A stretch of DNA of 64,000 nt from Clostridia bacterium (GCA_017537195.1 JAFYLF010000045.1:951-64950), one strand, 5' to 3'. Shown: positions 1 to 64,000, counted from the first letter of the stretch. Notes: generated from the sequence alone by a model not told the origin. Made by a program: numbers and translations.

Positions 1-56
1 GAAGTATTGCGGCTTTGCCGCTTTTATGATATAATACACTTAAAGGCGGTGGTGAT

Positions 57-401
57 ATGTTTGAAGAAATGCTTGAGGTTGCAAGAAATAAGCTTGCGAC
101 TATAAATGAAATCGTTGACGGCTTACCTGAACCGCAGGTAACCATTCTTTTGACTGATATTGATAATATCTATGTAGCAGTTAATGATGTTTATGGAACG
201 ATCTGTGAAGAATTAAAGCAGGGTAAAGATACGAAGGTTATCAAAATGCTTACAATGTGGAAAGATGGGAGTATCGATATATCTTCTTACGCCTTTCGCA
301 ATACTCTTGTTAAAATGGATAGAGATAACAACAATACGGATGTTTTATTACAGGGTAAGAATAATTACTTGATTAAAAAATTAGCAGACACAATTATCTG
401 A
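57..401 (+). CDS. hypothetical protein (114 aa)
   Basis: Complete ORF with a GGTGGTGA ribosome-binding-like run just before the ATG. A hairpin terminator follows at 448-480. No family recognised by eye. Confidence 0.5.
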   Translation: MFEEMLEVARNKLATINEIVDGLPEPQVTILLTDIDNIYVAVNDVYGTICEELKQGKDTKVIKMLTMWKDGSIDISSYAFRNTLVKMDRDNNNTDVLLQGKNNYLIKKLADTII

Positions 402-446
402 TTAAAAATCTTCGGCTTTTTACCAGTTTTTTTCGGACAAGAGAGA

Positions 447-565
447 CAAAAATCCCGAACGCTTTCGCATTCGGGATTTTACTTTTTCACCATTCACTTT
501 TCACTCTTCACTAAAATTCGCATTCGGGATTTTTGAAAGTAATAAGTAATAGTGAATAGTGAAGA
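447..565 (+). repeat. terminator-linked intergenic repeat, copy A (about 120 nt)
   Basis: Aligns with the reverse complement of 15410-15530. The 31-nt block GAAAGTAATAAGTAATAGTGAATAGTGAAGA (535-565) is identical to the reverse complement of 15410-15440. Both copies also share ACTTTTTCAC, TTCACTCTTCAC and a second GGATTTTT half-hairpin. Confidence 0.8.
448..480 (+). terminator. rho-independent terminator hairpin
   Basis: AAATCCCGAA / TTCGGGATTT 10-bp stem flanked by A-run and T-run, downstream of the 57-401 ORF. It forms the 5' part of repeat copy A. Confidence 0.6.
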
Positions 566-647
566 GGCGAAAGTTTGTCTGTGAGATAGATAAAAACCTT
601 GTATATTCCCGTTTTCTGTGGTATAATTTAAATAAGAGGTGAGTTTT

Positions 648-1982
648 ATGAAAAAATTTTTATGTTTAACAATTTCACTCGTTTTTATTATTTGTGGTTT
701 CTCTGCTTGTCGTGCAAACTCTAAAAAACCCGATTTAGATAATGCCGATAAATCGCAAGTTTTAGATACAAACAGTGCTGTTTCAGAAGAAAGTAACTCC
801 GACAAAGAAAAAACTTCTTCTGATTCAGCCAAAAATAACAAGAAAAACGAAAAGGATACAAACACATCAACAACAAGTAACTCTTCTAAAAACAAGTCAA
901 GCACATCTACTAATACAACAAGCCAACCGACACAAAACAATTCATCCACAGTCAATACTACAACATCTTCCGACAGTACACCGAGTAATAATCAAACCAT
1001 CGAAAACATAGATAACGGTGTTTTGCAAGAGGCAACAGTTCAAGAAATGAATGTGCCTGAAAATATGCAATTATTAGGTACAAATAATGCAAAGGAAGAA
1101 AATAATTCAAACAATGTAAAGGCTACGGTGGCTGCATATAAACTTGACGGAGATGCTGTAAGTTGGAAGACCGAAAATGATTATCTTTATATTATAACAT
1201 CGGGTAATAACCGATTAGTTGTTATAAATTCAAAAGATATGATGCCGATCGCGAATGTTCCACTTGCTGGAAAACCTGCTGAACTCAATATTATTGGTGC
1301 CGAAATATATATTTCGTTGCCAGATTTATGCAGAATAGATGTTTTTTCAAAATCAAATTATACCAAAACAACGTCACTTAATTTTGAGCATGAGGTTTCA
1401 TCTTTTTGTATAGATGGCGAATATATTTATTATTCCGAGCACGACCAACATTGTGATGTATATAAAAAGAATATGACCACAAATGAATTGATAAATATCA
1501 TCCCTGATAGAGGTTGGTCGTTTTATCAACCAAAATTGTATTTGAATAAGGAAGATAATATTTTATATATCGGCGAAACCGGTCATACCGGAAGTACACT
1601 ATTTTATTACGACGCAACAACTTTACAGCTCAAGAGTATATTTAGAAAGAACGATTATGGATTATTTAATCACACTAGAGATATCTTCCATGTCGGAAAT
1701 GAAATTTTTTGGGCTAATTATCGCTTATCGGACACAAATGCAAATGAAATCGTCGGCAGATATGGTGAAGGAGATTACGGTAGTGTTAACTTTGCTTCGG
1801 AAGAGTTGGTTTCAACTTTTGAAGGTATTTTCTTGACAGACACTTATGAATGTGTTGTGAATTATTTTGATGCGAGATTCAGATTTGAATATATACTCGT
1901 AACAGAATCAAACAATATTTTCTTTAGAGCAAGAAGTATTGATAAGAATATAATATTAGGCATTAATTTTAGTATGCAATAA
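648..1982 (+). CDS. putative lipoprotein with Ser/Thr/Asn-rich linker and beta-propeller-like C-terminal domain
   Basis: ATG at 648 lies 7 nt after GAGGTG. Signal peptide MKKFLCLTISLVFIICGFSAC has a lipobox Cys. A low-complexity S/T/N linker is followed by a repeat-like globular region. TGgTATAAT extended -10 at 619-627. The GTG at 639 in the ORF track is less likely. Confidence 0.6.
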   Translation: MKKFLCLTISLVFIICGFSACRANSKKPDLDNADKSQVLDTNSAVSEESNSDKEKTSSDSAKNNKKNEKDTNTSTTSNSSKNKSSTSTNTTSQPTQNNSSTVNTTTSSDSTPSNNQTIENIDNGVLQEATVQEMNVPENMQLLGTNNAKEENNSNNVKATVAAYKLDGDAVSWKTENDYLYIITSGNNRLVVINSKDMMPIANVPLAGKPAELNIIGAEIYISLPDLCRIDVFSKSNYTKTTSLNFEHEVSSFCIDGEYIYYSEHDQHCDVYKKNMTTNELINIIPDRGWSFYQPKLYLNKEDNILYIGETGHTGSTLFYYDATTLQLKSIFRKNDYGLFNHTRDIFHVGNEIFWANYRLSDTNANEIVGRYGEGDYGSVNFASEELVSTFEGIFLTDTYECVVNYFDARFRFEYILVTESNNIFFRARSIDKNIILGINFSMQ

Positions 1983-2036
1983 TTTTAAAAAATCTTCAAA
2001 TCAAGAAAATCAGGTTTTTAGACCGGTTATAAACAA

Positions 2037-2062
2037 CAAAAGCACTTCGCAAGAAGTGCTTT
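2037..2062 (+). terminator. rho-independent terminator
   Basis: AAAAGCACTTC GCAA GAAGTGCTTTT hairpin plus T-run after the lipoprotein gene. Confidence 0.6.
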
Positions 2063-2134
2063 TACTTTTTCTTGAAATTTGTCGCAAAAAGGTGTATTAT
2101 GTAAAAGATTGTGAAATAAGGATAGGAGAAATAT

Positions 2135-3241
2135 ATGCCTGTATTAAAGTTTATAAAAAAATACACTGTTTTTTGTGTTGCGGCTTTGGCAGCGGTGGTA
2201 ACCTGCTTTTTTGTACCGCCTGACCGTGAATATTTAGATTATTTTGATTGGTCAACCTTGGCTTGTCTTTTCTTGACATTGGCGGTTATATGCGCTTTTC
2301 GTAATATCAAGTTTTTTACTATAATTGCCCGAAAGCTAGTACTTCTTACGGGTAATCTTCGAAGCCTTTTCTTTATGTTAATAGTTATAACATTTACAGG
2401 TTCAATGATTATTGCAAACGATATGGCGCTTATAACCTTTTTACCGCTTGGGTATTTTGCATTAAGCGTTGCAAAACGCGAAAAATATATACCTTATCTT
2501 TTTATACTTCAAAATATTTCGGCGAATTTAGGCGGAATGCTGACACCTTTTGGCAATCCGCAAAACCTTTATTTATATTCATATTTTAAAATACCCACCT
2601 TGGAATTTTGCAAAATAATGCTGCCGCCTTTTTTGCTTGCAATCGCTTTATTGGGTATTGCGTGTCTTTTTGTAAAACCCGAAAGACTTGTGATAGGCGA
2701 AAAATTCCCCGAAAAATTGAGCATTAAACGAACTGTTCTTTATAGCGTGTTATTTCTGTTTTCAATTTTGATAGTTTTCAGGGTTATACCTTTTTGGCTT
2801 GGTCTTATAATTGTGCCTTTGGTGCTTTTGGCAGTCGATAGGGAAGCGCTTTATATGGTCGATTATGCGCTTTTGGGTACATTTTTCTTTTTCTTCATTT
2901 TTGCGGGGAATTTATCTCGGATTGATGCGGTTAATACTGTGATTTCATCGCTTTTGCAAAAAGATACCTTACTAGTATCGGTGCTTTGCTGTCAGGGAAT
3001 AAGCAATGTACCATCGGCAATTTTGCTCTCGAGGTTTACCACTAATTACAAAGCCTTGCTTATGGGTGTTAATATTGGCGGAACGGGTACACTTATCGCT
3101 TCTCTTGCGAGTCTTATCACCTTTAGCGAACACCGTATTTTATATCCAGGCCACACAAAGCAGTATTTTTGGCTGTTTACTCTTATAAATGTTATTTTCC
3201 TTGTGATTATGACCGCCTCAGCAAAGAGCTTCTTTTTGTAA
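2135..3241 (+). CDS. ArsB/NhaD (citrate-transporter-like) family anion permease
   Basis: 368-aa polytopic membrane protein. It has the GNPQNLY motif and the overall pattern typical of the ArsB/NhaD permease superfamily. AGGAGA RBS before the ATG. Confidence 0.6.
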   Translation: MPVLKFIKKYTVFCVAALAAVVTCFFVPPDREYLDYFDWSTLACLFLTLAVICAFRNIKFFTIIARKLVLLTGNLRSLFFMLIVITFTGSMIIANDMALITFLPLGYFALSVAKREKYIPYLFILQNISANLGGMLTPFGNPQNLYLYSYFKIPTLEFCKIMLPPFLLAIALLGIACLFVKPERLVIGEKFPEKLSIKRTVLYSVLFLFSILIVFRVIPFWLGLIIVPLVLLAVDREALYMVDYALLGTFFFFFIFAGNLSRIDAVNTVISSLLQKDTLLVSVLCCQGISNVPSAILLSRFTTNYKALLMGVNIGGTGTLIASLASLITFSEHRILYPGHTKQYFWLFTLINVIFLVIMTASAKSFFL

Positions 3242-3244
3242 CTT

Positions 3245-3278
3245 AAAGCACTTCCTTGTGAAGTGCTTTGTTTCTTTT
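3245..3278 (+). terminator. rho-independent terminator
   Basis: AAAGCACTTC CTTGT GAAGTGCTTT hairpin followed by GTTTCTTTT. Confidence 0.55.
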
Positions 3279-3391
3279 AAAACTAATATTATTGCAGTAA
3301 TCATATATATGTGATACAATTAAATAAGATTTAAAGAAAGTATAATTTTGGTGATATTGGATAACATTGCTTTTTGGAAGAGGTTTATAAT

Positions 3392-4096
3392 ATGAATAAA
3401 TTAAAAAAGAAAAAGTCAAAGGTTATAGCGATTTTTATTATCGTAATACTTTTTGTCATTGTTTTTGTTCTTGATTATTTTAATATGTTGCCAAAAAAAT
3501 ACTATTTAGCCGAAGATTTCGGGATACAAACCATTAAAAGCTCGGTTGATTTTAACGGCAACGGTGTTGATGATTACACCGATATTTTATTGGACGCCAG
3601 AAAGGATGCTAAAAATCACCCCAAATATGACGGTGCGTATGTCGATGGCGGCTATCCGCCTGATAATATCGGTGTATGCGCAGATGTAATATGGCGCGCC
3701 TTTAAAAATGCGGGGTACAGTCTTCGTGATATGGTGGATAATGATATAAAGAATCGTCCGCAAGCATATCCGCTTATAGATAAACCTGATACAAATATTG
3801 ATTTTCGCCGTGTGCGTAACCTTCGTATTTTCTTTGAGGAATATGCTCAAACGCTTACTACCGATATAAATGATATTTCCGAGTGGCAAGCAGGGGATAT
3901 TGTGATTTTTAATAATGATAAGCATATAGGCATTGTGTCCGACAGGCGCAACCGAGACGGTGTGGTATACATCATACATAACGGCGGTCAGCCTGTGCGA
4001 GAAGAAGATTATTTAGGACGTAGTCCCGTAGTAGCCCACTACCGCTTTGATGCTTCAAAGATTGACAAGTCAATATTGATTGAATGGAAAGAATAA
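3392..4096 (+). CDS. DUF1287 domain-containing protein (N-terminal membrane anchor)
   Basis: ATG at 3392 (MNKLKKKKSKV...) lies 7 nt after GGAAGAGG. The TTG at 3374 in the ORF track is less likely. The GVCADVIWRAFKNAGY ... GDIVIF ... HIGIVS pattern resembles DUF1287. Confidence 0.6.
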   Translation: MNKLKKKKSKVIAIFIIVILFVIVFVLDYFNMLPKKYYLAEDFGIQTIKSSVDFNGNGVDDYTDILLDARKDAKNHPKYDGAYVDGGYPPDNIGVCADVIWRAFKNAGYSLRDMVDNDIKNRPQAYPLIDKPDTNIDFRRVRNLRIFFEEYAQTLTTDINDISEWQAGDIVIFNNDKHIGIVSDRRNRDGVVYIIHNGGQPVREEDYLGRSPVVAHYRFDASKIDKSILIEWKE

Positions 4097-4126
4097 AAAA
4101 TGAGCCGAAATTTCGGCTCATTTTTT
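4095..4126. terminator. bidirectional terminator between convergent genes
   Basis: AAAAAATGAGCCGAAATTTCGGCTCATTTTTT: perfect palindrome flanked by A- and T-runs. It overlaps the 3' end of the minus-strand hydrolase gene. Confidence 0.7.
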
Positions 4127-5098
4127 GTTTTGTATATAGATTTTTTCTTGCTTTTCAAGTGGATATGTGATGATGGTGTTAGCGTCAAGCTTTTCGTGGT
4201 TTATATTAACGGCGGTGATTTGGCGGTTTTGGTGGGTTGTGTAATAATAAATTCCTTTGTCGGCGTTTATGCAAGAGGTATAAATGGTTTTTTCAAAGTC
4301 GCCGTTTTGGGTTTGGGTACAGCCGTTTGTCTGGCTCACAGTTTCTAAAATGTGAAAAAATTGACCTATGCTTTCAATTTCGCTATTGCCCGATACCGAG
4401 TTCAGCTTGGTAAATGCCACTCTTACAAAGCGTGATTGCGAAGATAAATCGCCCGGCAGTCCCAAAGCGCCAAGACCCAGGCTGTAAGACTTTAAATTAA
4501 GGGCTTTGCTAAATCTGTTTTTGGGCGGTTTTGATGTCAGGTGCATATAATTATTCAAATTAAAAACCTGTTCAGGAAAGGTGGGGTTATTTGTAAGCAC
4601 ACCGACCTTGTTTTCGTAAATTTTAACTCCGTCTTTTACCGATTCGACGGTGATACATTCGGATTTGTCGGCTATAATCCAGTGAAGCTGGGCTACTGGA
4701 AGCTCATTTGAAAAGGGGGTATTAGTAATATTTATATTTTTTAGTTTTTCTTTTACTTCCTTCACTGTTGCGCACTGACCTAAAATCCAAGGTATAAGCT
4801 CAAATTGAGCGATGTTTTCTTTGAGCGGTGTCGTTTTTAGGTAAACTGCATTACCGACAAAATTAAGACCCGCAATACAAAGTCCTTTTTCATTTACAGC
4901 ATCATAATAAAGCGGATAATCATTTTTTACAAGCGCCATACCAATGATAGCATAATGCTTTTGCATTATACCCATATCCCGAAAATCAAAAATATAATTT
5001 CGTGGCGTAATAACCACGTTTTCCTCGAAAGAATGTATATAGTCAAGCGTTCTTCCGAAGTAAAAATCATTTGTTTTATAAGTAATTGCTGTGCACAT
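4118..5098 (-). CDS. choloylglycine hydrolase family (bile salt hydrolase / linear amide C-N hydrolase, Ntn)
   Basis: Translation from the ATG at 5098 starts MCTAITYKTNDFYFGRTLDY. The Met-Cys N-terminus with Cys2 nucleophile is typical of the family. GGTGA sits 6 nt upstream. The 12-codon extension in the ORF track would bury the nucleophile. Confidence 0.8.
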   Translation of the reverse strand: MCTAITYKTNDFYFGRTLDYIHSFEENVVITPRNYIFDFRDMGIMQKHYAIIGMALVKNDYPLYYDAVNEKGLCIAGLNFVGNAVYLKTTPLKENIAQFELIPWILGQCATVKEVKEKLKNINITNTPFSNELPVAQLHWIIADKSECITVESVKDGVKIYENKVGVLTNNPTFPEQVFNLNNYMHLTSKPPKNRFSKALNLKSYSLGLGALGLPGDLSSQSRFVRVAFTKLNSVSGNSEIESIGQFFHILETVSQTNGCTQTQNGDFEKTIYTSCINADKGIYYYTTHQNRQITAVNINHEKLDANTIITYPLEKQEKIYIQNKK

Positions 5099-5223
5099 AA
5101 AAATCACCAATATTATTTTGATGCGGCACAGCATATTTATGCAAAATTATAAGGTATTTAAATCTTGCTTTCGGATAATTTCAGTGATATAATTATCAAA
5201 GCAACTTTAAAAGAGGTTTTAGA

Positions 5224-5859
5224 ATGATAAAGGCGTATTTATTTGATTTTGACGGAACACTTGTTGACTCCATGCCTAACTATGTTTATTCAATGCTTCG
5301 TATTTTAGACGAAAACGGAATTAAGTATGACGATGATATTGTTAAAATAATCACTCCTTTAGGTCTTTACGCCACAGCAGATTATTATATTGAACTTGGC
5401 GTCAAAAAGACGCGCGAAGAAATTATTATGCAAATGAAGGAATATATGTATGAAGAATATTTATACAATATTCCTGCGAAAGAAAATGTTATAGGGGTTC
5501 TCAAAAACCTTAAAGAAAATGGCGCAAAATTAAGTGTTTTAACCGCAAGCCCGCATGTAACACTTGACCCTTGCCTTAAGCGATTGGGGATTTTTGATTT
5601 ATTCGATAATGTTTGGTCCTGTGATGATTTTTCAACTACCAAAGCCGACCCCCAAATTTATGTAAAGGCTGCGGAGAAAATCGGTGAAAAGGTGGAAGAT
5701 ATTCTCTTCCTTGATGATAACTATAATGCAGATGTAACCGCAAAAAAGGCGGGTATGCAGGTTTGCGGTGTTTATGACGAATCTTCTAAAGATTACGTTG
5801 ATGAAATAAAAACTGCTACAGATTATTATATATATAATTTCGCCGAACTTTTGGTGTGA
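5224..5859 (+). CDS. HAD superfamily hydrolase (phosphatase-like)
   Basis: N-terminal DFDGTLVDS (DxDxT motif I). Later LTAS and LDDN motifs. 211 aa. Confidence 0.7.
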   Translation: MIKAYLFDFDGTLVDSMPNYVYSMLRILDENGIKYDDDIVKIITPLGLYATADYYIELGVKKTREEIIMQMKEYMYEEYLYNIPAKENVIGVLKNLKENGAKLSVLTASPHVTLDPCLKRLGIFDLFDNVWSCDDFSTTKADPQIYVKAAEKIGEKVEDILFLDDNYNADVTAKKAGMQVCGVYDESSKDYVDEIKTATDYYIYNFAELLV

Positions 5860-5957
5860 AAATAGTAAACCGCTTTATCAGAGAAAGAGAAGTCCACTTG
5901 CGGCCGACATATTATTTGGAAATTTTTTAGTACTTTTAGTAATATTACTTTATAATT

Positions 5958-5992
5958 AAAAAACAAACTACCAGTCTGGTAGTTTGTTTTTT
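5958..5992. terminator. bidirectional terminator
   Basis: AAAAAACAAACTACCAG TC TGGTAGTTTGTTTTTT palindrome between HAD (+) and rhaD (-). Confidence 0.7.
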
Positions 5993-5994
5993 AA

Positions 5995-6810
5995 TTATAA
6001 GTTTAAGAAATCTTTTCTATAATCTAAACCGAAAGCATCGGCAACGGATTTTAATTCTTCATCCTTTATGGTATTTATATGTGGAAGATGAGCGATAAGC
6101 ATATAAAGTTGTGCGGCTTTTTCTACAGTTTCAATAAGACCAAAGGCTTCATCCATATCTCTGCCTGCGCCATATATACCATGAAGTCCCCATACAACTA
6201 GACGGTAGTCTTCCATTTTTTTGGCAGTAGCAATACCGATTTCATTATTACCGCAAACCATCCATGGAAGTACGCCGATACCATCAGGGAAAACAACAAT
6301 ACATTCAGTGCACATTTCCCAAATAGTGTGTGTGAATTTTTTTTCATCAAGCTCATGAATATGAGTCATAGCTAGAGTGTTAGTGGGGTGGGTATGCATA
6401 ATAATACGGTTAAGCGGATCTTTTTTTAGTCTCGCAATATGGCTCATTAAGTGTGCGGGTAATTCACTTGTGAATTTACCGCCATCTTTATAACCCCATA
6501 AAAGTTCTGCGGTGGTACCGTCTTTTGCAATGCGGATAATGCCTAGATTGCTTTCAGGGTCATCCTCTACATTTTTAAAGTATTTACCAGTACCGGTAAC
6601 AATAAATATTTTGCCAATGAGCTCAGTAGCATCAAAGCCGGTGGGTATTGTGCGGATAACATTATTTAGATCGAGATACTCGGCTACTTGGTTTTCTTCA
6701 AGCATATAACTTATATTTCCGCCGTTTCTCTCATCCCAACCCTGACGATACATGTTTGCGGTTATTTTTTTCATTTCCTCTACAAATGGTGCATTTAAAA
6801 TGTTTTTCAT
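5995..6810 (-). CDS. rhaD: rhamnulose-1-phosphate aldolase
   Basis: 271 aa. The N-terminus (...MYRQGWDERNGGNISYML) matches the RhaD class II aldolase signature. Last gene of a rhaB-rhaA-rhaD run. Confidence 0.85.
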   Translation of the reverse strand: MKNILNAPFVEEMKKITANMYRQGWDERNGGNISYMLEENQVAEYLDLNNVIRTIPTGFDATELIGKIFIVTGTGKYFKNVEDDPESNLGIIRIAKDGTTAELLWGYKDGGKFTSELPAHLMSHIARLKKDPLNRIIMHTHPTNTLAMTHIHELDEKKFTHTIWEMCTECIVVFPDGIGVLPWMVCGNNEIGIATAKKMEDYRLVVWGLHGIYGAGRDMDEAFGLIETVEKAAQLYMLIAHLPHINTIKDEELKSVADAFGLDYRKDFLNL

Positions 6811-6815
6811 TAAAA

Positions 6816-8072
6816 TTATCCTCTCTTTGATAAAATTTCGTTTTCATATTTCTTAACCGATTCGAACCATTCATTGTCGAGTGGCACATCGCATTTTCTA
6901 CAGTATTCTGCCCAAACGTCACCGAAAGGCATGGTTTTAATATCTTCGGTTCTTACCATAATTTCGGTAAAGTTATTGCTGTTTTGTAAATTGGTCATAT
7001 CGGGGGTGAGTAATGCTATAAGCAATGCTTTTTGTACGTTTCTAAGACCTACTGTCCAAGCTGAAATTCTATTAATCGAAGCATCGAAATAATCGAGTGC
7101 AATTTTAACTCTACCATCAAGATCTGTGCAGCGGACAATTTCTTTAGTAATTTCTTTAGTTTCATCGTCGAGTAATACTACATGGTCGCTATCCCAACGA
7201 ATGGGTCGTGTAATGTGTAATGCAATTTCAGGGAAAAATACAAGTAAAGCGGGTATTTTATCTGATACCACTTCGGTAGGATGATAATGACCGTTGTCCA
7301 TAAGGGGAATACATTTATCTTTATTAGCAGCGGCATATGATAGTGAAAATTCCGCACTACCCACTGTATAAGCTTCAACACCAATACCGAAAACCTTAGA
7401 TTCAACACAAGGTTTAACCTTATTAAAATCAAAAGGTTCAGAAAGGATTTCGTCAATAGCTTCTTTGTAACGGGCACGAGGACCTATTCTATCTGCAGGA
7501 ATATCCTTAAATCCGTCTCCCGTCCAAATATTCATAACACATTCCTGGCCCAATTCCTCGGCTAAGTATTGAGAAATTCTGATACAAGCTTTGCCATGAT
7601 CAATCCAGAATTTGCGGGTTTTTTCATTCGGACTTGAGAGAGTTAATGGGTCGCACATTGGGTGGGAGAAGAATGTGGGGTTGAAATCGCAACCAAGACC
7701 GCGTTCTTTACAAAAATCAACCCATTTTTTAAAGTGTTTAGGCTCGATTTTATCTCTGTCAACCCAACCACCGTTTTCGTCATCAAAAATGGCATAGCAA
7801 GCGTGGAGGTTAAGCTTTTTAGTGCCTGGAGAAAGCTTTAAAACTATATCTAAGTCCGCCATTAGTTGTTCGGGTGTGGTTGCTCTGCCGGGATAATTGC
7901 CGGTAGTCTGAATTCCGCCTGAAAGCGAATCTACTTTCTGGTCAAATCCTCGCACATCGTCACCCTGCCAGCAATGAAGTGCAATGGGTACGTTCATCAG
8001 TTTTTCAATTGCTATATCAGTGTCAATACCGATTTTAGCATACATTTCTTTTGCTTCCAAATATCTGCTCAT
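6816..8072 (-). CDS. rhaA: L-rhamnose isomerase
   Basis: 418 aa. HCWQGDDVRGF ... LSGGIQTTGNYPGRA is closely similar to E. coli RhaA. Confidence 0.9.
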   Translation of the reverse strand: MSRYLEAKEMYAKIGIDTDIAIEKLMNVPIALHCWQGDDVRGFDQKVDSLSGGIQTTGNYPGRATTPEQLMADLDIVLKLSPGTKKLNLHACYAIFDDENGGWVDRDKIEPKHFKKWVDFCKERGLGCDFNPTFFSHPMCDPLTLSSPNEKTRKFWIDHGKACIRISQYLAEELGQECVMNIWTGDGFKDIPADRIGPRARYKEAIDEILSEPFDFNKVKPCVESKVFGIGVEAYTVGSAEFSLSYAAANKDKCIPLMDNGHYHPTEVVSDKIPALLVFFPEIALHITRPIRWDSDHVVLLDDETKEITKEIVRCTDLDGRVKIALDYFDASINRISAWTVGLRNVQKALLIALLTPDMTNLQNSNNFTEIMVRTEDIKTMPFGDVWAEYCRKCDVPLDNEWFESVKKYENEILSKRG

Positions 8073-8073
8073 T

Positions 8074-9444
8074 TTATACCTCCAAAATATTGAAAGATTT
8101 TTTAACTATTTCTCTTGCTTCTTCAAGAGTCAAAGCTTTGTTAGCATACATAAGTTGAGCAATAAGATTGCCAAGTGCCGTAGCTTCTGTGGGACCGGCG
8201 AGTACGCGCTTACCGGTATATTTTTTTGTAAGCTCATTCAAATAACTATCCTTACTGCCACCACCGATAATGTTAATTAAGTCTATTTGTTTACCGCTTA
8301 CACGTTCTATCGTTTTAACAGCCTCATTATATGAATTTGCAAGTGAATGATAAACAGAGCTTAAAACATCTTCTATAGGTAATTCCGGTTTGTGCAAATA
8401 ATTCCTTATTGCTTCAATCATATTGTCGGGGGCTACGAATTCTTTGGCATTGGGATTTATAAGTTCTTTAAAATCGCTTTGCTTAGCCATATTCATCATT
8501 TCGTCATATGTATATTTTTTATTGAGATTTTTTCTCATGTTTTGAAATAGCCACATACCCATTATATTTTCAAGGAAGCGGTAGCGGTATTCAATGCCAC
8601 CTTCATTTGTAAAACCACCATTCATGGCTTCGTCCGACAAGATGGGTGATAGATTTTCGGTGCCAATTAAACTCCAAGTACCTGAAGAAATGTAAATACC
8701 CGTGTCACCAACAGGGCAGGCCGCAACTGCAGAGGCAGTATCGTGCGAGGGACAGAAAATGACTTTTGCATCGAATCCGACTTCTTTTTTAACAGTATCG
8801 CTTAAATTGCCGATAACATCTGTGGGCAAATTGAGTTCACCAAATATATCTGTTCTTATACCTAAGAGTTCTAATAATTCTTTATCAAGCTTTTTAGTTT
8901 CGGCATTTATAATTGAACCTGTTGTAGCATTTGTGTATTCGTTTTTAATAACATCCGTAAGACAAAATGACAAGTATTCAGGTATCATTAAGAAGTGGGA
9001 AGCATTATCTAATTTACCACTATTCTTATCGCAGTAAAGCTGATAAATCGTATTGAAATTAATTGCTTGGATACCGGTTCTTTTATAAAGTTCGGTGCGG
9101 GGAATTATTTTATCAATCTCTTCAGGGATACCGTCAGTACGGCTATCTCTGTAAGAGACTGCAGGCAAAATAGGCTTTTTGTCCTTATCTAATAGAACAT
9201 AGTCAACGCCCCATGTATCAATAGAAATTGTCTCAGGGATTTTTTCTAGATCACAGCAAGCCTTAATACCTGCCTTCACTTCGGATACAAGATGCTCAAT
9301 ATCCCAAATAAGTGAGCCGTTTTGATTTAAAATATAATTTTCAAAACGATAAACTTCCTGTTGTTTTATGATACCGTTTTCAAGCCAACCTAAAATATGC
9401 CTACCGCTTGAAGCGCCGATATCAATAGCTAAAAAATATTGCAA
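8074..9444 (-). CDS. rhaB: rhamnulokinase (FGGY family)
   Basis: 456 aa. FGGY N-terminus AIDIGASSGRH. Position directly upstream of rhaA. TTG start preceded by AAAGGAGGT. Confidence 0.85.
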   Translation of the reverse strand: MQYFLAIDIGASSGRHILGWLENGIIKQQEVYRFENYILNQNGSLIWDIEHLVSEVKAGIKACCDLEKIPETISIDTWGVDYVLLDKDKKPILPAVSYRDSRTDGIPEEIDKIIPRTELYKRTGIQAINFNTIYQLYCDKNSGKLDNASHFLMIPEYLSFCLTDVIKNEYTNATTGSIINAETKKLDKELLELLGIRTDIFGELNLPTDVIGNLSDTVKKEVGFDAKVIFCPSHDTASAVAACPVGDTGIYISSGTWSLIGTENLSPILSDEAMNGGFTNEGGIEYRYRFLENIMGMWLFQNMRKNLNKKYTYDEMMNMAKQSDFKELINPNAKEFVAPDNMIEAIRNYLHKPELPIEDVLSSVYHSLANSYNEAVKTIERVSGKQIDLINIIGGGSKDSYLNELTKKYTGKRVLAGPTEATALGNLIAQLMYANKALTLEEAREIVKKSFNILEV

Positions 9445-9540
9445 AAAAAGACCTCCTTTTTATATACTGTAAATATTTTAACGTAAAACATTATATAAAA
9501 ATAGGTCTTTAAATTGCTTAAAATATGTCTTTTCTTGCAG

Positions 9541-10494
9541 TTAGTTCCTTTTTCGATATTCTTTGGGAGACATATTATAATTTAGGGTAAAAATTTTGTG
9601 AAAATAACTTGTATTTTCATAGCCTACAGAGGCAGAAATATCTGAGAAACTTTTATTAGTGTTTTTTAGCAAAAATGCAGCTTGGGATAATCGTTTTTCC
9701 TGAATAAGTTGTGTAAATGTTTTCCCGGTTTTTTTTACAATTTCGCGAGATAGCCAACTTTTTTCATAGTGAAAAAGTTGCGATGCCTTTGAAAGAGTTC
9801 CGTTTATATAATTTGTTTCTATGTAATCTAGAATTTTAAATATAGTTGTATCTTCATTTATTTCAGCTATTAACTTGTCCGTATGAAAAATAAGTTGCAT
9901 AAAGATTAGAGCCATAGTCATCTGTAATTGTTTGCGCCTATTAGGAGTCTCGCCCATAACGATGAGAATGAGATTTTCCATTAAATTTTGGGCTTCAGGT
10001 ATGTCTGATATACTATAATGTAAATAACTATTGCTGCTACTGCCGCAAAGGCAGTTTATAAAAAATGTTTTGATGGGGCTTTCTTTTTCTCCTAATGCAT
10101 AAAGAGTATCACTAAAAAAGTGAGGAAGAATGATAAAGTTTACTGCTATATCGTTTTGTTCGGATTTTTTAATACTGTGCTTTATGCCTTGCCCTAAGAA
10201 GAGCATCTCACCTTCGTGTAGTTTGATTTCTTTACCTTCAATAATATGAGTGGCGCTTCCTTGACAAATATAAATTAGTTCTATATAATCGTGGGTGTGT
10301 TCTGGAAAGTCGATAAAACGGGTATGCTTACGCATGGTAATCAACTTACCCTCGTCTAATAGTTTTTTACTATTTATCGTATTTCCTCCGCTTGACATAT
10401 AAATATTACGATCAATTATTTTATTACCATTAAGTATATCTTTTTCTTCGGGGGTAAGCTGTTTCAAATCTGTTAATATCTCAGCTTTAATCAC
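9541..10494 (-). CDS. AraC family transcriptional regulator (cupin sensor + HTH), probable rhamnose regulator
   Basis: 317 aa. N-terminal cupin-like domain (FPEHTHDYIELIYI). C-terminal AraC HTH (YENTSYFHKIFTLNYNMSPKEYRK). GTG start. Sits upstream of rhaBAD on the same strand. Confidence 0.8.
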   Translation of the reverse strand: MIKAEILTDLKQLTPEEKDILNGNKIIDRNIYMSSGGNTINSKKLLDEGKLITMRKHTRFIDFPEHTHDYIELIYICQGSATHIIEGKEIKLHEGEMLFLGQGIKHSIKKSEQNDIAVNFIILPHFFSDTLYALGEKESPIKTFFINCLCGSSSNSYLHYSISDIPEAQNLMENLILIVMGETPNRRKQLQMTMALIFMQLIFHTDKLIAEINEDTTIFKILDYIETNYINGTLSKASQLFHYEKSWLSREIVKKTGKTFTQLIQEKRLSQAAFLLKNTNKSFSDISASVGYENTSYFHKIFTLNYNMSPKEYRKRN

Positions 10495-10769
10495 AATTAC
10501 ACAACCTTTGAAATATGTAAATCTTTATATTTATTTTAACAAAATCAACATATAAATTCAAGAAGTAATTGTTATAGAGTCTCAGATTAAAAATTGTAAT
10601 CATTTAGATTTTTATTTTGTTGGTTATTATAAAACTGACTTTAATATTTTTAGTCTTGGTTTGCCCAAGGTAAACATATCGAATTTTACAAAGTAAAATA
10701 TATCGAATTGCGAAGCAATATATCGTAAAAAATATTTTTAAAAACTAAATTTTGTTTTTTGATATAGTA

Positions 10770-10802
10770 AAACGGATGTGCAGAAATTCTACACATCCGT
10801 TT
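10770..10802 (-). terminator. hairpin terminator candidate closing the thiT transcript
   Basis: AAACGGATGTG / CACATCCGTTT 11-bp stem with an 11-nt loop. The T-run is short, so strength is uncertain. Confidence 0.45.
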
Positions 10803-11009
10803 AGTATTTGTCTTACACCCTGGCAATCGGGGCATTTGGTTGACAAATGTCGCTTGTTAGGGGCGCTAAAAACCCTTGGCCCTCCTCAAAACTAATTGTG
10901 GCCTGAGGTGCAACACAACGGGCGATATTTAAAACTTTTCTTAAGAGCACAGCCCTTAAGAACACGCTTTCAGGTTTACTTGTTTTGTGCGAGAAAACGG
11001 TATATTATC

Positions 11010-11546
11010 CTATTTTTTAAGTCTTTTAAGAGGATATCGTAGCAGACTCATAATAACTATGGCAATTACGGTGTTTGGTAACATATAAAGTGAGTTATAA
11101 ACTACCGAATAAAGCACAGGGTTTGCAAAGGTCATACCCGCAATCTCGGTGGGAACGGTTATCATATAGAGTGTAATACCGCTTATAAAGTGGATTATAA
11201 ATCTTGCAAAGCAACCGGTAAAGGTGGAAAGCTCTATTGCCCACGCTTTTTCTTTAAAGAACCCTGCAAAGCCTACTGCCGCATAAGCTAATACATAGTC
11301 GAGCAAAACGCTGGGGAGTCCCCAACCAATGCCTCCGCCAATAAGGCACTTTAAAAAGCCGAATACTGCGCCTGAAGCGATACCGTATAAAGCACCGTTG
11401 CGGTATGCTAAAATAAAAAGCGGAATCATAACAAGGTCGATATCTCCGCCAAAGGCGGGACCTGGGATTTCAATCGGCATTAAAGCCAATGAGAGCGCAA
11501 TTAAAACAGCGCTTTCGCAGATTTTGTAAAGATGTTTGTTTTTCAT
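11010..11546 (-). CDS. thiT: thiamine transporter ThiT (ECF S-component)
   Basis: Translation from the ATG at 11546 (MKNKHLYKICESAVLIALSLAL...) is a small 6-TM protein resembling ThiT. AAGGAGAAAC RBS. A TPP riboswitch lies directly upstream. The 30-codon extension in the ORF track runs into the leader. Confidence 0.8.
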   Translation of the reverse strand: MKNKHLYKICESAVLIALSLALMPIEIPGPAFGGDIDLVMIPLFILAYRNGALYGIASGAVFGFLKCLIGGGIGWGLPSVLLDYVLAYAAVGFAGFFKEKAWAIELSTFTGCFARFIIHFISGITLYMITVPTEIAGMTFANPVLYSVVYNSLYMLPNTVIAIVIMSLLRYPLKRLKK

Positions 11547-11620
11547 TTTTGTTTCTCCTTTTTTCTTTCTTCTTGCAATTACCTTGAGTTTTAAGATTTC
11601 GCTCACGGAAATACAAAATG

Positions 11621-11648
11621 AAAAAGCCACAGGCAATATACCTGTGGC
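11621..11648 (-). terminator. riboswitch expression-platform terminator
   Basis: Minus strand reads GCCACAGG TATATTG CCTGTGGC TTTTT, between the TPP aptamer and the thiT RBS. Confidence 0.7.
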
Positions 11649-11663
11649 AATACAAACACTGTA

Positions 11664-11754
11664 TTTCCCTACGGCGGCATTATCCGCATCAGGTTATCGG
11701 TCGAAGTCATAGTAAAACGGACTTCCTCTCAGCCTGAGTTTCATCAAGCTCCCT
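11664..11754 (-). promoter_or_regulatory. TPP (THI-box) riboswitch
   Basis: Minus strand contains GGCTGAGAGG ... ACCTGATGCGGATAATGCCGCCGTAGGGAA. This matches the conserved CUGAGA and ACCUGAUCUGGAUAAUGCCAGCGUAGGGA cores of the THI element. Confidence 0.85.
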
Positions 11755-11799
11755 AATTGCAAGGAAATTATAACACTATTATTTTGTGTTGTCAATACA

Positions 11800-12984
11800 T
11801 TATTTTTTATTCATTCCAACATAGCCTGTTTTTTCGATAATATACTGCCCCTCACTCGACAAAATCCAATTTATAAGCTTATCTACATTTTCGTTGGGGT
11901 TACCTTCGTAAGTTACGGCATAGACTGGAGCTATTATGGGGTATGTGTTGCTTCTGATGTTTTCTTTGGTTGGAGCAATGCCGTCAACCGCAATCATTTT
12001 AATGTCGGGGTTGTTGATAATGCCCTCAACATAAAAACGGAAAGAAAAACCGATTGAGGTTGTTTTGTTTTTGTAGTCGGCAACCTCTTCTATAATTCCG
12101 CCCATACCGTCAACCATTGTTTGAGTGTCAGGTTCTATAATGGGGGTGTCGCCCATAAAACGAATGAGCATACTCTGGCTTCCGCTACCTTCATTTCGCT
12201 GAAAGGGGACTATCTTTTCGTTCTTGCCGCCAACTTGCTTCCAGTTTGTAATTTTGCCTGAATAAATACCTTTTATTTGTTGAACAGTAAGGCTTTCTAT
12301 TGGATTATCCTTATGAACAAAGAAAACAAACGCCTCGTATCCTATTTGGGTGTAATCAAAGGTAGTGCCGTTTTTCTCGGCAAAATCAACTTGCTCTTTT
12401 GAGGGGGCGGCGCCTATGAAAATATCCGTACTTTTTTGAGCAAGCAGTTCATAACCGCCTTGAGTATTGTTGTATTCAAACACGCCGTCGTATAGTTCGG
12501 TCGTTTCGGGATATACTGCATTGACAAAGGCAGAATAAACAGGGAAAGCCGCTGTTGCACCGTCGATAATGGGCAATTCTTGTTTTGGAACATTGCAAAA
12601 ATCAAGAATTTCGCTTTTGGTTTTAATTATTTTTGAATTCTCTTCAAATGGGAGATATTCGTGCACATTTATATTCGGTGTAACATCAATGGTTATAGCA
12701 TCGTTATAACTTCTAATACCAAATTGTGTACCCACAAGAATGGCAAAGCATAATATGAATGATATATAAGCGATAAGATATGCCTTTCGCTTTTTAATCC
12801 ATATCAAAGGAATGACAAGCGGAATAAGTAAAAGGCCCATCAAAACAGTTACAGCCCAATAACCGCCAAATGCGAGAAAAATCAACAAATAAATCGAGGC
12901 AAATGGGCAAATCACCCCGATAACCGCTGTCATTAGTATCTTAATGGCTAAATGGGAGTTGTTTAATTTAACAGGTTCTTTCAT
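11800..12984 (-). CDS. PstS-like (type 2 periplasmic binding fold) substrate-binding protein with N-terminal multi-TM anchor
   Basis: ATG at 12984 (MKEPVKL...) follows GGACGGTGG. Three hydrophobic segments are followed by a PBP-like domain (GAAPSKEQVDFA..., QRNEGSGSQSMLIRFMG) reminiscent of PstS-family proteins. The TTG at 13035 in the ORF track is less likely. Confidence 0.6.
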   Translation of the reverse strand: MKEPVKLNNSHLAIKILMTAVIGVICPFASIYLLIFLAFGGYWAVTVLMGLLLIPLVIPLIWIKKRKAYLIAYISFILCFAILVGTQFGIRSYNDAITIDVTPNINVHEYLPFEENSKIIKTKSEILDFCNVPKQELPIIDGATAAFPVYSAFVNAVYPETTELYDGVFEYNNTQGGYELLAQKSTDIFIGAAPSKEQVDFAEKNGTTFDYTQIGYEAFVFFVHKDNPIESLTVQQIKGIYSGKITNWKQVGGKNEKIVPFQRNEGSGSQSMLIRFMGDTPIIEPDTQTMVDGMGGIIEEVADYKNKTTSIGFSFRFYVEGIINNPDIKMIAVDGIAPTKENIRSNTYPIIAPVYAVTYEGNPNENVDKLINWILSSEGQYIIEKTGYVGMNKK

Positions 12985-13144
12985 ATTACCACCGTCCTTT
13001 AATTTAATTGTAGCAGATATTTGAACAAAGCGCAACTTCGTTTTGTGTCTGTTTCACGAACAATGATGTTTTCGCTACGCTCGAAATGATGTTTGCAACC
13101 AAAGTTGCAAAACGATGCCCAGTCCTGCGGACACAAATACAAAC

Positions 13145-13174
13145 AAAAAAGACTTGCTTCAGCAAGTCTTTTTT
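13145..13174. terminator. palindromic terminator
   Basis: AAAAAAGACTTGCT TC AGCAAGTCTTTTTT, downstream of the minus-strand gene 13207-13758. Confidence 0.7.
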
Positions 13175-13206
13175 GTTTGGCTGTTACGAACCATTATGAT
13201 GCCGAC

Positions 13207-13758
13207 TTAAAGTTGGTCTTTTGCGAAATTCTGCTGCTTTTTCTGAATGATTTTAAATACCAACATCAAAATCAAACCTATAATAATAACTGTTAAAGCA
13301 ATCAGTATAGCATAGTATCCAATACCCCATGAATACTTATTATCTGCTATATATACATCTTTTATGATTTTGCTGACAAAAAGGAAAACACCACAAGACA
13401 ATAAATTTCCTATAATTGCTACTATAGGCTTTTTTAATATTATAAACAACATTGTAAATATGGCAAAACTTGCAAACACGATCAAAAAGATGTCAAGTAT
13501 TTTTGCGCCTTCTTCCCCATATATACTTTTTTCAACATTTCTAACAGATATGAAAGTAACATTTTCTAAATCTCCCAAAGTAACATTACTGTCTTTAATT
13601 GCAATGGTGTCTGAATAAGTATTAATGTAGTCAGCTAAGTCTCCAACTGCGGTTATATATGGCAAAAATAAAATAGAAATTGCTAAAACTAAAATCCCAA
13701 CTATTGAAACAATAAACGAAATTAACATTTTGATGTCTCTTGTTTTAATATTACTCAT
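13207..13758 (-). CDS. hypothetical integral membrane protein (183 aa)
   Basis: Four or five hydrophobic helices. GGAGGGATTAATC precedes the ATG. No family recognised. Confidence 0.55.
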   Translation of the reverse strand: MSNIKTRDIKMLISFIVSIVGILVLAISILFLPYITAVGDLADYINTYSDTIAIKDSNVTLGDLENVTFISVRNVEKSIYGEEGAKILDIFLIVFASFAIFTMLFIILKKPIVAIIGNLLSCGVFLFVSKIIKDVYIADNKYSWGIGYYAILIALTVIIIGLILMLVFKIIQKKQQNFAKDQL

Positions 13759-13778
13759 AGATTAATCCCTCCAACATA

Positions 13779-14525
13779 TCAATACGCCGCTTCAGCTAAT
13801 TTTCCTGCAATTCTTAAAAGTTCTGCCGAATACTCTAAAGCTGCATCGGTATCTTCCAATTCCAATTCAATTTCATCGGCTTTTTCGCTCCACTCAGTCA
13901 TTTCTGAGACCATCTCAGTATAATCTGATAAGATTGACATATCTGTTGGATTATCCTTATATTTTTTAACTATTGCAATATAATCGTCAACCCATGCCTC
14001 ATAGTCTTTTAAAAACTGTTTCCATTTTGCATCATCGGTTGAAGATTTTTCCGATTCTGAGGAAGTTGTTTTATCAACCGAGTTATCATCCTTTGATGGA
14101 TCTTCGTTCTCTACACCATCTTTTTTTGGGATTTCTTGACTATTTGATGCTTTTTTTAAATATACTTTATTACCATCAAAATCAAGACAAATCATTTTAT
14201 CAACAATTTCACACTTTTGGACACCTATCATAATATTATTGCCATCATCTGACTTGGACCAATCTCCGGAATCACCATATCCATTAACATAGAGATAGGC
14301 TTCTCCGCCATCCTTTAGAATAAGCAAAAACTCATTTAAGCCCTCGTATAAACTGCTTAAATCTTCATTTGTAGAATTCTTCAATTCTTTAACGGAAAAT
14401 TTTGAACCCTCGTACTCAATGCTATCGACTTTCCAGGTGCCTTCAAAATTATTGTTTTTTGCACCACAAGCGGTTAATGATGTTATCATTATTACTGCGA
14501 GCAGAATTGTTAATATTTTTTTCAT
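13779..14525 (-). CDS. putative lipoprotein (248 aa)
   Basis: MKKILTILLAVIMITSLTACG lipobox signal peptide. Acidic C-terminal helical region. AAAGGAGAAATAGAA RBS region. Confidence 0.6.
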   Translation of the reverse strand: MKKILTILLAVIMITSLTACGAKNNNFEGTWKVDSIEYEGSKFSVKELKNSTNEDLSSLYEGLNEFLLILKDGGEAYLYVNGYGDSGDWSKSDDGNNIMIGVQKCEIVDKMICLDFDGNKVYLKKASNSQEIPKKDGVENEDPSKDDNSVDKTTSSESEKSSTDDAKWKQFLKDYEAWVDDYIAIVKKYKDNPTDMSILSDYTEMVSEMTEWSEKADEIELELEDTDAALEYSAELLRIAGKLAEAAY

Positions 14526-14616
14526 TTCTATTTCTCCTTTTTATCGCCAAATTTACGAATGATTTAGATGGCGAGCAATTGTTTTTTGAGTTAATTCTGT
14601 GCGTCTGTTTTATAAA

Positions 14617-14988
14617 TTATTCTTTTGAGTTAATGTAGTCTTCATATTTAATTCCGCAATGCACACATTCACCATCTGATAGGAAATTATGAGTTCCTAG
14701 TTTATCATCTTTATATGTACCACAGTCTGCACATTTACTAGGTCTTTGGCATGTGGCATCGGACCAATAATGAGTTCCCAACTCATCGTTTTTGTAAGCA
14801 TTACATTCTTCGCACTTTTGTGGTTCTTGACATGTCGCACGATTCCAATCGTGATTTCCGTATTGACTTGCCGGGCAATTTGAAGTGTTTGTTGTTTTGG
14901 ACTGTTCGTTATTTACCGTATTTCCACCGCAAGCAGAAAACGAGAATGGCAAAGTTAATAACAATCCCAACGCCAATAATTTTTTCAT
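14617..14988 (-). CDS. small lipoprotein with three Cys-rich repeats
   Basis: ATG at 14988 (MKKLLALGLLLTLPFSFSACGG) follows GGAGGA. The mature part has repeats H-x-W-x2-3-ATCQxPxKCxxCxxYKxDxLGTH (two full repeats plus one partial). Confidence 0.6.
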   Translation of the reverse strand: MKKLLALGLLLTLPFSFSACGGNTVNNEQSKTTNTSNCPASQYGNHDWNRATCQEPQKCEECNAYKNDELGTHYWSDATCQRPSKCADCGTYKDDKLGTHNFLSDGECVHCGIKYEDYINSKE

Positions 14989-15108
14989 TTTAAAATCCTC
15001 CTTTTTATATCTTGAATAAAACCAAAGCTTCAAGATATGACAATTATACTCAATATTTTAAGTATAGTCAAGAGGTTAAGTATGATAATATTAAAATGGT
15101 GATTAAAA

Positions 15109-15309
15109 ATGATTAGTTACGCGCCGTTTTATGAGACACTTTTTAAAAAAGGAATAACTGAATATAATCTTATTTTTAAACAAGGTTTTTCTGCAAACAC
15201 ATTACACAGAATGAAAAAAGGCGAAGCAATAAACACAAAAACTCTTGACGCTCTTTGTTATGCCCTTGACTGTGAGGTGGGGGATATAATTGAATTTGTA
15301 AAAGAATAG
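15109..15309 (+). CDS. XRE-family helix-turn-helix transcriptional regulator (66 aa)
   Basis: Short Cro/C1-type HTH pattern (ITEYNLIFKQGFSANTLHRMKKGEAINTKTLDALCYALDCEVGDIIEF), as in YozG-like regulators. Confidence 0.7.
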   Translation: MISYAPFYETLFKKGITEYNLIFKQGFSANTLHRMKKGEAINTKTLDALCYALDCEVGDIIEFVKE

Positions 15310-15343
15310 CACCCGACTTTATTTAGAATCGGGTGCTGTTTTT
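15308..15343 (+). terminator. rho-independent terminator
   Basis: AGCACCCGA ... TCGGGTGCT stem followed by GTTTTTATTT. It overlaps the stop codon of the XRE gene. Confidence 0.7.
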
Positions 15344-15409
15344 ATTTCAGTCGTTCAGATTCACCTTTACGGAGATTTTATATTTCGTCTGCGAAGCAGA
15401 CACCGAACT

Positions 15410-15530
15410 TCTTCACTATTCACTATTACTTATTACTTTCCAAAAATCCTCGTATTTAAGAGAAAAGTGAAGAGTGAAGAGGTAAGAGTGAAAAAGTAAA
15501 AATCCCCGTTCTTACGAACGAGGATTTTTG
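15410..15530 (-). repeat. terminator-linked intergenic repeat, copy B (inverted relative to copy A)
   Basis: Reverse complement aligns with 447-565. The 31-nt block at 15410-15440 is identical. Its hairpin module is the tRNA-Tyr terminator. Confidence 0.8.
15498..15528 (-). terminator. rho-independent terminator after tRNA-Tyr
   Basis: Minus strand reads CCTCGTTC GTAA GAACGGGG (8 bp including one G-U) followed by ATTTTT. Confidence 0.7.
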
Positions 15531-15613
15531 GTGGGAGCGGGTGGATTCGAACCACCGAAGTCGAAGACAACAGATTTACAGTCTGCCCCCTTTGGCCACT
15601 CGGGAACACTCCC
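15529..15613 (-). tRNA. tRNA-Tyr (anticodon GTA), CCA encoded
   Basis: Minus strand reads GGGAGTGTTCCCGAGTGGCCAAAGGGGGCAGACTGTAAATCTGTTGTCTTCGACTTCGGTGGTTCGAATCCACCCGCTCCCACCA. It has a long variable arm and is near-identical in layout to E. coli tRNA-Tyr. Confidence 0.95.
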
Positions 15614-15632
15614 ATATTTAATTTTAACATTT

Positions 15633-15679
15633 TTCGAGTCCGATTAAAGACTCATATACGCTGGAGCTGGTGGACGGAC
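15633..15679 (-). repeat. orphan copy of tRNA-Thr 3' end (18 nt) plus its 29-nt downstream flank
   Basis: 47 nt, 46 identical to 15788-15834 (single A/G difference). No 5' tRNA half is attached. Confidence 0.9.
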
Positions 15680-15787
15680 GCAATCTTTTCTACGAAAAGT
15701 TTGCCGTGCTCGCAAGGAGTTACTCGCACTTCGCACCTAAAAACATCACACCGTGATGTTTTCTAAACGGTGCTCACCCTCTCAGGC

Positions 15788-15834
15788 TTCGAGTCCGATT
15801 AAAGACTCATATGCGCTGGAGCTGGTGGACGGAC
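15788..15834 (-). repeat. master copy of the 47-nt repeat (3' 18 nt of tRNA-Thr + 29-nt flank)
   Basis: Direct repeat of 15633-15679, period 155 nt. Confidence 0.9.
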
Positions 15835-15892
15835 TCGAACCCCCGACCTGCTGATTACAAATCAGCTGCTCTACCAACTGAGCTACACCAGC
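15817..15892 (-). tRNA. tRNA-Thr (anticodon TGT), CCA encoded
   Basis: Minus strand reads GCTGGTGTAGCTCAGTTGGTAGAGCAGCTGATTTGTAATCAGCAGGTCGGGGGTTCGAGTCCGTCCACCAGCTCCA. Clean cloverleaf except for a G-G mismatch in the middle of the T-stem. Confidence 0.9.
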
Positions 15893-16115
15893 ATTTTTCA
15901 AGCGCCTAAATAATATACCACACTTATAGCACCTTGTCAAGCAATATTTTTATTTTTTTGAAGATTTTTTCTTGGGAAAACATAATCACTATTTGCATAT
16001 TTTAAATAAAAAATGCAAGTAATATTACAATTATGTAATAAAAAACATTTTTTCTTGCAAAAAATGTAAATTTAGTGTATAATGTTTTTGTTAATATTTT
16101 AAAAGGAGAATTATT

Positions 16116-17069
16116 ATGAAAAAGATTTTAGCGATTTTATTAGCTGTTGCTATGCTTTTCTCTTTAACGGCTTGCGGTAGCAGCACTATGACAATGGGCA
16201 CAGGTAGCCCCACAGGTACATACTATGCTTATGGCGGTATTATCGGTCAGTACATAACAAACAATGCCGGTGTTACTGTTAACGCTGTATCAACAGGCGG
16301 TTCTAAAGACAACATTCAGGGTATCGACGCTGGTGACTATCAGTTAGGTACTGTTCAGTCCGATGTTATGCACTATGCTTGGAACGGAACCCGTTCTTTT
16401 GAAGAAGATGGAAAAATCGAGAGCTTCCGCACAGTAGCAGGTCTCTATGCAGAGGCAGTTCAGCTCGTTACAGTTAATCCTGACATTAAGTCCGTTGCTG
16501 ACTTAAAGGATAAGAAGGTATCTATCGGCGCTCCCGGTTCAGGTGTTTATTTCAATGCGGTTGACGTTCTTGCTGCTGCAGGACTTACCGAAAAGGATAT
16601 AAAACCCCAATACCAAAACTTCGACGAAAGCGCTGATGCTTTAAAAGACGGCAAAATCGACGCTGCATTTATCGTTGCAGGCGCTCCGACACCCGCTATC
16701 ACAGAACTTAGCTTGACTAATGCTAACACTCGTATCGTTCCGATAGACGGTGATATTGCTAAAAAACTTATGGAAGACAACACCTTCTATTCAGTTTATA
16801 AAATCCCTGCAAACACTTATAAGAATCAAACAGAGGATATTGAAAGTGTCACTGTTAAGGCTACATTAATAGTAAATGCTGATGCAAGTGAAGAGGATGT
16901 TTACAACTTGACAGCAGCTATATTTGAAAATATTGAAGCTATCACAAAAGAGCATGCAAAGGGTGCAGAATTAAGCCTTGAAAATGCTACTGACGGTCTT
17001 ACTGTACCTTTCCATGCAGGTGCTGCAAAGTACTTTAAAGAAAAAGGAATTGAAGTAGCAGTTAAGTAA
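16116..17069 (+). CDS. TAXI-family TRAP transporter solute-binding lipoprotein
   Basis: Lipobox signal (LFSLTACGS). GTGSPTGTYYAYGG motif characteristic of TAXI receptors. Followed by a fused TRAP permease. Confidence 0.8.
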   Translation: MKKILAILLAVAMLFSLTACGSSTMTMGTGSPTGTYYAYGGIIGQYITNNAGVTVNAVSTGGSKDNIQGIDAGDYQLGTVQSDVMHYAWNGTRSFEEDGKIESFRTVAGLYAEAVQLVTVNPDIKSVADLKDKKVSIGAPGSGVYFNAVDVLAAAGLTEKDIKPQYQNFDESADALKDGKIDAAFIVAGAPTPAITELSLTNANTRIVPIDGDIAKKLMEDNTFYSVYKIPANTYKNQTEDIESVTVKATLIVNADASEEDVYNLTAAIFENIEAITKEHAKGAELSLENATDGLTVPFHAGAAKYFKEKGIEVAVK

Positions 17070-17097
17070 TTAACTATTGTTAATTTTTTAAAAAGAG

Positions 17098-17130
17098 ATA
17101 GCTGCGGCATAAACAGTCGCAGCTATTTTA
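17098..17130 (+). terminator. intercistronic hairpin (partial terminator/stabiliser) between binding-protein and permease genes
   Basis: ATAGCTGCG GCATAAACAGT CGCAGCTAT followed by TTTA. Confidence 0.45.
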
Positions 17131-17154
17131 ATATTTTACTGAAAGGTAGGGAGT

Positions 17155-19107
17155 TTGTTGCTTTTCTCGAAAAAGACAGAACCTAAATCTAACGAGCCAA
17201 TGGATTTAGATGCTGTAATGAAAAAATTTGATAGAGAATCTAATGTAAGAGTATGGGAAGGCAAGGCGAAAATCGCAGTAAACTGTATTCTTGCGGCTTT
17301 TTCTCTTTTTTGTATTTATGTAACCTTTTTTGCTACTTGGCTTGATGCAATCAGGCTTTCAAGCTTTGTAGGCTCAATTGTATTTATCGGTTTCTTGGTT
17401 TATCCTGCTAAAAAGGGAACACAAAGGGTGAACTACATTCCGTGGTATGACATTGTTTTAATGTTAGCAGGCTCAGCTTCATTCTTCTATTATACTTTTG
17501 ATGCAATGACTATTATTCAGCAGGGTAACAGATTTGAATTACATCAAATATTGATTGGTGTAGTAGGAATACTTTGTTTATTAGAGCTTTGCAGACGCTG
17601 TGTGGGTATTCCCATCATTATTGTTGCGGCAGTTTTTATTGTTTATGCAATTGGCTGGGGACTTACAAACCCTGATATATTCCGTAGATTAGAGGGCTTG
17701 GTTGGAAAACTGTTCTATACTACCACTTCGGGTATTTTATCAACTCCCGTTAATACTTGCTCGAAATACATTGCAATATTTATAATTTTCGGCGCATTTC
17801 TTGAAAGAACAGGTATCGCCGATTTCTTCATAAAAATTTCCAACTCAGTTGTTGGCGGATTTTCGGGCGGACCTGCAAAGGTTGCAGTTGTAGCCTCGGC
17901 TATGGAGGGTATGGTTTCGGGTTCTTCGGTTGCTAATACTGTAGGTTCAGGCTCGGTTACTATTCCGCTTATGAAGAAGACGGGGTATAAGCCTGAATTT
18001 GCCGCTGCGGCAGAGGCTTCGGCTTCGACGGGCGGACAGATAATGCCTCCCATTATGGGTGCGGCTGCATTCCTTATGGCAGAAAATATTGGCGTGTCTT
18101 ATAGCAACATTGTTGTTCGTGCAATTTTACCTGCTTGCCTATATTTCTTGGGCGTGTTTATAGCAGTTCATTTAGAGGCTAAAAAGGAAGGTCTTCGTGG
18201 ACTTTCAAGAGAAGAATTACCAAGATTTTTACCCCTTTTAAAGCAAACATATTTACTTCTTCCGCTTATAATACTTATAGTTCTTGTAAGTTCGGGCTCA
18301 CGTTCAATAGCCTATGCTGCGGCTATTGCAATTATTGCAACCATTGTTGTAGGTATTTTCAATAAAGAAAACCGAATTACACCAAAACGTATCTTGGAAG
18401 CGCTTGCAGCAGGCGGACAGGGTATGATTACCGTTGCAGTTGCTTGCGGTGTGGCAGGTATAATTGCCGGTACCATTACAATGACAGGTCTTGCTACTAT
18501 GCTTATAAATGGTATTTTATCTCTTGCAGGCGATAAGGTTATTATTGCGCTCTTCCTAACAATGCTTACCTGTATAGTATTAGGTATGGGTGTTCCTACC
18601 ACTGCAAACTATTGCATTATGGCGGCAACTTGCGCACCTATTCTTATAAAAATGGGTGTTCCCGATTTGGCGGCGCATTTCTTCGTGTTCTATTTCGGTA
18701 TCGTAGCAGATTTGACTCCGCCCGTAGCATTGGCGGCTTATGCCGGTGCTGCTATTGCACAAGCAAACCCAATGAAAACTGCATTTACCTCAACAAAGCT
18801 TGCTATCGGCGCCTTTATAGTACCTTATGTATTTGCGCTTAACCCCGCAATGTTGTTTATAAATACAACAGTTCCTGAAGTTATTTTGATTTGCATAACT
18901 TCGTTTGTCGGTATATTTGCGGTATCTTCCGCACTGAGCGGATATTTCTTGCATAATATGAGATGGTATGAACGAATTGTAAGCGTAGTCGGTGGCTTAT
19001 TGCTTATTTACCCCGGTATTGTAACAGATGTAATCGGTGTTGCATTAGTTGGTATTGTTTTTGCAATTCAGACAATTACAAAAAAGAAAAATATAATAAA
19101 TGCATAA
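17155..19107 (+). CDS. TRAP transporter fused permease (TAXI-associated DctQ/DctM-type)
   Basis: 650-aa polytopic protein directly after the TAXI receptor. Gly/Ala-rich TM helices typical of the fused 4TM/12TM permease. TTG start after AGGTAGGGAG. The exact start is uncertain. Confidence 0.8.
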   Translation: MLLFSKKTEPKSNEPMDLDAVMKKFDRESNVRVWEGKAKIAVNCILAAFSLFCIYVTFFATWLDAIRLSSFVGSIVFIGFLVYPAKKGTQRVNYIPWYDIVLMLAGSASFFYYTFDAMTIIQQGNRFELHQILIGVVGILCLLELCRRCVGIPIIIVAAVFIVYAIGWGLTNPDIFRRLEGLVGKLFYTTTSGILSTPVNTCSKYIAIFIIFGAFLERTGIADFFIKISNSVVGGFSGGPAKVAVVASAMEGMVSGSSVANTVGSGSVTIPLMKKTGYKPEFAAAAEASASTGGQIMPPIMGAAAFLMAENIGVSYSNIVVRAILPACLYFLGVFIAVHLEAKKEGLRGLSREELPRFLPLLKQTYLLLPLIILIVLVSSGSRSIAYAAAIAIIATIVVGIFNKENRITPKRILEALAAGGQGMITVAVACGVAGIIAGTITMTGLATMLINGILSLAGDKVIIALFLTMLTCIVLGMGVPTTANYCIMAATCAPILIKMGVPDLAAHFFVFYFGIVADLTPPVALAAYAGAAIAQANPMKTAFTSTKLAIGAFIVPYVFALNPAMLFINTTVPEVILICITSFVGIFAVSSALSGYFLHNMRWYERIVSVVGGLLLIYPGIVTDVIGVALVGIVFAIQTITKKKNIINA

Positions 19108-19109
19108 AT

Positions 19110-19137
19110 AAAAAATGAGCCGCAAGGCTCATTTTTT
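19110..19137. terminator. bidirectional terminator
   Basis: AAAAAATGAGCC GCAA GGCTCATTTTTT between convergent genes. Confidence 0.7.
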
Positions 19138-19503
19138 ATTTGCAATTCGATTTGTCTTTTTAAATAATTCTGAAATTCCCATTAAAATCAATAATCCGCC
19201 GAAGATTTTGCGTGTGATATCGCCGCCTAATACATCAGCTAAAAGTATTCCTATTATAGCGCCGATAATGCCGAATACCGCAATTTTTAAAGTGGGTTTC
19301 CATTTAATTTGTTTTTTTATGGAATATATTATTATTGATAAAATACCGATAGGAATGAAGAATAAAAGATTTATGCCTTGCGCAGTTAATTGTTTGGTAT
19401 CGGTAAAAAGGGCAAGGTAGATTATAAGAATACCGCCGCCGCCAAGTCCCATACTGCCGAGTATTCCTGAAAAAAGCCCTGCTAAAAGGGCGGAGATATT
19501 CAT
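19129..19503 (-). CDS. TauE/SafE (TSUP) family half-size membrane protein
   Basis: 124 aa, 4 TM. GxGGG motifs (GSMGLGGGGILIIYL). Confidence 0.7.
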   Translation of the reverse strand: MNISALLAGLFSGILGSMGLGGGGILIIYLALFTDTKQLTAQGINLLFFIPIGILSIIIYSIKKQIKWKPTLKIAVFGIIGAIIGILLADVLGGDITRKIFGGLLILMGISELFKKTNRIANKK

Positions 19504-19865
19504 TTAAGCAGCAGGCGTACGCCTGCGTAAATCATAAGTGCGCCGAAAATTCGCTTAAGCCATTTTGGAGAAATTTTTTTGAGCAAATATGTGCCTATAA
19601 CAGCGCCTAATAGCCCTGTTGGTATATAGATTAAAGCATCGCTTAAATCGGTATAATCTTTATACAAATATATAAAAGCTGAAATAATGGTTATGGGTAA
19701 AATTATTGCAATGGCATTTGTATGCGATTCTTTTTGTGAAAAACCCAATTTTTTAAGAAATGGAACGGCAAGCATACCGCCACCGGCCCCCAAAATTCCG
19801 TTTACAAAGCCGATGCAAAGTCCTGCTGCGGCACCTTGGAGGTTTTGTTTTGTCTTTTCTTTCAT
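19500..19865 (-). CDS. TauE/SafE (TSUP) family half-size membrane protein
   Basis: 121 aa, 4 TM. GILGAGGGMLAVPFL motif. Overlaps the downstream half-gene by 4 nt (ATGA). Confidence 0.7.
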   Translation of the reverse strand: MKEKTKQNLQGAAAGLCIGFVNGILGAGGGMLAVPFLKKLGFSQKESHTNAIAIILPITIISAFIYLYKDYTDLSDALIYIPTGLLGAVIGTYLLKKISPKWLKRIFGALMIYAGVRLLLK

Positions 19866-19984
19866 AACTTCAACCTTTCTTTAAATTATTTTATCCAAAA
19901 AGTAAACAAATAGTAAAAAATAAAAAATCGGTTGAAAAGGTGGCGCAAATATGCTAAAATTACGCTAAAGAAGGAAGTGTTAAA

Positions 19985-20710
19985 ATGGGCGAGAAACGTA
20001 ATGAAATTATAGAAGAACAGCGCAAAGCGAGAGAGGAATTTTTGAGGTTAAAAAAAATGCAGCAAGGTGAAATCGAGCCTGAGGCAAAACCAAGCGAGGT
20101 TGCTATAAAACCCCGTACTTTCAGTGAAAAATTCAGTAATTTTTGGTATCACTTTAAATTTCAAACCATACTGGTGCTTATTATTTGTGTTTTGTTGTCT
20201 ATTGTAACGGTACAGTGTGCCACACGCGAAAAATTTGATTTTTCGGTCTTGTATTTTACATATACTCCGACAATAGATACTCAGCTTGACAGTGTGGAAG
20301 AATATTTCGAAAAATATGCAACCGATATTGACGGTAACGGTGAGGTTAATATTCAGGTTGTAAACTGCAGTGTAAGCGATAGTAACCGAGATGCTGGACG
20401 TAATACAATGTTTGCAAAGGTGCAGTCGGTTTTAGTGGCGGAGCATTCGACAGTGCTTTTTGTTATAGATGATAAAGCAAAGCAGTATTTTGACGATGCG
20501 TTTGATTATTCAATTTTTGTGGAAGAACCTATTAAATTGGGTGATGAGTTCTATGAGCAGGTCGCAGATGAAAAATTGCCTTTGCCGAAAGATTTAATGT
20601 TGGGACTCAGAATTATTAAAAACACCGGCTTTGAGGGAGATAAGGAAGCCGAAAAGATTTTTTTGGAAGGCCAAAAAGTTTTAGAAAAAATAAAAAAGCA
20701 AAACGGTTAA
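19985..20710 (+). CDS. hypothetical membrane-anchored protein (241 aa)
   Basis: Charged N-terminus, one TM segment (FQTILVLIICVLLSIVTV), then a globular domain. No family recognised. Confidence 0.5.
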   Translation: MGEKRNEIIEEQRKAREEFLRLKKMQQGEIEPEAKPSEVAIKPRTFSEKFSNFWYHFKFQTILVLIICVLLSIVTVQCATREKFDFSVLYFTYTPTIDTQLDSVEEYFEKYATDIDGNGEVNIQVVNCSVSDSNRDAGRNTMFAKVQSVLVAEHSTVLFVIDDKAKQYFDDAFDYSIFVEEPIKLGDEFYEQVADEKLPLPKDLMLGLRIIKNTGFEGDKEAEKIFLEGQKVLEKIKKQNG

Positions 20711-20727
20711 TTCCGTTTTGCTTTTTC
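20694..20727. terminator. palindromic terminator overlapping two convergent stop codons
   Basis: AAAAAGCAAAACGG TTAATT CCGTTTTGCTTTTT. Confidence 0.65.
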
Positions 20728-21486
20728 TGATGTTAAGGGGAATTCCATATTAAGCATTTTGTATTTGGCGCCGGCTACTTCGTTTTCGGGGAGCTTTTCC
20801 CAAGTGGAGTTGCCAATTATTTTTTCTATAGCCTCAAGGTTTTCTTTAGTGTCAGTAATGCCTGAAATAAGCGGAGTTCTAATGATATAAGTCTTACCGC
20901 TGTTCTTTAAAATCTCAAAATTTTCGAGTATTTGTTCATTGCCGACACCGGTGTAATATTTATGCTTTTCGCTGTCAGCGAGTTTTATATCCATTATCAC
21001 AAGGTCGAGTTTTTCTATTACCTTTTTAAAGGTTTCGCTATCGGTGTAACCGCTGGTTTCAATGCAAAGGTGGAAGTCTTTTAATTCTTCCATTAGTTCC
21101 AGTAAAAACTCACTTTGCATTAGCGGTTCACCGCCCGAAAATGTAAAACCGCCAAAATCATCACCCAATACAGAAGCTGAAGGGATAACTTCATTTGCTA
21201 CCTCTTTGGCTGAAACATTTCTGCCTGCTATACTTAAGCAATTTTCGGGGCAGATATGTACGCATCTTGAAAACGGCTGACATTCGGGGTGGTCGCATTT
21301 TTTCATACATTTACCACAATTTTTGCAGTTGTTACATTTGTACATCAGTTGCGGTTTTATACTTAAACCTTCAGGATTGTGGCACCACATACAGCGAAGC
21401 GGACAGCCCTTTAGAAATATAGTGGTTCTTATCCCAGGGCCGTCATGTACCGCCATTTCTTTAATATCAAAAATTGTTCCGTTCAT
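20707..21486 (-). CDS. glycyl-radical enzyme activating protein (radical SAM)
   Basis: GIRTTIFLKGCPLRCMWCHNPE (CX3CX2C) plus a Cys-rich ferredoxin-like insert (CNNCKNCGKCMKKC ... CVHICPENC), as in non-PFL GRE activases. Confidence 0.9.
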   Translation of the reverse strand: MNGTIFDIKEMAVHDGPGIRTTIFLKGCPLRCMWCHNPEGLSIKPQLMYKCNNCKNCGKCMKKCDHPECQPFSRCVHICPENCLSIAGRNVSAKEVANEVIPSASVLGDDFGGFTFSGGEPLMQSEFLLELMEELKDFHLCIETSGYTDSETFKKVIEKLDLVIMDIKLADSEKHKYYTGVGNEQILENFEILKNSGKTYIIRTPLISGITDTKENLEAIEKIIGNSTWEKLPENEVAGAKYKMLNMEFPLTSEKAKRN

Positions 21487-21489
21487 AAT

Positions 21490-22221
21490 TTAAAATAAAG
21501 CCAACTTTACAGCACGGTAATTATATTCGGCAATTTTTTTGCCACCGTTACTGTTGGGGTGTAGTCCGTCAATTAAGTCGCGACCGTTTTGTTCTTTTAT
21601 TTCGTAAATACCGCAAATTCCACAGTTGAATGTATCTACAAACATAACGTCTGAAATTCTGTCACATACTGCTTTGATAACCTCGCCTTTGAGCTTGGTT
21701 GATTTGTAGCTACGGAGAGCTTCGCACGCTTGGATAGGGGAGCAGTAGAAGATTTTGGCATTTGGATAAAGTCTTCTTAAATGCTCGTAAGCGTAACGCA
21801 TGGCACCTGCCCAAGTTGTACGGTCAACAAGTTCTAACGGTAGGGGTGATAAATCTTCTTTTACAAACTGACTGTTGATTTGTTCATTAGTTAAAGGAAG
21901 TTGTTCACCGCCATCGTTAGTGCCCACTGAAACTATAATAACGTCAAAATCTTGGAATTTATCATCTTTTTGGTAAAGTGGATGGGTTTGGTCTTTTGCG
22001 CGTAGCAGTTTTTCAACCTGATTACAAAGGGTGTTATTTGGTCCGCCACTGTCGGATAGACGGAATATAGGATTTCCGTCTAAAACGGTGTTATGTCTGT
22101 CGCGCCAAGTAGCCGAGCTTACCGCAATGTTAACGCTAAGCTCAGGCTTCATAATGTTATTAAAATGCTCTACCCAAACGCCGAGAGCTGTGATACTGTC
22201 ACCCATAAAAAGAACTTTCAT
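21490..22221 (-). CDS. SGNH/GDSL family hydrolase (esterase)
   Basis: Block I FMGDSIT, block III VGTNDG, block V DGLHPN. 243 aa, no signal peptide. Confidence 0.8.
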   Translation of the reverse strand: MKVLFMGDSITALGVWVEHFNNIMKPELSVNIAVSSATWRDRHNTVLDGNPIFRLSDSGGPNNTLCNQVEKLLRAKDQTHPLYQKDDKFQDFDVIIVSVGTNDGGEQLPLTNEQINSQFVKEDLSPLPLELVDRTTWAGAMRYAYEHLRRLYPNAKIFYCSPIQACEALRSYKSTKLKGEVIKAVCDRISDVMFVDTFNCGICGIYEIKEQNGRDLIDGLHPNSNGGKKIAEYNYRAVKLALF

Positions 22222-22230
22222 AAATTACTC

Positions 22231-24216
22231 CTAAATTTTATATGCCTGACGGGCAATTACGTGGTCTTGATATTCTTTATCGAGTTCAACAAAGTATGCG
22301 CTCCAACCCCAGATACGAACAACCAATTGTTTGTAGTTTTCGGGGTGTGCCTGAGCGTCAAGAAGTTGCTCGGTGTTAACGGTATTAAGCTGTAATTGAT
22401 GACCGCCAAGTTCAATATAACGTTTAACAAGAGCAGCAACCTTTTCAATACCGTCTTCATCTGCAAATACGCTTTGGTGGAATTCGAGTGTCAGCGGTCC
22501 GCCGTTTATAGCATTTTCAAAGTGCTGCTTGGTCATTGAAGCTATAACCGAAACGGGACCCTTAACCTTTGCGAAAAGGCTTACCGAATAGTTAGTACCA
22601 AAGGGTTCTTTATCTCGTCTGCCGTCAGCAGAAGCTCCGATTTCATTAGCGTGCCAGAGGTAGAACATAGCGCTGCCGGTACCTGCTCTATAGATGCCGC
22701 CGCGGCAGTTTACTCTGCCTTCAAGGCATTTAGCGAAGCTATCCAAAAGATCGGTTGCGATAGAGTCAACATAGTCATCGTTGTTGCCGAGCTTTGGCGA
22801 TTCATAGCGAAGAATTGGTAAAAGCTCGCTATGTTTTTCAAAGTTACTATCAATTGCTTCTAAAAGGGTTTGCTTATCAATAGCTTTTTCTTCAAAAACA
22901 TATTTCTTAATAGCAGCCAAAGAGTCAGCGCCTGTGGCGATACCTGTGCCGTGAATACCAAAGTTGTTATATTTTGAACCCTCGGCAACATTGCAACCCA
23001 TAAGCACATTCATAAATGGAGAGGGTACAAACCAAAGGTCTTTTATTCCGTCACAAATACGGTCACATTCGTTATTTATTTCTTCAACAACTTTTTGGAA
23101 GAAATCATCATAGGTTTCACATTCCATAAAACCGTTATGCAAAACTGTATCAACAGCCTTTGGATATGACATTGCGCCGATATTATCAACATCTGCGCCA
23201 ACGCTTGGAATAATAAATTCCCAACAAGCCGCAACGGCATAGTTTACGGCATCATTATGCTCATATCCCAATTTTTCAAGCGCAGGAATAACAATATCAT
23301 CATTTGAATATTGAGGGAAGCCAAGCCCTGCTTTTGTTAAATGTGTGCCCTTAACGTAAATTTCTTTGGGTGTATCTTTATTAACACGAAGATTAATTTT
23401 TGGGTCGATAAGTTTATTATTGCAGGAAGCCTCCATACAAAGCTCGGTTAAAAGGTTGAAGATATATTCGCCGTTTTCGTCTATACCGCCGAGCATCATA
23501 CTCTGTCCATTGTCACCTTGCTGAACACCCACATAAATATCGCTATCCTTATTGAAAGAAAGGAAGAAATCTTCAAGCAATTCGAGAGCGGTTTCTCTGG
23601 TGTAAACGCCTTTTTCAATATCTGCTTTCAAGTAAGGATACATATATTTATCAAATCTGCCGATTGTATTATGGTAGTTACCTTCAAGCCATAAAGCATA
23701 ATGTAAAATACGGAAGAACTGAAGCGCTTCACGGAAATTGCGAGCAGGATAACGCGGTACTTGTGTTAAAATCTCAACCAAGTCTTCTCTGTTCTGTCTT
23801 TTTGCTTCTTCTAAATATTTGTCAGAAAGTTTTATGATATTATCAATAGCACGTTTGCTATATTCGTCGGCTTCTTCACGCTTCTTTAGTAAGCCAGAAG
23901 AAATTGTATCATAATAATTGGGGGATAAATTTGAAATATAGCCAAGTTCGTGAATATAATATCTTTCTTTTAAATCAGTCCATTCTTTTTCAGTAAAGCA
24001 ATCAGGAAGATTAGAAACAGTACGCAAAAATACAATTTTTTCGTCAGGCAAAATAACCGCTTTTTCTTCATCGGTAATACGCTCAAAGCGGTCTGCCATA
24101 CGCTCAATGGGAGCAAGACCTTTTTGTGCATATTCTTTGCCTAAATTCCAGTCAACAGTGTGACGGTATTGATGGTGTTCCTTGTTTACAATGAAATTAT
24201 ATAGGTTTTTATTCAT
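22231..24216 (-). CDS. glycyl radical enzyme, PFL2/eliminase-like, unusually short (661 aa), substrate unknown
   Basis: C-terminal glycine motif LVVRIWGWSAYFVELDKEYQDHVIAR (Gly codon 22306-22308). Cys loop AVAACWEF (Cys codon 23224-23226). FREALQFFRILHYALWLEG and GRFDKYMYPYLK blocks resemble dehydratase-type GREs. Confidence 0.85.
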   Translation of the reverse strand: MNKNLYNFIVNKEHHQYRHTVDWNLGKEYAQKGLAPIERMADRFERITDEEKAVILPDEKIVFLRTVSNLPDCFTEKEWTDLKERYYIHELGYISNLSPNYYDTISSGLLKKREEADEYSKRAIDNIIKLSDKYLEEAKRQNREDLVEILTQVPRYPARNFREALQFFRILHYALWLEGNYHNTIGRFDKYMYPYLKADIEKGVYTRETALELLEDFFLSFNKDSDIYVGVQQGDNGQSMMLGGIDENGEYIFNLLTELCMEASCNNKLIDPKINLRVNKDTPKEIYVKGTHLTKAGLGFPQYSNDDIVIPALEKLGYEHNDAVNYAVAACWEFIIPSVGADVDNIGAMSYPKAVDTVLHNGFMECETYDDFFQKVVEEINNECDRICDGIKDLWFVPSPFMNVLMGCNVAEGSKYNNFGIHGTGIATGADSLAAIKKYVFEEKAIDKQTLLEAIDSNFEKHSELLPILRYESPKLGNNDDYVDSIATDLLDSFAKCLEGRVNCRGGIYRAGTGSAMFYLWHANEIGASADGRRDKEPFGTNYSVSLFAKVKGPVSVIASMTKQHFENAINGGPLTLEFHQSVFADEDGIEKVAALVKRYIELGGHQLQLNTVNTEQLLDAQAHPENYKQLVVRIWGWSAYFVELDKEYQDHVIARQAYKI

Positions 24217-24263
24217 ATAAATTTTCTCCTATTACATCTATATTTTAAATATACAGCAAAATC

Positions 24264-24293
24264 TTGACATTTTCACGCTGAATTTAGTATAAT
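24264..24293 (+). promoter_or_regulatory. sigma-A type promoter for the AraC regulator
   Basis: TTGACA (24264-24269), 18-nt spacer, TATAAT (24288-24293). Confidence 0.55.
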
Positions 24294-24326
24294 ATAAGCA
24301 GAATTTTATCTTTTAGAGGTGTTTTT

Positions 24327-25109
24327 ATGTTATTTCATCAATCAATCAACTCGTCTTCTAACTATAATTACAACATATCTTTTTATAGCGACGATATTTG
24401 GGAACACCATTTTCATAAAAATTTAGAGCTTATATATGTTATTGAAGGCTCGGTCAACTGCACAATAAATGATAAGAACTACCTTTTAACTGCAGGTGAA
24501 TTTGGGTTGTGTTTGCCATACGATATTCACTCTTATAAACCGCAGGAAAACACAACATACTGGGTATTGGTTTTTTCGGATGATTTTGTTCGTTTTTTCT
24601 CAAAGAAAATAAAAAATAAAATCAGTGACGGTTACTCCTTTGTTGCTAAAGACGAAATTAAAAATTATATAATTTCACAACTTATAAACAACAAAAATCC
24701 TTCAATATTCACTTTAAAATCTTGCCTTTATGCAATTTGTGAAGAATATTTAAATTCTGTTAAACTTGTTGATAAAAACCGAAGTCATAGCGAAGCGGTT
24801 TCAGCTATTGTAGATTTCGTTGCCGAAAACCATACTAAAAAAATTACACTTACAGATATTGCAAAAGAGCTCGGTTACGACTATAACTATATGTCGCGTC
24901 ATTTTAAAAATATTTTTAATATTACATTTACCGACTTTATAAATATGTATCGGTTAGAAACAGCAATAAAGCTTTTAGACGAAACAAATAACAGCATAAC
25001 CGATATTGCATTTGAAAGCGGTTTTCAAAGTGTTCGCAGTTTTCACAGCTTTTTTAAAAAATCAATGAACATAAGCCCCACGGAATATAGAAAAGCATCC
25101 CGAAAATAA
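24327..25109 (+). CDS. AraC family transcriptional regulator (cupin + HTH)
   Basis: 260 aa. C-terminal AraC HTH (ITDIAFESGFQSVRSFHSFFKKSMNISPTEYRK). Divergent from the GRE operon. Confidence 0.8.
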   Translation: MLFHQSINSSSNYNYNISFYSDDIWEHHFHKNLELIYVIEGSVNCTINDKNYLLTAGEFGLCLPYDIHSYKPQENTTYWVLVFSDDFVRFFSKKIKNKISDGYSFVAKDEIKNYIISQLINNKNPSIFTLKSCLYAICEEYLNSVKLVDKNRSHSEAVSAIVDFVAENHTKKITLTDIAKELGYDYNYMSRHFKNIFNITFTDFINMYRLETAIKLLDETNNSITDIAFESGFQSVRSFHSFFKKSMNISPTEYRKASRK

Positions 25110-25121
25110 CGGGATGCTTTT
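25091..25121. terminator. palindromic terminator between convergent genes
   Basis: AAAAGCATCCCG AAAATAA CGGGATGCTTTT. It overlaps the AraC stop codon. Confidence 0.65.
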
Positions 25122-25123
25122 AA

Positions 25124-26665
25124 CTATTCTACGGGTGTAAAAATATAAACCGAATCTTTTTCAACGCCTAATCTTTCAAGAGTGTCCTGTGAATAATTGT
25201 TGAAATCGTAATAAATAAGGTTTACAATAGCGAATTTTTTGTCTTTGGGGTCGATGTAGATATTTTCACGCATTTTTGGTAGGTGGTCATAAGAAATTTG
25301 GTCTCTTCTTTGGTCGCCCTCAAAGCCTGTAATTTCAATAGCAACCTGACCCGAGCGGTCAAATACGTTGTTTTCAAAAACGGTATCTATACAGTAGTTT
25401 TCGTGAACACCCATACGAATAAATTTTGCGGCGCCGTGCTTCTCACCAAAGCCTTTTTCGCACTTGCGGCAAATATTATAACCGAAGTAGGTGTTGTCAA
25501 AGCAAGGCTGACCCAAAACGTCGCTGTCTTGATTTTGAGTGTAGAAAAATTCAACACCGTATTCGCTGTATTCAATAAGGCAGTCGTTAACGCTAAAGTT
25601 TTTAAAATGAACGGGATGCGCTTCCCACCAGTTTGGATTTTCTTTGATATGACGGCTTGATTGCGCTGTTACGGCGCAGTCGTAATGCATCGTAAAGAAG
25701 CAATGTTCAAACTTCATATTGTCGCATCTGCTCCATGCGCCACCACCACCGCCGAAGCCGTAGCAACCGTTGTTTATATTGGCGTGTCCGCCGTAGTGAC
25801 CACCCATAAAAGCCAGAATACAATAGGTGAGTTCTATGTTTTTTGAAGAGTCGGTAAGGAAGTAGTCTTGACCGTAGCGTATATCAAGGTTGTGAACGTT
25901 AATATCGTGTTGGAAGTTGCGTATCGGGATAGTGCTGCCTTGACGTGAAAGTTCTATTTCTTCAAAAACTTCACTGGGGTTGCCTTTGCTACAGTAAAGG
26001 TATAGCTTATATTCGTTCTTTTCTTCATCTTTTAGGGTGTAAAAACCGCTGAAGAAAAAGTCGAGTTCATTTTGGAGGTCTGCTTTTTGCATTTTCTTTT
26101 TGGCGTATTCTTTACCGCCGTCAAACACAACAAGACCAATATCACGAGTGTCTAAAACCTTGTCAAACACCCAAACGTTAGGAATGTCGGTTTCTACCCA
26201 TTTTGCTTCTGTTTTGCCGTTGTAGGAATAGTAGATTTTAGGTTTTGGACCTTCGCCGTAGGGTTGGTAGGTAACACCATCTTGAAGCGGCAAATTACCG
26301 CGCCACAAGTCACCACGGCGAAGATATAGACCGTCTCCTTGTTGGAATTTAAACTCGGTGGCTTTTTGCAATGTTTTCCAAGCGGTTTCGGGCGTGAGAC
26401 CGTCCGCTTCATCATCACCATCGTTAGATAAATAATATTTTGTGCCGTATATACGAAGCTCACTTTCATCGTAAACTATCATATCGTAAAGGTCGTTACG
26501 CAATTTTTCGACATTATCCATAAATTCGAGTGTGGCATAGGTTTGGTTTCTGCCTTCGCCTAAAGCCTTAACACCCGCACGGTATTCTTTGGGGGTTATT
26601 AGTTTTTCGGGTTTTTTATAGGGGCTAAAGCCGTAGTAATCCTCTCTTTTATTCATTTGTGACAC
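25124..26665 (-). CDS. right-handed beta-helix-like protein (putative carbohydrate-active enzyme), cytoplasmic
   Basis: 513 aa. The N-terminal YYLSNDGDDEADGLTPETAWKTLQKA segment resembles the start of pectin-lyase-fold/DUF1565 proteins. Repeated short beta-strand-like segments with Asn/Gly/His. No signal peptide. Own TTGCAA/TACAAT promoter-like boxes at 26713-26718 and 26691-26696. Confidence 0.45.
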   Translation of the reverse strand: MSQMNKREDYYGFSPYKKPEKLITPKEYRAGVKALGEGRNQTYATLEFMDNVEKLRNDLYDMIVYDESELRIYGTKYYLSNDGDDEADGLTPETAWKTLQKATEFKFQQGDGLYLRRGDLWRGNLPLQDGVTYQPYGEGPKPKIYYSYNGKTEAKWVETDIPNVWVFDKVLDTRDIGLVVFDGGKEYAKKKMQKADLQNELDFFFSGFYTLKDEEKNEYKLYLYCSKGNPSEVFEEIELSRQGSTIPIRNFQHDINVHNLDIRYGQDYFLTDSSKNIELTYCILAFMGGHYGGHANINNGCYGFGGGGGAWSRCDNMKFEHCFFTMHYDCAVTAQSSRHIKENPNWWEAHPVHFKNFSVNDCLIEYSEYGVEFFYTQNQDSDVLGQPCFDNTYFGYNICRKCEKGFGEKHGAAKFIRMGVHENYCIDTVFENNVFDRSGQVAIEITGFEGDQRRDQISYDHLPKMRENIYIDPKDKKFAIVNLIYYDFNNYSQDTLERLGVEKDSVYIFTPVE

Positions 26666-26775
26666 TCCTTTAATAGAGTTATTTTGATTTATTGTACTTT
26701 ATTAAAAAATACATTGCAAGACAATTATTGAAAAAAACAGGACAAATGTTGTGCTGTTTTAGTTTTGTTATAAAT

Positions 26776-26811
26776 AACTCCCCATTTCTGTTTAAGGAGA
26801 AAAGGGGAGTT
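26776..26811 (-). terminator. terminator after capA-like gene
   Basis: AACTCCCC ... GGGGAGTT 8-bp GC-rich stem followed (minus strand) by ATTTAT. Confidence 0.5.
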
Positions 26812-26814
26812 AGA

Positions 26815-28128
26815 TTATTTAAAGGTTATTTCGCAACCTATGTTCTCTTGGCAATCGGTGAGACCTTTGCCCACGATAGCTTTTGTGCGACTGTATGATT
26901 CTTTTAATTTCGAAGCGTAATCGGGATATTTTGAGGAAATATTTTCGACATCTTCTATTGGATAAATTGTGTACTTATAACCATTATTCTGATATTTATG
27001 AACCCAAGTGGGAATTAAATCAATACTTTGGAGCGTAACTTCGCCTTTTGATTTTTTAAGGGTATAGCTGAACATAACACCGTCTTCGGTGTGTCCTTGT
27101 CTGGAATTGCTTATAAGCTCTCTTCGCTGGTTAGAAACCGCATTACCGAGAGAATAGATGCAAACAGCGGTGTTTTGACTGTCTTCGGAGTGGATAAGCT
27201 CCATTGGTTGCACAACATGGGGGTGACCGCCGATTATTATATCAACACCCAAATTACACAGTTCTTGTGCTATGGATTTTTGCCAGTTGTTAGCGGTAAG
27301 CTGATATTCTTCGCCCCAGTGCATATAAAAGGTTATAAACTCGGCACCGTCTCTTCTCATACTGTCGATAATACTTTGTGCTTCGGTGTAAAATTTATCA
27401 ATTCTTTGGTATGAGAAAGTGTTTATATAATCATTGGCTTCGGCTGAAATGGCACCGCCGTTTAAATATTTGCGGTTAGCATCGTCGCCGGGGGTTTCGT
27501 AAGTGAAATTTGCAATTCCTATTTTAATACCGTTTACATCTTTTACAAGGTATGCGGGTTCTTCTAAAGTTCCTTTTGTGCCTGTGTATTCAATGCCTTT
27601 TTCTTTTAATATTTGCGTAGTGCGCTTAAGACCGAAAAAGGAAGTATCGTAAGAGTGGTTGTTAGAGGTCATTAACATTCCGATACCGCTTGACTTAATC
27701 ACATCAGCCAATTGGTCGGGAGTATTAAATGACGGATAACCTCGGTATTTTCCTGATTCAGTACCGCCAAAGGTTAGTTCAAGATTACCAATTGTAAGAT
27801 CGGCGTCTTTAAAATAAGGAGAAACCTCTTTAAAAAATGCGGAAAAATCATATCCGTCGCTTGTTTTAGCACCGTCAATTTGTGTTTGGTGCGCCATAAT
27901 ATCACCGATGCTTAAAACTGTGGCATAGGTATCGGGAACAGGCTTGGGCTCTACTTTTGACTGCGTGCTTTGGTTGTTGGAAGTATTAGATTTATTATTG
28001 TCGGGTTTTGCAACCGAAGAAACAATAAAGCCTATAAGCGCTATAGCGCCAATGAGTACAACCGCGCAAAGACTTAAAAATATATTTCTTTTAATAATCG
28101 CTTTTTGACGTCTTGTTCTTTTTTTCAT
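26815..28128 (-). CDS. CapA family (PGA_cap metallophosphatase-like) membrane-anchored protein
   Basis: N-terminal TM anchor, then SIGDIMAHQ ... GNLE ... TSNNHSYD ... GGHPHVVQP, the typical CapA/metallophosphoesterase motifs. Confidence 0.75.
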   Translation of the reverse strand: MKKRTRRQKAIIKRNIFLSLCAVVLIGAIALIGFIVSSVAKPDNNKSNTSNNQSTQSKVEPKPVPDTYATVLSIGDIMAHQTQIDGAKTSDGYDFSAFFKEVSPYFKDADLTIGNLELTFGGTESGKYRGYPSFNTPDQLADVIKSSGIGMLMTSNNHSYDTSFFGLKRTTQILKEKGIEYTGTKGTLEEPAYLVKDVNGIKIGIANFTYETPGDDANRKYLNGGAISAEANDYINTFSYQRIDKFYTEAQSIIDSMRRDGAEFITFYMHWGEEYQLTANNWQKSIAQELCNLGVDIIIGGHPHVVQPMELIHSEDSQNTAVCIYSLGNAVSNQRRELISNSRQGHTEDGVMFSYTLKKSKGEVTLQSIDLIPTWVHKYQNNGYKYTIYPIEDVENISSKYPDYASKLKESYSRTKAIVGKGLTDCQENIGCEITFK

Positions 28129-28137
28129 AAAATTCTC

Positions 28138-28866
28138 CTAAAATAAGCAAAGTATAAGGGGAAGTAAAATTGCAGGTACGAAATTCATAACCTTGATTTT
28201 TGTGATTTTTAACATATTAAGCGCTAATGCTATGATTAAAAGAGAGCCTATAACCTGCATCTGCGCAATTATGTAATCGGTTAAAATAGGGGAAATAACA
28301 CCTGCCAAAAGGGTTAAACCGCCTTCTATTACAAGGGTTGAAAGTGATGCGAAAATAACGCCTATTCCCATACTTGAAGTCAGTGCCGCGGCGGCGACAC
28401 AGTCGATAACCGACTTTGAATAAAGGGTTGAGTTATCGCCCGAAATACCGCTGTCTATAGAGCCGACAATGGTCATAGCTCCCACGCAAAAAAGAAGTGT
28501 TGCGGCTACAAAGCCTTCGGCAATTTTGGTGTCCTCATTTTTTTTAGAAAACTTGTTTTCTATCCAAAGTCCTATATTGTTTACACGCTTGTCCAAATTA
28601 ATAAGTTCTCCCAAAAGTCCGCCCAAAGCAAAGCAAACAATCATCACAAGAATGTTTGCGCCATCTTCAAAAAGACCTGTAAGTCCGATATAAAGCACAC
28701 AAAAAGCCATACCTGTCATTAAAGCTTGTCTGATTTTTTCGGGAATACCTTTTTTGAATAAAAGCCCCAAAAGTGTGCCTAATATTACAAGAAAAAAGTT
28801 CACTACCGCACCGCTTGTGAGAATTTTTCCCACTGCGGTTTGGTTAAGTGTTTCGATAAATTCCAT
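28138..28866 (-). CDS. DUF554 family membrane protein (YdfK/YqgA-like)
   Basis: ATG at 28866 (MEFIETLNQTAVGKILTSGAVVNFFLVILGTLLGLLFKKGIPEKIRQ) follows GAGGTG. Resembles the DUF554 N-terminus. Confidence 0.65.
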   Translation of the reverse strand: MEFIETLNQTAVGKILTSGAVVNFFLVILGTLLGLLFKKGIPEKIRQALMTGMAFCVLYIGLTGLFEDGANILVMIVCFALGGLLGELINLDKRVNNIGLWIENKFSKKNEDTKIAEGFVAATLLFCVGAMTIVGSIDSGISGDNSTLYSKSVIDCVAAAALTSSMGIGVIFASLSTLVIEGGLTLLAGVISPILTDYIIAQMQVIGSLLIIALALNMLKITKIKVMNFVPAILLPLILCLF

Positions 28867-29011
28867 CAAAGTCACCTCTACCCATATATGATATACCAAA
28901 AAGGCTTAAAAATCAATACATATCTGTGGTTTTTGCTTGACGAAAACACTAAATATGGTATATAATGTAAAAGTATATTTATATATAAGTTATATTTAAG
29001 GAGCTTTTATA

Positions 29012-30994
29012 ATGGCAAAAGCTAAAGCGGAATACGGTAACGATAGTATTAAACAGCTTAAAGGTCCTGACCAGGTGCGTCTTCGCCCTGCGGTTATCTT
29101 TGGCTCTGACGGACTTGACGGCTGTCAGCATAGTGTATTCGAAATTATTTCAAACTCAATAGACGAAGCGCGTGAAGGCCACGGTAACAAAATAGTTATA
29201 ACAAAATATACCGATGGCTCAATAGAAGTGCAGGACTTTGGTCGAGGTGCGCCGGTTGACTATAATACAAAGGAAGAAGAGTATAACTATGTGCTCTTAT
29301 TTGAAAGTTTATATGCGGGCGGTAAGTATGATACCAATAACGGCGGTGATTATGAATATTCTATAGGCCTTAACGGTTTAGGTTTGGCATCTACCCAATT
29401 CTCTTCTGAATATATGGATGTTGAAATTAAGCGTGACGGTTATAAATATAATCTTCATTTTGAAAAGGGTTATAATATCGGCGGTCTTCAAAGGCAAGAA
29501 TATTCAGGCAGAGAAACGGGCACAAAAATCCGTTGGAAGCCCGATTTAGATGTTTTCACCGATATTGATATTCCCACCGATTATTTTGTTGACACCCTCA
29601 AAAGACAAGCCATTGTAAATGACGGACTAGTTTTCTTGTTCCGTGAACAGCAGGGAAGCCGTTTTATACAGCAGGAAATTTCTTATAAAAACGGTATTAC
29701 TGACTATGTAAATGAAATCGTCGGCGAAGACCGTATGGCAAATGTTCAGTTCTGGCAGACCGAGCGAAAGGGTAAAGACCGTGAGGACAAGCCCGAATAC
29801 AAGGTTAAAATCAATGTTGCTATGAGCTTTAGCAACAAAAATCCCTTAAAAGAATATTACCACAACTCAAGCTGGCTTGAGCATGGCGGTGTTCCCGAAA
29901 GGGCAACAAGAAATGCTTTCCTTGCTATGCTTGACAATTATATCAAGCAAACGGGCAAGTATAAGAATAACGAAAGTAAAATTACTTTTTCTGATATAGA
30001 AGAATGCTTGGTTATTGTTATTTCCTCATTCTCTACAATGACTTCTTACGAAAACCAGACAAAGAAGTCAATTACCAATAAGTTCATTTATGAAGCTATG
30101 GTTGACTTCTTGCGTCAGCAGTTGGAGGTTTACTTTATTGAAAACAAGGCTGAAGCTGATAAGATTGCTGACCAGGTGCTTATCAACAAGCGAAGCCGAG
30201 AACGAAGTGAAAAAGAGCGTATCAACATAAAGAAAACCTTGCAGTCTTCTAACTCTATGCTTGATCGAGTTGACAAGTTTGTTGACTGCCGTTCTAAAGA
30301 TGTTGAAGTGCGAGAACTCTTTATAGTGGAGGGTGACTCGGCTTTGGGTTCTTGCAAATTGGCAAGAAATGCTGAATTTCAGGCGATTATTCCCGTTCGA
30401 GGCAAGATTTTGAACTGCCTTAAAGCCGATTATGATAAGGTGTTCAAGAGTGAGATTATTACCAACCTTATTAAAGTACTCGGTTGCGGTGTTGAAGTAA
30501 AGTCCAAAGCGAACAAGGGACTTGCCACATTTGATTTGTCGGCGCTTCGTTGGAATAAGGTTATAATTTGTACAGATGCCTATGTTGACGGTTTCCAGAT
30601 AAGAACCCTTATTCTAACTATGATTTACCGCTTGATGCCAACCCTTATAAGCGAGGGTAAGGTTTATATAGCCGAAACTCCGCTTTATGAAATCGGCACA
30701 AAGGAAATGACCTATTTTGCTTATGATGAAAAGGAAAAAATCGAAATTTTAGAAAAAATCGGTGACAAGAAATATACACTTCAGCGTTCAAAGGGTCTTG
30801 GTGAAAACCAACCTGATATGATGAATATGACCACAATGAATCCTGAAAGTCGCCGTCTTATAAAGGTTATGCCACAGGATGCCGAGCGCACTTCGAGAAT
30901 GTTCGATTTGCTTTTAGGCGACGACTTACAAGGTAGAAAAGACTTTATCGCCGAAAATGGATATATGTATCTCGATGATGCAGACATTAGTTAA
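29012..30994 (+). CDS. parE: type IIA topoisomerase subunit B (ParE/GyrB family; probably topoisomerase IV)
   Basis: GHKL ATPase motifs (EIISNSIDEA, GLNGLGLAS), QTKKSITN, Toprim EGDSALGS and PVRGKILN, KGLGE tail. 660 aa. Not next to dnaA/recF. Followed by the A subunit. Confidence 0.8.
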   Translation: MAKAKAEYGNDSIKQLKGPDQVRLRPAVIFGSDGLDGCQHSVFEIISNSIDEAREGHGNKIVITKYTDGSIEVQDFGRGAPVDYNTKEEEYNYVLLFESLYAGGKYDTNNGGDYEYSIGLNGLGLASTQFSSEYMDVEIKRDGYKYNLHFEKGYNIGGLQRQEYSGRETGTKIRWKPDLDVFTDIDIPTDYFVDTLKRQAIVNDGLVFLFREQQGSRFIQQEISYKNGITDYVNEIVGEDRMANVQFWQTERKGKDREDKPEYKVKINVAMSFSNKNPLKEYYHNSSWLEHGGVPERATRNAFLAMLDNYIKQTGKYKNNESKITFSDIEECLVIVISSFSTMTSYENQTKKSITNKFIYEAMVDFLRQQLEVYFIENKAEADKIADQVLINKRSRERSEKERINIKKTLQSSNSMLDRVDKFVDCRSKDVEVRELFIVEGDSALGSCKLARNAEFQAIIPVRGKILNCLKADYDKVFKSEIITNLIKVLGCGVEVKSKANKGLATFDLSALRWNKVIICTDAYVDGFQIRTLILTMIYRLMPTLISEGKVYIAETPLYEIGTKEMTYFAYDEKEKIEILEKIGDKKYTLQRSKGLGENQPDMMNMTTMNPESRRLIKVMPQDAERTSRMFDLLLGDDLQGRKDFIAENGYMYLDDADIS

Positions 30995-31037
30995 TTCGTA
31001 ATTATATGATTTTTAATTATTTTACAAGGAGAGAAAT

Positions 31038-33275
31038 ATGGCTCCGAGAAAGAAAAAAGAGATAAAACAAGTAAAACCGCAGATAAATGCTTACATTGCG
31101 GGGGCGGGACTGACTGTCGAACAGCCCATAACCGAGACACTTGAAACCAACTATATGCCTTACGCTATGAGTGTTATCGTGTCCCGTGCTATCCCTGAAA
31201 TTGACGGCTTTAAGCCCTCGCATAGAAAATTGCTTTATACAATGTATAATATGGGGCTTTTGAACGGCAACACAATAAAATCGGCTAATATTGTCGGTAG
31301 AACAATGCAGCTTAACCCCCACGGCGATGCGGCTATTTATGAAACGATGGTCCGCTTGTCAGAAGGCTACAGCGCCCTTTTGCACCCTTATGTGCAGTCA
31401 AAGGGTTCGTTTGGTAAGGCCTATTCACGTGATATGGCTTACGCTGCTTCCCGTTATACCGAAGCTAAGCTTTCACCTATTGCGAGTGAACTTTTTACCG
31501 ATATTGATAAAGACACAGTTGATTTTGTTGATAACTATGACGCTACAATGAAAGAGCCGGTGCTGTTTCCTGTGACCTTCCCGTCGGTGCTTGTAAATGC
31601 AAATACAGGTATTGCGGTTGGTATGGCAAGCTCGATTTGTCCTTTTAATTTGCGTGAGGTGTGTGAAACTACCATCGCTTATATTAAGGACGACAGTATA
31701 AATGTTGCTGATACCCTTTTAGCGCCTGACTTCCCGATAGGTGGCAGGCTTCTTTACAACCGTGAAGATATTGAGAAGATTTACGAAACGGGCAGAGGCA
31801 GTTTCAAGGTTCGTGGCGTGTGGGAATATGATAAATCACAAAACTGTATCGATATTACCGAAATTCCGCCTACAACCACTTCGGAAGCAATTATCGAAAA
31901 GGTTATCGACCTTGTAAAGCAAAAAAAGATAACCGAAATTAACGATATCCGTGACGAAACCGACCTTAACGGTCTTAAAATCACTATAGATTTAAAGCGT
32001 GGCGCCGACCATGAAAAGCTTATGAAAAAGGTTGTTAAAATGACACCTTTGGAAGACAGTTTTTCCTGCAACTTTAATATTTTAATTGCAGGTTCTCCTC
32101 GTGTTATGGGTGTTAAAGAAATTATTAGCGAATGGGTGGCTTTCCGTGAGGAATGTGTCCGCCGCAGAGTTTATTATAAGCTCTCAAAAGCCAAAGACCG
32201 CTTACACCTTTTAAAAGGTCTTGAAAAAATACTTCTTGATATTGATAAGGCTATTAAAATTGTAAGAGAAACCGAACAAGAGTCGGAAGTTGTACCAAAC
32301 CTTATGATTGGCTTCGGTATTGACGAAACACAGGCGGAATACGTGGCAGAAATAAAACTTCGCCACTTGAACCGTGAATATATTTTAAAGCGCACAGCCG
32401 ATATTGAAAATCTTATAAATGAGATTGAAGATATGGAAGCGATTTTAAAATCCCGCTCCCGTGTTTCAAAAATTATTATTAAAGAGCTTGAAGAGGTTTC
32501 TAAAAAATATGGTAAAGACCGTCGCACTGAGATTATAAGTGCCGAAAATGAAACCGATGAAAAGGAAGAAATCGAGCTTGACACTTCGCCCGTAACCCTT
32601 TTCTTTACAAAGGACGGCTACTTTAAGAAGATTACACCGCAGTCACTTCGTATGAGCGGTGAGCAAAAGTTAAAAGACGGCGATGAAATTACCCAGATTA
32701 TTGAGTCTTCAAATGCGGTCGATTTGTTGTTCTTCTCAAATAGAGGACAGGTTTATAAATCGAAAACTGCCGAGTTTGCCGATTCTAAAGCGAGTGTTTT
32801 GGGTGACTATGTACCCTCAAAACTTGAGTTCGACGAAAACGAAAATGCAATTTATATGGTAGAAACCGCCGATTATTCGGGCAATATGGTATTTATCTTT
32901 GATAACGGCAGAATAGCAAGAGTTCCGCTTTCTTCTTATGTTACAAAGACCAACCGCAAAAAACTTATAAAAGCATACTGCGAAAAGTATACGCTTCATA
33001 CTGTGCTTTTTGTTAAGGAAGACTGTGACTTGCTGCTTAAATCTTCAAACGGCAGAATGTTAATTGTAAATACTGCTTCGATTCCCGCAAAGCCGACCAA
33101 AGATAACGGCGGTATTGCGGTTATGACACAGAAAAAAGGTCAGCGCATTAGCGAAGTAGATATTTATGAAAAAGGCACACTTGAGAGTGAGCACCGCTAT
33201 AGAACAAAAAATCTTCCTGCGGCAGGAAGTAAGAAACTAATGGGTACTGCATCTCAAGAAAAACTTGAATTATAG
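31038..33275 (+). CDS. parC: type IIA topoisomerase subunit A (ParC/GyrA family; probably topoisomerase IV)
   Basis: NYMPYAMSVIVSRAIPEIDGFKPSHRKLLY, NPHGDAAIYE, and active-site AASRYTEAKL (Tyr). 745 aa, shorter than a typical GyrA. Confidence 0.8.
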   Translation: MAPRKKKEIKQVKPQINAYIAGAGLTVEQPITETLETNYMPYAMSVIVSRAIPEIDGFKPSHRKLLYTMYNMGLLNGNTIKSANIVGRTMQLNPHGDAAIYETMVRLSEGYSALLHPYVQSKGSFGKAYSRDMAYAASRYTEAKLSPIASELFTDIDKDTVDFVDNYDATMKEPVLFPVTFPSVLVNANTGIAVGMASSICPFNLREVCETTIAYIKDDSINVADTLLAPDFPIGGRLLYNREDIEKIYETGRGSFKVRGVWEYDKSQNCIDITEIPPTTTSEAIIEKVIDLVKQKKITEINDIRDETDLNGLKITIDLKRGADHEKLMKKVVKMTPLEDSFSCNFNILIAGSPRVMGVKEIISEWVAFREECVRRRVYYKLSKAKDRLHLLKGLEKILLDIDKAIKIVRETEQESEVVPNLMIGFGIDETQAEYVAEIKLRHLNREYILKRTADIENLINEIEDMEAILKSRSRVSKIIIKELEEVSKKYGKDRRTEIISAENETDEKEEIELDTSPVTLFFTKDGYFKKITPQSLRMSGEQKLKDGDEITQIIESSNAVDLLFFSNRGQVYKSKTAEFADSKASVLGDYVPSKLEFDENENAIYMVETADYSGNMVFIFDNGRIARVPLSSYVTKTNRKKLIKAYCEKYTLHTVLFVKEDCDLLLKSSNGRMLIVNTASIPAKPTKDNGGIAVMTQKKGQRISEVDIYEKGTLESEHRYRTKNLPAAGSKKLMGTASQEKLEL

Positions 33276-33434
33276 AGTAGAGTGTGCTAAAATAAAAAAC
33301 CGCCCATCACTTTGGCGACGAGCGGTGTCGGTAATAAATGATTTTTACGCAAACGCTTTTTACCGACAGTTATATGGTATGAAAAATTTTCGAATTTATT
33401 AAAAGAATTATTTTCCAAATTAGGAGTGTAAAAA

Positions 33435-36065
33435 ATGGCAAAAGAATTAGCCAAGCAGTATAACCCCAAGGATGTTGAAGACAGAATTTATAAAACATGG
33501 CTTGAGGGCAAGTACTTCCACGCTAAATGCGAAGAGGGAAAGGAAACCTACACAATAGTTATTCCCCCACCAAACATTACAGGTCAGCTTCATATGGGAC
33601 ATGCGCTTGATAATACTTTACAGGATATTCTTATCCGCTTTAAGCGTATGCAAGGGTTTGATACCTTGTGGCTTCCCGGTACTGACCACGCTTCAATCGC
33701 CACCGAGGCTAAAATTGTTGAAAAAATGCGTGAAGAGGGCATCACAAAAGAGGATTTAGGCCGTGAAGGCTTTTTAGAACGCGCATGGGAATGGAAAAAG
33801 CAATACGGCGGAAGAATTATTGAACAGCTCAAAAAAATGGGTTCTTCTTGTGACTGGGACCGTGAAAGATTCACATTAGACGAAGGCTGTAATAAGGCTG
33901 TTAACGAAGTTTTTGTAAAACTTTACGAAAAGGGACTTATCTACCGTGGTGAGCGCATAATCAACTGGTGTCCCCATTGTATGACTTCAATTTCTGACGC
34001 TGAGGTTGAATATGAAGAACAAGCTGGTCATTTCTGGCACTTGCGTTATCCTTTCTCGGATGGTAGCGGTTATTTAGAACTTGCTACAACCCGTCCTGAA
34101 ACCTTGCTCGGCGATACTGCGGTTGCAGTAAACCCCAATGACGAAAGATATAAGGATATTATTGGTAAAACCTTAATTTTGCCTTTAGTACACCGTGAAA
34201 TTCCCGTTATTGCCGATGATTATGTTGAAATAGAATTTGGTACAGGTGTTGTTAAAATCACCCCTGCGCACGACCCAAATGACTTTGAAGTAGGTCTTCG
34301 CCATAATCTTCCCGTTATCAATGTTATGACCGATGACGCCAAGATTACCGAAGATTATCCAAAGTATGCAGGTATGGATAGATACGAAGCAAGAAAGGCA
34401 ATCGTTGCTGATTTAGAAGCCGAGGGCGCACTTGTTCGTATTGAAGATTACACTCATAATGTTGGTACTTGCTACCGCTGTAGTTCAACCGTTGAACCCC
34501 GTGTATCAAAGCAATGGTTTGTTAAAATGAAGCCTTTGGCTACACCGGCTATCGACGCTGTTAAAAAAGGTGACACAAAGTTCGTTCCGCAGCGTTTTGA
34601 AAAGGTTTATTTCCACTGGCTTGAAAATATCCGTGACTGGTGTATTTCCCGTCAGCTTTGGTGGGGACATAGAATCCCTGCTTGGTACTGCGCTGACTGT
34701 GGCGAAATTACTGTTTCTAAAACAGAAGCACACGAATGTAAGCACTGCGGTAGTAAGAATATAACCCAAGACCCCGATACTCTTGATACTTGGTTCTCAT
34801 CTGCTTTGTGGCCGTTTTCAACTCTCGGTTGGCCTGAAGAAACCGAAGATTTCAAGCACTATTATCCCACAAATACTCTTGTAACAGGCTATGATATTAT
34901 TCCTTTCTGGGTTATGAGAATGATGTTTAGCGGTATCGAGCAAACAGGTCAAGTGCCGTTTGATACTGTTCTTATCCACGGTCTTGTTCGTGACAGTCAG
35001 GGTAGAAAAATGTCTAAATCTTTGGGCAACGGTGTTGATCCGTTAGAAGTAATCGACACCTATGGCGCTGATGCGCTTCGCTTCTCTTTGGCTACAGGTA
35101 ACAGCCCAGGTAATGATATGCGATATATCCCTGAGCGTGTGGAAGCCAGCCGTAACTTTGCCAACAAGATTTGGAATGCCGCAAGATTTATTTTAATGAA
35201 TCTTGAAAATGATAGCGAACTTCCGCTTGATATTTCGGCTTTAGCACTTGAAGATAAGTGGATTCTCTCAAAATATAATACTTTGGTTGCAGAAGTTACC
35301 GATAATCTCGATAAGTTCGAATTAGGTCTTGCCGTACAAAAACTTTACGACTTTATTTGGGACGTATTTTGCGATTGGTATATCGAAATTTGCAAAGCCC
35401 GTCTAAACGGCGAAGATAAAAAGGCAAAGGATACAGCACGAAGTGTGCTTGTGTATGTATTTACAAACACCTTAAAGTTGCTCCATCCCTTTATGCCATT
35501 TATCACTGAAGAAGTATGGCTTAGTATGCCACACTCGGGTGAAAGCATTATGATTTCCGAGTGGCCCAAGTTCTCGGCTGAACTCGAATTCAAGGCTGAA
35601 GAAGGCGACTTCGAAAAGATTATGGCGGTAATTCGTGCTATTCGTAATAGAAGAGCCGAAATGAATGTTCCGCCCTCTAAAAAAGCAAAGGTGTTTATCG
35701 TATCAAACGATAACAAGACTTTTGAGAGCGGCAGCGCATATATTTGCCGCCTCGGTTTTGCGTCAAGTGTTGAAACTGCAGATAGTTTCGAAGCCGAGGG
35801 CTCGGTTCGTGTTATTACCGATAATGCGACAGTTTATATGCCGATGAAGGAACTCGTTGATGTAACTGCTGAAATTGAGCGACTTCGTAAAGACCTTAAG
35901 AAAGCCGAAGAAGACAAAGTGTTCTTTGAGAAAAAACTTTCAAATGAAGGCTTCTTGGCAAAGGCTCCGGCACAGCTTGTTGAAAAACAAAAAGAGGGCT
36001 TACAGAAAGCGCTTGATAAAATAGCACTTATTTTAGATAGCATTAAAGACCTTGAGAATATGTAA
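33435..36065 (+). CDS. valS: valine--tRNA ligase
   Basis: 876 aa. [15 protein letters not shown] (HIGH), KMSKSLGN (KMSKS), C-terminal coiled coil. Confidence 0.95.
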
Positions 36066-36075
36066 TTCCTATATG

Positions 36076-36108
36076 AAAGGTGCGATATTAGTCTATCGCA
36101 CCTTTTTT
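36076..36108 (+). terminator. rho-independent terminator after valS
   Basis: AAAGGTGCGATA ... TATCGCACCTTTTTT. Confidence 0.75.
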
Positions 36109-36226
36109 GGAAGTAAAACACATCATCAGTACCCTGCATTTTACAGGCACTGTTTTTCACGGTTTTGCTTCCGAAAATATATTGTGTAATTTTTATTTTA
36201 AAATTCTTGTTAATTTTTGGTGAAAA

Positions 36227-37435
36227 ATGAATTATAACGAAACTTTAAATTATATTCATTCGCTTGGCAACTTCGGATTAGAGCCAACCTTAAATAGAAT
36301 AAAATCAGTGTTAGAAAAACTGGGAAATCCGCAAAACGATTCCCCCAGTGTTCATATAGCGGGTACTAACGGTAAGGGCTCGGTTTCGGCGATGCTTCAC
36401 AGTATTTTTTGTGAGAGTGGTAAAAAAACAGGACTTTTTATTTCGCCTTTTATTATCGATTTTCGTGAAAGAATTCAAATAAATGGTGAATTTATAAGCG
36501 AAGCCGACCTTGTAAGACTTTCGCAAAAGGTGATTGATACTAAAATAAAACTCACCGAGTTTGAGTTTATAACAGCGGTGGCATTTTTATATTTTAGCGA
36601 GCAAAAATGTGATATTGCGGTAATTGAAACAGGGCTTGGCGGACGGCTTGATGCCACAAATGCACTAACCAAAGTGAAAGCCAATGTTATAACAAAAATC
36701 GGGCTTGACCATACTGCAATTCTTGGCGATACAATAGAGAAAATTACTTGTGAAAAGTGCGGTATTATTAAAGACTGTCCTGTTATTACAAGTATTAATC
36801 AACCGAAAGAAGCGCTTGGAATTTTAGAGCAGTACAACCCAATAATCCCCGAAAATAATGAATTACAAGTTTTAAAAAGTGATATTTTCGGGAATCAGTT
36901 TACCTATAAAGGCGAAGTGTATGAAACCTCGCTTTCAGGGGAATTTCAAATCGAAAATTCGCTTATCGCAATAGAAACCGCAAAAACTCTATGTGTTCCT
37001 ATTGAGATTATAAAAAGAGGAATAGAAAAAACGCAGTTCCCAGCCCGTATGGAAGTAATATCACAGAAACCGCTTGTGGTGCTTGATGGCGCCCACAACC
37101 CCGACGGCGCCGATGCTTTATCACGAATGATGAAAAAATATAAGGGTAAAATCACCGCTATTGTCGGTATGTGCAAGGATAAAGACTGCCAGGAGGTTTT
37201 GGCAAAAACCTTGCCTTACTGTAAAAAAGCGGTGGCGGTAGAGGTGAAAGATTTTCCCCGTGCATTAAAGTGCGAAGAACTAAAAATAATGGCAAGTAAA
37301 TATTGCCCTTGCGATACCGCTAAAAGTTATACCGAAGCGATAGAAAAAGTCTTAAATGAAGATGTGGTTTTCGTCTTCGGTTCGCTATATCTTGCTTCTG
37401 CTATCAGGGATAAATTAAAAAATTTTTACAACTAA
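36227..37435 (+). CDS. folC: folylpolyglutamate synthase / dihydrofolate synthase
   Basis: 402 aa. HIAGTNGKGS P-loop. Mur-ligase-like layout. Follows valS as in Bacillus. Confidence 0.9.
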   Translation: MNYNETLNYIHSLGNFGLEPTLNRIKSVLEKLGNPQNDSPSVHIAGTNGKGSVSAMLHSIFCESGKKTGLFISPFIIDFRERIQINGEFISEADLVRLSQKVIDTKIKLTEFEFITAVAFLYFSEQKCDIAVIETGLGGRLDATNALTKVKANVITKIGLDHTAILGDTIEKITCEKCGIIKDCPVITSINQPKEALGILEQYNPIIPENNELQVLKSDIFGNQFTYKGEVYETSLSGEFQIENSLIAIETAKTLCVPIEIIKRGIEKTQFPARMEVISQKPLVVLDGAHNPDGADALSRMMKKYKGKITAIVGMCKDKDCQEVLAKTLPYCKKAVAVEVKDFPRALKCEELKIMASKYCPCDTAKSYTEAIEKVLNEDVVFVFGSLYLASAIRDKLKNFYN

Positions 37436-37457
37436 CCAAATAACGACAAAATTTTTA

Positions 37458-37500
37458 AGGACAAACCTTTATTATAGTATAAGGGTTTGTCCTATTTTTA
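37458..37500 (+). terminator. rho-independent terminator after folC
   Basis: AGGACAAACC ... GGTTTGTCCT stem followed by ATTTTTATTTT. Confidence 0.65.
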
Positions 37501-37516
37501 TTTTGGAGGGTGAAAA

Positions 37517-37843
37517 ATGTCAGTAGAAATAAATGTGACGGGCGAAGTTGTGACAGCCTATTTGTCGGGTGAATTGGACCATCATTCCGCCAAACAAATG
37601 CGTGAGGCGATAGATACGGCTGTAGAGCTTAATATGCCATCACTTTTAGTGCTTGATTTTTCAGGTATTTCGTTTATGGATAGTTCGGGAATTGGTCTTG
37701 TTATGGGAAGATATCGCAATCTTCAAAAAGCGGGGGCAGAGCTTCATATAAACGGCGCACCGCCTAATATTTATAAGGTTATGAAGCTTGCGGGCATAGA
37801 AAAATTAGCAAAATTGGAAGGTGGAAAAACGGATGGTAAATAA
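37517..37843 (+). CDS. spoIIAA: anti-sigma F factor antagonist (STAS domain)
   Basis: 108 aa. GELDHHSA ... FMDSSGIGLVMGRY with the phosphorylatable Ser motif. First gene of the spoIIA operon. Confidence 0.9.
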   Translation: MSVEINVTGEVVTAYLSGELDHHSAKQMREAIDTAVELNMPSLLVLDFSGISFMDSSGIGLVMGRYRNLQKAGAELHINGAPPNIYKVMKLAGIEKLAKLEGGKTDGK

Positions 37844-38273
37844 TAGCTTTAGTATGACACTTTTATCACGCTCTTCAAATGAGAGCTTTGCAAGAGCCAC
37901 AGTTTCGGCTTTTGCTTCGCAACTGGACCCCACGCTCGAAGAAATCAGCGATATTAAAACCGCTGTATCAGAGGCGGTGACAAATTGTATTGTTCATGCG
38001 TATAACAGCGGAATAGGGAAAATTTACATATCGGCAGAGCTTATTGAACCAAACACTATTAAGATTAAAATTCGGGATAGGGGAAAGGGTATTGAAAATG
38101 TGCCTAAAGCAATGGAACCGCTCTTTACCACTGTTGGCGGAGAACGTGCAGGGCTTGGCTTTGCGGTAATGATGTCCTTTATGGATAGCGTTAAGGTGCG
38201 TTCTAAAGTCGGCAAAGGCACAACCATTATTATGTCAAAGAAAATCAGCCAACGATTCAGCGTAAATGGTTGA
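37833..38273 (+). CDS. spoIIAB: anti-sigma F factor (serine kinase)
   Basis: ATG at 37833 lies 8 nt after GGTGG and overlaps the spoIIAA stop. GHKL kinase motifs (AVSEAVTNCIVHAY, GKGIEN, ERAGLGF). The GTG at 37821 in the ORF track is less likely. Confidence 0.9.
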   Translation: MVNNSFSMTLLSRSSNESFARATVSAFASQLDPTLEEISDIKTAVSEAVTNCIVHAYNSGIGKIYISAELIEPNTIKIKIRDRGKGIENVPKAMEPLFTTVGGERAGLGFAVMMSFMDSVKVRSKVGKGTTIIMSKKISQRFSVNG

Positions 38274-38931
38274 GGAGGCTTTAAATCGCGAAGAAGTTAT
38301 AGAAAAAAATTTACCGCTTGTGCATTCACTTTGCCGCCGTTTTATCGGTCGTGGAATAGAGTATGACGATTTATATCAGGCAGGGTGCATAGGGCTTATA
38401 AAGGCGGTGGATGCCTTTGACAGCGAAAAAGGGTTTGCTTTTTCAACCTATGCGGTACCTGTTATTATGGGTGAAGTGCGCAGGCTTTTTCGTGATGGGG
38501 GAGCGGTAAAGGTTTCAAGAAGTGTAAAGGAACTGTATTTAAAAATCACAAAACAAAAGCAAATTTTAGAGCAAGAACTTTGCCGGGAACCAACTGTTTC
38601 GGAAATAGCAAAAAGCCTTAATGTAAGCGCAGAAGATGTGACCGAGGCGCTGTGTGCGGGGCAGTCACCCGTTTCGCTAACTGTGGAAAGCGATGACGGA
38701 ATAACCGAAACCGATTTGCCGACAGTTTCTCTTGAGGATAAAATATTCGACCGAATTTTATTAGATAGCGCATTTCAGTATCTTTCAGAAGAGGAAATCA
38801 AAATTATCAAATACCGCTATTACGGTTCTTTAACCCAAAGTAAAACCGCAAAAATACTTAATATGTCACAAGTTCAGGTATCCCGCGCAGAGAAGAAAAT
38901 CTTACAAAAACTCCGAAATGTTTTATTATAG
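38266..38931 (+). CDS. sigF: sporulation sigma factor SigF
   Basis: Region 2 (DDLYQAGCIGLIKAVDAFD ... FSTYAVPVIMGEVRRLFRD) and region 4 (QSKTAKILNMSQVQVSRAEKKIL). Operon context. Confidence 0.9.
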   Translation: MVEEALNREEVIEKNLPLVHSLCRRFIGRGIEYDDLYQAGCIGLIKAVDAFDSEKGFAFSTYAVPVIMGEVRRLFRDGGAVKVSRSVKELYLKITKQKQILEQELCREPTVSEIAKSLNVSAEDVTEALCAGQSPVSLTVESDDGITETDLPTVSLEDKIFDRILLDSAFQYLSEEEIKIIKYRYYGSLTQSKTAKILNMSQVQVSRAEKKILQKLRNVLL

Positions 38932-38979
38932 AAAATTCTTGTATTATTAGATTTATAATTAGTTGCGGTAAAAAAAGAA

Positions 38980-39012
38980 AGAGAAGACTCATTGTTGAAA
39001 TGAATCTTCTCT
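38980..39012 (+). terminator. terminator after sigF
   Basis: AGAGAAGACTCAT / ATGAATCTTCTCT 13-bp stem (one mismatch) followed by ATTTC. Confidence 0.5.
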
Positions 39013-39149
39013 ATTTCAATATTAGTTTGATTAGGTTTAGTTCTAACTGCATTTGTATTTATAAATGCAGTTAAATTTAACAACTATGAAATATGCTTTT
39101 TTGTTTAGCGTTAAGCATATCACGCTTTTATGAGAGGTTTTTAATGATT

Positions 39150-39773
39150 TTAATCTTCCTCAACTTCAACGGTAGGTTGCGCTTCAATAGTAACTGGTTT
39201 TAAACTATTATATGCATTTGTATAAGTTGCTTGCATATAGGGTCCAACCCAGATATAAGCTATACCGAAGGTAATGGTACAAAGTAATGCCCAACCTATA
39301 AATGAAAGACCAAGAACGAAGAGATCCATTTTATGTCCTTCTGTCATAGCTTTGGATTCGTTTATGCATTCTAATGCAGGTTTGCCTTTGTTTTCTGCTA
39401 ATATGTATAATGACATAGAATAAGAAAAAGACTTAATTATACCGGGAATAATGAATAATAAAGACCAAAGGAAAGTAAACAAACCAACGAGGAATGTTAC
39501 TTTAAAAGCTGACCAAAAATCATCAAATCCGGAAAAGCATCCCCCTGCCTTAGGATATCCACCTTTAACGACATTTAAGTAAACACGAATTAAACTAATA
39601 GTAAGTGCAGGGGTAATGATTACTGACATTACAATGCCGCCAAAAGGAATAAAATTGAGAATGACACTGACAACAAGTGAAAACAAAAATATAATCAATG
39701 AAATAAGAAAAAGAATACCGATTTTACCTTTGATTTGCTCTTTTGCTGCCGCTTTTAATTCTGTTCTGTTCAT
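39150..39773 (-). CDS. DUF975 family membrane protein
   Basis: 207 aa. The N-terminus MNRTELKAAAKEQIKGKIGILFL and the 4-5 TM layout are typical of DUF975. Confidence 0.65.
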   Translation of the reverse strand: MNRTELKAAAKEQIKGKIGILFLISLIIFLFSLVVSVILNFIPFGGIVMSVIITPALTISLIRVYLNVVKGGYPKAGGCFSGFDDFWSAFKVTFLVGLFTFLWSLLFIIPGIIKSFSYSMSLYILAENKGKPALECINESKAMTEGHKMDLFVLGLSFIGWALLCTITFGIAYIWVGPYMQATYTNAYNSLKPVTIEAQPTVEVEED

Positions 39774-39845
39774 AAAAAATCTCCTCCAAGTTCAAATGCG
39801 AAGAAAGCGATGTTCCCACACCATTATTTAACCATAAAATTCAAT

Positions 39846-39876
39846 AAAATGCAACCTTTTTTTAAGGTTGCATTTT
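39846..39876. terminator. palindromic terminator
   Basis: AAAATGCAACC TTTTTTTAA GGTTGCATTTT, downstream of the minus-strand lipoprotein gene. Confidence 0.65.
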
Positions 39877-39942
39877 ATTATTTGCTGATATCGTTGAGTT
39901 GTAATTTTTCAAAGTATAACCCTTAATTGAGAGTTTTTTTGT

Positions 39943-41007
39943 TTAATACTGTGGTTCTTTTATGTTTTTAACCTTGAACTGATTTACAGCGTATTTGTTG
40001 ATTTCGGCTTCAAGCTTTTCAGCCTGCTTTTCCATATCCTTGGAATATTCTTCATATTTCAAAAGCTGGCGAACGGTCATATCCATATTTTCAAGATAGT
40101 AGCCGTCGGCAGTGATATCCTGTTTTACAACAAGGCAATAGCCTGCGTTTTCTGCTTTCTCGATAAGCTTAACTTCGCCGGTTTTTAATTCTTTTATTTC
40201 TTTGTAATATTCGTGCTCATAGCCTGTGCCTTCTTTGCCGATAACTGTTGCATGGGGGTCTTTAGGTCCGCCTTCGGTTTCTTCGTGTTTATGGTTTTCT
40301 TCTTTGTTATAGTCAACATAAACTTCTTCGAAGGTCATTTTGCGGTTTTTGAGATTTTTTTCATATTCTACAAATTTATTTTTAATGGCGGTTTTTTCTG
40401 TGTCGGTTTCTTCCGAGAAGGTCACTTCCAATAAATTAGCAATAAGGAAGTCGGAATAAAGTTTTGTTTCAACATCTGCGGCTGCGATTTCCTTTTCTCC
40501 GCCTTTACCGTAAAGGTGTTCGAAATAAAGACCTGCGTAGCTGCCGTCTAACATATATACAGTGTAGGTATCTTGTGATACACCGTTAGGCTCAAATAAT
40601 TCGGAATAACCATAGCTTGACCAGTAGAATGAAGCATAATACTCGGTATTTGCACGATCTTCGTCGGTTAATTCGAGCTTGTTGTCACGGCAAAGTGATT
40701 TGTAAATTGAAGTTTCTTTTAAAGTTTCAATGGCTCGGTCCTTAACCCAATCTGAAAAAGATTTTTCTTCGATTTTCTTCGAGAAAAAGTCGATTTCAGT
40801 GGAAGAAGCCTCTTCTTCCGAAAGGTTGTTGTAAACCTCTTGCTGACCTTCCATATATGCATTGATAAGGGCGCACATATAATATCCAGAAGTGTATTCG
40901 TGACCATCGATAGTCACTGCGATTTCATCCTTTGGGTGACAGCCGATTACAGTTAATGCCATAAGGCAAACCAAAGCGGCTGCAACAATTTTTTTGAAAA
41001 TGTTCAT
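39943..41007 (-). CDS. putative lipoprotein (possibly a PrsA/SurA-N-like foldase lacking a clear PPIase domain)
   Basis: ATG at 41007 (MNIFKKIVAAALVCLMALTVIGC) follows CGGAGGA. Lipobox present. Position downstream of mfd, where prsA-like genes often sit in Clostridia. The function call is weak. Confidence 0.45.
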   Translation of the reverse strand: MNIFKKIVAAALVCLMALTVIGCHPKDEIAVTIDGHEYTSGYYMCALINAYMEGQQEVYNNLSEEEASSTEIDFFSKKIEEKSFSDWVKDRAIETLKETSIYKSLCRDNKLELTDEDRANTEYYASFYWSSYGYSELFEPNGVSQDTYTVYMLDGSYAGLYFEHLYGKGGEKEIAAADVETKLYSDFLIANLLEVTFSEETDTEKTAIKNKFVEYEKNLKNRKMTFEEVYVDYNKEENHKHEETEGGPKDPHATVIGKEGTGYEHEYYKEIKELKTGEVKLIEKAENAGYCLVVKQDITADGYYLENMDMTVRQLLKYEEYSKDMEKQAEKLEAEINKYAVNQFKVKNIKEPQY

Positions 41008-41083
41008 TTTGTATCCTCCGTAATTTACATTCAATAAAATAATTATATAACAAATTTGCATGAAAGTCTATAAAAACTTTGCA

Positions 41084-44000
41084 TTATAAAACATTTGAAA
41101 GTTCTTTTATAAAATCGGTTAGTTTTTGCGATTTATCAAGTTTTATGGTATAAACGGGCTTTTCGGTTGCTGAAAGCAAAAATCTATTACCGAAAGCGGA
41201 TGATAGTTTCGCCATAGTCTCACTCTTTAGTGAATTGATATTAAGCACTACAGTATTGCCTTTTTGGTTGATTTCTGTAATTTGCGCCTCAAAGGCTTTG
41301 CTTCGCAAGAGTGCTATATCAATAAGCCCCATAACCGCAGTGGGCGGTTCTCCAAAACGGTCGCAAAGCTCGTCAATAACATCGCTTACATCGTCATTAT
41401 TTCTAATGGCGGCAATGCGCTTGTAAATACCAAGGCGGGCTGGGAGTGAGCTTATATAACTTTCGGGAATATGCGCCGAAACATTAAGATCAATAGTACA
41501 GGGGTTATCTTTTGGAACTTCTATGCCATTTTCCTCGTTTACAGCTTCTGACAAGAGTTTGAGGTACATATCATACCCAACAGATTCCATATTTCCGTGC
41601 TGTTCTCCGCCCAAAATACTGCCGGCGCCTCTTATTTCAAGGTCACGCATAGCAATACGGAAGCCTGAACCAAACTCGGTAAATTCTCGTATGGCTTCAA
41701 GTCTTTTTGAGGCAATATCCGAAAGCTGTTTATTTTTAGAAAAGCAAAAATAAGCGTAAGCACGGCGTGGTGAACGGCCAACCCTACCCCTTAACTGATG
41801 TAATTGTGAAAGCCCCATCTTGTCGGCGTCTTCGATTATAAGGGTATTTGCATTTGGTACATCCACACCCGTTTCAATGATGGTGGTGCAAACAAGTAAA
41901 TCAATTTCATGTTCTAAGAGCTGTTTCCACACGCCCGATAACTCTTGCTCGGTCATTTTTCCGTGGGCTACACCGATATTTATATCGGGCAGTTTTTGTT
42001 TAAGCTTTAGTGCGCACCGTTCTATTGTATCAACTCGGTTGTGCAGATAATAAACCTGACCGCCTCGGCGGATTTCTTTGTTTATGGCGTCGGCTATAAC
42101 GCCTAAATTGTATTCGAGCACATAGGTTTGAACAGGGTGACGGTCACCAGGGGCTTCGTCTATGGAAGACATATCACGAAGACCCGACATCGCCATATTG
42201 AGTGTTCGGGGAATAGGGGTTGCCGAAAGGGTTAGAATATCGACATTCGGGTATTCTTCTTTAAGTTTTTCCTTTTGGGCTACGCCGAAGCGTTGCTCCT
42301 CGTCAATAATTACGAGTCCCAAGTCCTTGAATTTTACATCATTTGAAATAAGACGATGTGTGCCTACAACCATATCAATCCTACCGCACTTAAGGTCGGT
42401 TATACTTTTTTGTTGCTGTTTTGGGGTGACAAAGCGGTTAAGAAGTTTGACTGTTACAGGCATTTCACCAAAACGTCGGATTATTGTATTGTAATGTTGC
42501 ATTGCAAGAATGGTGGTCGGCACCAAAAGTGCGCATTGTTTACCCTCGCTAATGCACTTAAAGGCGGCTCGTAGCGCTACCTCGGTTTTGCCAAATCCAC
42601 ATCACCGCACAAAAGACGGTCCATTGGAACCTCTCTCTCCATATCGCCCTTTATTTCATTTATACAGCGCAGTTGGTCTTCGGTTTCTTCATATTCAAAG
42701 CGTCGCTCGAAGTCATTTTGCAAATCGGTATCAGGCGAGAAGGCATAACCCTTTATTGCCATTCGTTTGGCATATAAAGCGGTTAACTGTTTAGCCATAT
42801 CACGAACTGCAGATTTTACACGTTTGCGTGTTTTTTGCCACTCGCTACCGCCAAGGCGGTTGATTTTAAGAGCGCCGTCACTCGCTGAGCCGATATAACG
42901 TGATACCAAATCAAGCTGAGTTACGGGAACATACAAAACATCGCTTTTGGCGTATTTTATTTTGATATAGTCTTTTGTGACTCTATCGTTTGTGATGCGG
43001 TTAATACCGTCAAAAATACCGATACCGTGGATTTCGTGAACCACATAATCGCCTTTTTTAAGACTATCGAGTGAGCCGATTTCCTGCCCTTTTTTATAAT
43101 GCGGTTTTTTACGCTTTTTCTCACCCGCAATATATCGGTGGGTTATTAGAATAAAGTTCTGACTTGGTATTTCAAAGCCACTGGACAGTCCGCCAAGGCT
43201 TACAGTCACAAGCCCTTTTTTATAACGGGGATTTTCGCTGAAAACGGCATTGATGCCCTTTTCCTGCAAAGCTGAAGTCAGCACCTTTGCGGCGCGGTTT
43301 TCACCCGCTAAAATAACGGCGCTGCCACCTGTTTTGAGGGTATAGCCTACATCCTCAAGCAGTACATTTATGTCACCGCTCCAAGCAGTTGAGCGCTTGA
43401 AGTTGAAGTTTATAATATCCTTAATTTTAACTTCGTATGCGGTTCGGGGGAAGTTTTCAAGAATAACGGCATTTTCGCAAAACTTTAAAAATTCGGCTTT
43501 TGTAAGCCAAAGTTTTGATGTTTTAAAATTAAGAAAACCCTCTTCTAAAAAATTTTCGCAGTCTATAGCGGTTTGGGTTTCAATACTTTGAAATCTTTCT
43601 TTCATATTACCCGAATCAGCCAATACAATAAGCGCATCTTTCAAATAATCGAAAACTGTATTGTTTTCGGGGAAAATTAGGGGTAAATAACGGTCGGGGA
43701 GTATGGAAATTCCGTTTTCCAAAGAGATTATATCGGCATAAATGCGGTTCTTTTGTTTATCGTTAAGTTTTTTGTCACCGCTTAAATTCTCTAATTTTTC
43801 TAAAAGATTTAAAGGGTTATATAAAACCTCACAAGCAGGGGTGATTTCGATACTTTCGACTGCATCGCTTCGGCGCTGTGTTTCGGTATCAAAGGGGGAT
43901 ATTGTGTCAATTTCATCACCCCAAAATTCAAGGCGGTAGGGAGTAGTACTCGCAGTGGGGTAAATATCAAAAATACCGCCACGGTGTGAGAATGTACCAA

Positions 44001-44505
44001 CACCTTCGCAAATTTCGGTTTTTACATATCCGCTGTCTATTAGGCGGGATATAAGGGAATCGGTTGAAATGGTGTCACCGCTTTTAAGTGTGAAGTTGGC
44101 ATTAGCCAAAACTTCGGGAGGGGTTGTGTATTGCAAACTCGAATCAAGCGATAATGTAAGCACGCTAAAGTCCCCGCCTAAAAGTTTAGACAGGGTGTCA
44201 GTACGCTTGTGTTCATATTCTTTTGAGTAGCCTTTAATGTCACCTATACAGTAATCTCTCGACGGAAGATTTACACAGTTAATTCCCATTCCGATAAGGT
44301 CTGCGGTGATTTCCAAAGCCGAGCTTTCGTCGGGGGTGATTACCGCAATTTTTCGGTTTGTGTCACGGCTTAAAGCCGAAATTATAGCCGATTTATGCAC
44401 ATTTGATAGACCCGTGCAGGCGAGCGGCGTGCGACCTTTTAATATTCCGTTTAAAAGGGAATTATAATCGCTGTCGCAGTTTAAAACTTCTCTAATAAAT
44501 TCCAT
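41084..44505 (-). pseudogene. mfd: transcription-repair coupling factor Mfd, reading frame broken by a 1-nt deletion in the Walker A codons (or assembly error)
   Basis: ORF 42577-44505 ends ...MDRLLCGDVDLAKPR*. Restoring one G in GTGGATTTGGC (plus-strand CC at 42597-42598) gives [39 protein letters not shown], which continues seamlessly into ORF 41084-42526. Confidence 0.85.
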
Positions 44506-44506
44506 A

Positions 44507-45097
44507 TTAATTACTGTACTTGTTCATAGCCGAGTCGATACCACGGTTTATGATTTCACACACCGCTTTTGAAACTTTTTCGAGAGCGGCTTCAAGGTCT
44601 TTTTCACTTTCCTTCGGGAACTTTGAGAGAACCCAGTCAACCAAGTCATAATCGGGATGGGGCTTTTTGCCAACGCCTACTTTAATGCGGGTAATCTCGT
44701 CAGTGCCAAGAAGCTCAATAATATCACGCATACCTTTTTGACCGCCATCACTGCCTTTTCGGCGGATACGGATTTTGCCGATATCAAGGTTGATATCGTC
44801 GCATATTACGATAATACGGTCGGTCGGTATCTTGTAAAACTTGGCGATTTGTGATACCGCAGTTCCCGAATTATTCATATAGGTTTGCGGTTTTGCGACG
44901 AGCACTCGGTTTTTACCCACCTTACATTCACCGAAAACAGCTTGCATTTTATTTTTTGAAAAATCGCCGTTTTGGTTTTTCATAAAGAGATCAACCGATA
45001 AGAACCCTGCATTGTGACGGGTGTTTTCGTACTGAAGCCCTGGGTTGCCAAGACCTACTACGAACCAATCGTAAGTTGATTTTTTTGTAAATAACAT
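44507..45097 (-). CDS. pth: peptidyl-tRNA hydrolase
   Basis: 196 aa. GLGNPGLQYENTRHNAGF signature. Directly upstream of mfd. Confidence 0.9.
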   Translation of the reverse strand: MLFTKKSTYDWFVVGLGNPGLQYENTRHNAGFLSVDLFMKNQNGDFSKNKMQAVFGECKVGKNRVLVAKPQTYMNNSGTAVSQIAKFYKIPTDRIIVICDDINLDIGKIRIRRKGSDGGQKGMRDIIELLGTDEITRIKVGVGKKPHPDYDLVDWVLSKFPKESEKDLEAALEKVSKAVCEIINRGIDSAMNKYSN

Positions 45098-45152
45098 TTA
45101 ATCACCGCAAATATTTTATCATATATCATAGGTAGTTTCAAGTAAAAAAGTC

Positions 45153-45181
45153 TTGACACATATTAAAAAGGGGTGTAAAAT
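45153..45181 (+). promoter_or_regulatory. sigma-A promoter of the thrS leader
   Basis: TTGACA (45153-45158), 17-nt spacer, TAAAAT (45176-45181). Confidence 0.65.
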
Positions 45182-45189
45182 AATTTTGT

Positions 45190-45419
45190 TAAAGTGATAT
45201 TTACGGACAGTAGCTTGGAATGATGTTTCAAGAGAGGCGGGTCTAGGGCTGAAAATCCGCTAAACAGTACTCAAGTGAGACCGCCGTATAGCGCTGTGGG
45301 TAGCAACACAGACGTAAAACCTGCGTTAAAGGTACAAAGAGCCGTATTTAATACGGAATTTGGGTGGAACCGCGGAGAAATTATGCTTCGTCCCTTGTGG
45401 GACGAAGTTTTTATTTTTT
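45190..45419 (+). promoter_or_regulatory. T-box leader (threonine) with terminator
   Basis: AGAGAGG stem I start. T-box sequence AATTTGGGTGGAACCGCGG at 45357-45375. Terminator CTTCGTCCC TTGT GGGACGAAG (45386-45407) plus T-run. Thr codons ACU and ACC both occur on the 3' side of stem I. Confidence 0.85.
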
Positions 45420-45431
45420 AGGAGGATTTTT

Positions 45432-47378
45432 ATGATTAAAATCACATTAAAAGGCGATGTTGTAAAGGAATTTGAAAGTGGAATTACCGCTTACGAGGTT
45501 GCTAAAGAAATTAGTATGGGACTTGCAAAGGCGGCTTGCGCTGTTAGAATTAACGGCGAGAATGCAGATTTGCGCACAGTTCTCACCGAAGATTGTAATC
45601 TTGAAATATTGACCTTTGACGACGAATACGGCAGATGGACCTTCCGTCACACTGCTTCGCATATTTTGGCGCAGGCGGTTAAAAGACTTTATCCAAATGT
45701 GAAATTGGCAATTGGTCCTGCTGTGGATGACGGTTTTTATTACGACTTTGATATTGACCAAAAATTCACTCCCGAAGACCTTCTTAAAATAGAAGAAGAA
45801 ATGAAGAAAATCGTTAAAGAAGATATTAAACTTGAGCGATTTGTTTTACCGCAAGCTGAAGCTGTTGCAAAATTCAAAGCCGAGGACGAGCCCTATAAGG
45901 TAGAACTTGCAGAAGGTATTCCCGAAAATGAAGAAATCAGTTTTTATTCACAAGGAGATTTCACTGACCTTTGTGCAGGTGCACACCTTATGTCAACGGG
46001 CGCTGTTAAGGCTTTCAAACTCACTTCAGCTACAGGCGCTTATTGGCGTGGAGATTCTTCAAAGAAAATGCTTTGCCGTGTTTACGGTACTGCTTTCCCG
46101 AAGGCAAGTATGCTTGAAGAACACCTTACAATGCTTGAAGAAGCAAAGAAACGCGACCACAATAAGCTTGGTAGAGAATTAGAAATCTTTACAACGGTTG
46201 ATGTTATCGGTCAAGGACTTCCAATTATGCTTCCAAAGGGCACAAAAATTCTTCAAATTCTTCAGCGCTTTGTTGAAGACGAGGAAGAAAGAAGAGGTTG
46301 GCTTCGTACAAAGACTCCGCTTATGGCAAAGAGCGACCTTTATAAGATTTCAGGTCACTGGGACCACTATTTAGACGGTATGTTTGTTTTGGGTGACCCG
46401 ACAGATGATAGTAAAGAGTGCTTTGCACTTCGCCCGATGACCTGTCCGTTCCAGTATCAAGCATACTTAAACCGTGCACGTTCATACCGTGATTTGCCGC
46501 TTCGCTACGGCGAAACCTCAACCCTTTTTAGAAACGAAGAATCAGGTGAGATGCATGGTCTTATTCGAGTTCGCCAGTTCACAATTTCGGAAGGTCACCT
46601 TATTTGTACTCCCGAACAGCTTGAGGACGAATTTAAGGGAAGCTTAGAGCTTGCAATTTATATGCTTAAAACCTTGGGACTTTATGAAGATGTTTCCTAC
46701 CGTTTCTCACAATGGGATCCGAATGATAGCGAAAAGTATATTGGTACACCTGAGCAGTGGGCGGAAGCACAGGATATGATGTCAAAAATTCTTGACCATT
46801 TGGAGATTCCTTATAAGGTGGGTATTGGTGAAGCCGCATTCTACGGACCAAAGCTCGACATTCAAATCAAGAATGTTTACGGCAAGGAAGACACCCTTAT
46901 CACAATTCAAATTGATCAAATGTTAGCCGAAAAATTCGGTATGGAATATGTTGACCGCGACGGTCAAAAGAAAAACCCATACATCATTCACCGCACTTCT
47001 ATCGGTTGCTATGAGCGTACATTAGCGCTTCTAATTGAAAAGTACGCAGGTGCTTTCCCAATGTGGTTGGCGCCCACACAGGTTAAGATTTTACCGATTG
47101 CTGACAGACATCTTGATTACGCTTATGATGTTAAAAAACAGCTTGAAGCAAAGGGTATGAGAGTTGAACTTGACGACCGCAACGAAAAAATCGGTTATAA
47201 AATCAGGGAAGCCAGACTTCAAAAAGTGCCTTATATGTTGGTTATCGGTGATAGTGAGGTTGAAGCGGGTACAGTAGCAGTTCGTCAGCGTGGTGAAAAC
47301 GGTGACTTAGGCGCTATGAAGACCGAAGAATTCATCGTCCGTGCAGTAGAAGAAATTGAAACAAAGGTTATAAAATAA
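45432..47378 (+). CDS. thrS: threonine--tRNA ligase
   Basis: ATG at 45432 (MIKITLKGD..., TGS domain) follows AGGAGGA. Class II motifs (FRNEESGEMHGLIRVRQF, GEAAFYGPKLD). The extension to 45360 in the ORF track lies inside the T-box leader. Confidence 0.95.
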   Translation: MIKITLKGDVVKEFESGITAYEVAKEISMGLAKAACAVRINGENADLRTVLTEDCNLEILTFDDEYGRWTFRHTASHILAQAVKRLYPNVKLAIGPAVDDGFYYDFDIDQKFTPEDLLKIEEEMKKIVKEDIKLERFVLPQAEAVAKFKAEDEPYKVELAEGIPENEEISFYSQGDFTDLCAGAHLMSTGAVKAFKLTSATGAYWRGDSSKKMLCRVYGTAFPKASMLEEHLTMLEEAKKRDHNKLGRELEIFTTVDVIGQGLPIMLPKGTKILQILQRFVEDEEERRGWLRTKTPLMAKSDLYKISGHWDHYLDGMFVLGDPTDDSKECFALRPMTCPFQYQAYLNRARSYRDLPLRYGETSTLFRNEESGEMHGLIRVRQFTISEGHLICTPEQLEDEFKGSLELAIYMLKTLGLYEDVSYRFSQWDPNDSEKYIGTPEQWAEAQDMMSKILDHLEIPYKVGIGEAAFYGPKLDIQIKNVYGKEDTLITIQIDQMLAEKFGMEYVDRDGQKKNPYIIHRTSIGCYERTLALLIEKYAGAFPMWLAPTQVKILPIADRHLDYAYDVKKQLEAKGMRVELDDRNEKIGYKIREARLQKVPYMLVIGDSEVEAGTVAVRQRGENGDLGAMKTEEFIVRAVEEIETKVIK

Positions 47379-47380
47379 AC

Positions 47381-47412
47381 AAAAAATCCTTCCAAATTTG
47401 GAAGGATTTTTT
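47381..47412. terminator. bidirectional terminator
   Basis: AAAAAATCCTTCC AAATTT GGAAGGATTTTTT between thrS (+) and the carboxypeptidase gene (-). Confidence 0.8.
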
Positions 47413-47414
47413 GC

Positions 47415-48740
47415 TTATTTATCGTTCTTATCATACGGTATATACTTTACTTTTCGCTTTTTTCTGCCACGGTTTAGGTAGAAGCAAAGGAAAATGAAAA
47501 TCAGCACAGCAATAATTAGCACAATATAAACAATTTTCATATAACCACTGGTAAAGAAGTTTTTAAACGCTCTGGCTATTGCTAATAATTCGCTTTTTTC
47601 GACATCGTTTCCTGCCACCAAATCAACCTTACCGATTTTCTTTTCGGCATAGTAGATTTCGGCTTGTCCTAAAACATCACCCTTTTTAATGGGGGCATCA
47701 ACTGTTTCGGATTTGAAGTTTTTTTTCACAACAAGGGTTGATTGGTCGGCGCCGTTTGGTAAAATTGTAACAAATGGTTTTTTGAAATAAAGGGGCACAA
47801 AGTCGGTATCCATTGAAAGCTCAACCGGAATTTCGCAGACAGGCTCGTCCGAATCGGCAACCTCTTTGTAGGAAAAATTATTGAATGCCCAACGGTATAA
47901 TTCCTTGCTTTCGTAAAAATCGTAACGCTTTGACGGGCTATCGGTACAGCCGAAAAGAATACACATATAGTTATAGCCGTTATAGGAAGCGGTACTCACA
48001 AGGCATCTGCCTGCGGCTTCGGTAAAGCCTGTTTTAACACCGCTCGCATACTGATACCAATAGTTTGTGTTTTTATCTATAAGAAAATTAGTGGTAGATA
48101 ATGTGCGGGTAGTGCCCTTTGTTGTGGTGATTTTGTAACGTGAAGCCGAGGTTACTTTTTTAAAGTATTCAAACTGCAAAGCGTGTTTTGCTAAAATATA
48201 AGTATCTTTAACAGTTGTGTAGGTTTCCTCTTCGTGAAGACCTACGGGGTTCGAATAGTGAGTACCTGTAAGACCTAATTCTTTCGCTTTATCGTTCATC
48301 ATCTTAACAAAATTCTCATAGCTTCCGCCGAAAGTTTCTGCCGCAAGGTAGGTGCAGTCGCCGTAGGAAGACAAGAGAACTGTATATAAAAGGTCGAGTT
48401 GGGTAAGCTCCTCGCCCTCTTCTAAAAGGGATACCGAAAGACCTGTGCCCAATACTACATCAAGACACGCTTTATTTATTTTAACCTTTGCTTGCGGGTT
48501 CCACTTATCGCTTTCAAGCATAAGTACAGCGGTCATAATCTTGGTGATAGAAGCAGGGTAGACCTTTTGGTTTATGTTATTTTCGTAAAGTATTTCTTCA
48601 GTATCAAGCGATATGAGCATACCCGCTTTTGCGGTTATATCAAGCCCTGTTACTTCATAAGCGGAAGCAGTAATGGGGCTCAAAACACATAAAAATGTAA
48701 AAAAACATATAAAAATAATGGAAAAAGTCTTTTTTACCAT
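47415..48740 (-). CDS. D-alanyl-D-alanine carboxypeptidase (S11 family, DacB/DacF-like) with C-terminal membrane anchor
   Basis: Signal peptide. SITKIM (SxxK). Later SNP (SxN-like) and KTG (VKTGFTEAAG) motifs. C-terminal TM plus a basic tail. Confidence 0.8.
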   Translation of the reverse strand: MVKKTFSIIFICFFTFLCVLSPITASAYEVTGLDITAKAGMLISLDTEEILYENNINQKVYPASITKIMTAVLMLESDKWNPQAKVKINKACLDVVLGTGLSVSLLEEGEELTQLDLLYTVLLSSYGDCTYLAAETFGGSYENFVKMMNDKAKELGLTGTHYSNPVGLHEEETYTTVKDTYILAKHALQFEYFKKVTSASRYKITTTKGTTRTLSTTNFLIDKNTNYWYQYASGVKTGFTEAAGRCLVSTASYNGYNYMCILFGCTDSPSKRYDFYESKELYRWAFNNFSYKEVADSDEPVCEIPVELSMDTDFVPLYFKKPFVTILPNGADQSTLVVKKNFKSETVDAPIKKGDVLGQAEIYYAEKKIGKVDLVAGNDVEKSELLAIARAFKNFFTSGYMKIVYIVLIIAVLIFIFLCFYLNRGRKKRKVKYIPYDKNDK

Positions 48741-48832
48741 AGAAATCTCCTCAAAAATGTGTTACAATAATTTTATTATATCACAAATAGAATTTTTTTA
48801 AAGTGTTTTTTGTAAAAAAGAGGTGAAAATAC

Positions 48833-49534
48833 TTGGTATATATAACGGGTGATATGCACGGCGAACTTGAAAGGCTTTATGATAAAAATTTCAGGAAACT
48901 CAAAAGCGGAGATGTGCTTATAGTCTGCGGTGATTTCGGATATATATTTAATGGCGGAAAGACTGAACGAGAGGTTATTGATTATCTTTCAACCAGAAGA
49001 TTTGTAACTGCTTTTGTTGACGGTACGCACGATAATCTTGAAAAAATCGGCCGCTCACGTGTTACATATTGGCACGGCGGAATGGTACATAGAATTAAAG
49101 GCAATTTAATACATTTAATGAGAGGTCAGATTTTTAGTATCGACGGAAACACCTTCTTTACCTTTGGCGGTGGAGAAAGCACCGATAAGGATATGCGCCG
49201 TGAACAAGGTAACTGGTGGAGTGATGAAGAGCCAACTGCGGTTGAAATGGCAGAGGGTGCCAAAGCGCTTGATGAAGTGGGCTTAAAGGTTGATTATATG
49301 ATAACTCACGAACCGCCGTCACTTGTAAAAAGCGCAATGCTTTTAAGAAAGGGCAGTAGTGACCGTGTAAATAAGCTTAACGGTTATTTTGAAGAAATCG
49401 GCAAATCGGTTGATTTTAAGCATTGGTATTTCGGTTCCTTGCACGAAGACCGAAGGATTACCCCACACCATACCTGTGTTTTCAAGAAAATGGTGGCTAT
49501 CCCCCTTAAAAGCGCTACAAAAGACAGCGAATAG
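48833..49534 (+). CDS. metallophosphoesterase family protein
   Basis: ITGDMHGE motif I at the extreme N-terminus requires the TTG start at 48833 (AGAGGTGA RBS). GDFGY and THEPP motifs follow. Confidence 0.7.
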   Translation: MVYITGDMHGELERLYDKNFRKLKSGDVLIVCGDFGYIFNGGKTEREVIDYLSTRRFVTAFVDGTHDNLEKIGRSRVTYWHGGMVHRIKGNLIHLMRGQIFSIDGNTFFTFGGGESTDKDMRREQGNWWSDEEPTAVEMAEGAKALDEVGLKVDYMITHEPPSLVKSAMLLRKGSSDRVNKLNGYFEEIGKSVDFKHWYFGSLHEDRRITPHHTCVFKKMVAIPLKSATKDSE

Positions 49535-49728
49535 GCATTTGCTTGACAAATGTGGTATAATATACGCAGGAAGTCTTGCAAAAGCAATCCTTCGCACTTC
49601 GTGCCATACACACTGTCGTGTGTCTGCGTTATTGTCGGCTTCGTAAAAATGTTTGTGCAAGCACACATTTTTACTTCATGGGTAAATGTATTAATAACGA
49701 AATGAAAATTATATTCGGAGGTTATTTT

Positions 49729-51447
49729 ATGATAAATACCGAAAACTTATGTATGGGTTGTATGAACGATAACGGCGGTGAAGAAATCTGTTCTATTTGC
49801 GGACACGATTCTTCGATTCAAAATCATATTGAAGCTTTGCCAATAAAGTTTATGATAAATAACCGCTACATTGTTGGAAAGACCTTGAAGGTCAACGGAG
49901 AGGGCATTACTTATATTGGTTGGGATAAGGCGACTGACAGCATTGTTAAGATTAAGGAGTATTTCCCGCTTGGTATTGCTGTTCGTAATCCTGACACATC
50001 AGTTGCTATAGCCGAAGATAAAAAATATGTATTTAACGAAGGCTTACTCGAATTTTTGGAAATTAACCGCAATATTATGAAGCAGTCTTTGTCTTCACTT
50101 GTTTGTGTTAACGATGTTTTCGAGTGGTCGGGAACAGCATATGCTGTTTTGGAAAATGTGCAGGGTATTACCTTGCGAGATTTTCTTGACCGCAACGGTG
50201 GAATTTTAAAATGGGAACAGGCAAGAGCGCTTATGCTTCCGCTTATTGATACAATAGGCGCAATGAACGGTATGGGCATAGTACACAAGGGCATATCTCC
50301 CGAGACTATTCTTGTTGGCCGTGACGGTAAGCTTCGCATTACTGATTACAGCATAAATAAATTGCGCATAGCTGGAACAGACATCGAAAGCCAGTTGTTT
50401 GACGGATACGCCGCTATTGAGCAGTATGGTATCTATGATATGCAAATCGGTCAGCATACCGATGTTTACGGCTTTTGCGCCACTCTTTTTAATGTGCTTA
50501 TAGGCACAGAAATTCCAAAAGCAACCTTGAGAATTGAAGACCAAAGTCTTTCTATTCCCGCAAAGTTTGCTGAAGAATTACCCCGTCATGTTTTGGCGGC
50601 TTTGGCAAACGGTTTAAAGGTAAAACCGCAAGAGCGCACAGGCGATATCGAGATACTCAAAAATGAGTTGGTTTATGGCGAAATCGTGGAAAAGGAAGTA
50701 AAATCTACCGCAAAAACCGCACCGCAAGAAGAAGGAAAAACCAAGAAACAAAAAGCTGCTGCTAAATCCAATGCAAAATATGTATTGATATCCGCTTTGG
50801 CTACTGTGCTTGTTTTTGCAGTTGTTGGCGCAATTTTAGTTTTTACTGTTTTTAAGGATGATATTTTCGGAAATGAATCAAAAGTGGTTGACAGTTCTTC
50901 TCTTGATTCAGCCCCTGTTGTTGATGAAATAGGTTCGGTTGATAGTGATGCGGCAGAGAGTGTAAAGCTTTACGCTGTTCCTGATTTTTCGGGTAAAACC
51001 TATGCTGAAATAATGGAAGACGAAGAAAACAAGACCTTTGAGATTTCGATTGCAAACAAGGTTTACTCTGATGAATTTGCAAAGGGTAAGGTATGTAAGC
51101 AATCGGTTGAAAAGGGAAAAGAAGTGGAAAAAAACACTAAAATCGAGCTTACGATAAGTCTTGGCGCAAAAGAATTCAAGATGCCAAATGTGGTAGGCCT
51201 TGACGAGCAAACCGCAAAGCTTGAGCTTTTAAAGGCGGGCTTCCTTTATGAAAATATCGAAGTGCTTGAAAAATATGACGAAAAAAGCGAACCCGGTGTA
51301 ATTTTAACCCAAACCCCTGAACACAGTAATCAGGTTAATGCTGATATTGTGGTTAAAATTTATAAAAACACCTATGAGGGCGAAGAACCTATGGGTGGCG
51401 GCGACGATGACGAGATTTTAGCGGGTATTAAAGAAAATACCCCGTAA
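49729..51447 (+). CDS. zinc-ribbon / degenerate Ser-Thr kinase-like / TM / PASTA-domain protein (predicted pseudokinase)
   Basis: ATG at 49729 follows GGAGGT. N-terminal CMGC...CSIC. Kinase-like fold with VKIKE Lys, but HKGISPET replaces HRDxKxxN (50284-50307) and DYS replaces DFG (50344-50352). One TM segment (YVLISALATVLVFAVVGAILVFTVF). Two PASTA-like repeats at the C-terminus. Confidence 0.7.
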   Translation: MINTENLCMGCMNDNGGEEICSICGHDSSIQNHIEALPIKFMINNRYIVGKTLKVNGEGITYIGWDKATDSIVKIKEYFPLGIAVRNPDTSVAIAEDKKYVFNEGLLEFLEINRNIMKQSLSSLVCVNDVFEWSGTAYAVLENVQGITLRDFLDRNGGILKWEQARALMLPLIDTIGAMNGMGIVHKGISPETILVGRDGKLRITDYSINKLRIAGTDIESQLFDGYAAIEQYGIYDMQIGQHTDVYGFCATLFNVLIGTEIPKATLRIEDQSLSIPAKFAEELPRHVLAALANGLKVKPQERTGDIEILKNELVYGEIVEKEVKSTAKTAPQEEGKTKKQKAAAKSNAKYVLISALATVLVFAVVGAILVFTVFKDDIFGNESKVVDSSSLDSAPVVDEIGSVDSDAAESVKLYAVPDFSGKTYAEIMEDEENKTFEISIANKVYSDEFAKGKVCKQSVEKGKEVEKNTKIELTISLGAKEFKMPNVVGLDEQTAKLELLKAGFLYENIEVLEKYDEKSEPGVILTQTPEHSNQVNADIVVKIYKNTYEGEEPMGGGDDDEILAGIKENTP

Positions 51448-51456
51448 AAAAAGTAC

Positions 51457-51485
51457 TTGATTTTTTAAAATAGTTATGTTATAAT
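51457..51485 (+). promoter_or_regulatory. sigma-A promoter of the rimP-nusA-infB operon
   Basis: TTGATT (51457-51462), 17-nt spacer, TATAAT (51480-51485). Confidence 0.6.
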
Positions 51486-51505
51486 AACGACAGTTCGTAA
51501 GAAAG

Positions 51506-51538
51506 GTGAGTGGCAAGTGAGCCGCTCACTTTTGTTTT
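51506..51538 (+). terminator. leader terminator/attenuator upstream of rimP
   Basis: GTGAGTGGC AAGTGA GCCGCTCAC (9 bp including one G-U) followed by TTTTGTTTT, located between the promoter and the rimP RBS. Confidence 0.6.
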
Positions 51539-51553
51539 GCAAGGAGGTAAAGC

Positions 51554-52006
51554 ATGGCAAACGCTGCTGAAAGAGTGTATGAACTTATAAAAGAAACGGT
51601 TGAAGCACAAGGCGTTGAGCTTTGGGATGTCCGCTTTATTAAAGAGGGGGCTTCGTGGTATTTGCGTGTGTTTATTGATAAGCCTGACGGCATAAATATT
51701 GATGATTGCACCAATGTATCCCATGCTATTGACCCTGTGATTGACGAGGCCGACCCGATTGATAAATCTTATTATCTTGAGGTTTGCTCTTGCGGGTTAG
51801 AACGTGAGCTTGTAAAACCTTGGCATTTTGAAAAGGTTTTAGGGCAAAAGATAAAGGTTAAACTTTATAAAGCGATTGAGGGCGTTAAAGAATTTGAGGG
51901 ACTGCTTATTTCTTGTGAGGATACAGTTAGGATAGACGCCCAAGGCAAAATTTATGAATTTGCTTTAAAAGATATATCAAAAGCAAATTTATGCGATTTT
52001 GAATAA
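51554..52006 (+). CDS. rimP: ribosome maturation factor RimP
   Basis: 150 aa. Conserved position upstream of nusA. The LEVCSCGLEREL segment resembles the RimP SPGLDRPL region. Confidence 0.85.
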   Translation: MANAAERVYELIKETVEAQGVELWDVRFIKEGASWYLRVFIDKPDGINIDDCTNVSHAIDPVIDEADPIDKSYYLEVCSCGLERELVKPWHFEKVLGQKIKVKLYKAIEGVKEFEGLLISCEDTVRIDAQGKIYEFALKDISKANLCDFE

Positions 52007-52031
52007 TATTGTTTGGAGGAATCAAGAAAAA

Positions 52032-53114
52032 ATGGCTAAAGCGAAGAAAACTAAAAAGACTGATAACACTGCGGAATTTTTTACCGCATTGGCTCTTATG
52101 GAAGAAGAAAGAGGTATTCCAAAGGAATTCATAGCAGAAAAGATTGCAGATGCTATTGTTGTGGCTGCTCGTAAAGACTATGGCGGAAATGAAATCGTAT
52201 CCTGCATTATCGATTGCGAAAATCAAATCTTTTCGGTTACAGCACGTAAAACTGTTGTTGACGAGGTTATGGACCCTTATACCGAAATTTCAAAGGAAGA
52301 GGCTGCCGCTATCGACCCAAAATCTATCGAACAAGGCTTTGTTGATATCAAGCTCGATACAAGAAAGTTCGGTCGTGTTGTAGCGCAAAATTCTAAAAAT
52401 AATTTCCGTCAGGGTGTGCGTGAGGCTGAAAGAGGACAGACTTTGGCAGAATTCCAAAGCAAAACCCGTGAGCTTGTTACCGCTGTTGTTCAAAAGATTG
52501 ATCCCAAGACAGGTAACGCTATTCTCACCATCGGTCATAGCGAAGCTACCTTGCCGAAGCTTGAACAAGTGCCTGACGAATTGCTTAAAGAAGGCGACCA
52601 TATCAAAGTTTATGTAGTTGATGTTAAGGAAACCGAACGTGGCGCACGTATTATGTTATCCCGTACACATCCAGGTCTTGTAAAGCGCCTTTTTGAAAAG
52701 GAAGTTCCCGAAATTTTCGACGGTACTATTGAAATTAAGGCAGTATCCCGTCAAGCAGGTTCAAGAACTAAGATTGCTGTATATTCACCAGACCCCGAAG
52801 TAGATGCAGTAGGTGCTTGTATCGGTCCTAAGGGCGAGCGTGTTAATAATATTGTTAACGAGCTTGCAGGCGAAAAAATTGATATCGTAAAATACAGTGA
52901 AGACCCCACACTCTTTGTGGCAGAAGCATTATCTCCCGCAAGAGTTGCAAGGGTTGAAATTGAATCCGAAGAACCCAAGGTTTGCAAGGCAAGTGTTCCC
53001 GAAGAGCAGTTATCCCTTGCAATCGGTAATAAGGGACAAAATGTACGTCTTGCCGCTAAACTTACAGGCTGGAAGATAGACATTCACCCCGAAAGCGGAT
53101 TTTTCGGCGAATAA
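52032..53114 (+). CDS. nusA: transcription termination/antitermination factor NusA
   Basis: ATG at 52032. S1 and KH domains (IGPKGERVNNIVNEL, IGNKGQNVRLAAKLTGWKIDI). The TTG at 51999 in the ORF track is unlikely. Confidence 0.9.
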   Translation: MAKAKKTKKTDNTAEFFTALALMEEERGIPKEFIAEKIADAIVVAARKDYGGNEIVSCIIDCENQIFSVTARKTVVDEVMDPYTEISKEEAAAIDPKSIEQGFVDIKLDTRKFGRVVAQNSKNNFRQGVREAERGQTLAEFQSKTRELVTAVVQKIDPKTGNAILTIGHSEATLPKLEQVPDELLKEGDHIKVYVVDVKETERGARIMLSRTHPGLVKRLFEKEVPEIFDGTIEIKAVSRQAGSRTKIAVYSPDPEVDAVGACIGPKGERVNNIVNELAGEKIDIVKYSEDPTLFVAEALSPARVARVEIESEEPKVCKASVPEEQLSLAIGNKGQNVRLAAKLTGWKIDIHPESGFFGE

Positions 53115-53172
53115 TTTTGTAGGGGACGGCGCCTACGACGTTCCGTAATATTATATAAAGCGAGATTTTATT

Positions 53173-53439
53173 ATGAGTAGTAAAAAAATACCAATGAGAA
53201 TGTGTACCGCATGTCGTGAAATGAAACCTAAAAGAGAGCTTGTGAGAATTGTCAAGACTCCCGAAGGTGAAATTAAGCTTGATTTAACAGGAAAGCAAAA
53301 CGGCAGAGGGGCATATATCTGCAAATCTTGCGAATGTCTTAAAAAGGCGCAAAAAACAGGTGCGCTTTCGAGAGCTTTTTCTTGTGAGATTTCGGCAGAA
53401 ATATATAGCCAGATTGAAAGGGACCTTGAAAAAGAGTGA
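53173..53439 (+). CDS. ylxR: YlxR family RNA-binding protein (DUF448)
   Basis: 88 aa. PMRMCTACREMKPKRELVRIV ... GRGAYIC signature. Follows nusA. Confidence 0.9.
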   Translation: MSSKKIPMRMCTACREMKPKRELVRIVKTPEGEIKLDLTGKQNGRGAYICKSCECLKKAQKTGALSRAFSCEISAEIYSQIERDLEKE

Positions 53440-53756
53440 CTGGTAAGGTTTTAACACTTTTGGGCTTTGCTTCCAAATCGGGAAATCTCGAATTTGGAAT
53501 GGATAAGGCAAGAGAGAGCATAAAAAAGAATAGGTCAAGGCTTATTGTTTGTGCTTGTGACTTGTCACCAAAAAGCCAAAAGGAAATTGCGTTTTTTGCT
53601 CATAATAAAAATATCAATTCTATTATTTTAAAAAATATAACCATAGAAGATTTATCGGCGGCTGTCGGTAGAAAGTGCGGAATAATTTCCGTTAATGATG
53701 ATGGTTTTGCCAATGCAATATCTAAAACTTTAGGAGGCTATGCCAATGACCAATAA
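53436..53756 (+). CDS. ylxQ: L7Ae/YlxQ family RNA-binding protein
   Basis: 106 aa. GTG start overlapping the ylxR stop. [13 protein letters not shown] pattern. Conserved position before infB. Confidence 0.8.
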
Positions 53757-56295
53757 ATATAAAATCAGCGAACTTGCTAAAGATTTTTCTATGAGTTCGA
53801 AAGAGGTAATAGCTATTGTTACCGAACTTACAGGAACTGAAAAGAAATCAAGCACCGCACTTAATGAAGCGGAAATTGGTTTGTTTTTTAATAAAATAAC
53901 TAAGGATAACGAAGTTAAGGACTTTAAGACGTATTTTGCAACCGGTGCGGAAGCACGTGAAAAAGCCAAGAAAGCCCGTGAAGAAGAAAAGAATAAGAAG
54001 CTTTTAGAGCAAATGGCTATTTTAGAGCAGTTAAAGGCTGCCGCAGCTGCACAAAACGGCGAAAAGAAGGAAGAGCCTAAAAAAGAAGAGCCAAAAACCG
54101 AACCCAAAGCCGAAACTAAAAAAATCGGCAAAATTGCTTCTGCACCTAAGGCTGTTGAGCCTAAAAAAGCAGAGGTTAAAAAAGAAGAACCTAAAAAGGT
54201 TGAATCTAAAAAGGCTGAACCTAAAAAGGAAGAACCCAAAAAGGAACACAAGCCTTCTGATCCTCAACCCTTTGTATCTAAAAAGAAGGATAAAGTCGCA
54301 GGAGAGGCTCCAAAGAGAGGCCCTGCGGAAATCCGTCATATTGATACCCGTACTTCTAATATCAATATTGATAAATATAATGAAAAATATGAGAATATCG
54401 CTCCTGCAAACTCGATGAGAGATAACTTCTCCCGTAAGCAGAAGATTAAGCAAAAATCTCAGGATTACCGCCGTCCGCAAGGCGCAAAGAGAGAGACAGA
54501 AGCTGACAAGATGCGCAGACTTCAGCTTGAGCGTATCAAAAAGACACCTATTACTGTTACAGTCGGCGATGAAATCACAGTCGGCGAATTAGCAGCAGCT
54601 ATGAAGAAGACCGCCGCAGAGGTTATTAAAGAACTTATGAAGCTTGGTATGATGGCAGCTGTAAATCAGGTTATTGACTATGATACTGCTGAAATCGTTG
54701 TAACCGAAATGGGCGCTAAAATAGAACGTGCGGTTGTTGTTACAATCGAAGAACAGATTATGGACGATACCGAAGATAATGCTGAAAACTTGAAGCCGAG
54801 AAGTCCTGTTGTTGTTGTAATGGGTCACGTTGACCACGGTAAGACATCACTTCTTGACGCTATCCGTAATACTGCTGTTACTGATACTGAAGCGGGCGGT
54901 ATTACTCAGCATATCGGTGCTTACAGAGTAAACTGCAACGGAAATGATATTACATTCCTTGACACACCAGGTCACGCAGCGTTCACTTCGATGCGTCAGC
55001 GTGGTGCTATGGCTACTGATATTGCGGTATTGGTTGTTGCGGCTGATGACGGTATAATGCCACAAACTATTGAGGCTATTAACCACGCCAAAGCTGCCGA
55101 GGTTCAGGTTATAGTGGCTATCAATAAAATGGATAAGCCCGAAGCTAACCCCGACCGTATTTTACAACAGCTCACCGAACATGAGCTTGTTCCTGAAGAA
55201 TGGGGCGGCGATGTTATCTGTGTTCCCGTATCTGCTAAAACCCATATGGGTATTGATAATTTGCTTGAAAATATTTTGCTTGTTGCTGAAATGCAAGAGC
55301 TCAAAGCCAACCCAGACAGACGTGCTAAAGGTATCGTTATCGAAGCCCGTCTTGACAAGGGACGTGGTCCTGTGGCATCCTTGCTTGTTCAAAACGGCAC
55401 ACTCAAAACAGGCGATATAATTGTTGCGGGCACTTCGGTAGGTCGTGTCCGTGTTATGACAAACGAAAACGGCAAGGTTTTAAAGACTGCTGGTCCTTCT
55501 GTACCTGTTGAAATTACAGGTCTTGCTGAAACTCCCAATGCGGGTGACATTTTCGACGCTGTATCGGACGAAAGACTTGCCCGTCAGCTTGTTGAACAGA
55601 GAAAGCAAAAGGCTAAAGATGACCTTAATAACGCTAAGCAAAAGGTTACACTTGATAATCTCTTTGAAAACCTGTCAGTTGGTGACCTTAAAGAGCTTAA
55701 TATTATCGTTAAAGCCGATGTTCAAGGCTCGGTTGAAGCGGTTAAAGAGAGTTTGCAAAAGCTTTCTAACGAAGAAGTTAGAGTCAGCGTTATCCATGGC
55801 GGTGTTGGTGCTGTTAATGAGTCTGACGTGATGCTCGCACAGGCTTCTGGCGCTATTATCGTTGGTTTTAATATCCGTCCTGATGCGGTTGCCAAAGCAA
55901 TGGCTGAACGTGAAGGAATAGATATGCGTATGTACCGCATAATTTATGACTGTATAGAAGAAATTGAAGCCGCTATGAAGGGTATGTTGGCTCCCAAATA
56001 CCGTGAAAATCAACTCGGTACTGTTGAGGTTCGCAGCGTTTATAAGATTTCTTCGGTTGGTACAGTTGCGGGTTGTTATGTTACAAACGGTAAGGTTACC
56101 CGTGCTTGTCAGATCCGTGTTGTTCGTGACGGCTTCGTAATTTGCGAAGATAAGATTGACTCACTTCGTCGTTTTAAAGATGATGTTAAGGAAGTGGCAC
56201 AGGGTTACGAATGCGGTATCAGTCTTGAAAAATTTGCCGATATTAAGGAGGGCGACGTTTTCGAAGCCTTTATTATGGAGGAATATAGAGACTAA
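53746..56295 (+). CDS. infB: translation initiation factor IF-2
   Basis: GTPase motifs ([25 protein letters not shown]). Lys/Glu/Pro-rich N-terminal region. The second ATG (53746) is 8 nt after AGGAGG. The ATG at 53740 is also possible. Confidence 0.95.
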
Positions 56296-56660
56296 TGGCT
56301 GGATTCAGAATAAACCGTATAACCTCTGATATAAAGATTGCTTTATCAGAGCTTTTGCGTGAAGTAAAGGACCCTCGCGTAAGCCGTCTTTTAAGCATAG
56401 TAAAGGTTGATGTTTCAGGCGACCTTTCTTATGCAACGGTATATATCAGTGCTATTGAGGGGTATGAATCGACAGTAAATTCGGTCAAAGCCTTAAAGAA
56501 CGCTTCAGGCTTTTTGCGCCGAGAACTCGGCGGACGCCTTAAACTCCGTAAAGTGCCCGAACTTCGCTTTGTGGCTGACGATTCAATAGAGCACAGCGCA
56601 AATATATCAAGAATTATTGATTCTTTTAATGAGGAAAATGATAATGAAAAAGAAGGATAA
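56295..56660 (+). CDS. rbfA: ribosome-binding factor A
   Basis: 121 aa. LREVKDPRVSRLLSIVKVDVSGDLSYATVY signature. The ATG overlaps the infB stop. Confidence 0.9.
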   Translation: MAGFRINRITSDIKIALSELLREVKDPRVSRLLSIVKVDVSGDLSYATVYISAIEGYESTVNSVKALKNASGFLRRELGGRLKLRKVPELRFVADDSIEHSANISRIIDSFNEENDNEKEG

Positions 56661-57648
56661 TACCGGTTGCCAAAAGCTTACTTTAAAGCAGTGCGCCAAG
56701 TATTTAAAGCGCCACGATAATTATATTATCTTAACCCATGCATCGCCTGATGGCGACACACTGGGCTCGGCTTATGCGCTTTATTACGGGCTTAATGAAA
56801 TCGGTAAAAGGGCTTGTGTTATCTGCCCTGATGTAATTCCGCAAAAATATGATTATTTTGCCCGTATTACTGACCATGTGACTCGTGAAAATGCAACTGT
56901 AATTGCGGTTGATGTTGCGGATAAAAGATTACTTGGCGATTTGAAAGAGGAATTTGGCGATATAGTTGATCTTAACATTGACCATCATATTTCAAATACC
57001 CAATTTGCTAAAAATCTTTATTTGGATGCCGATGCCGCTGCTACTGCTGAAATCATTTTCGAATTATTAACTCTTATGAGGGTCAATATTAACGATATCA
57101 CAGCAAAGGCACTTTATACAGGTATTGCAACCGATACAGGAAGCTTTAAGTATTCCACTGTTACAGCAAAAACCCATATTATTGCCGCAATGCTTTATGA
57201 TTACAATATAAATGCAAGTGAAATTAACCGTCTTATGTTTGATACAAAGTCCAAAAAGCTTATCGACCTTGAAAGACAGGTTTTAGAAACTGCTGAATTT
57301 CATTTTGAAGATAAGTGTATGCTCTTGTGTGTAACTGCCGAAATGCAGGAAAAAACAGGTTGCAGCGGTACTGAGCTTGAGGGCATAGCGGTAATTTCAC
57401 GCAGTGTTGACGGTGTTAAAGTCGGTGTTACTATGAAGCAAACCGATGATAATGAGTTCAAGGTTTCTGTCCGTACTTATGAGCCTTTTGATGCAAGTGA
57501 GATTTGTAAAAAATTAGGCGGCGGCGGTCACAGAGGCGCTGCAGGTGCTTCAGTTAAAGGAAACCTTAAAGAAGTCAAGCAAAAGGTACTCTTGGCAGTT
57601 AGTGAATGTTTGGAGGAGCAAAATGCAGGGATTTCTACTGCTTTGTAA
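56644..57648 (+). CDS. nrnA: DHH/DHHA1 phosphoesterase (NrnA-type oligoribonuclease/pAp phosphatase)
   Basis: THASPDGDTLGS, DHH (NIDHHISN) and GGGGHRGAAGA motifs. The ATG at 56644 is 7 nt after GAGGA. Confidence 0.85.
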   Translation: MKKKDNTGCQKLTLKQCAKYLKRHDNYIILTHASPDGDTLGSAYALYYGLNEIGKRACVICPDVIPQKYDYFARITDHVTRENATVIAVDVADKRLLGDLKEEFGDIVDLNIDHHISNTQFAKNLYLDADAAATAEIIFELLTLMRVNINDITAKALYTGIATDTGSFKYSTVTAKTHIIAAMLYDYNINASEINRLMFDTKSKKLIDLERQVLETAEFHFEDKCMLLCVTAEMQEKTGCSGTELEGIAVISRSVDGVKVGVTMKQTDDNEFKVSVRTYEPFDASEICKKLGGGGHRGAAGASVKGNLKEVKQKVLLAVSECLEEQNAGISTAL

Positions 57649-58522
57649 ACCGTCGGGGATTACTTCCTTTTCGGCGGTTTCAGCCGTAAAGCGAATGGCT
57701 CATGAAAAACGAGTGGGGCATACAGGTACACTTGACCCAATGGCGACAGGTGTTTTGCCGATATTTTTAGGTAGAGCGACAGCCCTATCATCACTTATGC
57801 TTGACGGAGAAAAGCGTTATAAGGCTACCATAAAGCTCGGCGTTACAACCGATACCGAAGATATAACGGGAACAGTTTTATCTAAAAAAGAAGTAACCGT
57901 TACAAATGAAGAACTGCTAAAAGCACTCGAAAATTTTAAAGGTAAAATTCTTCAAACACCGCCAATGTATAGCGCACTCAAAAAAGACGGTGTTCGTCTT
58001 TATGATTTGGCACGGCAAGGGAAAACCGTGGAAATACCGAAGCGTGAAATCGAAATTTTCAGCATAGATTTGTTGTCGCCTTTGGATGAGGAAAACTGTT
58101 TTACTATTGATGTTAAGGTTTCAAAAGGTACATATATACGTTCCCTTGCTCGTGATATCGGTGAATTTTTGGGTTGCGGAGCTACTTTATCGGCGCTCGA
58201 GCGCACAAGCGCTTGCGGGTTTGATATTTGTCAATGTGTGGCTCTTAAAGAGCTTACTAATGAAAATATTGCTGATTATATCGTGAGCGAGGAGACAGCG
58301 GTTACCCATTTGAGAGCGGTAAATATCACCGAAAAACAGGCGGTGCGTTTCTGCAATGGCGGTCAGCTGGATTTTTCAAGACTTCACATTGAAAATATAA
58401 CTGAAAATGAGCTTATAAGAGTGAAATTTGGCAATTTGTTTTTGGGTATCGGTGTGGCTGATATTCCAAATAACAGGCTTAATATTAAATGTATAATAAA
58501 CGATTATAATGATTGTAGTTAG
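57623..58522 (+). CDS. truB: tRNA pseudouridine(55) synthase
   Basis: ATG at 57623 lies 6 nt after GGAGG. KPSGITSF ... GHTGTLDPMATGVLPI catalytic Asp motif. The ORF-track extension to 57545 overlaps nrnA. Confidence 0.9.
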   Translation: MQGFLLLCKPSGITSFSAVSAVKRMAHEKRVGHTGTLDPMATGVLPIFLGRATALSSLMLDGEKRYKATIKLGVTTDTEDITGTVLSKKEVTVTNEELLKALENFKGKILQTPPMYSALKKDGVRLYDLARQGKTVEIPKREIEIFSIDLLSPLDEENCFTIDVKVSKGTYIRSLARDIGEFLGCGATLSALERTSACGFDICQCVALKELTNENIADYIVSEETAVTHLRAVNITEKQAVRFCNGGQLDFSRLHIENITENELIRVKFGNLFLGIGVADIPNNRLNIKCIINDYNDCS

Positions 58523-58690
58523 TCGAAACGCTCAAAAGCGTTTCGATAAGCCACTTTCAAAGTGGCTTCAGCAAAATTAAATTATATTATTTAATTTTGC
58601 ACAACACTCATTTCAATTGAAAAGGACAAATTTTTAGAAAAAATTTGTCGCAATATCAAAGATTTTGCGGCGAAACAAAATTGTTTCGCC
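58523..58690. other. array of 6-7 consecutive unrelated perfect hairpins in the truB-ribF spacer
   Basis: Hairpins at 58523-58546, 58548-58568, 58571-58600, 58611-58622 (palindrome), 58625-58649, 58650-58668 (imperfect) and 58669-58690. Stems are 8-12 bp with loops of 3-10 nt. The stems share no sequence with each other. Confidence 0.8.
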
Positions 58691-58720
58691 TAACCTATTC
58701 AATTACAAGGCGGTGGCGAA

Positions 58721-59551
58721 ATGAAAACTGCAATAGCGCTTGGCACATTTGACGGGGTTCATATTGCGCACCGTGTTGTTTTAAGTTTGCCCAGTGGCTA
58801 TAAAAAAGTGGCGGTTACCTTTGCGGCACCGCCTAAAATGGAATTTGAAAACAATTTCGAACTTTTAATGCCTTTTTCAAAAAGAAAAGAAATTCTAAAG
58901 AATTTAGGTTTCGAGGAAATTGAAATTCTTGAATTTTGTGAGGTAAAAAATACAGAGCCCATAAAGTTTTTAGAATTTTTATTTGAGAAATTTAAACCAT
59001 CGGTTATTTCCTGCGGGTTTAATTACCGTTTTGGGAAAAACGGTAAAGGGGATACTGAACTTTTAAAGAGCTTTTGCGAACAAAAGGGAATAGAGTGCCG
59101 TGTTTGCGAAGCGGTTAAAAAAGATGGACAAATTGTTTCGTCAACCGCAATTCGAACTCTTTTAAAAAAAGGTGAAATTCAAAAGGCGAATGAATTGTTA
59201 GAAAGTGAATTTTCATTTACTGCTAAGGTTCAAAGAGGAAATAGCCGAGGAAGAACGATTGGTTTTCCAACAATCAATCAGCGTTATCCCGAAGATTTGG
59301 TTAAAATTAAATTTGGTGTTTATAAAACAAAGGTTTTGTTTGATGGAAATGTTTATAACGGCATTACCAACATCGGTATCCGCCCGACATTCGAGAGCGA
59401 GTATATCATAAGCGAAACCTTTATTAAAGATTTTTCGGGGGATTTGTACGGAAGGGAAGTTGAGATTATTCCCCAAAAATTTTTACGCCAAGAAATAAAA
59501 TTTGCCTCTTTAGAAGAACTAAAGAAGCAAATAGAAAAAGATATAAACTAA
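58721..59551 (+). CDS. ribF: bifunctional riboflavin kinase / FMN adenylyltransferase
   Basis: GTFDGVHIAH N-terminal nucleotidyltransferase motif. C-terminal GRTIGFPTIN ... GITNIGIRPTF riboflavin kinase motifs. 276 aa. Confidence 0.85.
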   Translation: MKTAIALGTFDGVHIAHRVVLSLPSGYKKVAVTFAAPPKMEFENNFELLMPFSKRKEILKNLGFEEIEILEFCEVKNTEPIKFLEFLFEKFKPSVISCGFNYRFGKNGKGDTELLKSFCEQKGIECRVCEAVKKDGQIVSSTAIRTLLKKGEIQKANELLESEFSFTAKVQRGNSRGRTIGFPTINQRYPEDLVKIKFGVYKTKVLFDGNVYNGITNIGIRPTFESEYIISETFIKDFSGDLYGREVEIIPQKFLRQEIKFASLEELKKQIEKDIN

Positions 59552-60576
59552 ATAAAGTAAAAATTTGTATCCCAGGCGGGTAGATATTTGAAATGGCGCA
59601 TATAAATTTTGTAGTCATTTCGAATGTCAAGCACCGTTTGGGGTATTTTTATAAAGTCATCTGTTCGGTGATAAGCCGAAATGAGCATTTTCGGTTTATT
59701 TTTTATGATGGTTTCTTTTGCGCCCAAAATAGCGCCGACTTCCTCACCCTCAACATCCATCTTAATGAATGAGGTATCGGTTTTGAGTGAATCAACAGTA
59801 ATGCTTTTAAGCATATCGCCGTCTTGTGACAAGCTTGAGTTTCGCCCACCCTTTGAGCCAAAAGGCAACATACCGCATTTGTCTGAAACACAAGCATTTA
59901 TAAGTGTGATATTACTTATGTCTTCCGTGTTTGTTTGAAGTTTTTTGAATGTTTTTTTGTCGGGCTCCACCGCAGTGATTTGTCGGTAATCGGGACAATG
60001 GCCTATAAAACCGGCTACAGTGTCGCCGTTATATGCGCCAAGGTCAATAAAGTTTTCGTTTTGAAGTTTCAAGAAAGAATTATAAGGCTCATCGGGTGAA
60101 ACTTCGCAATCGAGTAGATAATCTATTTTACCGCTTAATTTATATTTTAGTATATTATCAAAAGTTTTTACCGAAATTTCGTCGGCGAGTTTTGAACGAA
60201 CGAAATCAAAATTTTGCTTTTGCACGTCATAATATTTTTTTGTGAAAAGACCGCCGCCTATAACGGGGACTTCGGGAGCGTATAATTCTTGCTCGCTTGC
60301 GATTTTTTTGATATTTTCAATAACTTCTGGAAGACTGCTTCCGAAGCATAGAAGCACAATCATATCGCCAAATTTTTCTTTAAGTTCACTATAAGAGCAA
60401 ATTTTATGCCCATGGAAGAGTTTGTTTCTCACAAAACCGTCACTTGCAAAAACACCCTGAAATTCAATGCCGAAAAAATTGAGGGTGTTTATTATTTTAT
60501 CAGCGCCGTTGCCCATGCCGTACAACACGATGGGCTTTTGTGCGGTTTTTAAATAACTCCAAAGTTCTTTTTCCAT
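59548..60576 (-). CDS. FkbM family methyltransferase
   Basis: 342 aa. C-terminal half has IDLGAYNGDTV ... FIKMDVEGEE, typical of FkbM-type SAM methyltransferases. Stop codons of ribF and this gene overlap. Confidence 0.65.
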   Translation of the reverse strand: MEKELWSYLKTAQKPIVLYGMGNGADKIINTLNFFGIEFQGVFASDGFVRNKLFHGHKICSYSELKEKFGDMIVLLCFGSSLPEVIENIKKIASEQELYAPEVPVIGGGLFTKKYYDVQKQNFDFVRSKLADEISVKTFDNILKYKLSGKIDYLLDCEVSPDEPYNSFLKLQNENFIDLGAYNGDTVAGFIGHCPDYRQITAVEPDKKTFKKLQTNTEDISNITLINACVSDKCGMLPFGSKGGRNSSLSQDGDMLKSITVDSLKTDTSFIKMDVEGEEVGAILGAKETIIKNKPKMLISAYHRTDDFIKIPQTVLDIRNDYKIYMRHFKYLPAWDTNFYFI

Positions 60577-60741
60577 AAGTTTGTTCCTTTTGTTTTGTTT
60601 AGATAATTATACACTTTTTTGTCGAAGAATACAAGTTGACAAAAGAAAATTTGTGTAGTATAATTTTAATGATTAATTGGATTTGTTTTTCGGAGGTGCG
60701 TTATCATAAACAAGACAAGAAAAATTGTCTCAAGATGTGTT

Positions 60742-61458
60742 TTGATAGTGTCACTTTTAATATTTATTTCGTGTATTGGATATTTTGGATTTCATTTTTA
60801 TCAAGTAAAGCAATTTGAGCGTTTCGCAAACGATGTTACGGTATCGTCCGATAAAAAGCCCGAAGCCGAGAAAGTGGATGTTCCGGTTGATTTCGATAAG
60901 CTTAAAAATGCTAATCCCGATATTTATGCATGGATAAATATTCCCGAAGTAAATGTGGATTACCCTATTTTGCAGGGCGATAGTAACGAATATTACTTAA
61001 ATCACACAGTCAACGGTAAATGGTCGGCTTACGGCAGTATCTATACCGAAGATTATAACAAAAAAGATTTTTCGGATTTCAACACCTTGATATATGGCCA
61101 TAATATGAAAAATGGTACAATGTTCGGTTCTTTGAAGAAGTACCGCGATGCCTCGTTTTTTGAAGAAAACCGCTACATCAATATTTATTTGGAAAACCGA
61201 ATTTTGAAATATGAAATTTTCGCTGCATGCACCTGGGATGATAAACATATTCTTGCAAGTCGTAATTTTGATTTAGCGGAGAACCGAACTGCTTATTTAG
61301 AAGAAATATGTTCTGTCAGGGATATGAACTCGCAAATAAAGAAAGACCTTGAGGTTACTGCTGACGATAAAATCATAACACTTTCTACTTGTATGAATGA
61401 TAAATCAAAAAGATTTTTAGTTTCGGGGGTTTTAGTTTATGACAGCCAAAACCCGTAA
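60742..61458 (+). CDS. srtB: class B sortase
   Basis: DIYAWINIPEVNVDYPILQG, YGHNM (His) and TLSTC (Cys) motifs. N-terminal TM anchor. The true start may lie upstream (in-frame ATC 60703 / ATA 60706 after GGAGGT), because no ATG/GTG/TTG exists between the stop at 60670 and 60742. Confidence 0.8.
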   Translation: MIVSLLIFISCIGYFGFHFYQVKQFERFANDVTVSSDKKPEAEKVDVPVDFDKLKNANPDIYAWINIPEVNVDYPILQGDSNEYYLNHTVNGKWSAYGSIYTEDYNKKDFSDFNTLIYGHNMKNGTMFGSLKKYRDASFFEENRYINIYLENRILKYEIFAACTWDDKHILASRNFDLAENRTAYLEEICSVRDMNSQIKKDLEVTADDKIITLSTCMNDKSKRFLVSGVLVYDSQNP

Positions 61459-62425
61459 GGCAGTTAAGGTAATAAGCATTGTATTGGCTGTTATATTGGT
61501 AATAACGGGCGGAATTTTCGGCTTTATAAAGCTTGGTGAAGTTCGTTTGCGTGAGCAATTGAGCCTTATGGATGACCAGCTTTCAAGTGAGGATGCTTAC
61601 GGTGATAGCGGAGAGATTTACCATAACGGACAAAGCTATGTTTATAATGAAAATTTGATAAATATTCTTTGTGTCGGTGTTGATAAAGATAATAAAGCCA
61701 ATAAAAATTACCGTCAGGCAGATGCGCTCTATCTTATGTCGCTTGACACTGAAACGAATAATTTAAATATTCTGGCAATTTCGCGAAACACATTGGCGGA
61801 TATCGATGTTTATGATATGAACAATGAGTTTCTTGATACTGACCGTGCGCAGATTTGTCTTTCTTTTGTTTACGGCAAGGATGATGAGCATTCGTCAATG
61901 CTGACAAGCAAGGCGGTATCAAAACTTTTGTATGACCTGCCGATAAATTCATATTATACAATTTTTATGGATGGAATACCCCAAATTATTGATAGTGTTG
62001 GCGGTGTTAAGGTGACTGTGCCTGAGGATATGACTGATTCTGAAGCGGCTTGGTCTAAGGGTAACACAGTTGTTTTAAATGGCTCTAAGGTTTTGCAATA
62101 TTTAAGATATCGCAAGGAAAGTAACGAGCCCAGAATGAACCGACACATCGGGTTTATAAAATCATTTATGTCGTCAGCAAAATCCGCTTTTGCAAATGAT
62201 TTATCGTTGCCTGTCGATTTGTATAAAAAGGTTGCGAAAAATTCAGTCACTAATATTGATGTTTCTCAGGTTGCTTATCTTGCAACTGAAATTTCAAAGG
62301 CAAATGTAAACCTTTATTCCGTTAAAGGACAGGTAGGTTTTGACGGCACGTATGAAACCTTTGAAGCAGATGAAGAAGCATTATATGAAACGGTTTTAAA
62401 TTTATTTTATATAAAAACAAACTAA
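61439..62425 (+). CDS. LCP (LytR-CpsA-Psr) family protein
   Basis: N-terminal TM anchor. INILCVGVDKDN ... RQADALYLMSLD ... NILAISRN core LCP motifs. Confidence 0.8.
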   Translation: MTAKTRKAVKVISIVLAVILVITGGIFGFIKLGEVRLREQLSLMDDQLSSEDAYGDSGEIYHNGQSYVYNENLINILCVGVDKDNKANKNYRQADALYLMSLDTETNNLNILAISRNTLADIDVYDMNNEFLDTDRAQICLSFVYGKDDEHSSMLTSKAVSKLLYDLPINSYYTIFMDGIPQIIDSVGGVKVTVPEDMTDSEAAWSKGNTVVLNGSKVLQYLRYRKESNEPRMNRHIGFIKSFMSSAKSAFANDLSLPVDLYKKVAKNSVTNIDVSQVAYLATEISKANVNLYSVKGQVGFDGTYETFEADEEALYETVLNLFYIKTN

Positions 62426-62441
62426 AAGGAGAATAAATATT

Positions 62442-63023
62442 ATGAAAAAGGTTCTTGCATTTTTGTTAATTGCGGTTTTGGTTATTTCTGCGAGTGTATG
62501 TGTTGCTTTTGCCGCTCCCTCGGCTGAAGCGCAGGGTGTGGTTTCGGCTGTTTCTGCAATAGACACCAATGAACAGGCTGCTGTTTTCAGGCTAAGAAAA
62601 ATCGATGGAAAGGTTAACAGCGATTTTTACAATGCTTTAAAAGGTCTTAAAGATGAAACTAAAAATAACACATTGAAGATTGTAGGACATTACACAGTAG
62701 AAGTTGAGGGCGAACCCAGGTATCCGTTAAGCGTAACATTGGATGTTTTAGGTATTTCAGCTTCTTCGGAAGTTTATGTGTTGCTTCAAAATGGTAAGGA
62801 AGTTGTGTCAATAACTCCTACTGTAAAGGACGGTAAGATTACTTTCAAACTTGAAGAAGCAGTTGAAAAGATTGCCATTGTTGTTGACGGTAAGACAGCA
62901 ACTGCAGTTGAAAAGGAAAATAATGTTTTGTCACCCCAGACTAACGACAATATGATTTATGTAGTTATGGTGCTTGTAGCATCAGTTGCATTGTTTTTCG
63001 TTTCAAAAAAGGTTAAGGCATAA
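62442..63023 (+). CDS. cell-wall-sorted surface protein with SPQTN sorting signal
   Basis: Signal peptide (MKKVLAFLLIAVLVISASVCVAFA). C-terminal SPQTN (62931-62945), then hydrophobic IYVVMVLVASVALFFV and a KKVKA tail. Confidence 0.75.
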   Translation: MKKVLAFLLIAVLVISASVCVAFAAPSAEAQGVVSAVSAIDTNEQAAVFRLRKIDGKVNSDFYNALKGLKDETKNNTLKIVGHYTVEVEGEPRYPLSVTLDVLGISASSEVYVLLQNGKEVVSITPTVKDGKITFKLEEAVEKIAIVVDGKTATAVEKENNVLSPQTNDNMIYVVMVLVASVALFFVSKKVKA

Positions 63024-63028
63024 TATTT

Positions 63029-63058
63029 AATCCCCGAAAATTTTTCGGGGATTTTTTT
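63029..63058 (+). terminator. rho-independent terminator
   Basis: AATCCCCGAAAA TTTTTCGGGGATT palindrome followed by a T-run. Confidence 0.75.
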
Positions 63059-63124
63059 AAAAATCACTTGATTATTCTAAATGTATATGGTATAATAGCC
63101 ATTGCTGTGGAAAATACAGTGTAT

Positions 63125-63201
63125 GCGCTGATAGCTCAGTTGGATAGAGCATCTGCCTTCTAAGCAGAGGGTCGGGGGTTCGAATCCCTTTCAGCGTGCC
63201 A
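63125..63201 (+). tRNA. tRNA-Arg (anticodon TCT), CCA encoded
   Basis: GCGCTGATAGCTCAGTTGGATAGAGCATCTGCCTTCTAAGCAGAGGGTCGGGGGTTCGAATCCCTTTCAGCGTGCCA. Regular cloverleaf with a G1-U72 pair. Confidence 0.95.
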
Positions 63202-63204
63202 ATT

Positions 63205-63239
63205 AAAAGAGAGTGACATCGAAGATGTTGCTCTCTTTT
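63205..63239 (+). terminator. terminator after tRNA-Arg
   Basis: AAAAGAGAGTGACATC GAA GATGTTGCTCTCTTTT (about 16 bp including G-U pairs). Confidence 0.7.
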
Positions 63240-63372
63240 AATTTTTATATAGAGAAAGGGATTCGAACAAGGAGGGAGCGTAAGCGGAAGAAAACAACCT
63301 AAATGGTTGTTTTCGCCGACGTGGCAACGAGCGTCAGCGAGGCGATAGGCGCGGGAGCGCCGAGACAAAATT

Positions 63373-63452
63373 CCTTTCAGCGTGCCAATAAAGAAGTTAC
63401 GACCTTTAGGTTGTGACTTCTTTATTTTTATTTTATAAGGGATTCGAACAAG
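63373..63452 (+). repeat. orphan copy of the tRNA-Arg 3' end + hairpin + downstream box module
   Basis: CCTTTCAGCGTGCCAAT (63373-63389) is identical to 63187-63203. It is followed by a hairpin of the same architecture but different sequence (63390-63423), ATTTTTAT, and AAGGGATTCGAACAAG (63437-63452), which is identical to 63256-63271. Confidence 0.85.
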
Positions 63453-63542
63453 TAATTATTTACTTTTAAACTTTCTTCTTGACAAAATAATAATTTCATT
63501 GTATTATTGTATTAAGCAATTGATACAGTGCGAGGTGGTAAG

Positions 63543-63908
63543 GTGACATTTTCTTTTGATAATAATATACCGATTTATGTTCAGCTTGTTGAACAAATCA
63601 AAATATATATAATTTCGGGTAAACTTTCAGCAGGGGAACGCCTGCCGTCTGTCAGAGATTTAGCGCTCAAATGTAAGGTAAACCCCAATACATTACAAAG
63701 GGCACTTTCCGAGTTGGAAGACTGTGGGCTTATTTTCACCGAGCGCACAAACGGGAAGTTTGTCACCGAAAACCAAGAGCTTATTGAAAAATATAAAAAA
63801 GAATACGCCGATGCGCTTTCGAAAAAGTTTATTGAGTCGATGGCTGATATCGGTTTTGACAGTGGATTGGCTATTAAATATCTTGAAGAGTTTGGAGGAA
63901 GAGATTAA
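63543..63908 (+). CDS. GntR family transcriptional regulator (YtrA subfamily)
   Basis: GTG at 63543 after GAGGTGG gives MTFSFDNNIPIYVQLVEQIKIYIISGKLSAGERLPSVRDLA, the typical YtrA-type winged HTH. Followed by an ABC ATPase gene. Confidence 0.8.
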   Translation: MTFSFDNNIPIYVQLVEQIKIYIISGKLSAGERLPSVRDLALKCKVNPNTLQRALSELEDCGLIFTERTNGKFVTENQELIEKYKKEYADALSKKFIESMADIGFDSGLAIKYLEEFGGRD

Positions 63909-64000
63909 TGGAACTGTTAAAATGTGTTGATTTGTGTAAAAATTACGGAAGCAAAAAAGTTTTAAAGAATGTTAATTTAACAATACCTAAGGGCAAGATT
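63908..64000 (+). CDS. ABC transporter ATP-binding protein (5' fragment, runs off the window)
   Basis: The ATG overlaps the GntR stop (TAATG). MELLKCVDLCKNYGSKKVLKNVNLTIPKGKI is a typical ABC ATPase N-terminus leading into Walker A. Confidence 0.8.
   Translation, partial: MELLKCVDLCKNYGSKKVLKNVNLTIPKGKI

Follow-up and report, generated by a model that had tools for sequence, protein, structure and literature searches.

A compact glycyl radical enzyme, its activase and a facultative SGNH hydrolase encoded together beside a divergent AraC-type regulator in a Clostridia bacterium

The window, i.e. the whole analysed stretch of 64,000 nucleotides from a Clostridia bacterium (GCA_017537195.1, JAFYLF010000045.1:951-64950), contains the following genes and features:

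20692-20727, minus strand: intrinsic-terminator-like hairpin (15-bp stem and T run) that closes the operon
20707-21486, minus strand: GRE-activating radical SAM enzyme, 259 aa, TIGR02494
21490-22221, minus strand: cytoplasmic SGNH/GDSL hydrolase, 243 aa, facultative in the GRE-activase slot
22231-24216, minus strand: compact glycyl radical enzyme (GRE), 661 aa
24217-24326, no strand: divergent control region of 110 bp between the GRE and cupin-AraC genes
24327-25109, plus strand: divergent cupin-AraC family regulator, 260 aa
25124-26665, minus strand: right-handed beta-helix protein, 513 aa, judged to lie outside the module

The coordinates and strands of the five open reading frames are exactly those of the original prediction. 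Its proposal of a single operon holds as well, because the GRE, SGNH and activase genes are separated on the minus strand by gaps of only 9 and 3 nt, respectively, the SGNH gene has an AGGAG ribosome-binding site that lies 6 nt before its ATG and overlaps the GRE stop codon, a terminator (20727-20692, minus strand) directly follows the activase gene and extends into the end of the convergent gene 19985-20710, and the same order is found in other genomes. The operon sits in a gut or rumen Clostridia genome, under a sugar-type regulator. The latter combines a C-terminal double helix-turn-helix (Pfam HTH_18, 80 bits for a cut-off of 33.6) with an N-terminal cupin effector domain (AraC_binding/cupin, 39.4 bits for a cut-off of 21.1), as expected for the AraC/XylS family. 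Upstream of its gene lies a perfect TTGACA-18-TATAAT promoter (24264-24293, plus strand), and a candidate activator-dependent GRE promoter, GTGAAA-17-TATATT, is found at 24276-24248 on the minus strand. The divergent control region, correctly proposed to be shared, is strongly conserved across the 18 species-level loci compared, with 22 invariant columns and a conserved block reading AAAGATAAA..TGCTTATATTATA..GCGAGAAAAAGTCAA..TTGCTnTATAAT.

As also predicted, no shell protein, aldehyde dehydrogenase or transporter is encoded by the eight Pfam-scanned genes between 19985 and 28899, and the operon thereby differs from GRE-associated microcompartment (GRM) loci, with their shell genes and acylating aldehyde dehydrogenase. 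Neither shell proteins nor this dehydrogenase were detected in the recurrent neighbour clusters or among the 134 immediate neighbours in relatives. Further away, split TauE/SafE-family genes lie ~1.2 kb downstream in the window, and a TAXI-TRAP transporter is found ~1.6 kb past the operon, with three other genes intervening.

A survey of 80 loci, namely the window and 79 species-level relatives, all of them Acutalibacteraceae/Oscillospiraceae-type MAGs, reveals that the conserved unit is the GRE with its adjoining activase (72 of 80 loci), often together with the divergent AraC gene, whose orthologs (47-78% identity) occupy the same position in 32 loci. The GRE-activase slot is empty in 52 of the 72 loci holding both genes; it contains an SGNH gene in 14 loci, scattered over at least eight GRE clades, and a DUF4867 cupin gene in six, one of which also has the SGNH gene. 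Since 13 other species-level genomes repeat the GRE-SGNH-activase order, with spacers of 1-40 nt, the arrangement is not a chance one. The original interpretation is only partly right, in that the order recurs but the triad is not the conserved unit: the slot is mostly empty, and even the closest relatives (GRE identity 88-91%) lack the esterase, their GRE stop and activase start codons being fused as TAATG.

Synteny of the beta-helix gene is limited to a single relative (L077), and elsewhere the gene belongs to a multi-copy family with varying positions, so that its place beside the regulator looks like chance, contrary to its proposed membership in the module. The guess of a beta-helix fold itself is confirmed: homologs of the 513-aa protein carry PF13229, its AlphaFold model (pLDDT 93.4) is a beta-helix of stacked short strands, and Foldseek retrieves GH136, GH120, GH110, GH28 and polysaccharide lyase beta-helices, at low TM-scores of 0.3-0.44. 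The suggested DUF1565 resemblance is not recovered, as the protein matches no Pfam family at E <= 0.01 and no NCBIfam profile. It has no signal peptide. In view of the single case of synteny, it was discarded as a pathway partner.

Regarding the wider context in relatives, the cassette lies among housekeeping genes (RadA, Spo0A, amidase) in many genomes, and its neighbourhoods are heterogeneous. Annotated glycosidases (GH36, GH29, GH78, GH94, GH127, GH51, GH3 and GH37-like) occur within 6 kb of 21 of the 80 loci, a raw count in genomes that are saccharolytic, and esterase-type genes (SGNH, DUF4886, SASA, CE4) within 6 kb of 23, also as a raw count. In the relative L120, whose GRE is 62% identical to that of the window, the operon reads ketose-bisphosphate aldolase, GRE, activase, aldolase, PF02952 isomerase and FGGY kinase, next to LacI and GH29 genes. 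Besides, more distant GREs are found in the arrangements GDSL-GH125-GH3-GRE-activase with AraC and an ABC sugar transporter (L086, 50%), activase-GRE-sugar transporter-galactose mutarotase (L088, 48%), and Fe-ADH-GRE-activase-NagB-NagA with SASA nearby (L090, 46%). Taken together, the glycosidases, esterases, mutarotase and aldolase-isomerase-kinase set point to the breakdown of a sugar or polyol that stems from glycans.

By its sequence and modelled structure, the GRE can be assigned to the glycyl radical enzyme superfamily, on the basis of its glycyl motif, catalytic Cys, fold and nearby activase. Pfam recognises a PFL-like domain (288 bits) and Gly_radical (79.1 bits for a cut-off of 22.2), and the glycyl motif RIWG637WSAYF fits the superfamily pattern RVxG[FWY]. 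The AlphaFold model (pLDDT 74.7, pTM 0.79), poor at residues 514-572 and 628-661, resembles CutC, propanediol dehydratase and glycerol dehydratase with Foldseek TM-scores of 0.75-0.77, normalised to the query. Its partner matches the glycyl-radical activating protein profile TIGR02494 (253 bits for a cut-off of 174.35) and displays CX3CX2C at Cys28/32/35, after which comes a ferredoxin-like insert that is rich in Cys but shortened. None of the NCBIfam profiles of characterised GRE equivalogs is matched by the GRE, the best score being 305 bits for cut-offs of 678-1150: TIGR01774 (PFL2-3) gives 305.5 bits for a cut-off of 678.2, and HypD, HpfG, CutC and others give at most 295 bits for cut-offs of at least 1000. 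The clade is compact (650-700 aa) and lacks an N-terminal insert of ~85 aa, and its signature loops are QQGDNGQS (232-239), R510-AGTGS and NGGPLTLE (571-578). The general-acid His of the G-x-G-H-x-x-P-x-Y motif (His164 in glycerol dehydratase, His166 in propanediol dehydratase) was not found, its column being occupied by Asn96; members of the short family generally have Asn there. The short length and this replacement of a catalytic His had gone unremarked in the original prediction.

The CXE class comprises 1,2-eliminases and ring-opening isomerases, all known members of which, to our knowledge, abstract a hydrogen from a carbinol carbon, after which a vicinal leaving group is lost or migrates. 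Its mark is a Cys-X-Glu motif on the Cys loop (PMC13450708), found here as Cys331-Trp-Glu333, which is invariant in 55 close homologs and which the wider short family mostly retains. The alignment pairs Cys331 with Cys433 of glycerol dehydratase, as expected for the catalytic Cys that superfamily members carry on a loop inside a 10-stranded barrel.

The best PDB sequence matches (E 1e-68 to 1e-78) are two enzymes of this kind, the B12-independent glycerol dehydratase of C. butyricum (1R8W) and the 1,2-propanediol dehydratase of R. inulinivorans (5I2A), which share with the GRE the barrel fold (TM-score ~0.75), the Cys-X-Glu loop, the glycyl motif and an adjacently encoded, dedicated PFL2-type activase. 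These matches, together with the CXE motif, are in line with a microcompartment-free diol dehydratase, which would convert glycerol, or 1,2-propanediol derived from fucose or rhamnose, into an aldehyde whose reduction by generic alcohol dehydrogenases serves as an electron sink. In that case, the esterase would be incidental, or would free glycerol or sugar from acyl or acetyl esters. Fucose/rhamnose neighbours do recur (GH29 fucosidase, GH78 rhamnosidase and, in L014 and L073, FucI with a class II aldolase), and further support comes from the L120 isomerase-kinase-aldolase operon with its GH29 gene and from the Fe-ADH adjoining the GRE of L090, but fucose/rhamnose genes are present in a handful of loci only. 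Moreover, the score of the GRE is less than half the cut-off of the glycerol dehydratase family, the alignments begin at query residue 114-124 with ~85-100 canonical N-terminal residues absent, and the catalytic His is Asn across the clade. In place of the loop bearing Tyr339 in glycerol dehydratase and Phe344 in propanediol dehydratase, the GRE has the polar QQGDNGQS, and Gly514 stands at the Tyr640 position; both differences suggest a larger, more polar pocket. Finally, the window operon lacks a microcompartment as well as any aldehyde dehydrogenase or 1,3-propanediol dehydrogenase, and no conserved CoA-acylating aldehyde dehydrogenase or 1,3-propanediol dehydrogenase appears in the surveyed loci. 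A diol dehydratase is therefore considered unlikely.

Comparable PDB scores (E ~1e-65 to 1e-73) are obtained with YbiW and PflD, CXE-type GREs acting on a sugar derivative in the ring opening of 1,5-anhydroglucitol- and 1,5-anhydromannitol-6-phosphate ('anhydroglycolysis'). A genomic linkage of homologs to aldolases and sugar uptake is a further shared trait, the GRE-activase pair of L120 being flanked by an aldolase on either side. However, YbiW and PflD have 765-810 aa with a full N-terminal region, are PTS-linked and use a phosphorylated substrate, whereas the window system is compact, has no PTS and is associated with esterase or cupin accessories, a kinase being present in L120 only.

According to a 2026 review (PMC13450708), an esterase is part of none of the GRE pathways characterised so far, in agreement with what the original prediction had stated. 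The SGNH gene product matches Lipase_GDSL_2 (PF13472; 50.1 bits for a cut-off of 32.9), with block I GDS (7-9, including the nucleophile Ser9), block III GTND (100-103) and block V DGLHPN (218-223) intact, and these catalytic blocks are invariant in the 14 GRE-linked copies, whose identity nevertheless drops to 47%, and in 18 wider homologs. Block II, where the oxyanion Gly is expected, is placed by alignment alone and reads AVSSATW in the window and AVSGA in relatives. The subfamily accounts for only 129 clusters out of 5.8 billion, and its weak nearest matches are acetyl-xylan esterases (PDB E ~1e-3; NCBIfam AxeA1, E 3e-4). With carbohydrate acetyl-esterases such as the CE2 acetyl-xylan esterase Est2A (PDB 3U37), it shares blocks I, III and V and a setting among glycan-utilisation genes; however, its sequence is only remotely related, it is a cytoplasmic single-domain protein devoid of a carbohydrate-binding module, and no GRE system has been described in which such a gene separates the enzyme from its activase.

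These comparisons show the SGNH esterase to be ancestral, under selection and facultative: the catalytic blocks are invariant, and of the closest relatives, which lack the gene, one (L005) keeps a 139-nt scar of its deletion. Its divergence correlates with that of the GRE (rho 0.31) about as does that of the activase (rho 0.34). It is not GRE-specific, since relatives also exist as stand-alone genes, as domains of fusion proteins or within phage-like regions, and the otherwise GRE-linked clade includes one copy that stands alone. Across the loci, no GRE residue separates esterase-positive from esterase-negative members, which fits an accessory role and an unrelated passenger equally.

As such a passenger, the gene would encode an independent acyl esterase, repeatedly acquired by, or simply retained in, an intergenic slot that is permissive and well expressed, and it would be biochemically unconnected with the GRE reaction. 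This would account for its loss by deletion, its absence from most loci, nearest relatives included, its stand-alone, phage-associated and fused relatives, and the acceptance by the slot of an unrelated gene, DUF4867. We nonetheless regard it as quite unlikely, given that slot, order and strand are identical in 14 species of at least eight GRE clades, that, within the large SGNH clade, each of the 14 members located at a GRE locus occupies this slot, and that the catalytic residues are invariant despite the fall in identity. In the same line, other esterase types recur near GRE loci, and the operon of the 50% homolog begins with a GDSL gene. The alternative occupants, DUF4867 and mutarotase, are sugar-conditioning candidates, which argues for a function of the slot.

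The cupin DUF4867 has been connected with ketose metabolism (PMC11968277). Known as SftX in sulfoglycolysis and ketose clusters, and absent from the window, it occupies in six relatives the same slot as the esterase, to which it is unrelated in fold and chemistry; its proposed, still putative, role as a sugar ring/anomer isomerase would be a substrate-conditioning one, as proposed for the esterase. SftX being best known from sulfoglycolysis, the GRE might process an organosulfonate from plant sulfoquinovose (dihydroxypropanesulfonate or a sulfosugar), the esterase deacylating a sulfolipid. Rumen Acutalibacteraceae stand out as sulfoquinovosidase carriers (PMC13219744), but no match to it was found among the recurrent neighbours. 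Similarly, the sulfoquinovose isomerase SftI is the sole NCBIfam match of the L120 isomerase, but with 99 bits for a cut-off of 700, and the TauE/SafE-family genes downstream are syntenic in the closest clade only. The GRE has no equivalent of the Arg-x3-Gln motif with which C-S lyases bind the sulfonate, the aligned positions probably being those of Gly92 and Asn96 (PMC13450708), and there is no conserved sulfite reductase or sulfonate transporter. This origin of the substrate is very improbable.

Altogether, we favour, as moderately probable, an AraC-controlled three-gene operon with an uncharacterised compact GRE and its activase as the core, and an esterase that widens the pool of glycan-derived sugar or polyol substrates. 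The substrate, presumably a sugar, deoxy-sugar or polyol of glycan origin that is small and polar, would be imported into the cytoplasm, where the AraC-type regulator may sense it or a precursor and activate the weak GRE promoter. The activase carries the radical-SAM cluster motif, and the GRE the glycyl-radical glycine (G637) and the thiyl cysteine (C331), the predicted chemistry being that of the CXE class: hydrogen abstraction at a carbinol carbon, then loss or migration of a vicinal group. The SGNH hydrolase, most likely an O-acetyl or O-acyl esterase, would convert an esterified substrate into a form accepted by the GRE, whereas in other lineages the DUF4867 cupin in the slot, or an attached galactose mutarotase, both candidate sugar ring/anomer isomerases, may condition it; the neighbouring beta-helix gene would have no role. 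The sugar or polyol origin initially suggested for the substrate thus fits the neighbourhoods, but de-esterification cannot be an obligatory step, since most slots are empty and no GRE residue tracks the esterase. As most lineages have no accessory at all, the esterase would widen the usable substrate pool rather than define the pathway. Of greater interest is the GRE itself, atypical, short and with Asn for the catalytic His: together with its dedicated activase, it represents a clade outside all characterised GREs.

All five genes predicted at this locus are present in the window exactly as originally described.

Genes of the glycyl radical enzyme (GRE) locus in the window
20707-21486, minus strand: GRE activase, 259 aa (Pfam / NCBIfam assignment)
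21490-22221, minus strand: SGNH hydrolase, 243 aa (Pfam / NCBIfam assignment)
22231-24216, minus strand: GRE, 661 aa (Pfam / NCBIfam assignment)
24327-25109, plus strand: AraC-type regulator, 260 aa (Pfam / NCBIfam assignment)
25124-26665, minus strand: beta-helix protein, 513 aa (no Pfam / NCBIfam match)

The arrangement of the three minus-strand genes from GRE to activase as a single operon, as the original prediction had it, is borne out by their spacing and signals: an AGGAG ribosome-binding site and then the SGNH start codon directly follow the GRE stop codon, 3 nt separate the SGNH stop from the activase start, and a terminator with a 15-bp stem lies directly after the activase. The AraC-type regulator gene is preceded by a perfect TTGACA-18-TATAAT, and the GRE-facing promoter is only a weak GTGAAA-17-TATATT, which fits what is expected of an activator-dependent promoter. 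Besides, the control region between GRE and regulator is conserved across 18 species, with both promoters and a GCGAGAAAAAGTCAA block retained, thereby supporting the proposed regulation by the AraC-type protein from this divergent region.

On the far side of the operon, the hairpin at 20692-20727 is a terminator shared by the convergent activase (minus strand) and a 241-aa gene (19985-20710, plus strand); the two coding sequences share their last 4 nt. At 19129-19865 (minus strand), a TauE/SafE (TSUP)-family membrane protein is encoded in two half-size pieces (121 and 124 aa), the stop codon of the first overlapping the start codon of the second, and this split gene adjoins the operon only in the closest clade (loci L002, L003, L005, L007, L008, and L077). 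About 1.6 kb past the operon lies a TAXI-family TRAP transporter (16116-19107, plus strand), made of a solute-binding protein and a fused permease, which is not conserved with the GRE; its binding protein weakly resembles aliphatic-sulfonate binding proteins (42.6 bits vs a cut-off of 163.5).

The window GRE, which matches a protein of a 'Clostridia bacterium' MAG at 100% identity, belongs to a compact clade. Identities of 77-92% link it to more than 100 clusters, nearly all of 656-664 aa, and a scan of GTDB species representatives found relatives encoded at 314 places. The best 80 of these 314 show 69-91% GRE identity, all come from gut, rumen or faecal MAGs, and carry the labels Acutalibacteraceae, Oscillospiraceae, Ruminococcaceae or Clostridia. 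When 1.84 billion representatives were searched exhaustively, the family widened to proteins of 650-702 aa that can be aligned end to end at 33-62% identity, whereas canonical GREs (about 780-800 aa) align with this short family over the C-terminal four-fifths only. In the same line, PDB sequence and profile searches align the window GRE only from about residue 114-124, leaving the first ~113 residues unaligned, and the AlphaFold model (pLDDT 74.7, with a confident N-terminus) is a GRE barrel with TM-scores of 0.75-0.77.

When short and canonical representatives are aligned with MAFFT, a helical insert of about 85 aa proves to be missing from the short family, which keeps the Cys-X-Glu (CXE) motif, C331-W-E333 in the window protein, and the glycyl motif RIWG637W. 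Asn96 takes the place of the His in the canonical GxGHxxPxY motif (His164 of glycerol dehydratase), a mapping that rests on the MAFFT alignment with 11 canonical-length representatives. The family also has conserved polar loops of its own (QQGDNGQS, R510-AGTGS, and NGGPLTLE), which map to pocket-lining positions of glycerol and propanediol dehydratase (Tyr339 or Phe344, Tyr640). By its sequence motif, the predicted enzyme belongs with the CXE eliminases and isomerases. In the PDB it comes closest to glycerol dehydratase, propanediol dehydratase, PflD, HypD, and CutC, and a microcompartment-free propanediol or glycerol dehydratase might therefore be considered; this is nevertheless unlikely, as neither its family score nor the residue at the His164 position places the window GRE among these dehydratases. 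Its score with the PFL2-3 family (TIGR01774, glycerol / propanediol dehydratases) is 305 bits for a cut-off of 678, and it is far below all equivalog cut-offs in NCBIfam. The 2026 superfamily review lists neither such a clade nor an esterase-associated GRE (PMC13450708), and literature searches found no paper on this GRE clade or on any esterase-linked GRE; the position of the esterase inside a GRE operon is, as initially noted, unprecedented.

Some members of the wider short family have no catalytic motifs, as seen in the representatives P0368, P0405, and P0419. P0368 has neither the CXE nor the glycyl motif, yet an activase adjoins its gene (locus L087), and P0405 carries RLWSSG in place of the family's RVWGWS, its glycyl glycine being apparently replaced by serine. 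Such proteins recall the aminoacyl radical enzymes reportedly described in 2024. Two loci, L031 and L062, each contain two GRE genes of the compact family, convergent in L062 and each with its own AraC-type gene, which suggests paralogous cassettes in one genome.

The conservation of the operon was surveyed in the window and 79 distinct loci, drawn from the best 80 of the 314 GTDB places, after ORF calling and clustering. The activase lies immediately downstream of a full-length GRE in 72 of the 80 loci, the rest being mostly cut by contig ends; an AraC-type gene occupies the same divergent position in 32 of 80, and a member of this regulator cluster is found within 6 kb in 43 of 80. The space between GRE and activase, hereafter the slot, is variable.

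Slot contents in the 72 loci with GRE and activase
Empty: 52 of 72
SGNH gene alone: 13 of 72
DUF4867 cupin alone: 5 of 72
SGNH gene and DUF4867 cupin: 1 of 72 (L012)
Unclear: 1 of 72 (L031)

An essential GRE-SGNH-activase triad, as had been proposed, does not agree with these counts, nor with the nearest relatives (L077, L002, L008, and L004; 88-91% GRE identity to the window), which have no esterase and in which the GRE stop and activase start overlap as TAATG. The DUF4867 cupin is found in the slot of L010, L012, L014, L016, L022, and L080, and elsewhere in the cluster in L024, L026, L058, and L067. DUF4867 is a metal-binding cupin tied to ketose and sulfosugar clusters, for which ring or anomer isomerisation has been proposed (PMC11968277).

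Esterase-positive loci are dispersed over at least 8 branches of the GRE tree. The corresponding GREs were considered as a possible subclade, or as bearing diagnostic residues, and the tree and alignment show neither: no GRE alignment column splits esterase-positive from esterase-negative loci. In L005, a 139-nt degenerate remnant of the esterase C-terminal part persists between GRE and activase (L005:11972-12119; translation ..DRISDVVFVNTFNCGIYEE*..GRDLIYGLHP..), which is gene loss in progress. The 14 intact SGNH copies retain the GDS, GTND, and DGLHPN blocks at identities down to 47%, and SGNH divergence correlates with that of the GRE to about the same degree as activase divergence (rho 0.31 and 0.34). 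Taken together, the slot survey, the L005 remnant, and the conservation of the blocks indicate that the esterase is an old, selected, and dispensable accessory that was repeatedly lost, one that neither landed there by chance nor is essential to the pathway; that it is a mere passenger, however often the slot is empty, is unlikely in view of the retained blocks.

The SGNH subfamily itself is tiny, with 129 clusters at 90% identity among 5.8 billion. In its tree, all 14 GRE-linked copies (14/14) fall in one large clade and the stand-alone copies of L082-L085 form a basal group. This clade is not exclusively GRE-linked, as the stand-alone SGNH of L093, 88% identical to a large-clade member and with no GRE within 4 kb on either side, lies inside it; more distant copies (L094-L096) occur alone or as fusions, and a metagenome scan with the SGNH profile gave only 6 relevant loci, none GRE-linked. 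Relatives also form the C-terminal domains of 483-aa and 933-aa proteins (L094:204-1655 and L096:78-2879), one relative adjoins a phage terminase, and another, that of L083, has a GH25 lysozyme and a beta-helix tailspike-like gene in its surroundings, which hints that the subfamily includes phage glycan-deacetylating enzymes. Since the nearest characterised matches, the acetyl-xylan esterases Est2A (E about 1e-3) and AxeA1 (E 3e-4), are very weak, O-acyl esterase activity on carbohydrate is a putative assignment.

Immediate GRE neighbours are heterogeneous and include housekeeping genes in many genomes. The recurring theme of these neighbourhoods is carbohydrate use: annotated glycosidases lie within 6 kb in 21 of the 80 loci (two GH36 types, GH29, GH78, GH94, GH127, GH51, GH3, trehalase-like, and MGH1-like) and esterase-type genes in 23 of 80 (SGNH, DUF4886, SASA, CE4, and others), the latter often within long same-strand clusters with an MFS transporter, FucI, and a class II aldolase. 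The sugar link suggested at the outset stands. Distant family members give sharper functional hints than close ones.

Gene contexts of more distant family members
L120, 62% GRE identity: LacI, then ketose-bisphosphate aldolase - GRE - activase - aldolase - PF02952 isomerase - FGGY kinase, with GH29 nearby
L086, 50% GRE identity: GDSL - GH125 - GH3 - GRE - activase, then AraC and an ABC sugar transporter
L088, 48% GRE identity: activase - GRE - sugar transporter - galactose mutarotase
L090, 46% GRE identity: Fe-ADH - GRE - activase - NagB - NagA, with SASA nearby
L089, 40% GRE identity: biosynthetic-looking cluster

The most informative context found is that of L120, where 7101-14749 forms a complete operon under a LacI repressor, not AraC. 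A link to sulfonate metabolism, and to sulfoquinovose in particular, could be read from DUF4867, an SftX-like cupin family known from sulfoglycolysis clusters, from the TauE genes, and from a weak GH31 match; it is very improbable, given that NCBIfam detects no sulfoquinovosidase among the recurrent neighbours and that the GH36-like neighbour resembles a beta-L-arabinopyranosidase.

The fold guessed for the 513-aa neighbour was correct, as its homologs carry PF13229 and its AlphaFold model is a beta-helix (pLDDT 93.4). Its best structural matches, at low TM-scores, are GH136, GH120, GH110, and GH28 glycosidases and polysaccharide lyases, and no CAZy-type family could be assigned to it. Its proposed tie to the module does not hold: in the 80-locus survey the gene is syntenic only in L077, and only four other loci have a family member flanking the GRE, on one side or the other; elsewhere the family is multi-copy (up to 3 copies per locus), some copies having lipoprotein signals. 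The gene is therefore considered to stand outside the module. Members of the family also lie in tandem, two at L077:6003-9091 and three at L021:2856-9901, with cytoplasmic and lipoprotein-signal forms mixed. A 522-aa gene downstream of the L001 activase was considered as a homolog, and no similarity was found.

Recognisable in the sequences are the radical-SAM motif of the activase and, in the GRE, the glycyl site, the CXE Glu, and the thiyl Cys. In the CXE class, a carbinol carbon loses a hydrogen to the thiyl radical, its hydroxyl is deprotonated by the Glu, and a vicinal C-O, C-N or C-S bond is broken. We consider it somewhat probable that the compact GREs follow this chemistry on a glycan-derived sugar, deoxy-sugar or polyol, that the SGNH enzyme would strip an O-acyl group off an esterified form of this substrate, and that the cupin and the mutarotase would play analogous conditioning roles in other lineages. 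More tentatively, the clade could perform a new GRE radical transformation of a free, non-phosphorylated sugar, deoxy-sugar or cyclic/acyclic polyol, by ring dehydration or ring opening, with Asn96 and an Asp235/Asn236 loop replacing the canonical His. The slot genes (SGNH deacetylase and DUF4867 cupin) and the mutarotase might then constitute an unrecognised substrate-conditioning layer, handing the right de-esterified anomer to the radical enzyme.

Uncharacterised GRE clades are not rare, and what is new here is mainly a compact clade with an altered catalytic residue and an interchangeable accessory slot. Should the enzyme prove to be no more than a diol dehydratase, this would be a minor variant in architecture. 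GREs perform anaerobic chemistry that is among the most consequential in gut microbiomes, including that of trimethylamine, p-cresol, skatole, and H2S precursors and the use of hydroxyproline, and every newly assigned clade has so far revealed a new nutrient niche. With its compact size of 661 aa, its occurrence at 314 GTDB places in gut and rumen Clostridia, its changed catalytic residue, and its ties to glycan genes and a sugar-type regulator, the present clade is a well-defined target for finding a new step in the anaerobic breakdown of sugars or polyols. Its optional partners (esterase, cupin, and mutarotase) offer concrete chemical clues to candidate substrates, and would be the first accessory 'substrate-conditioning' genes described in a GRE operon.
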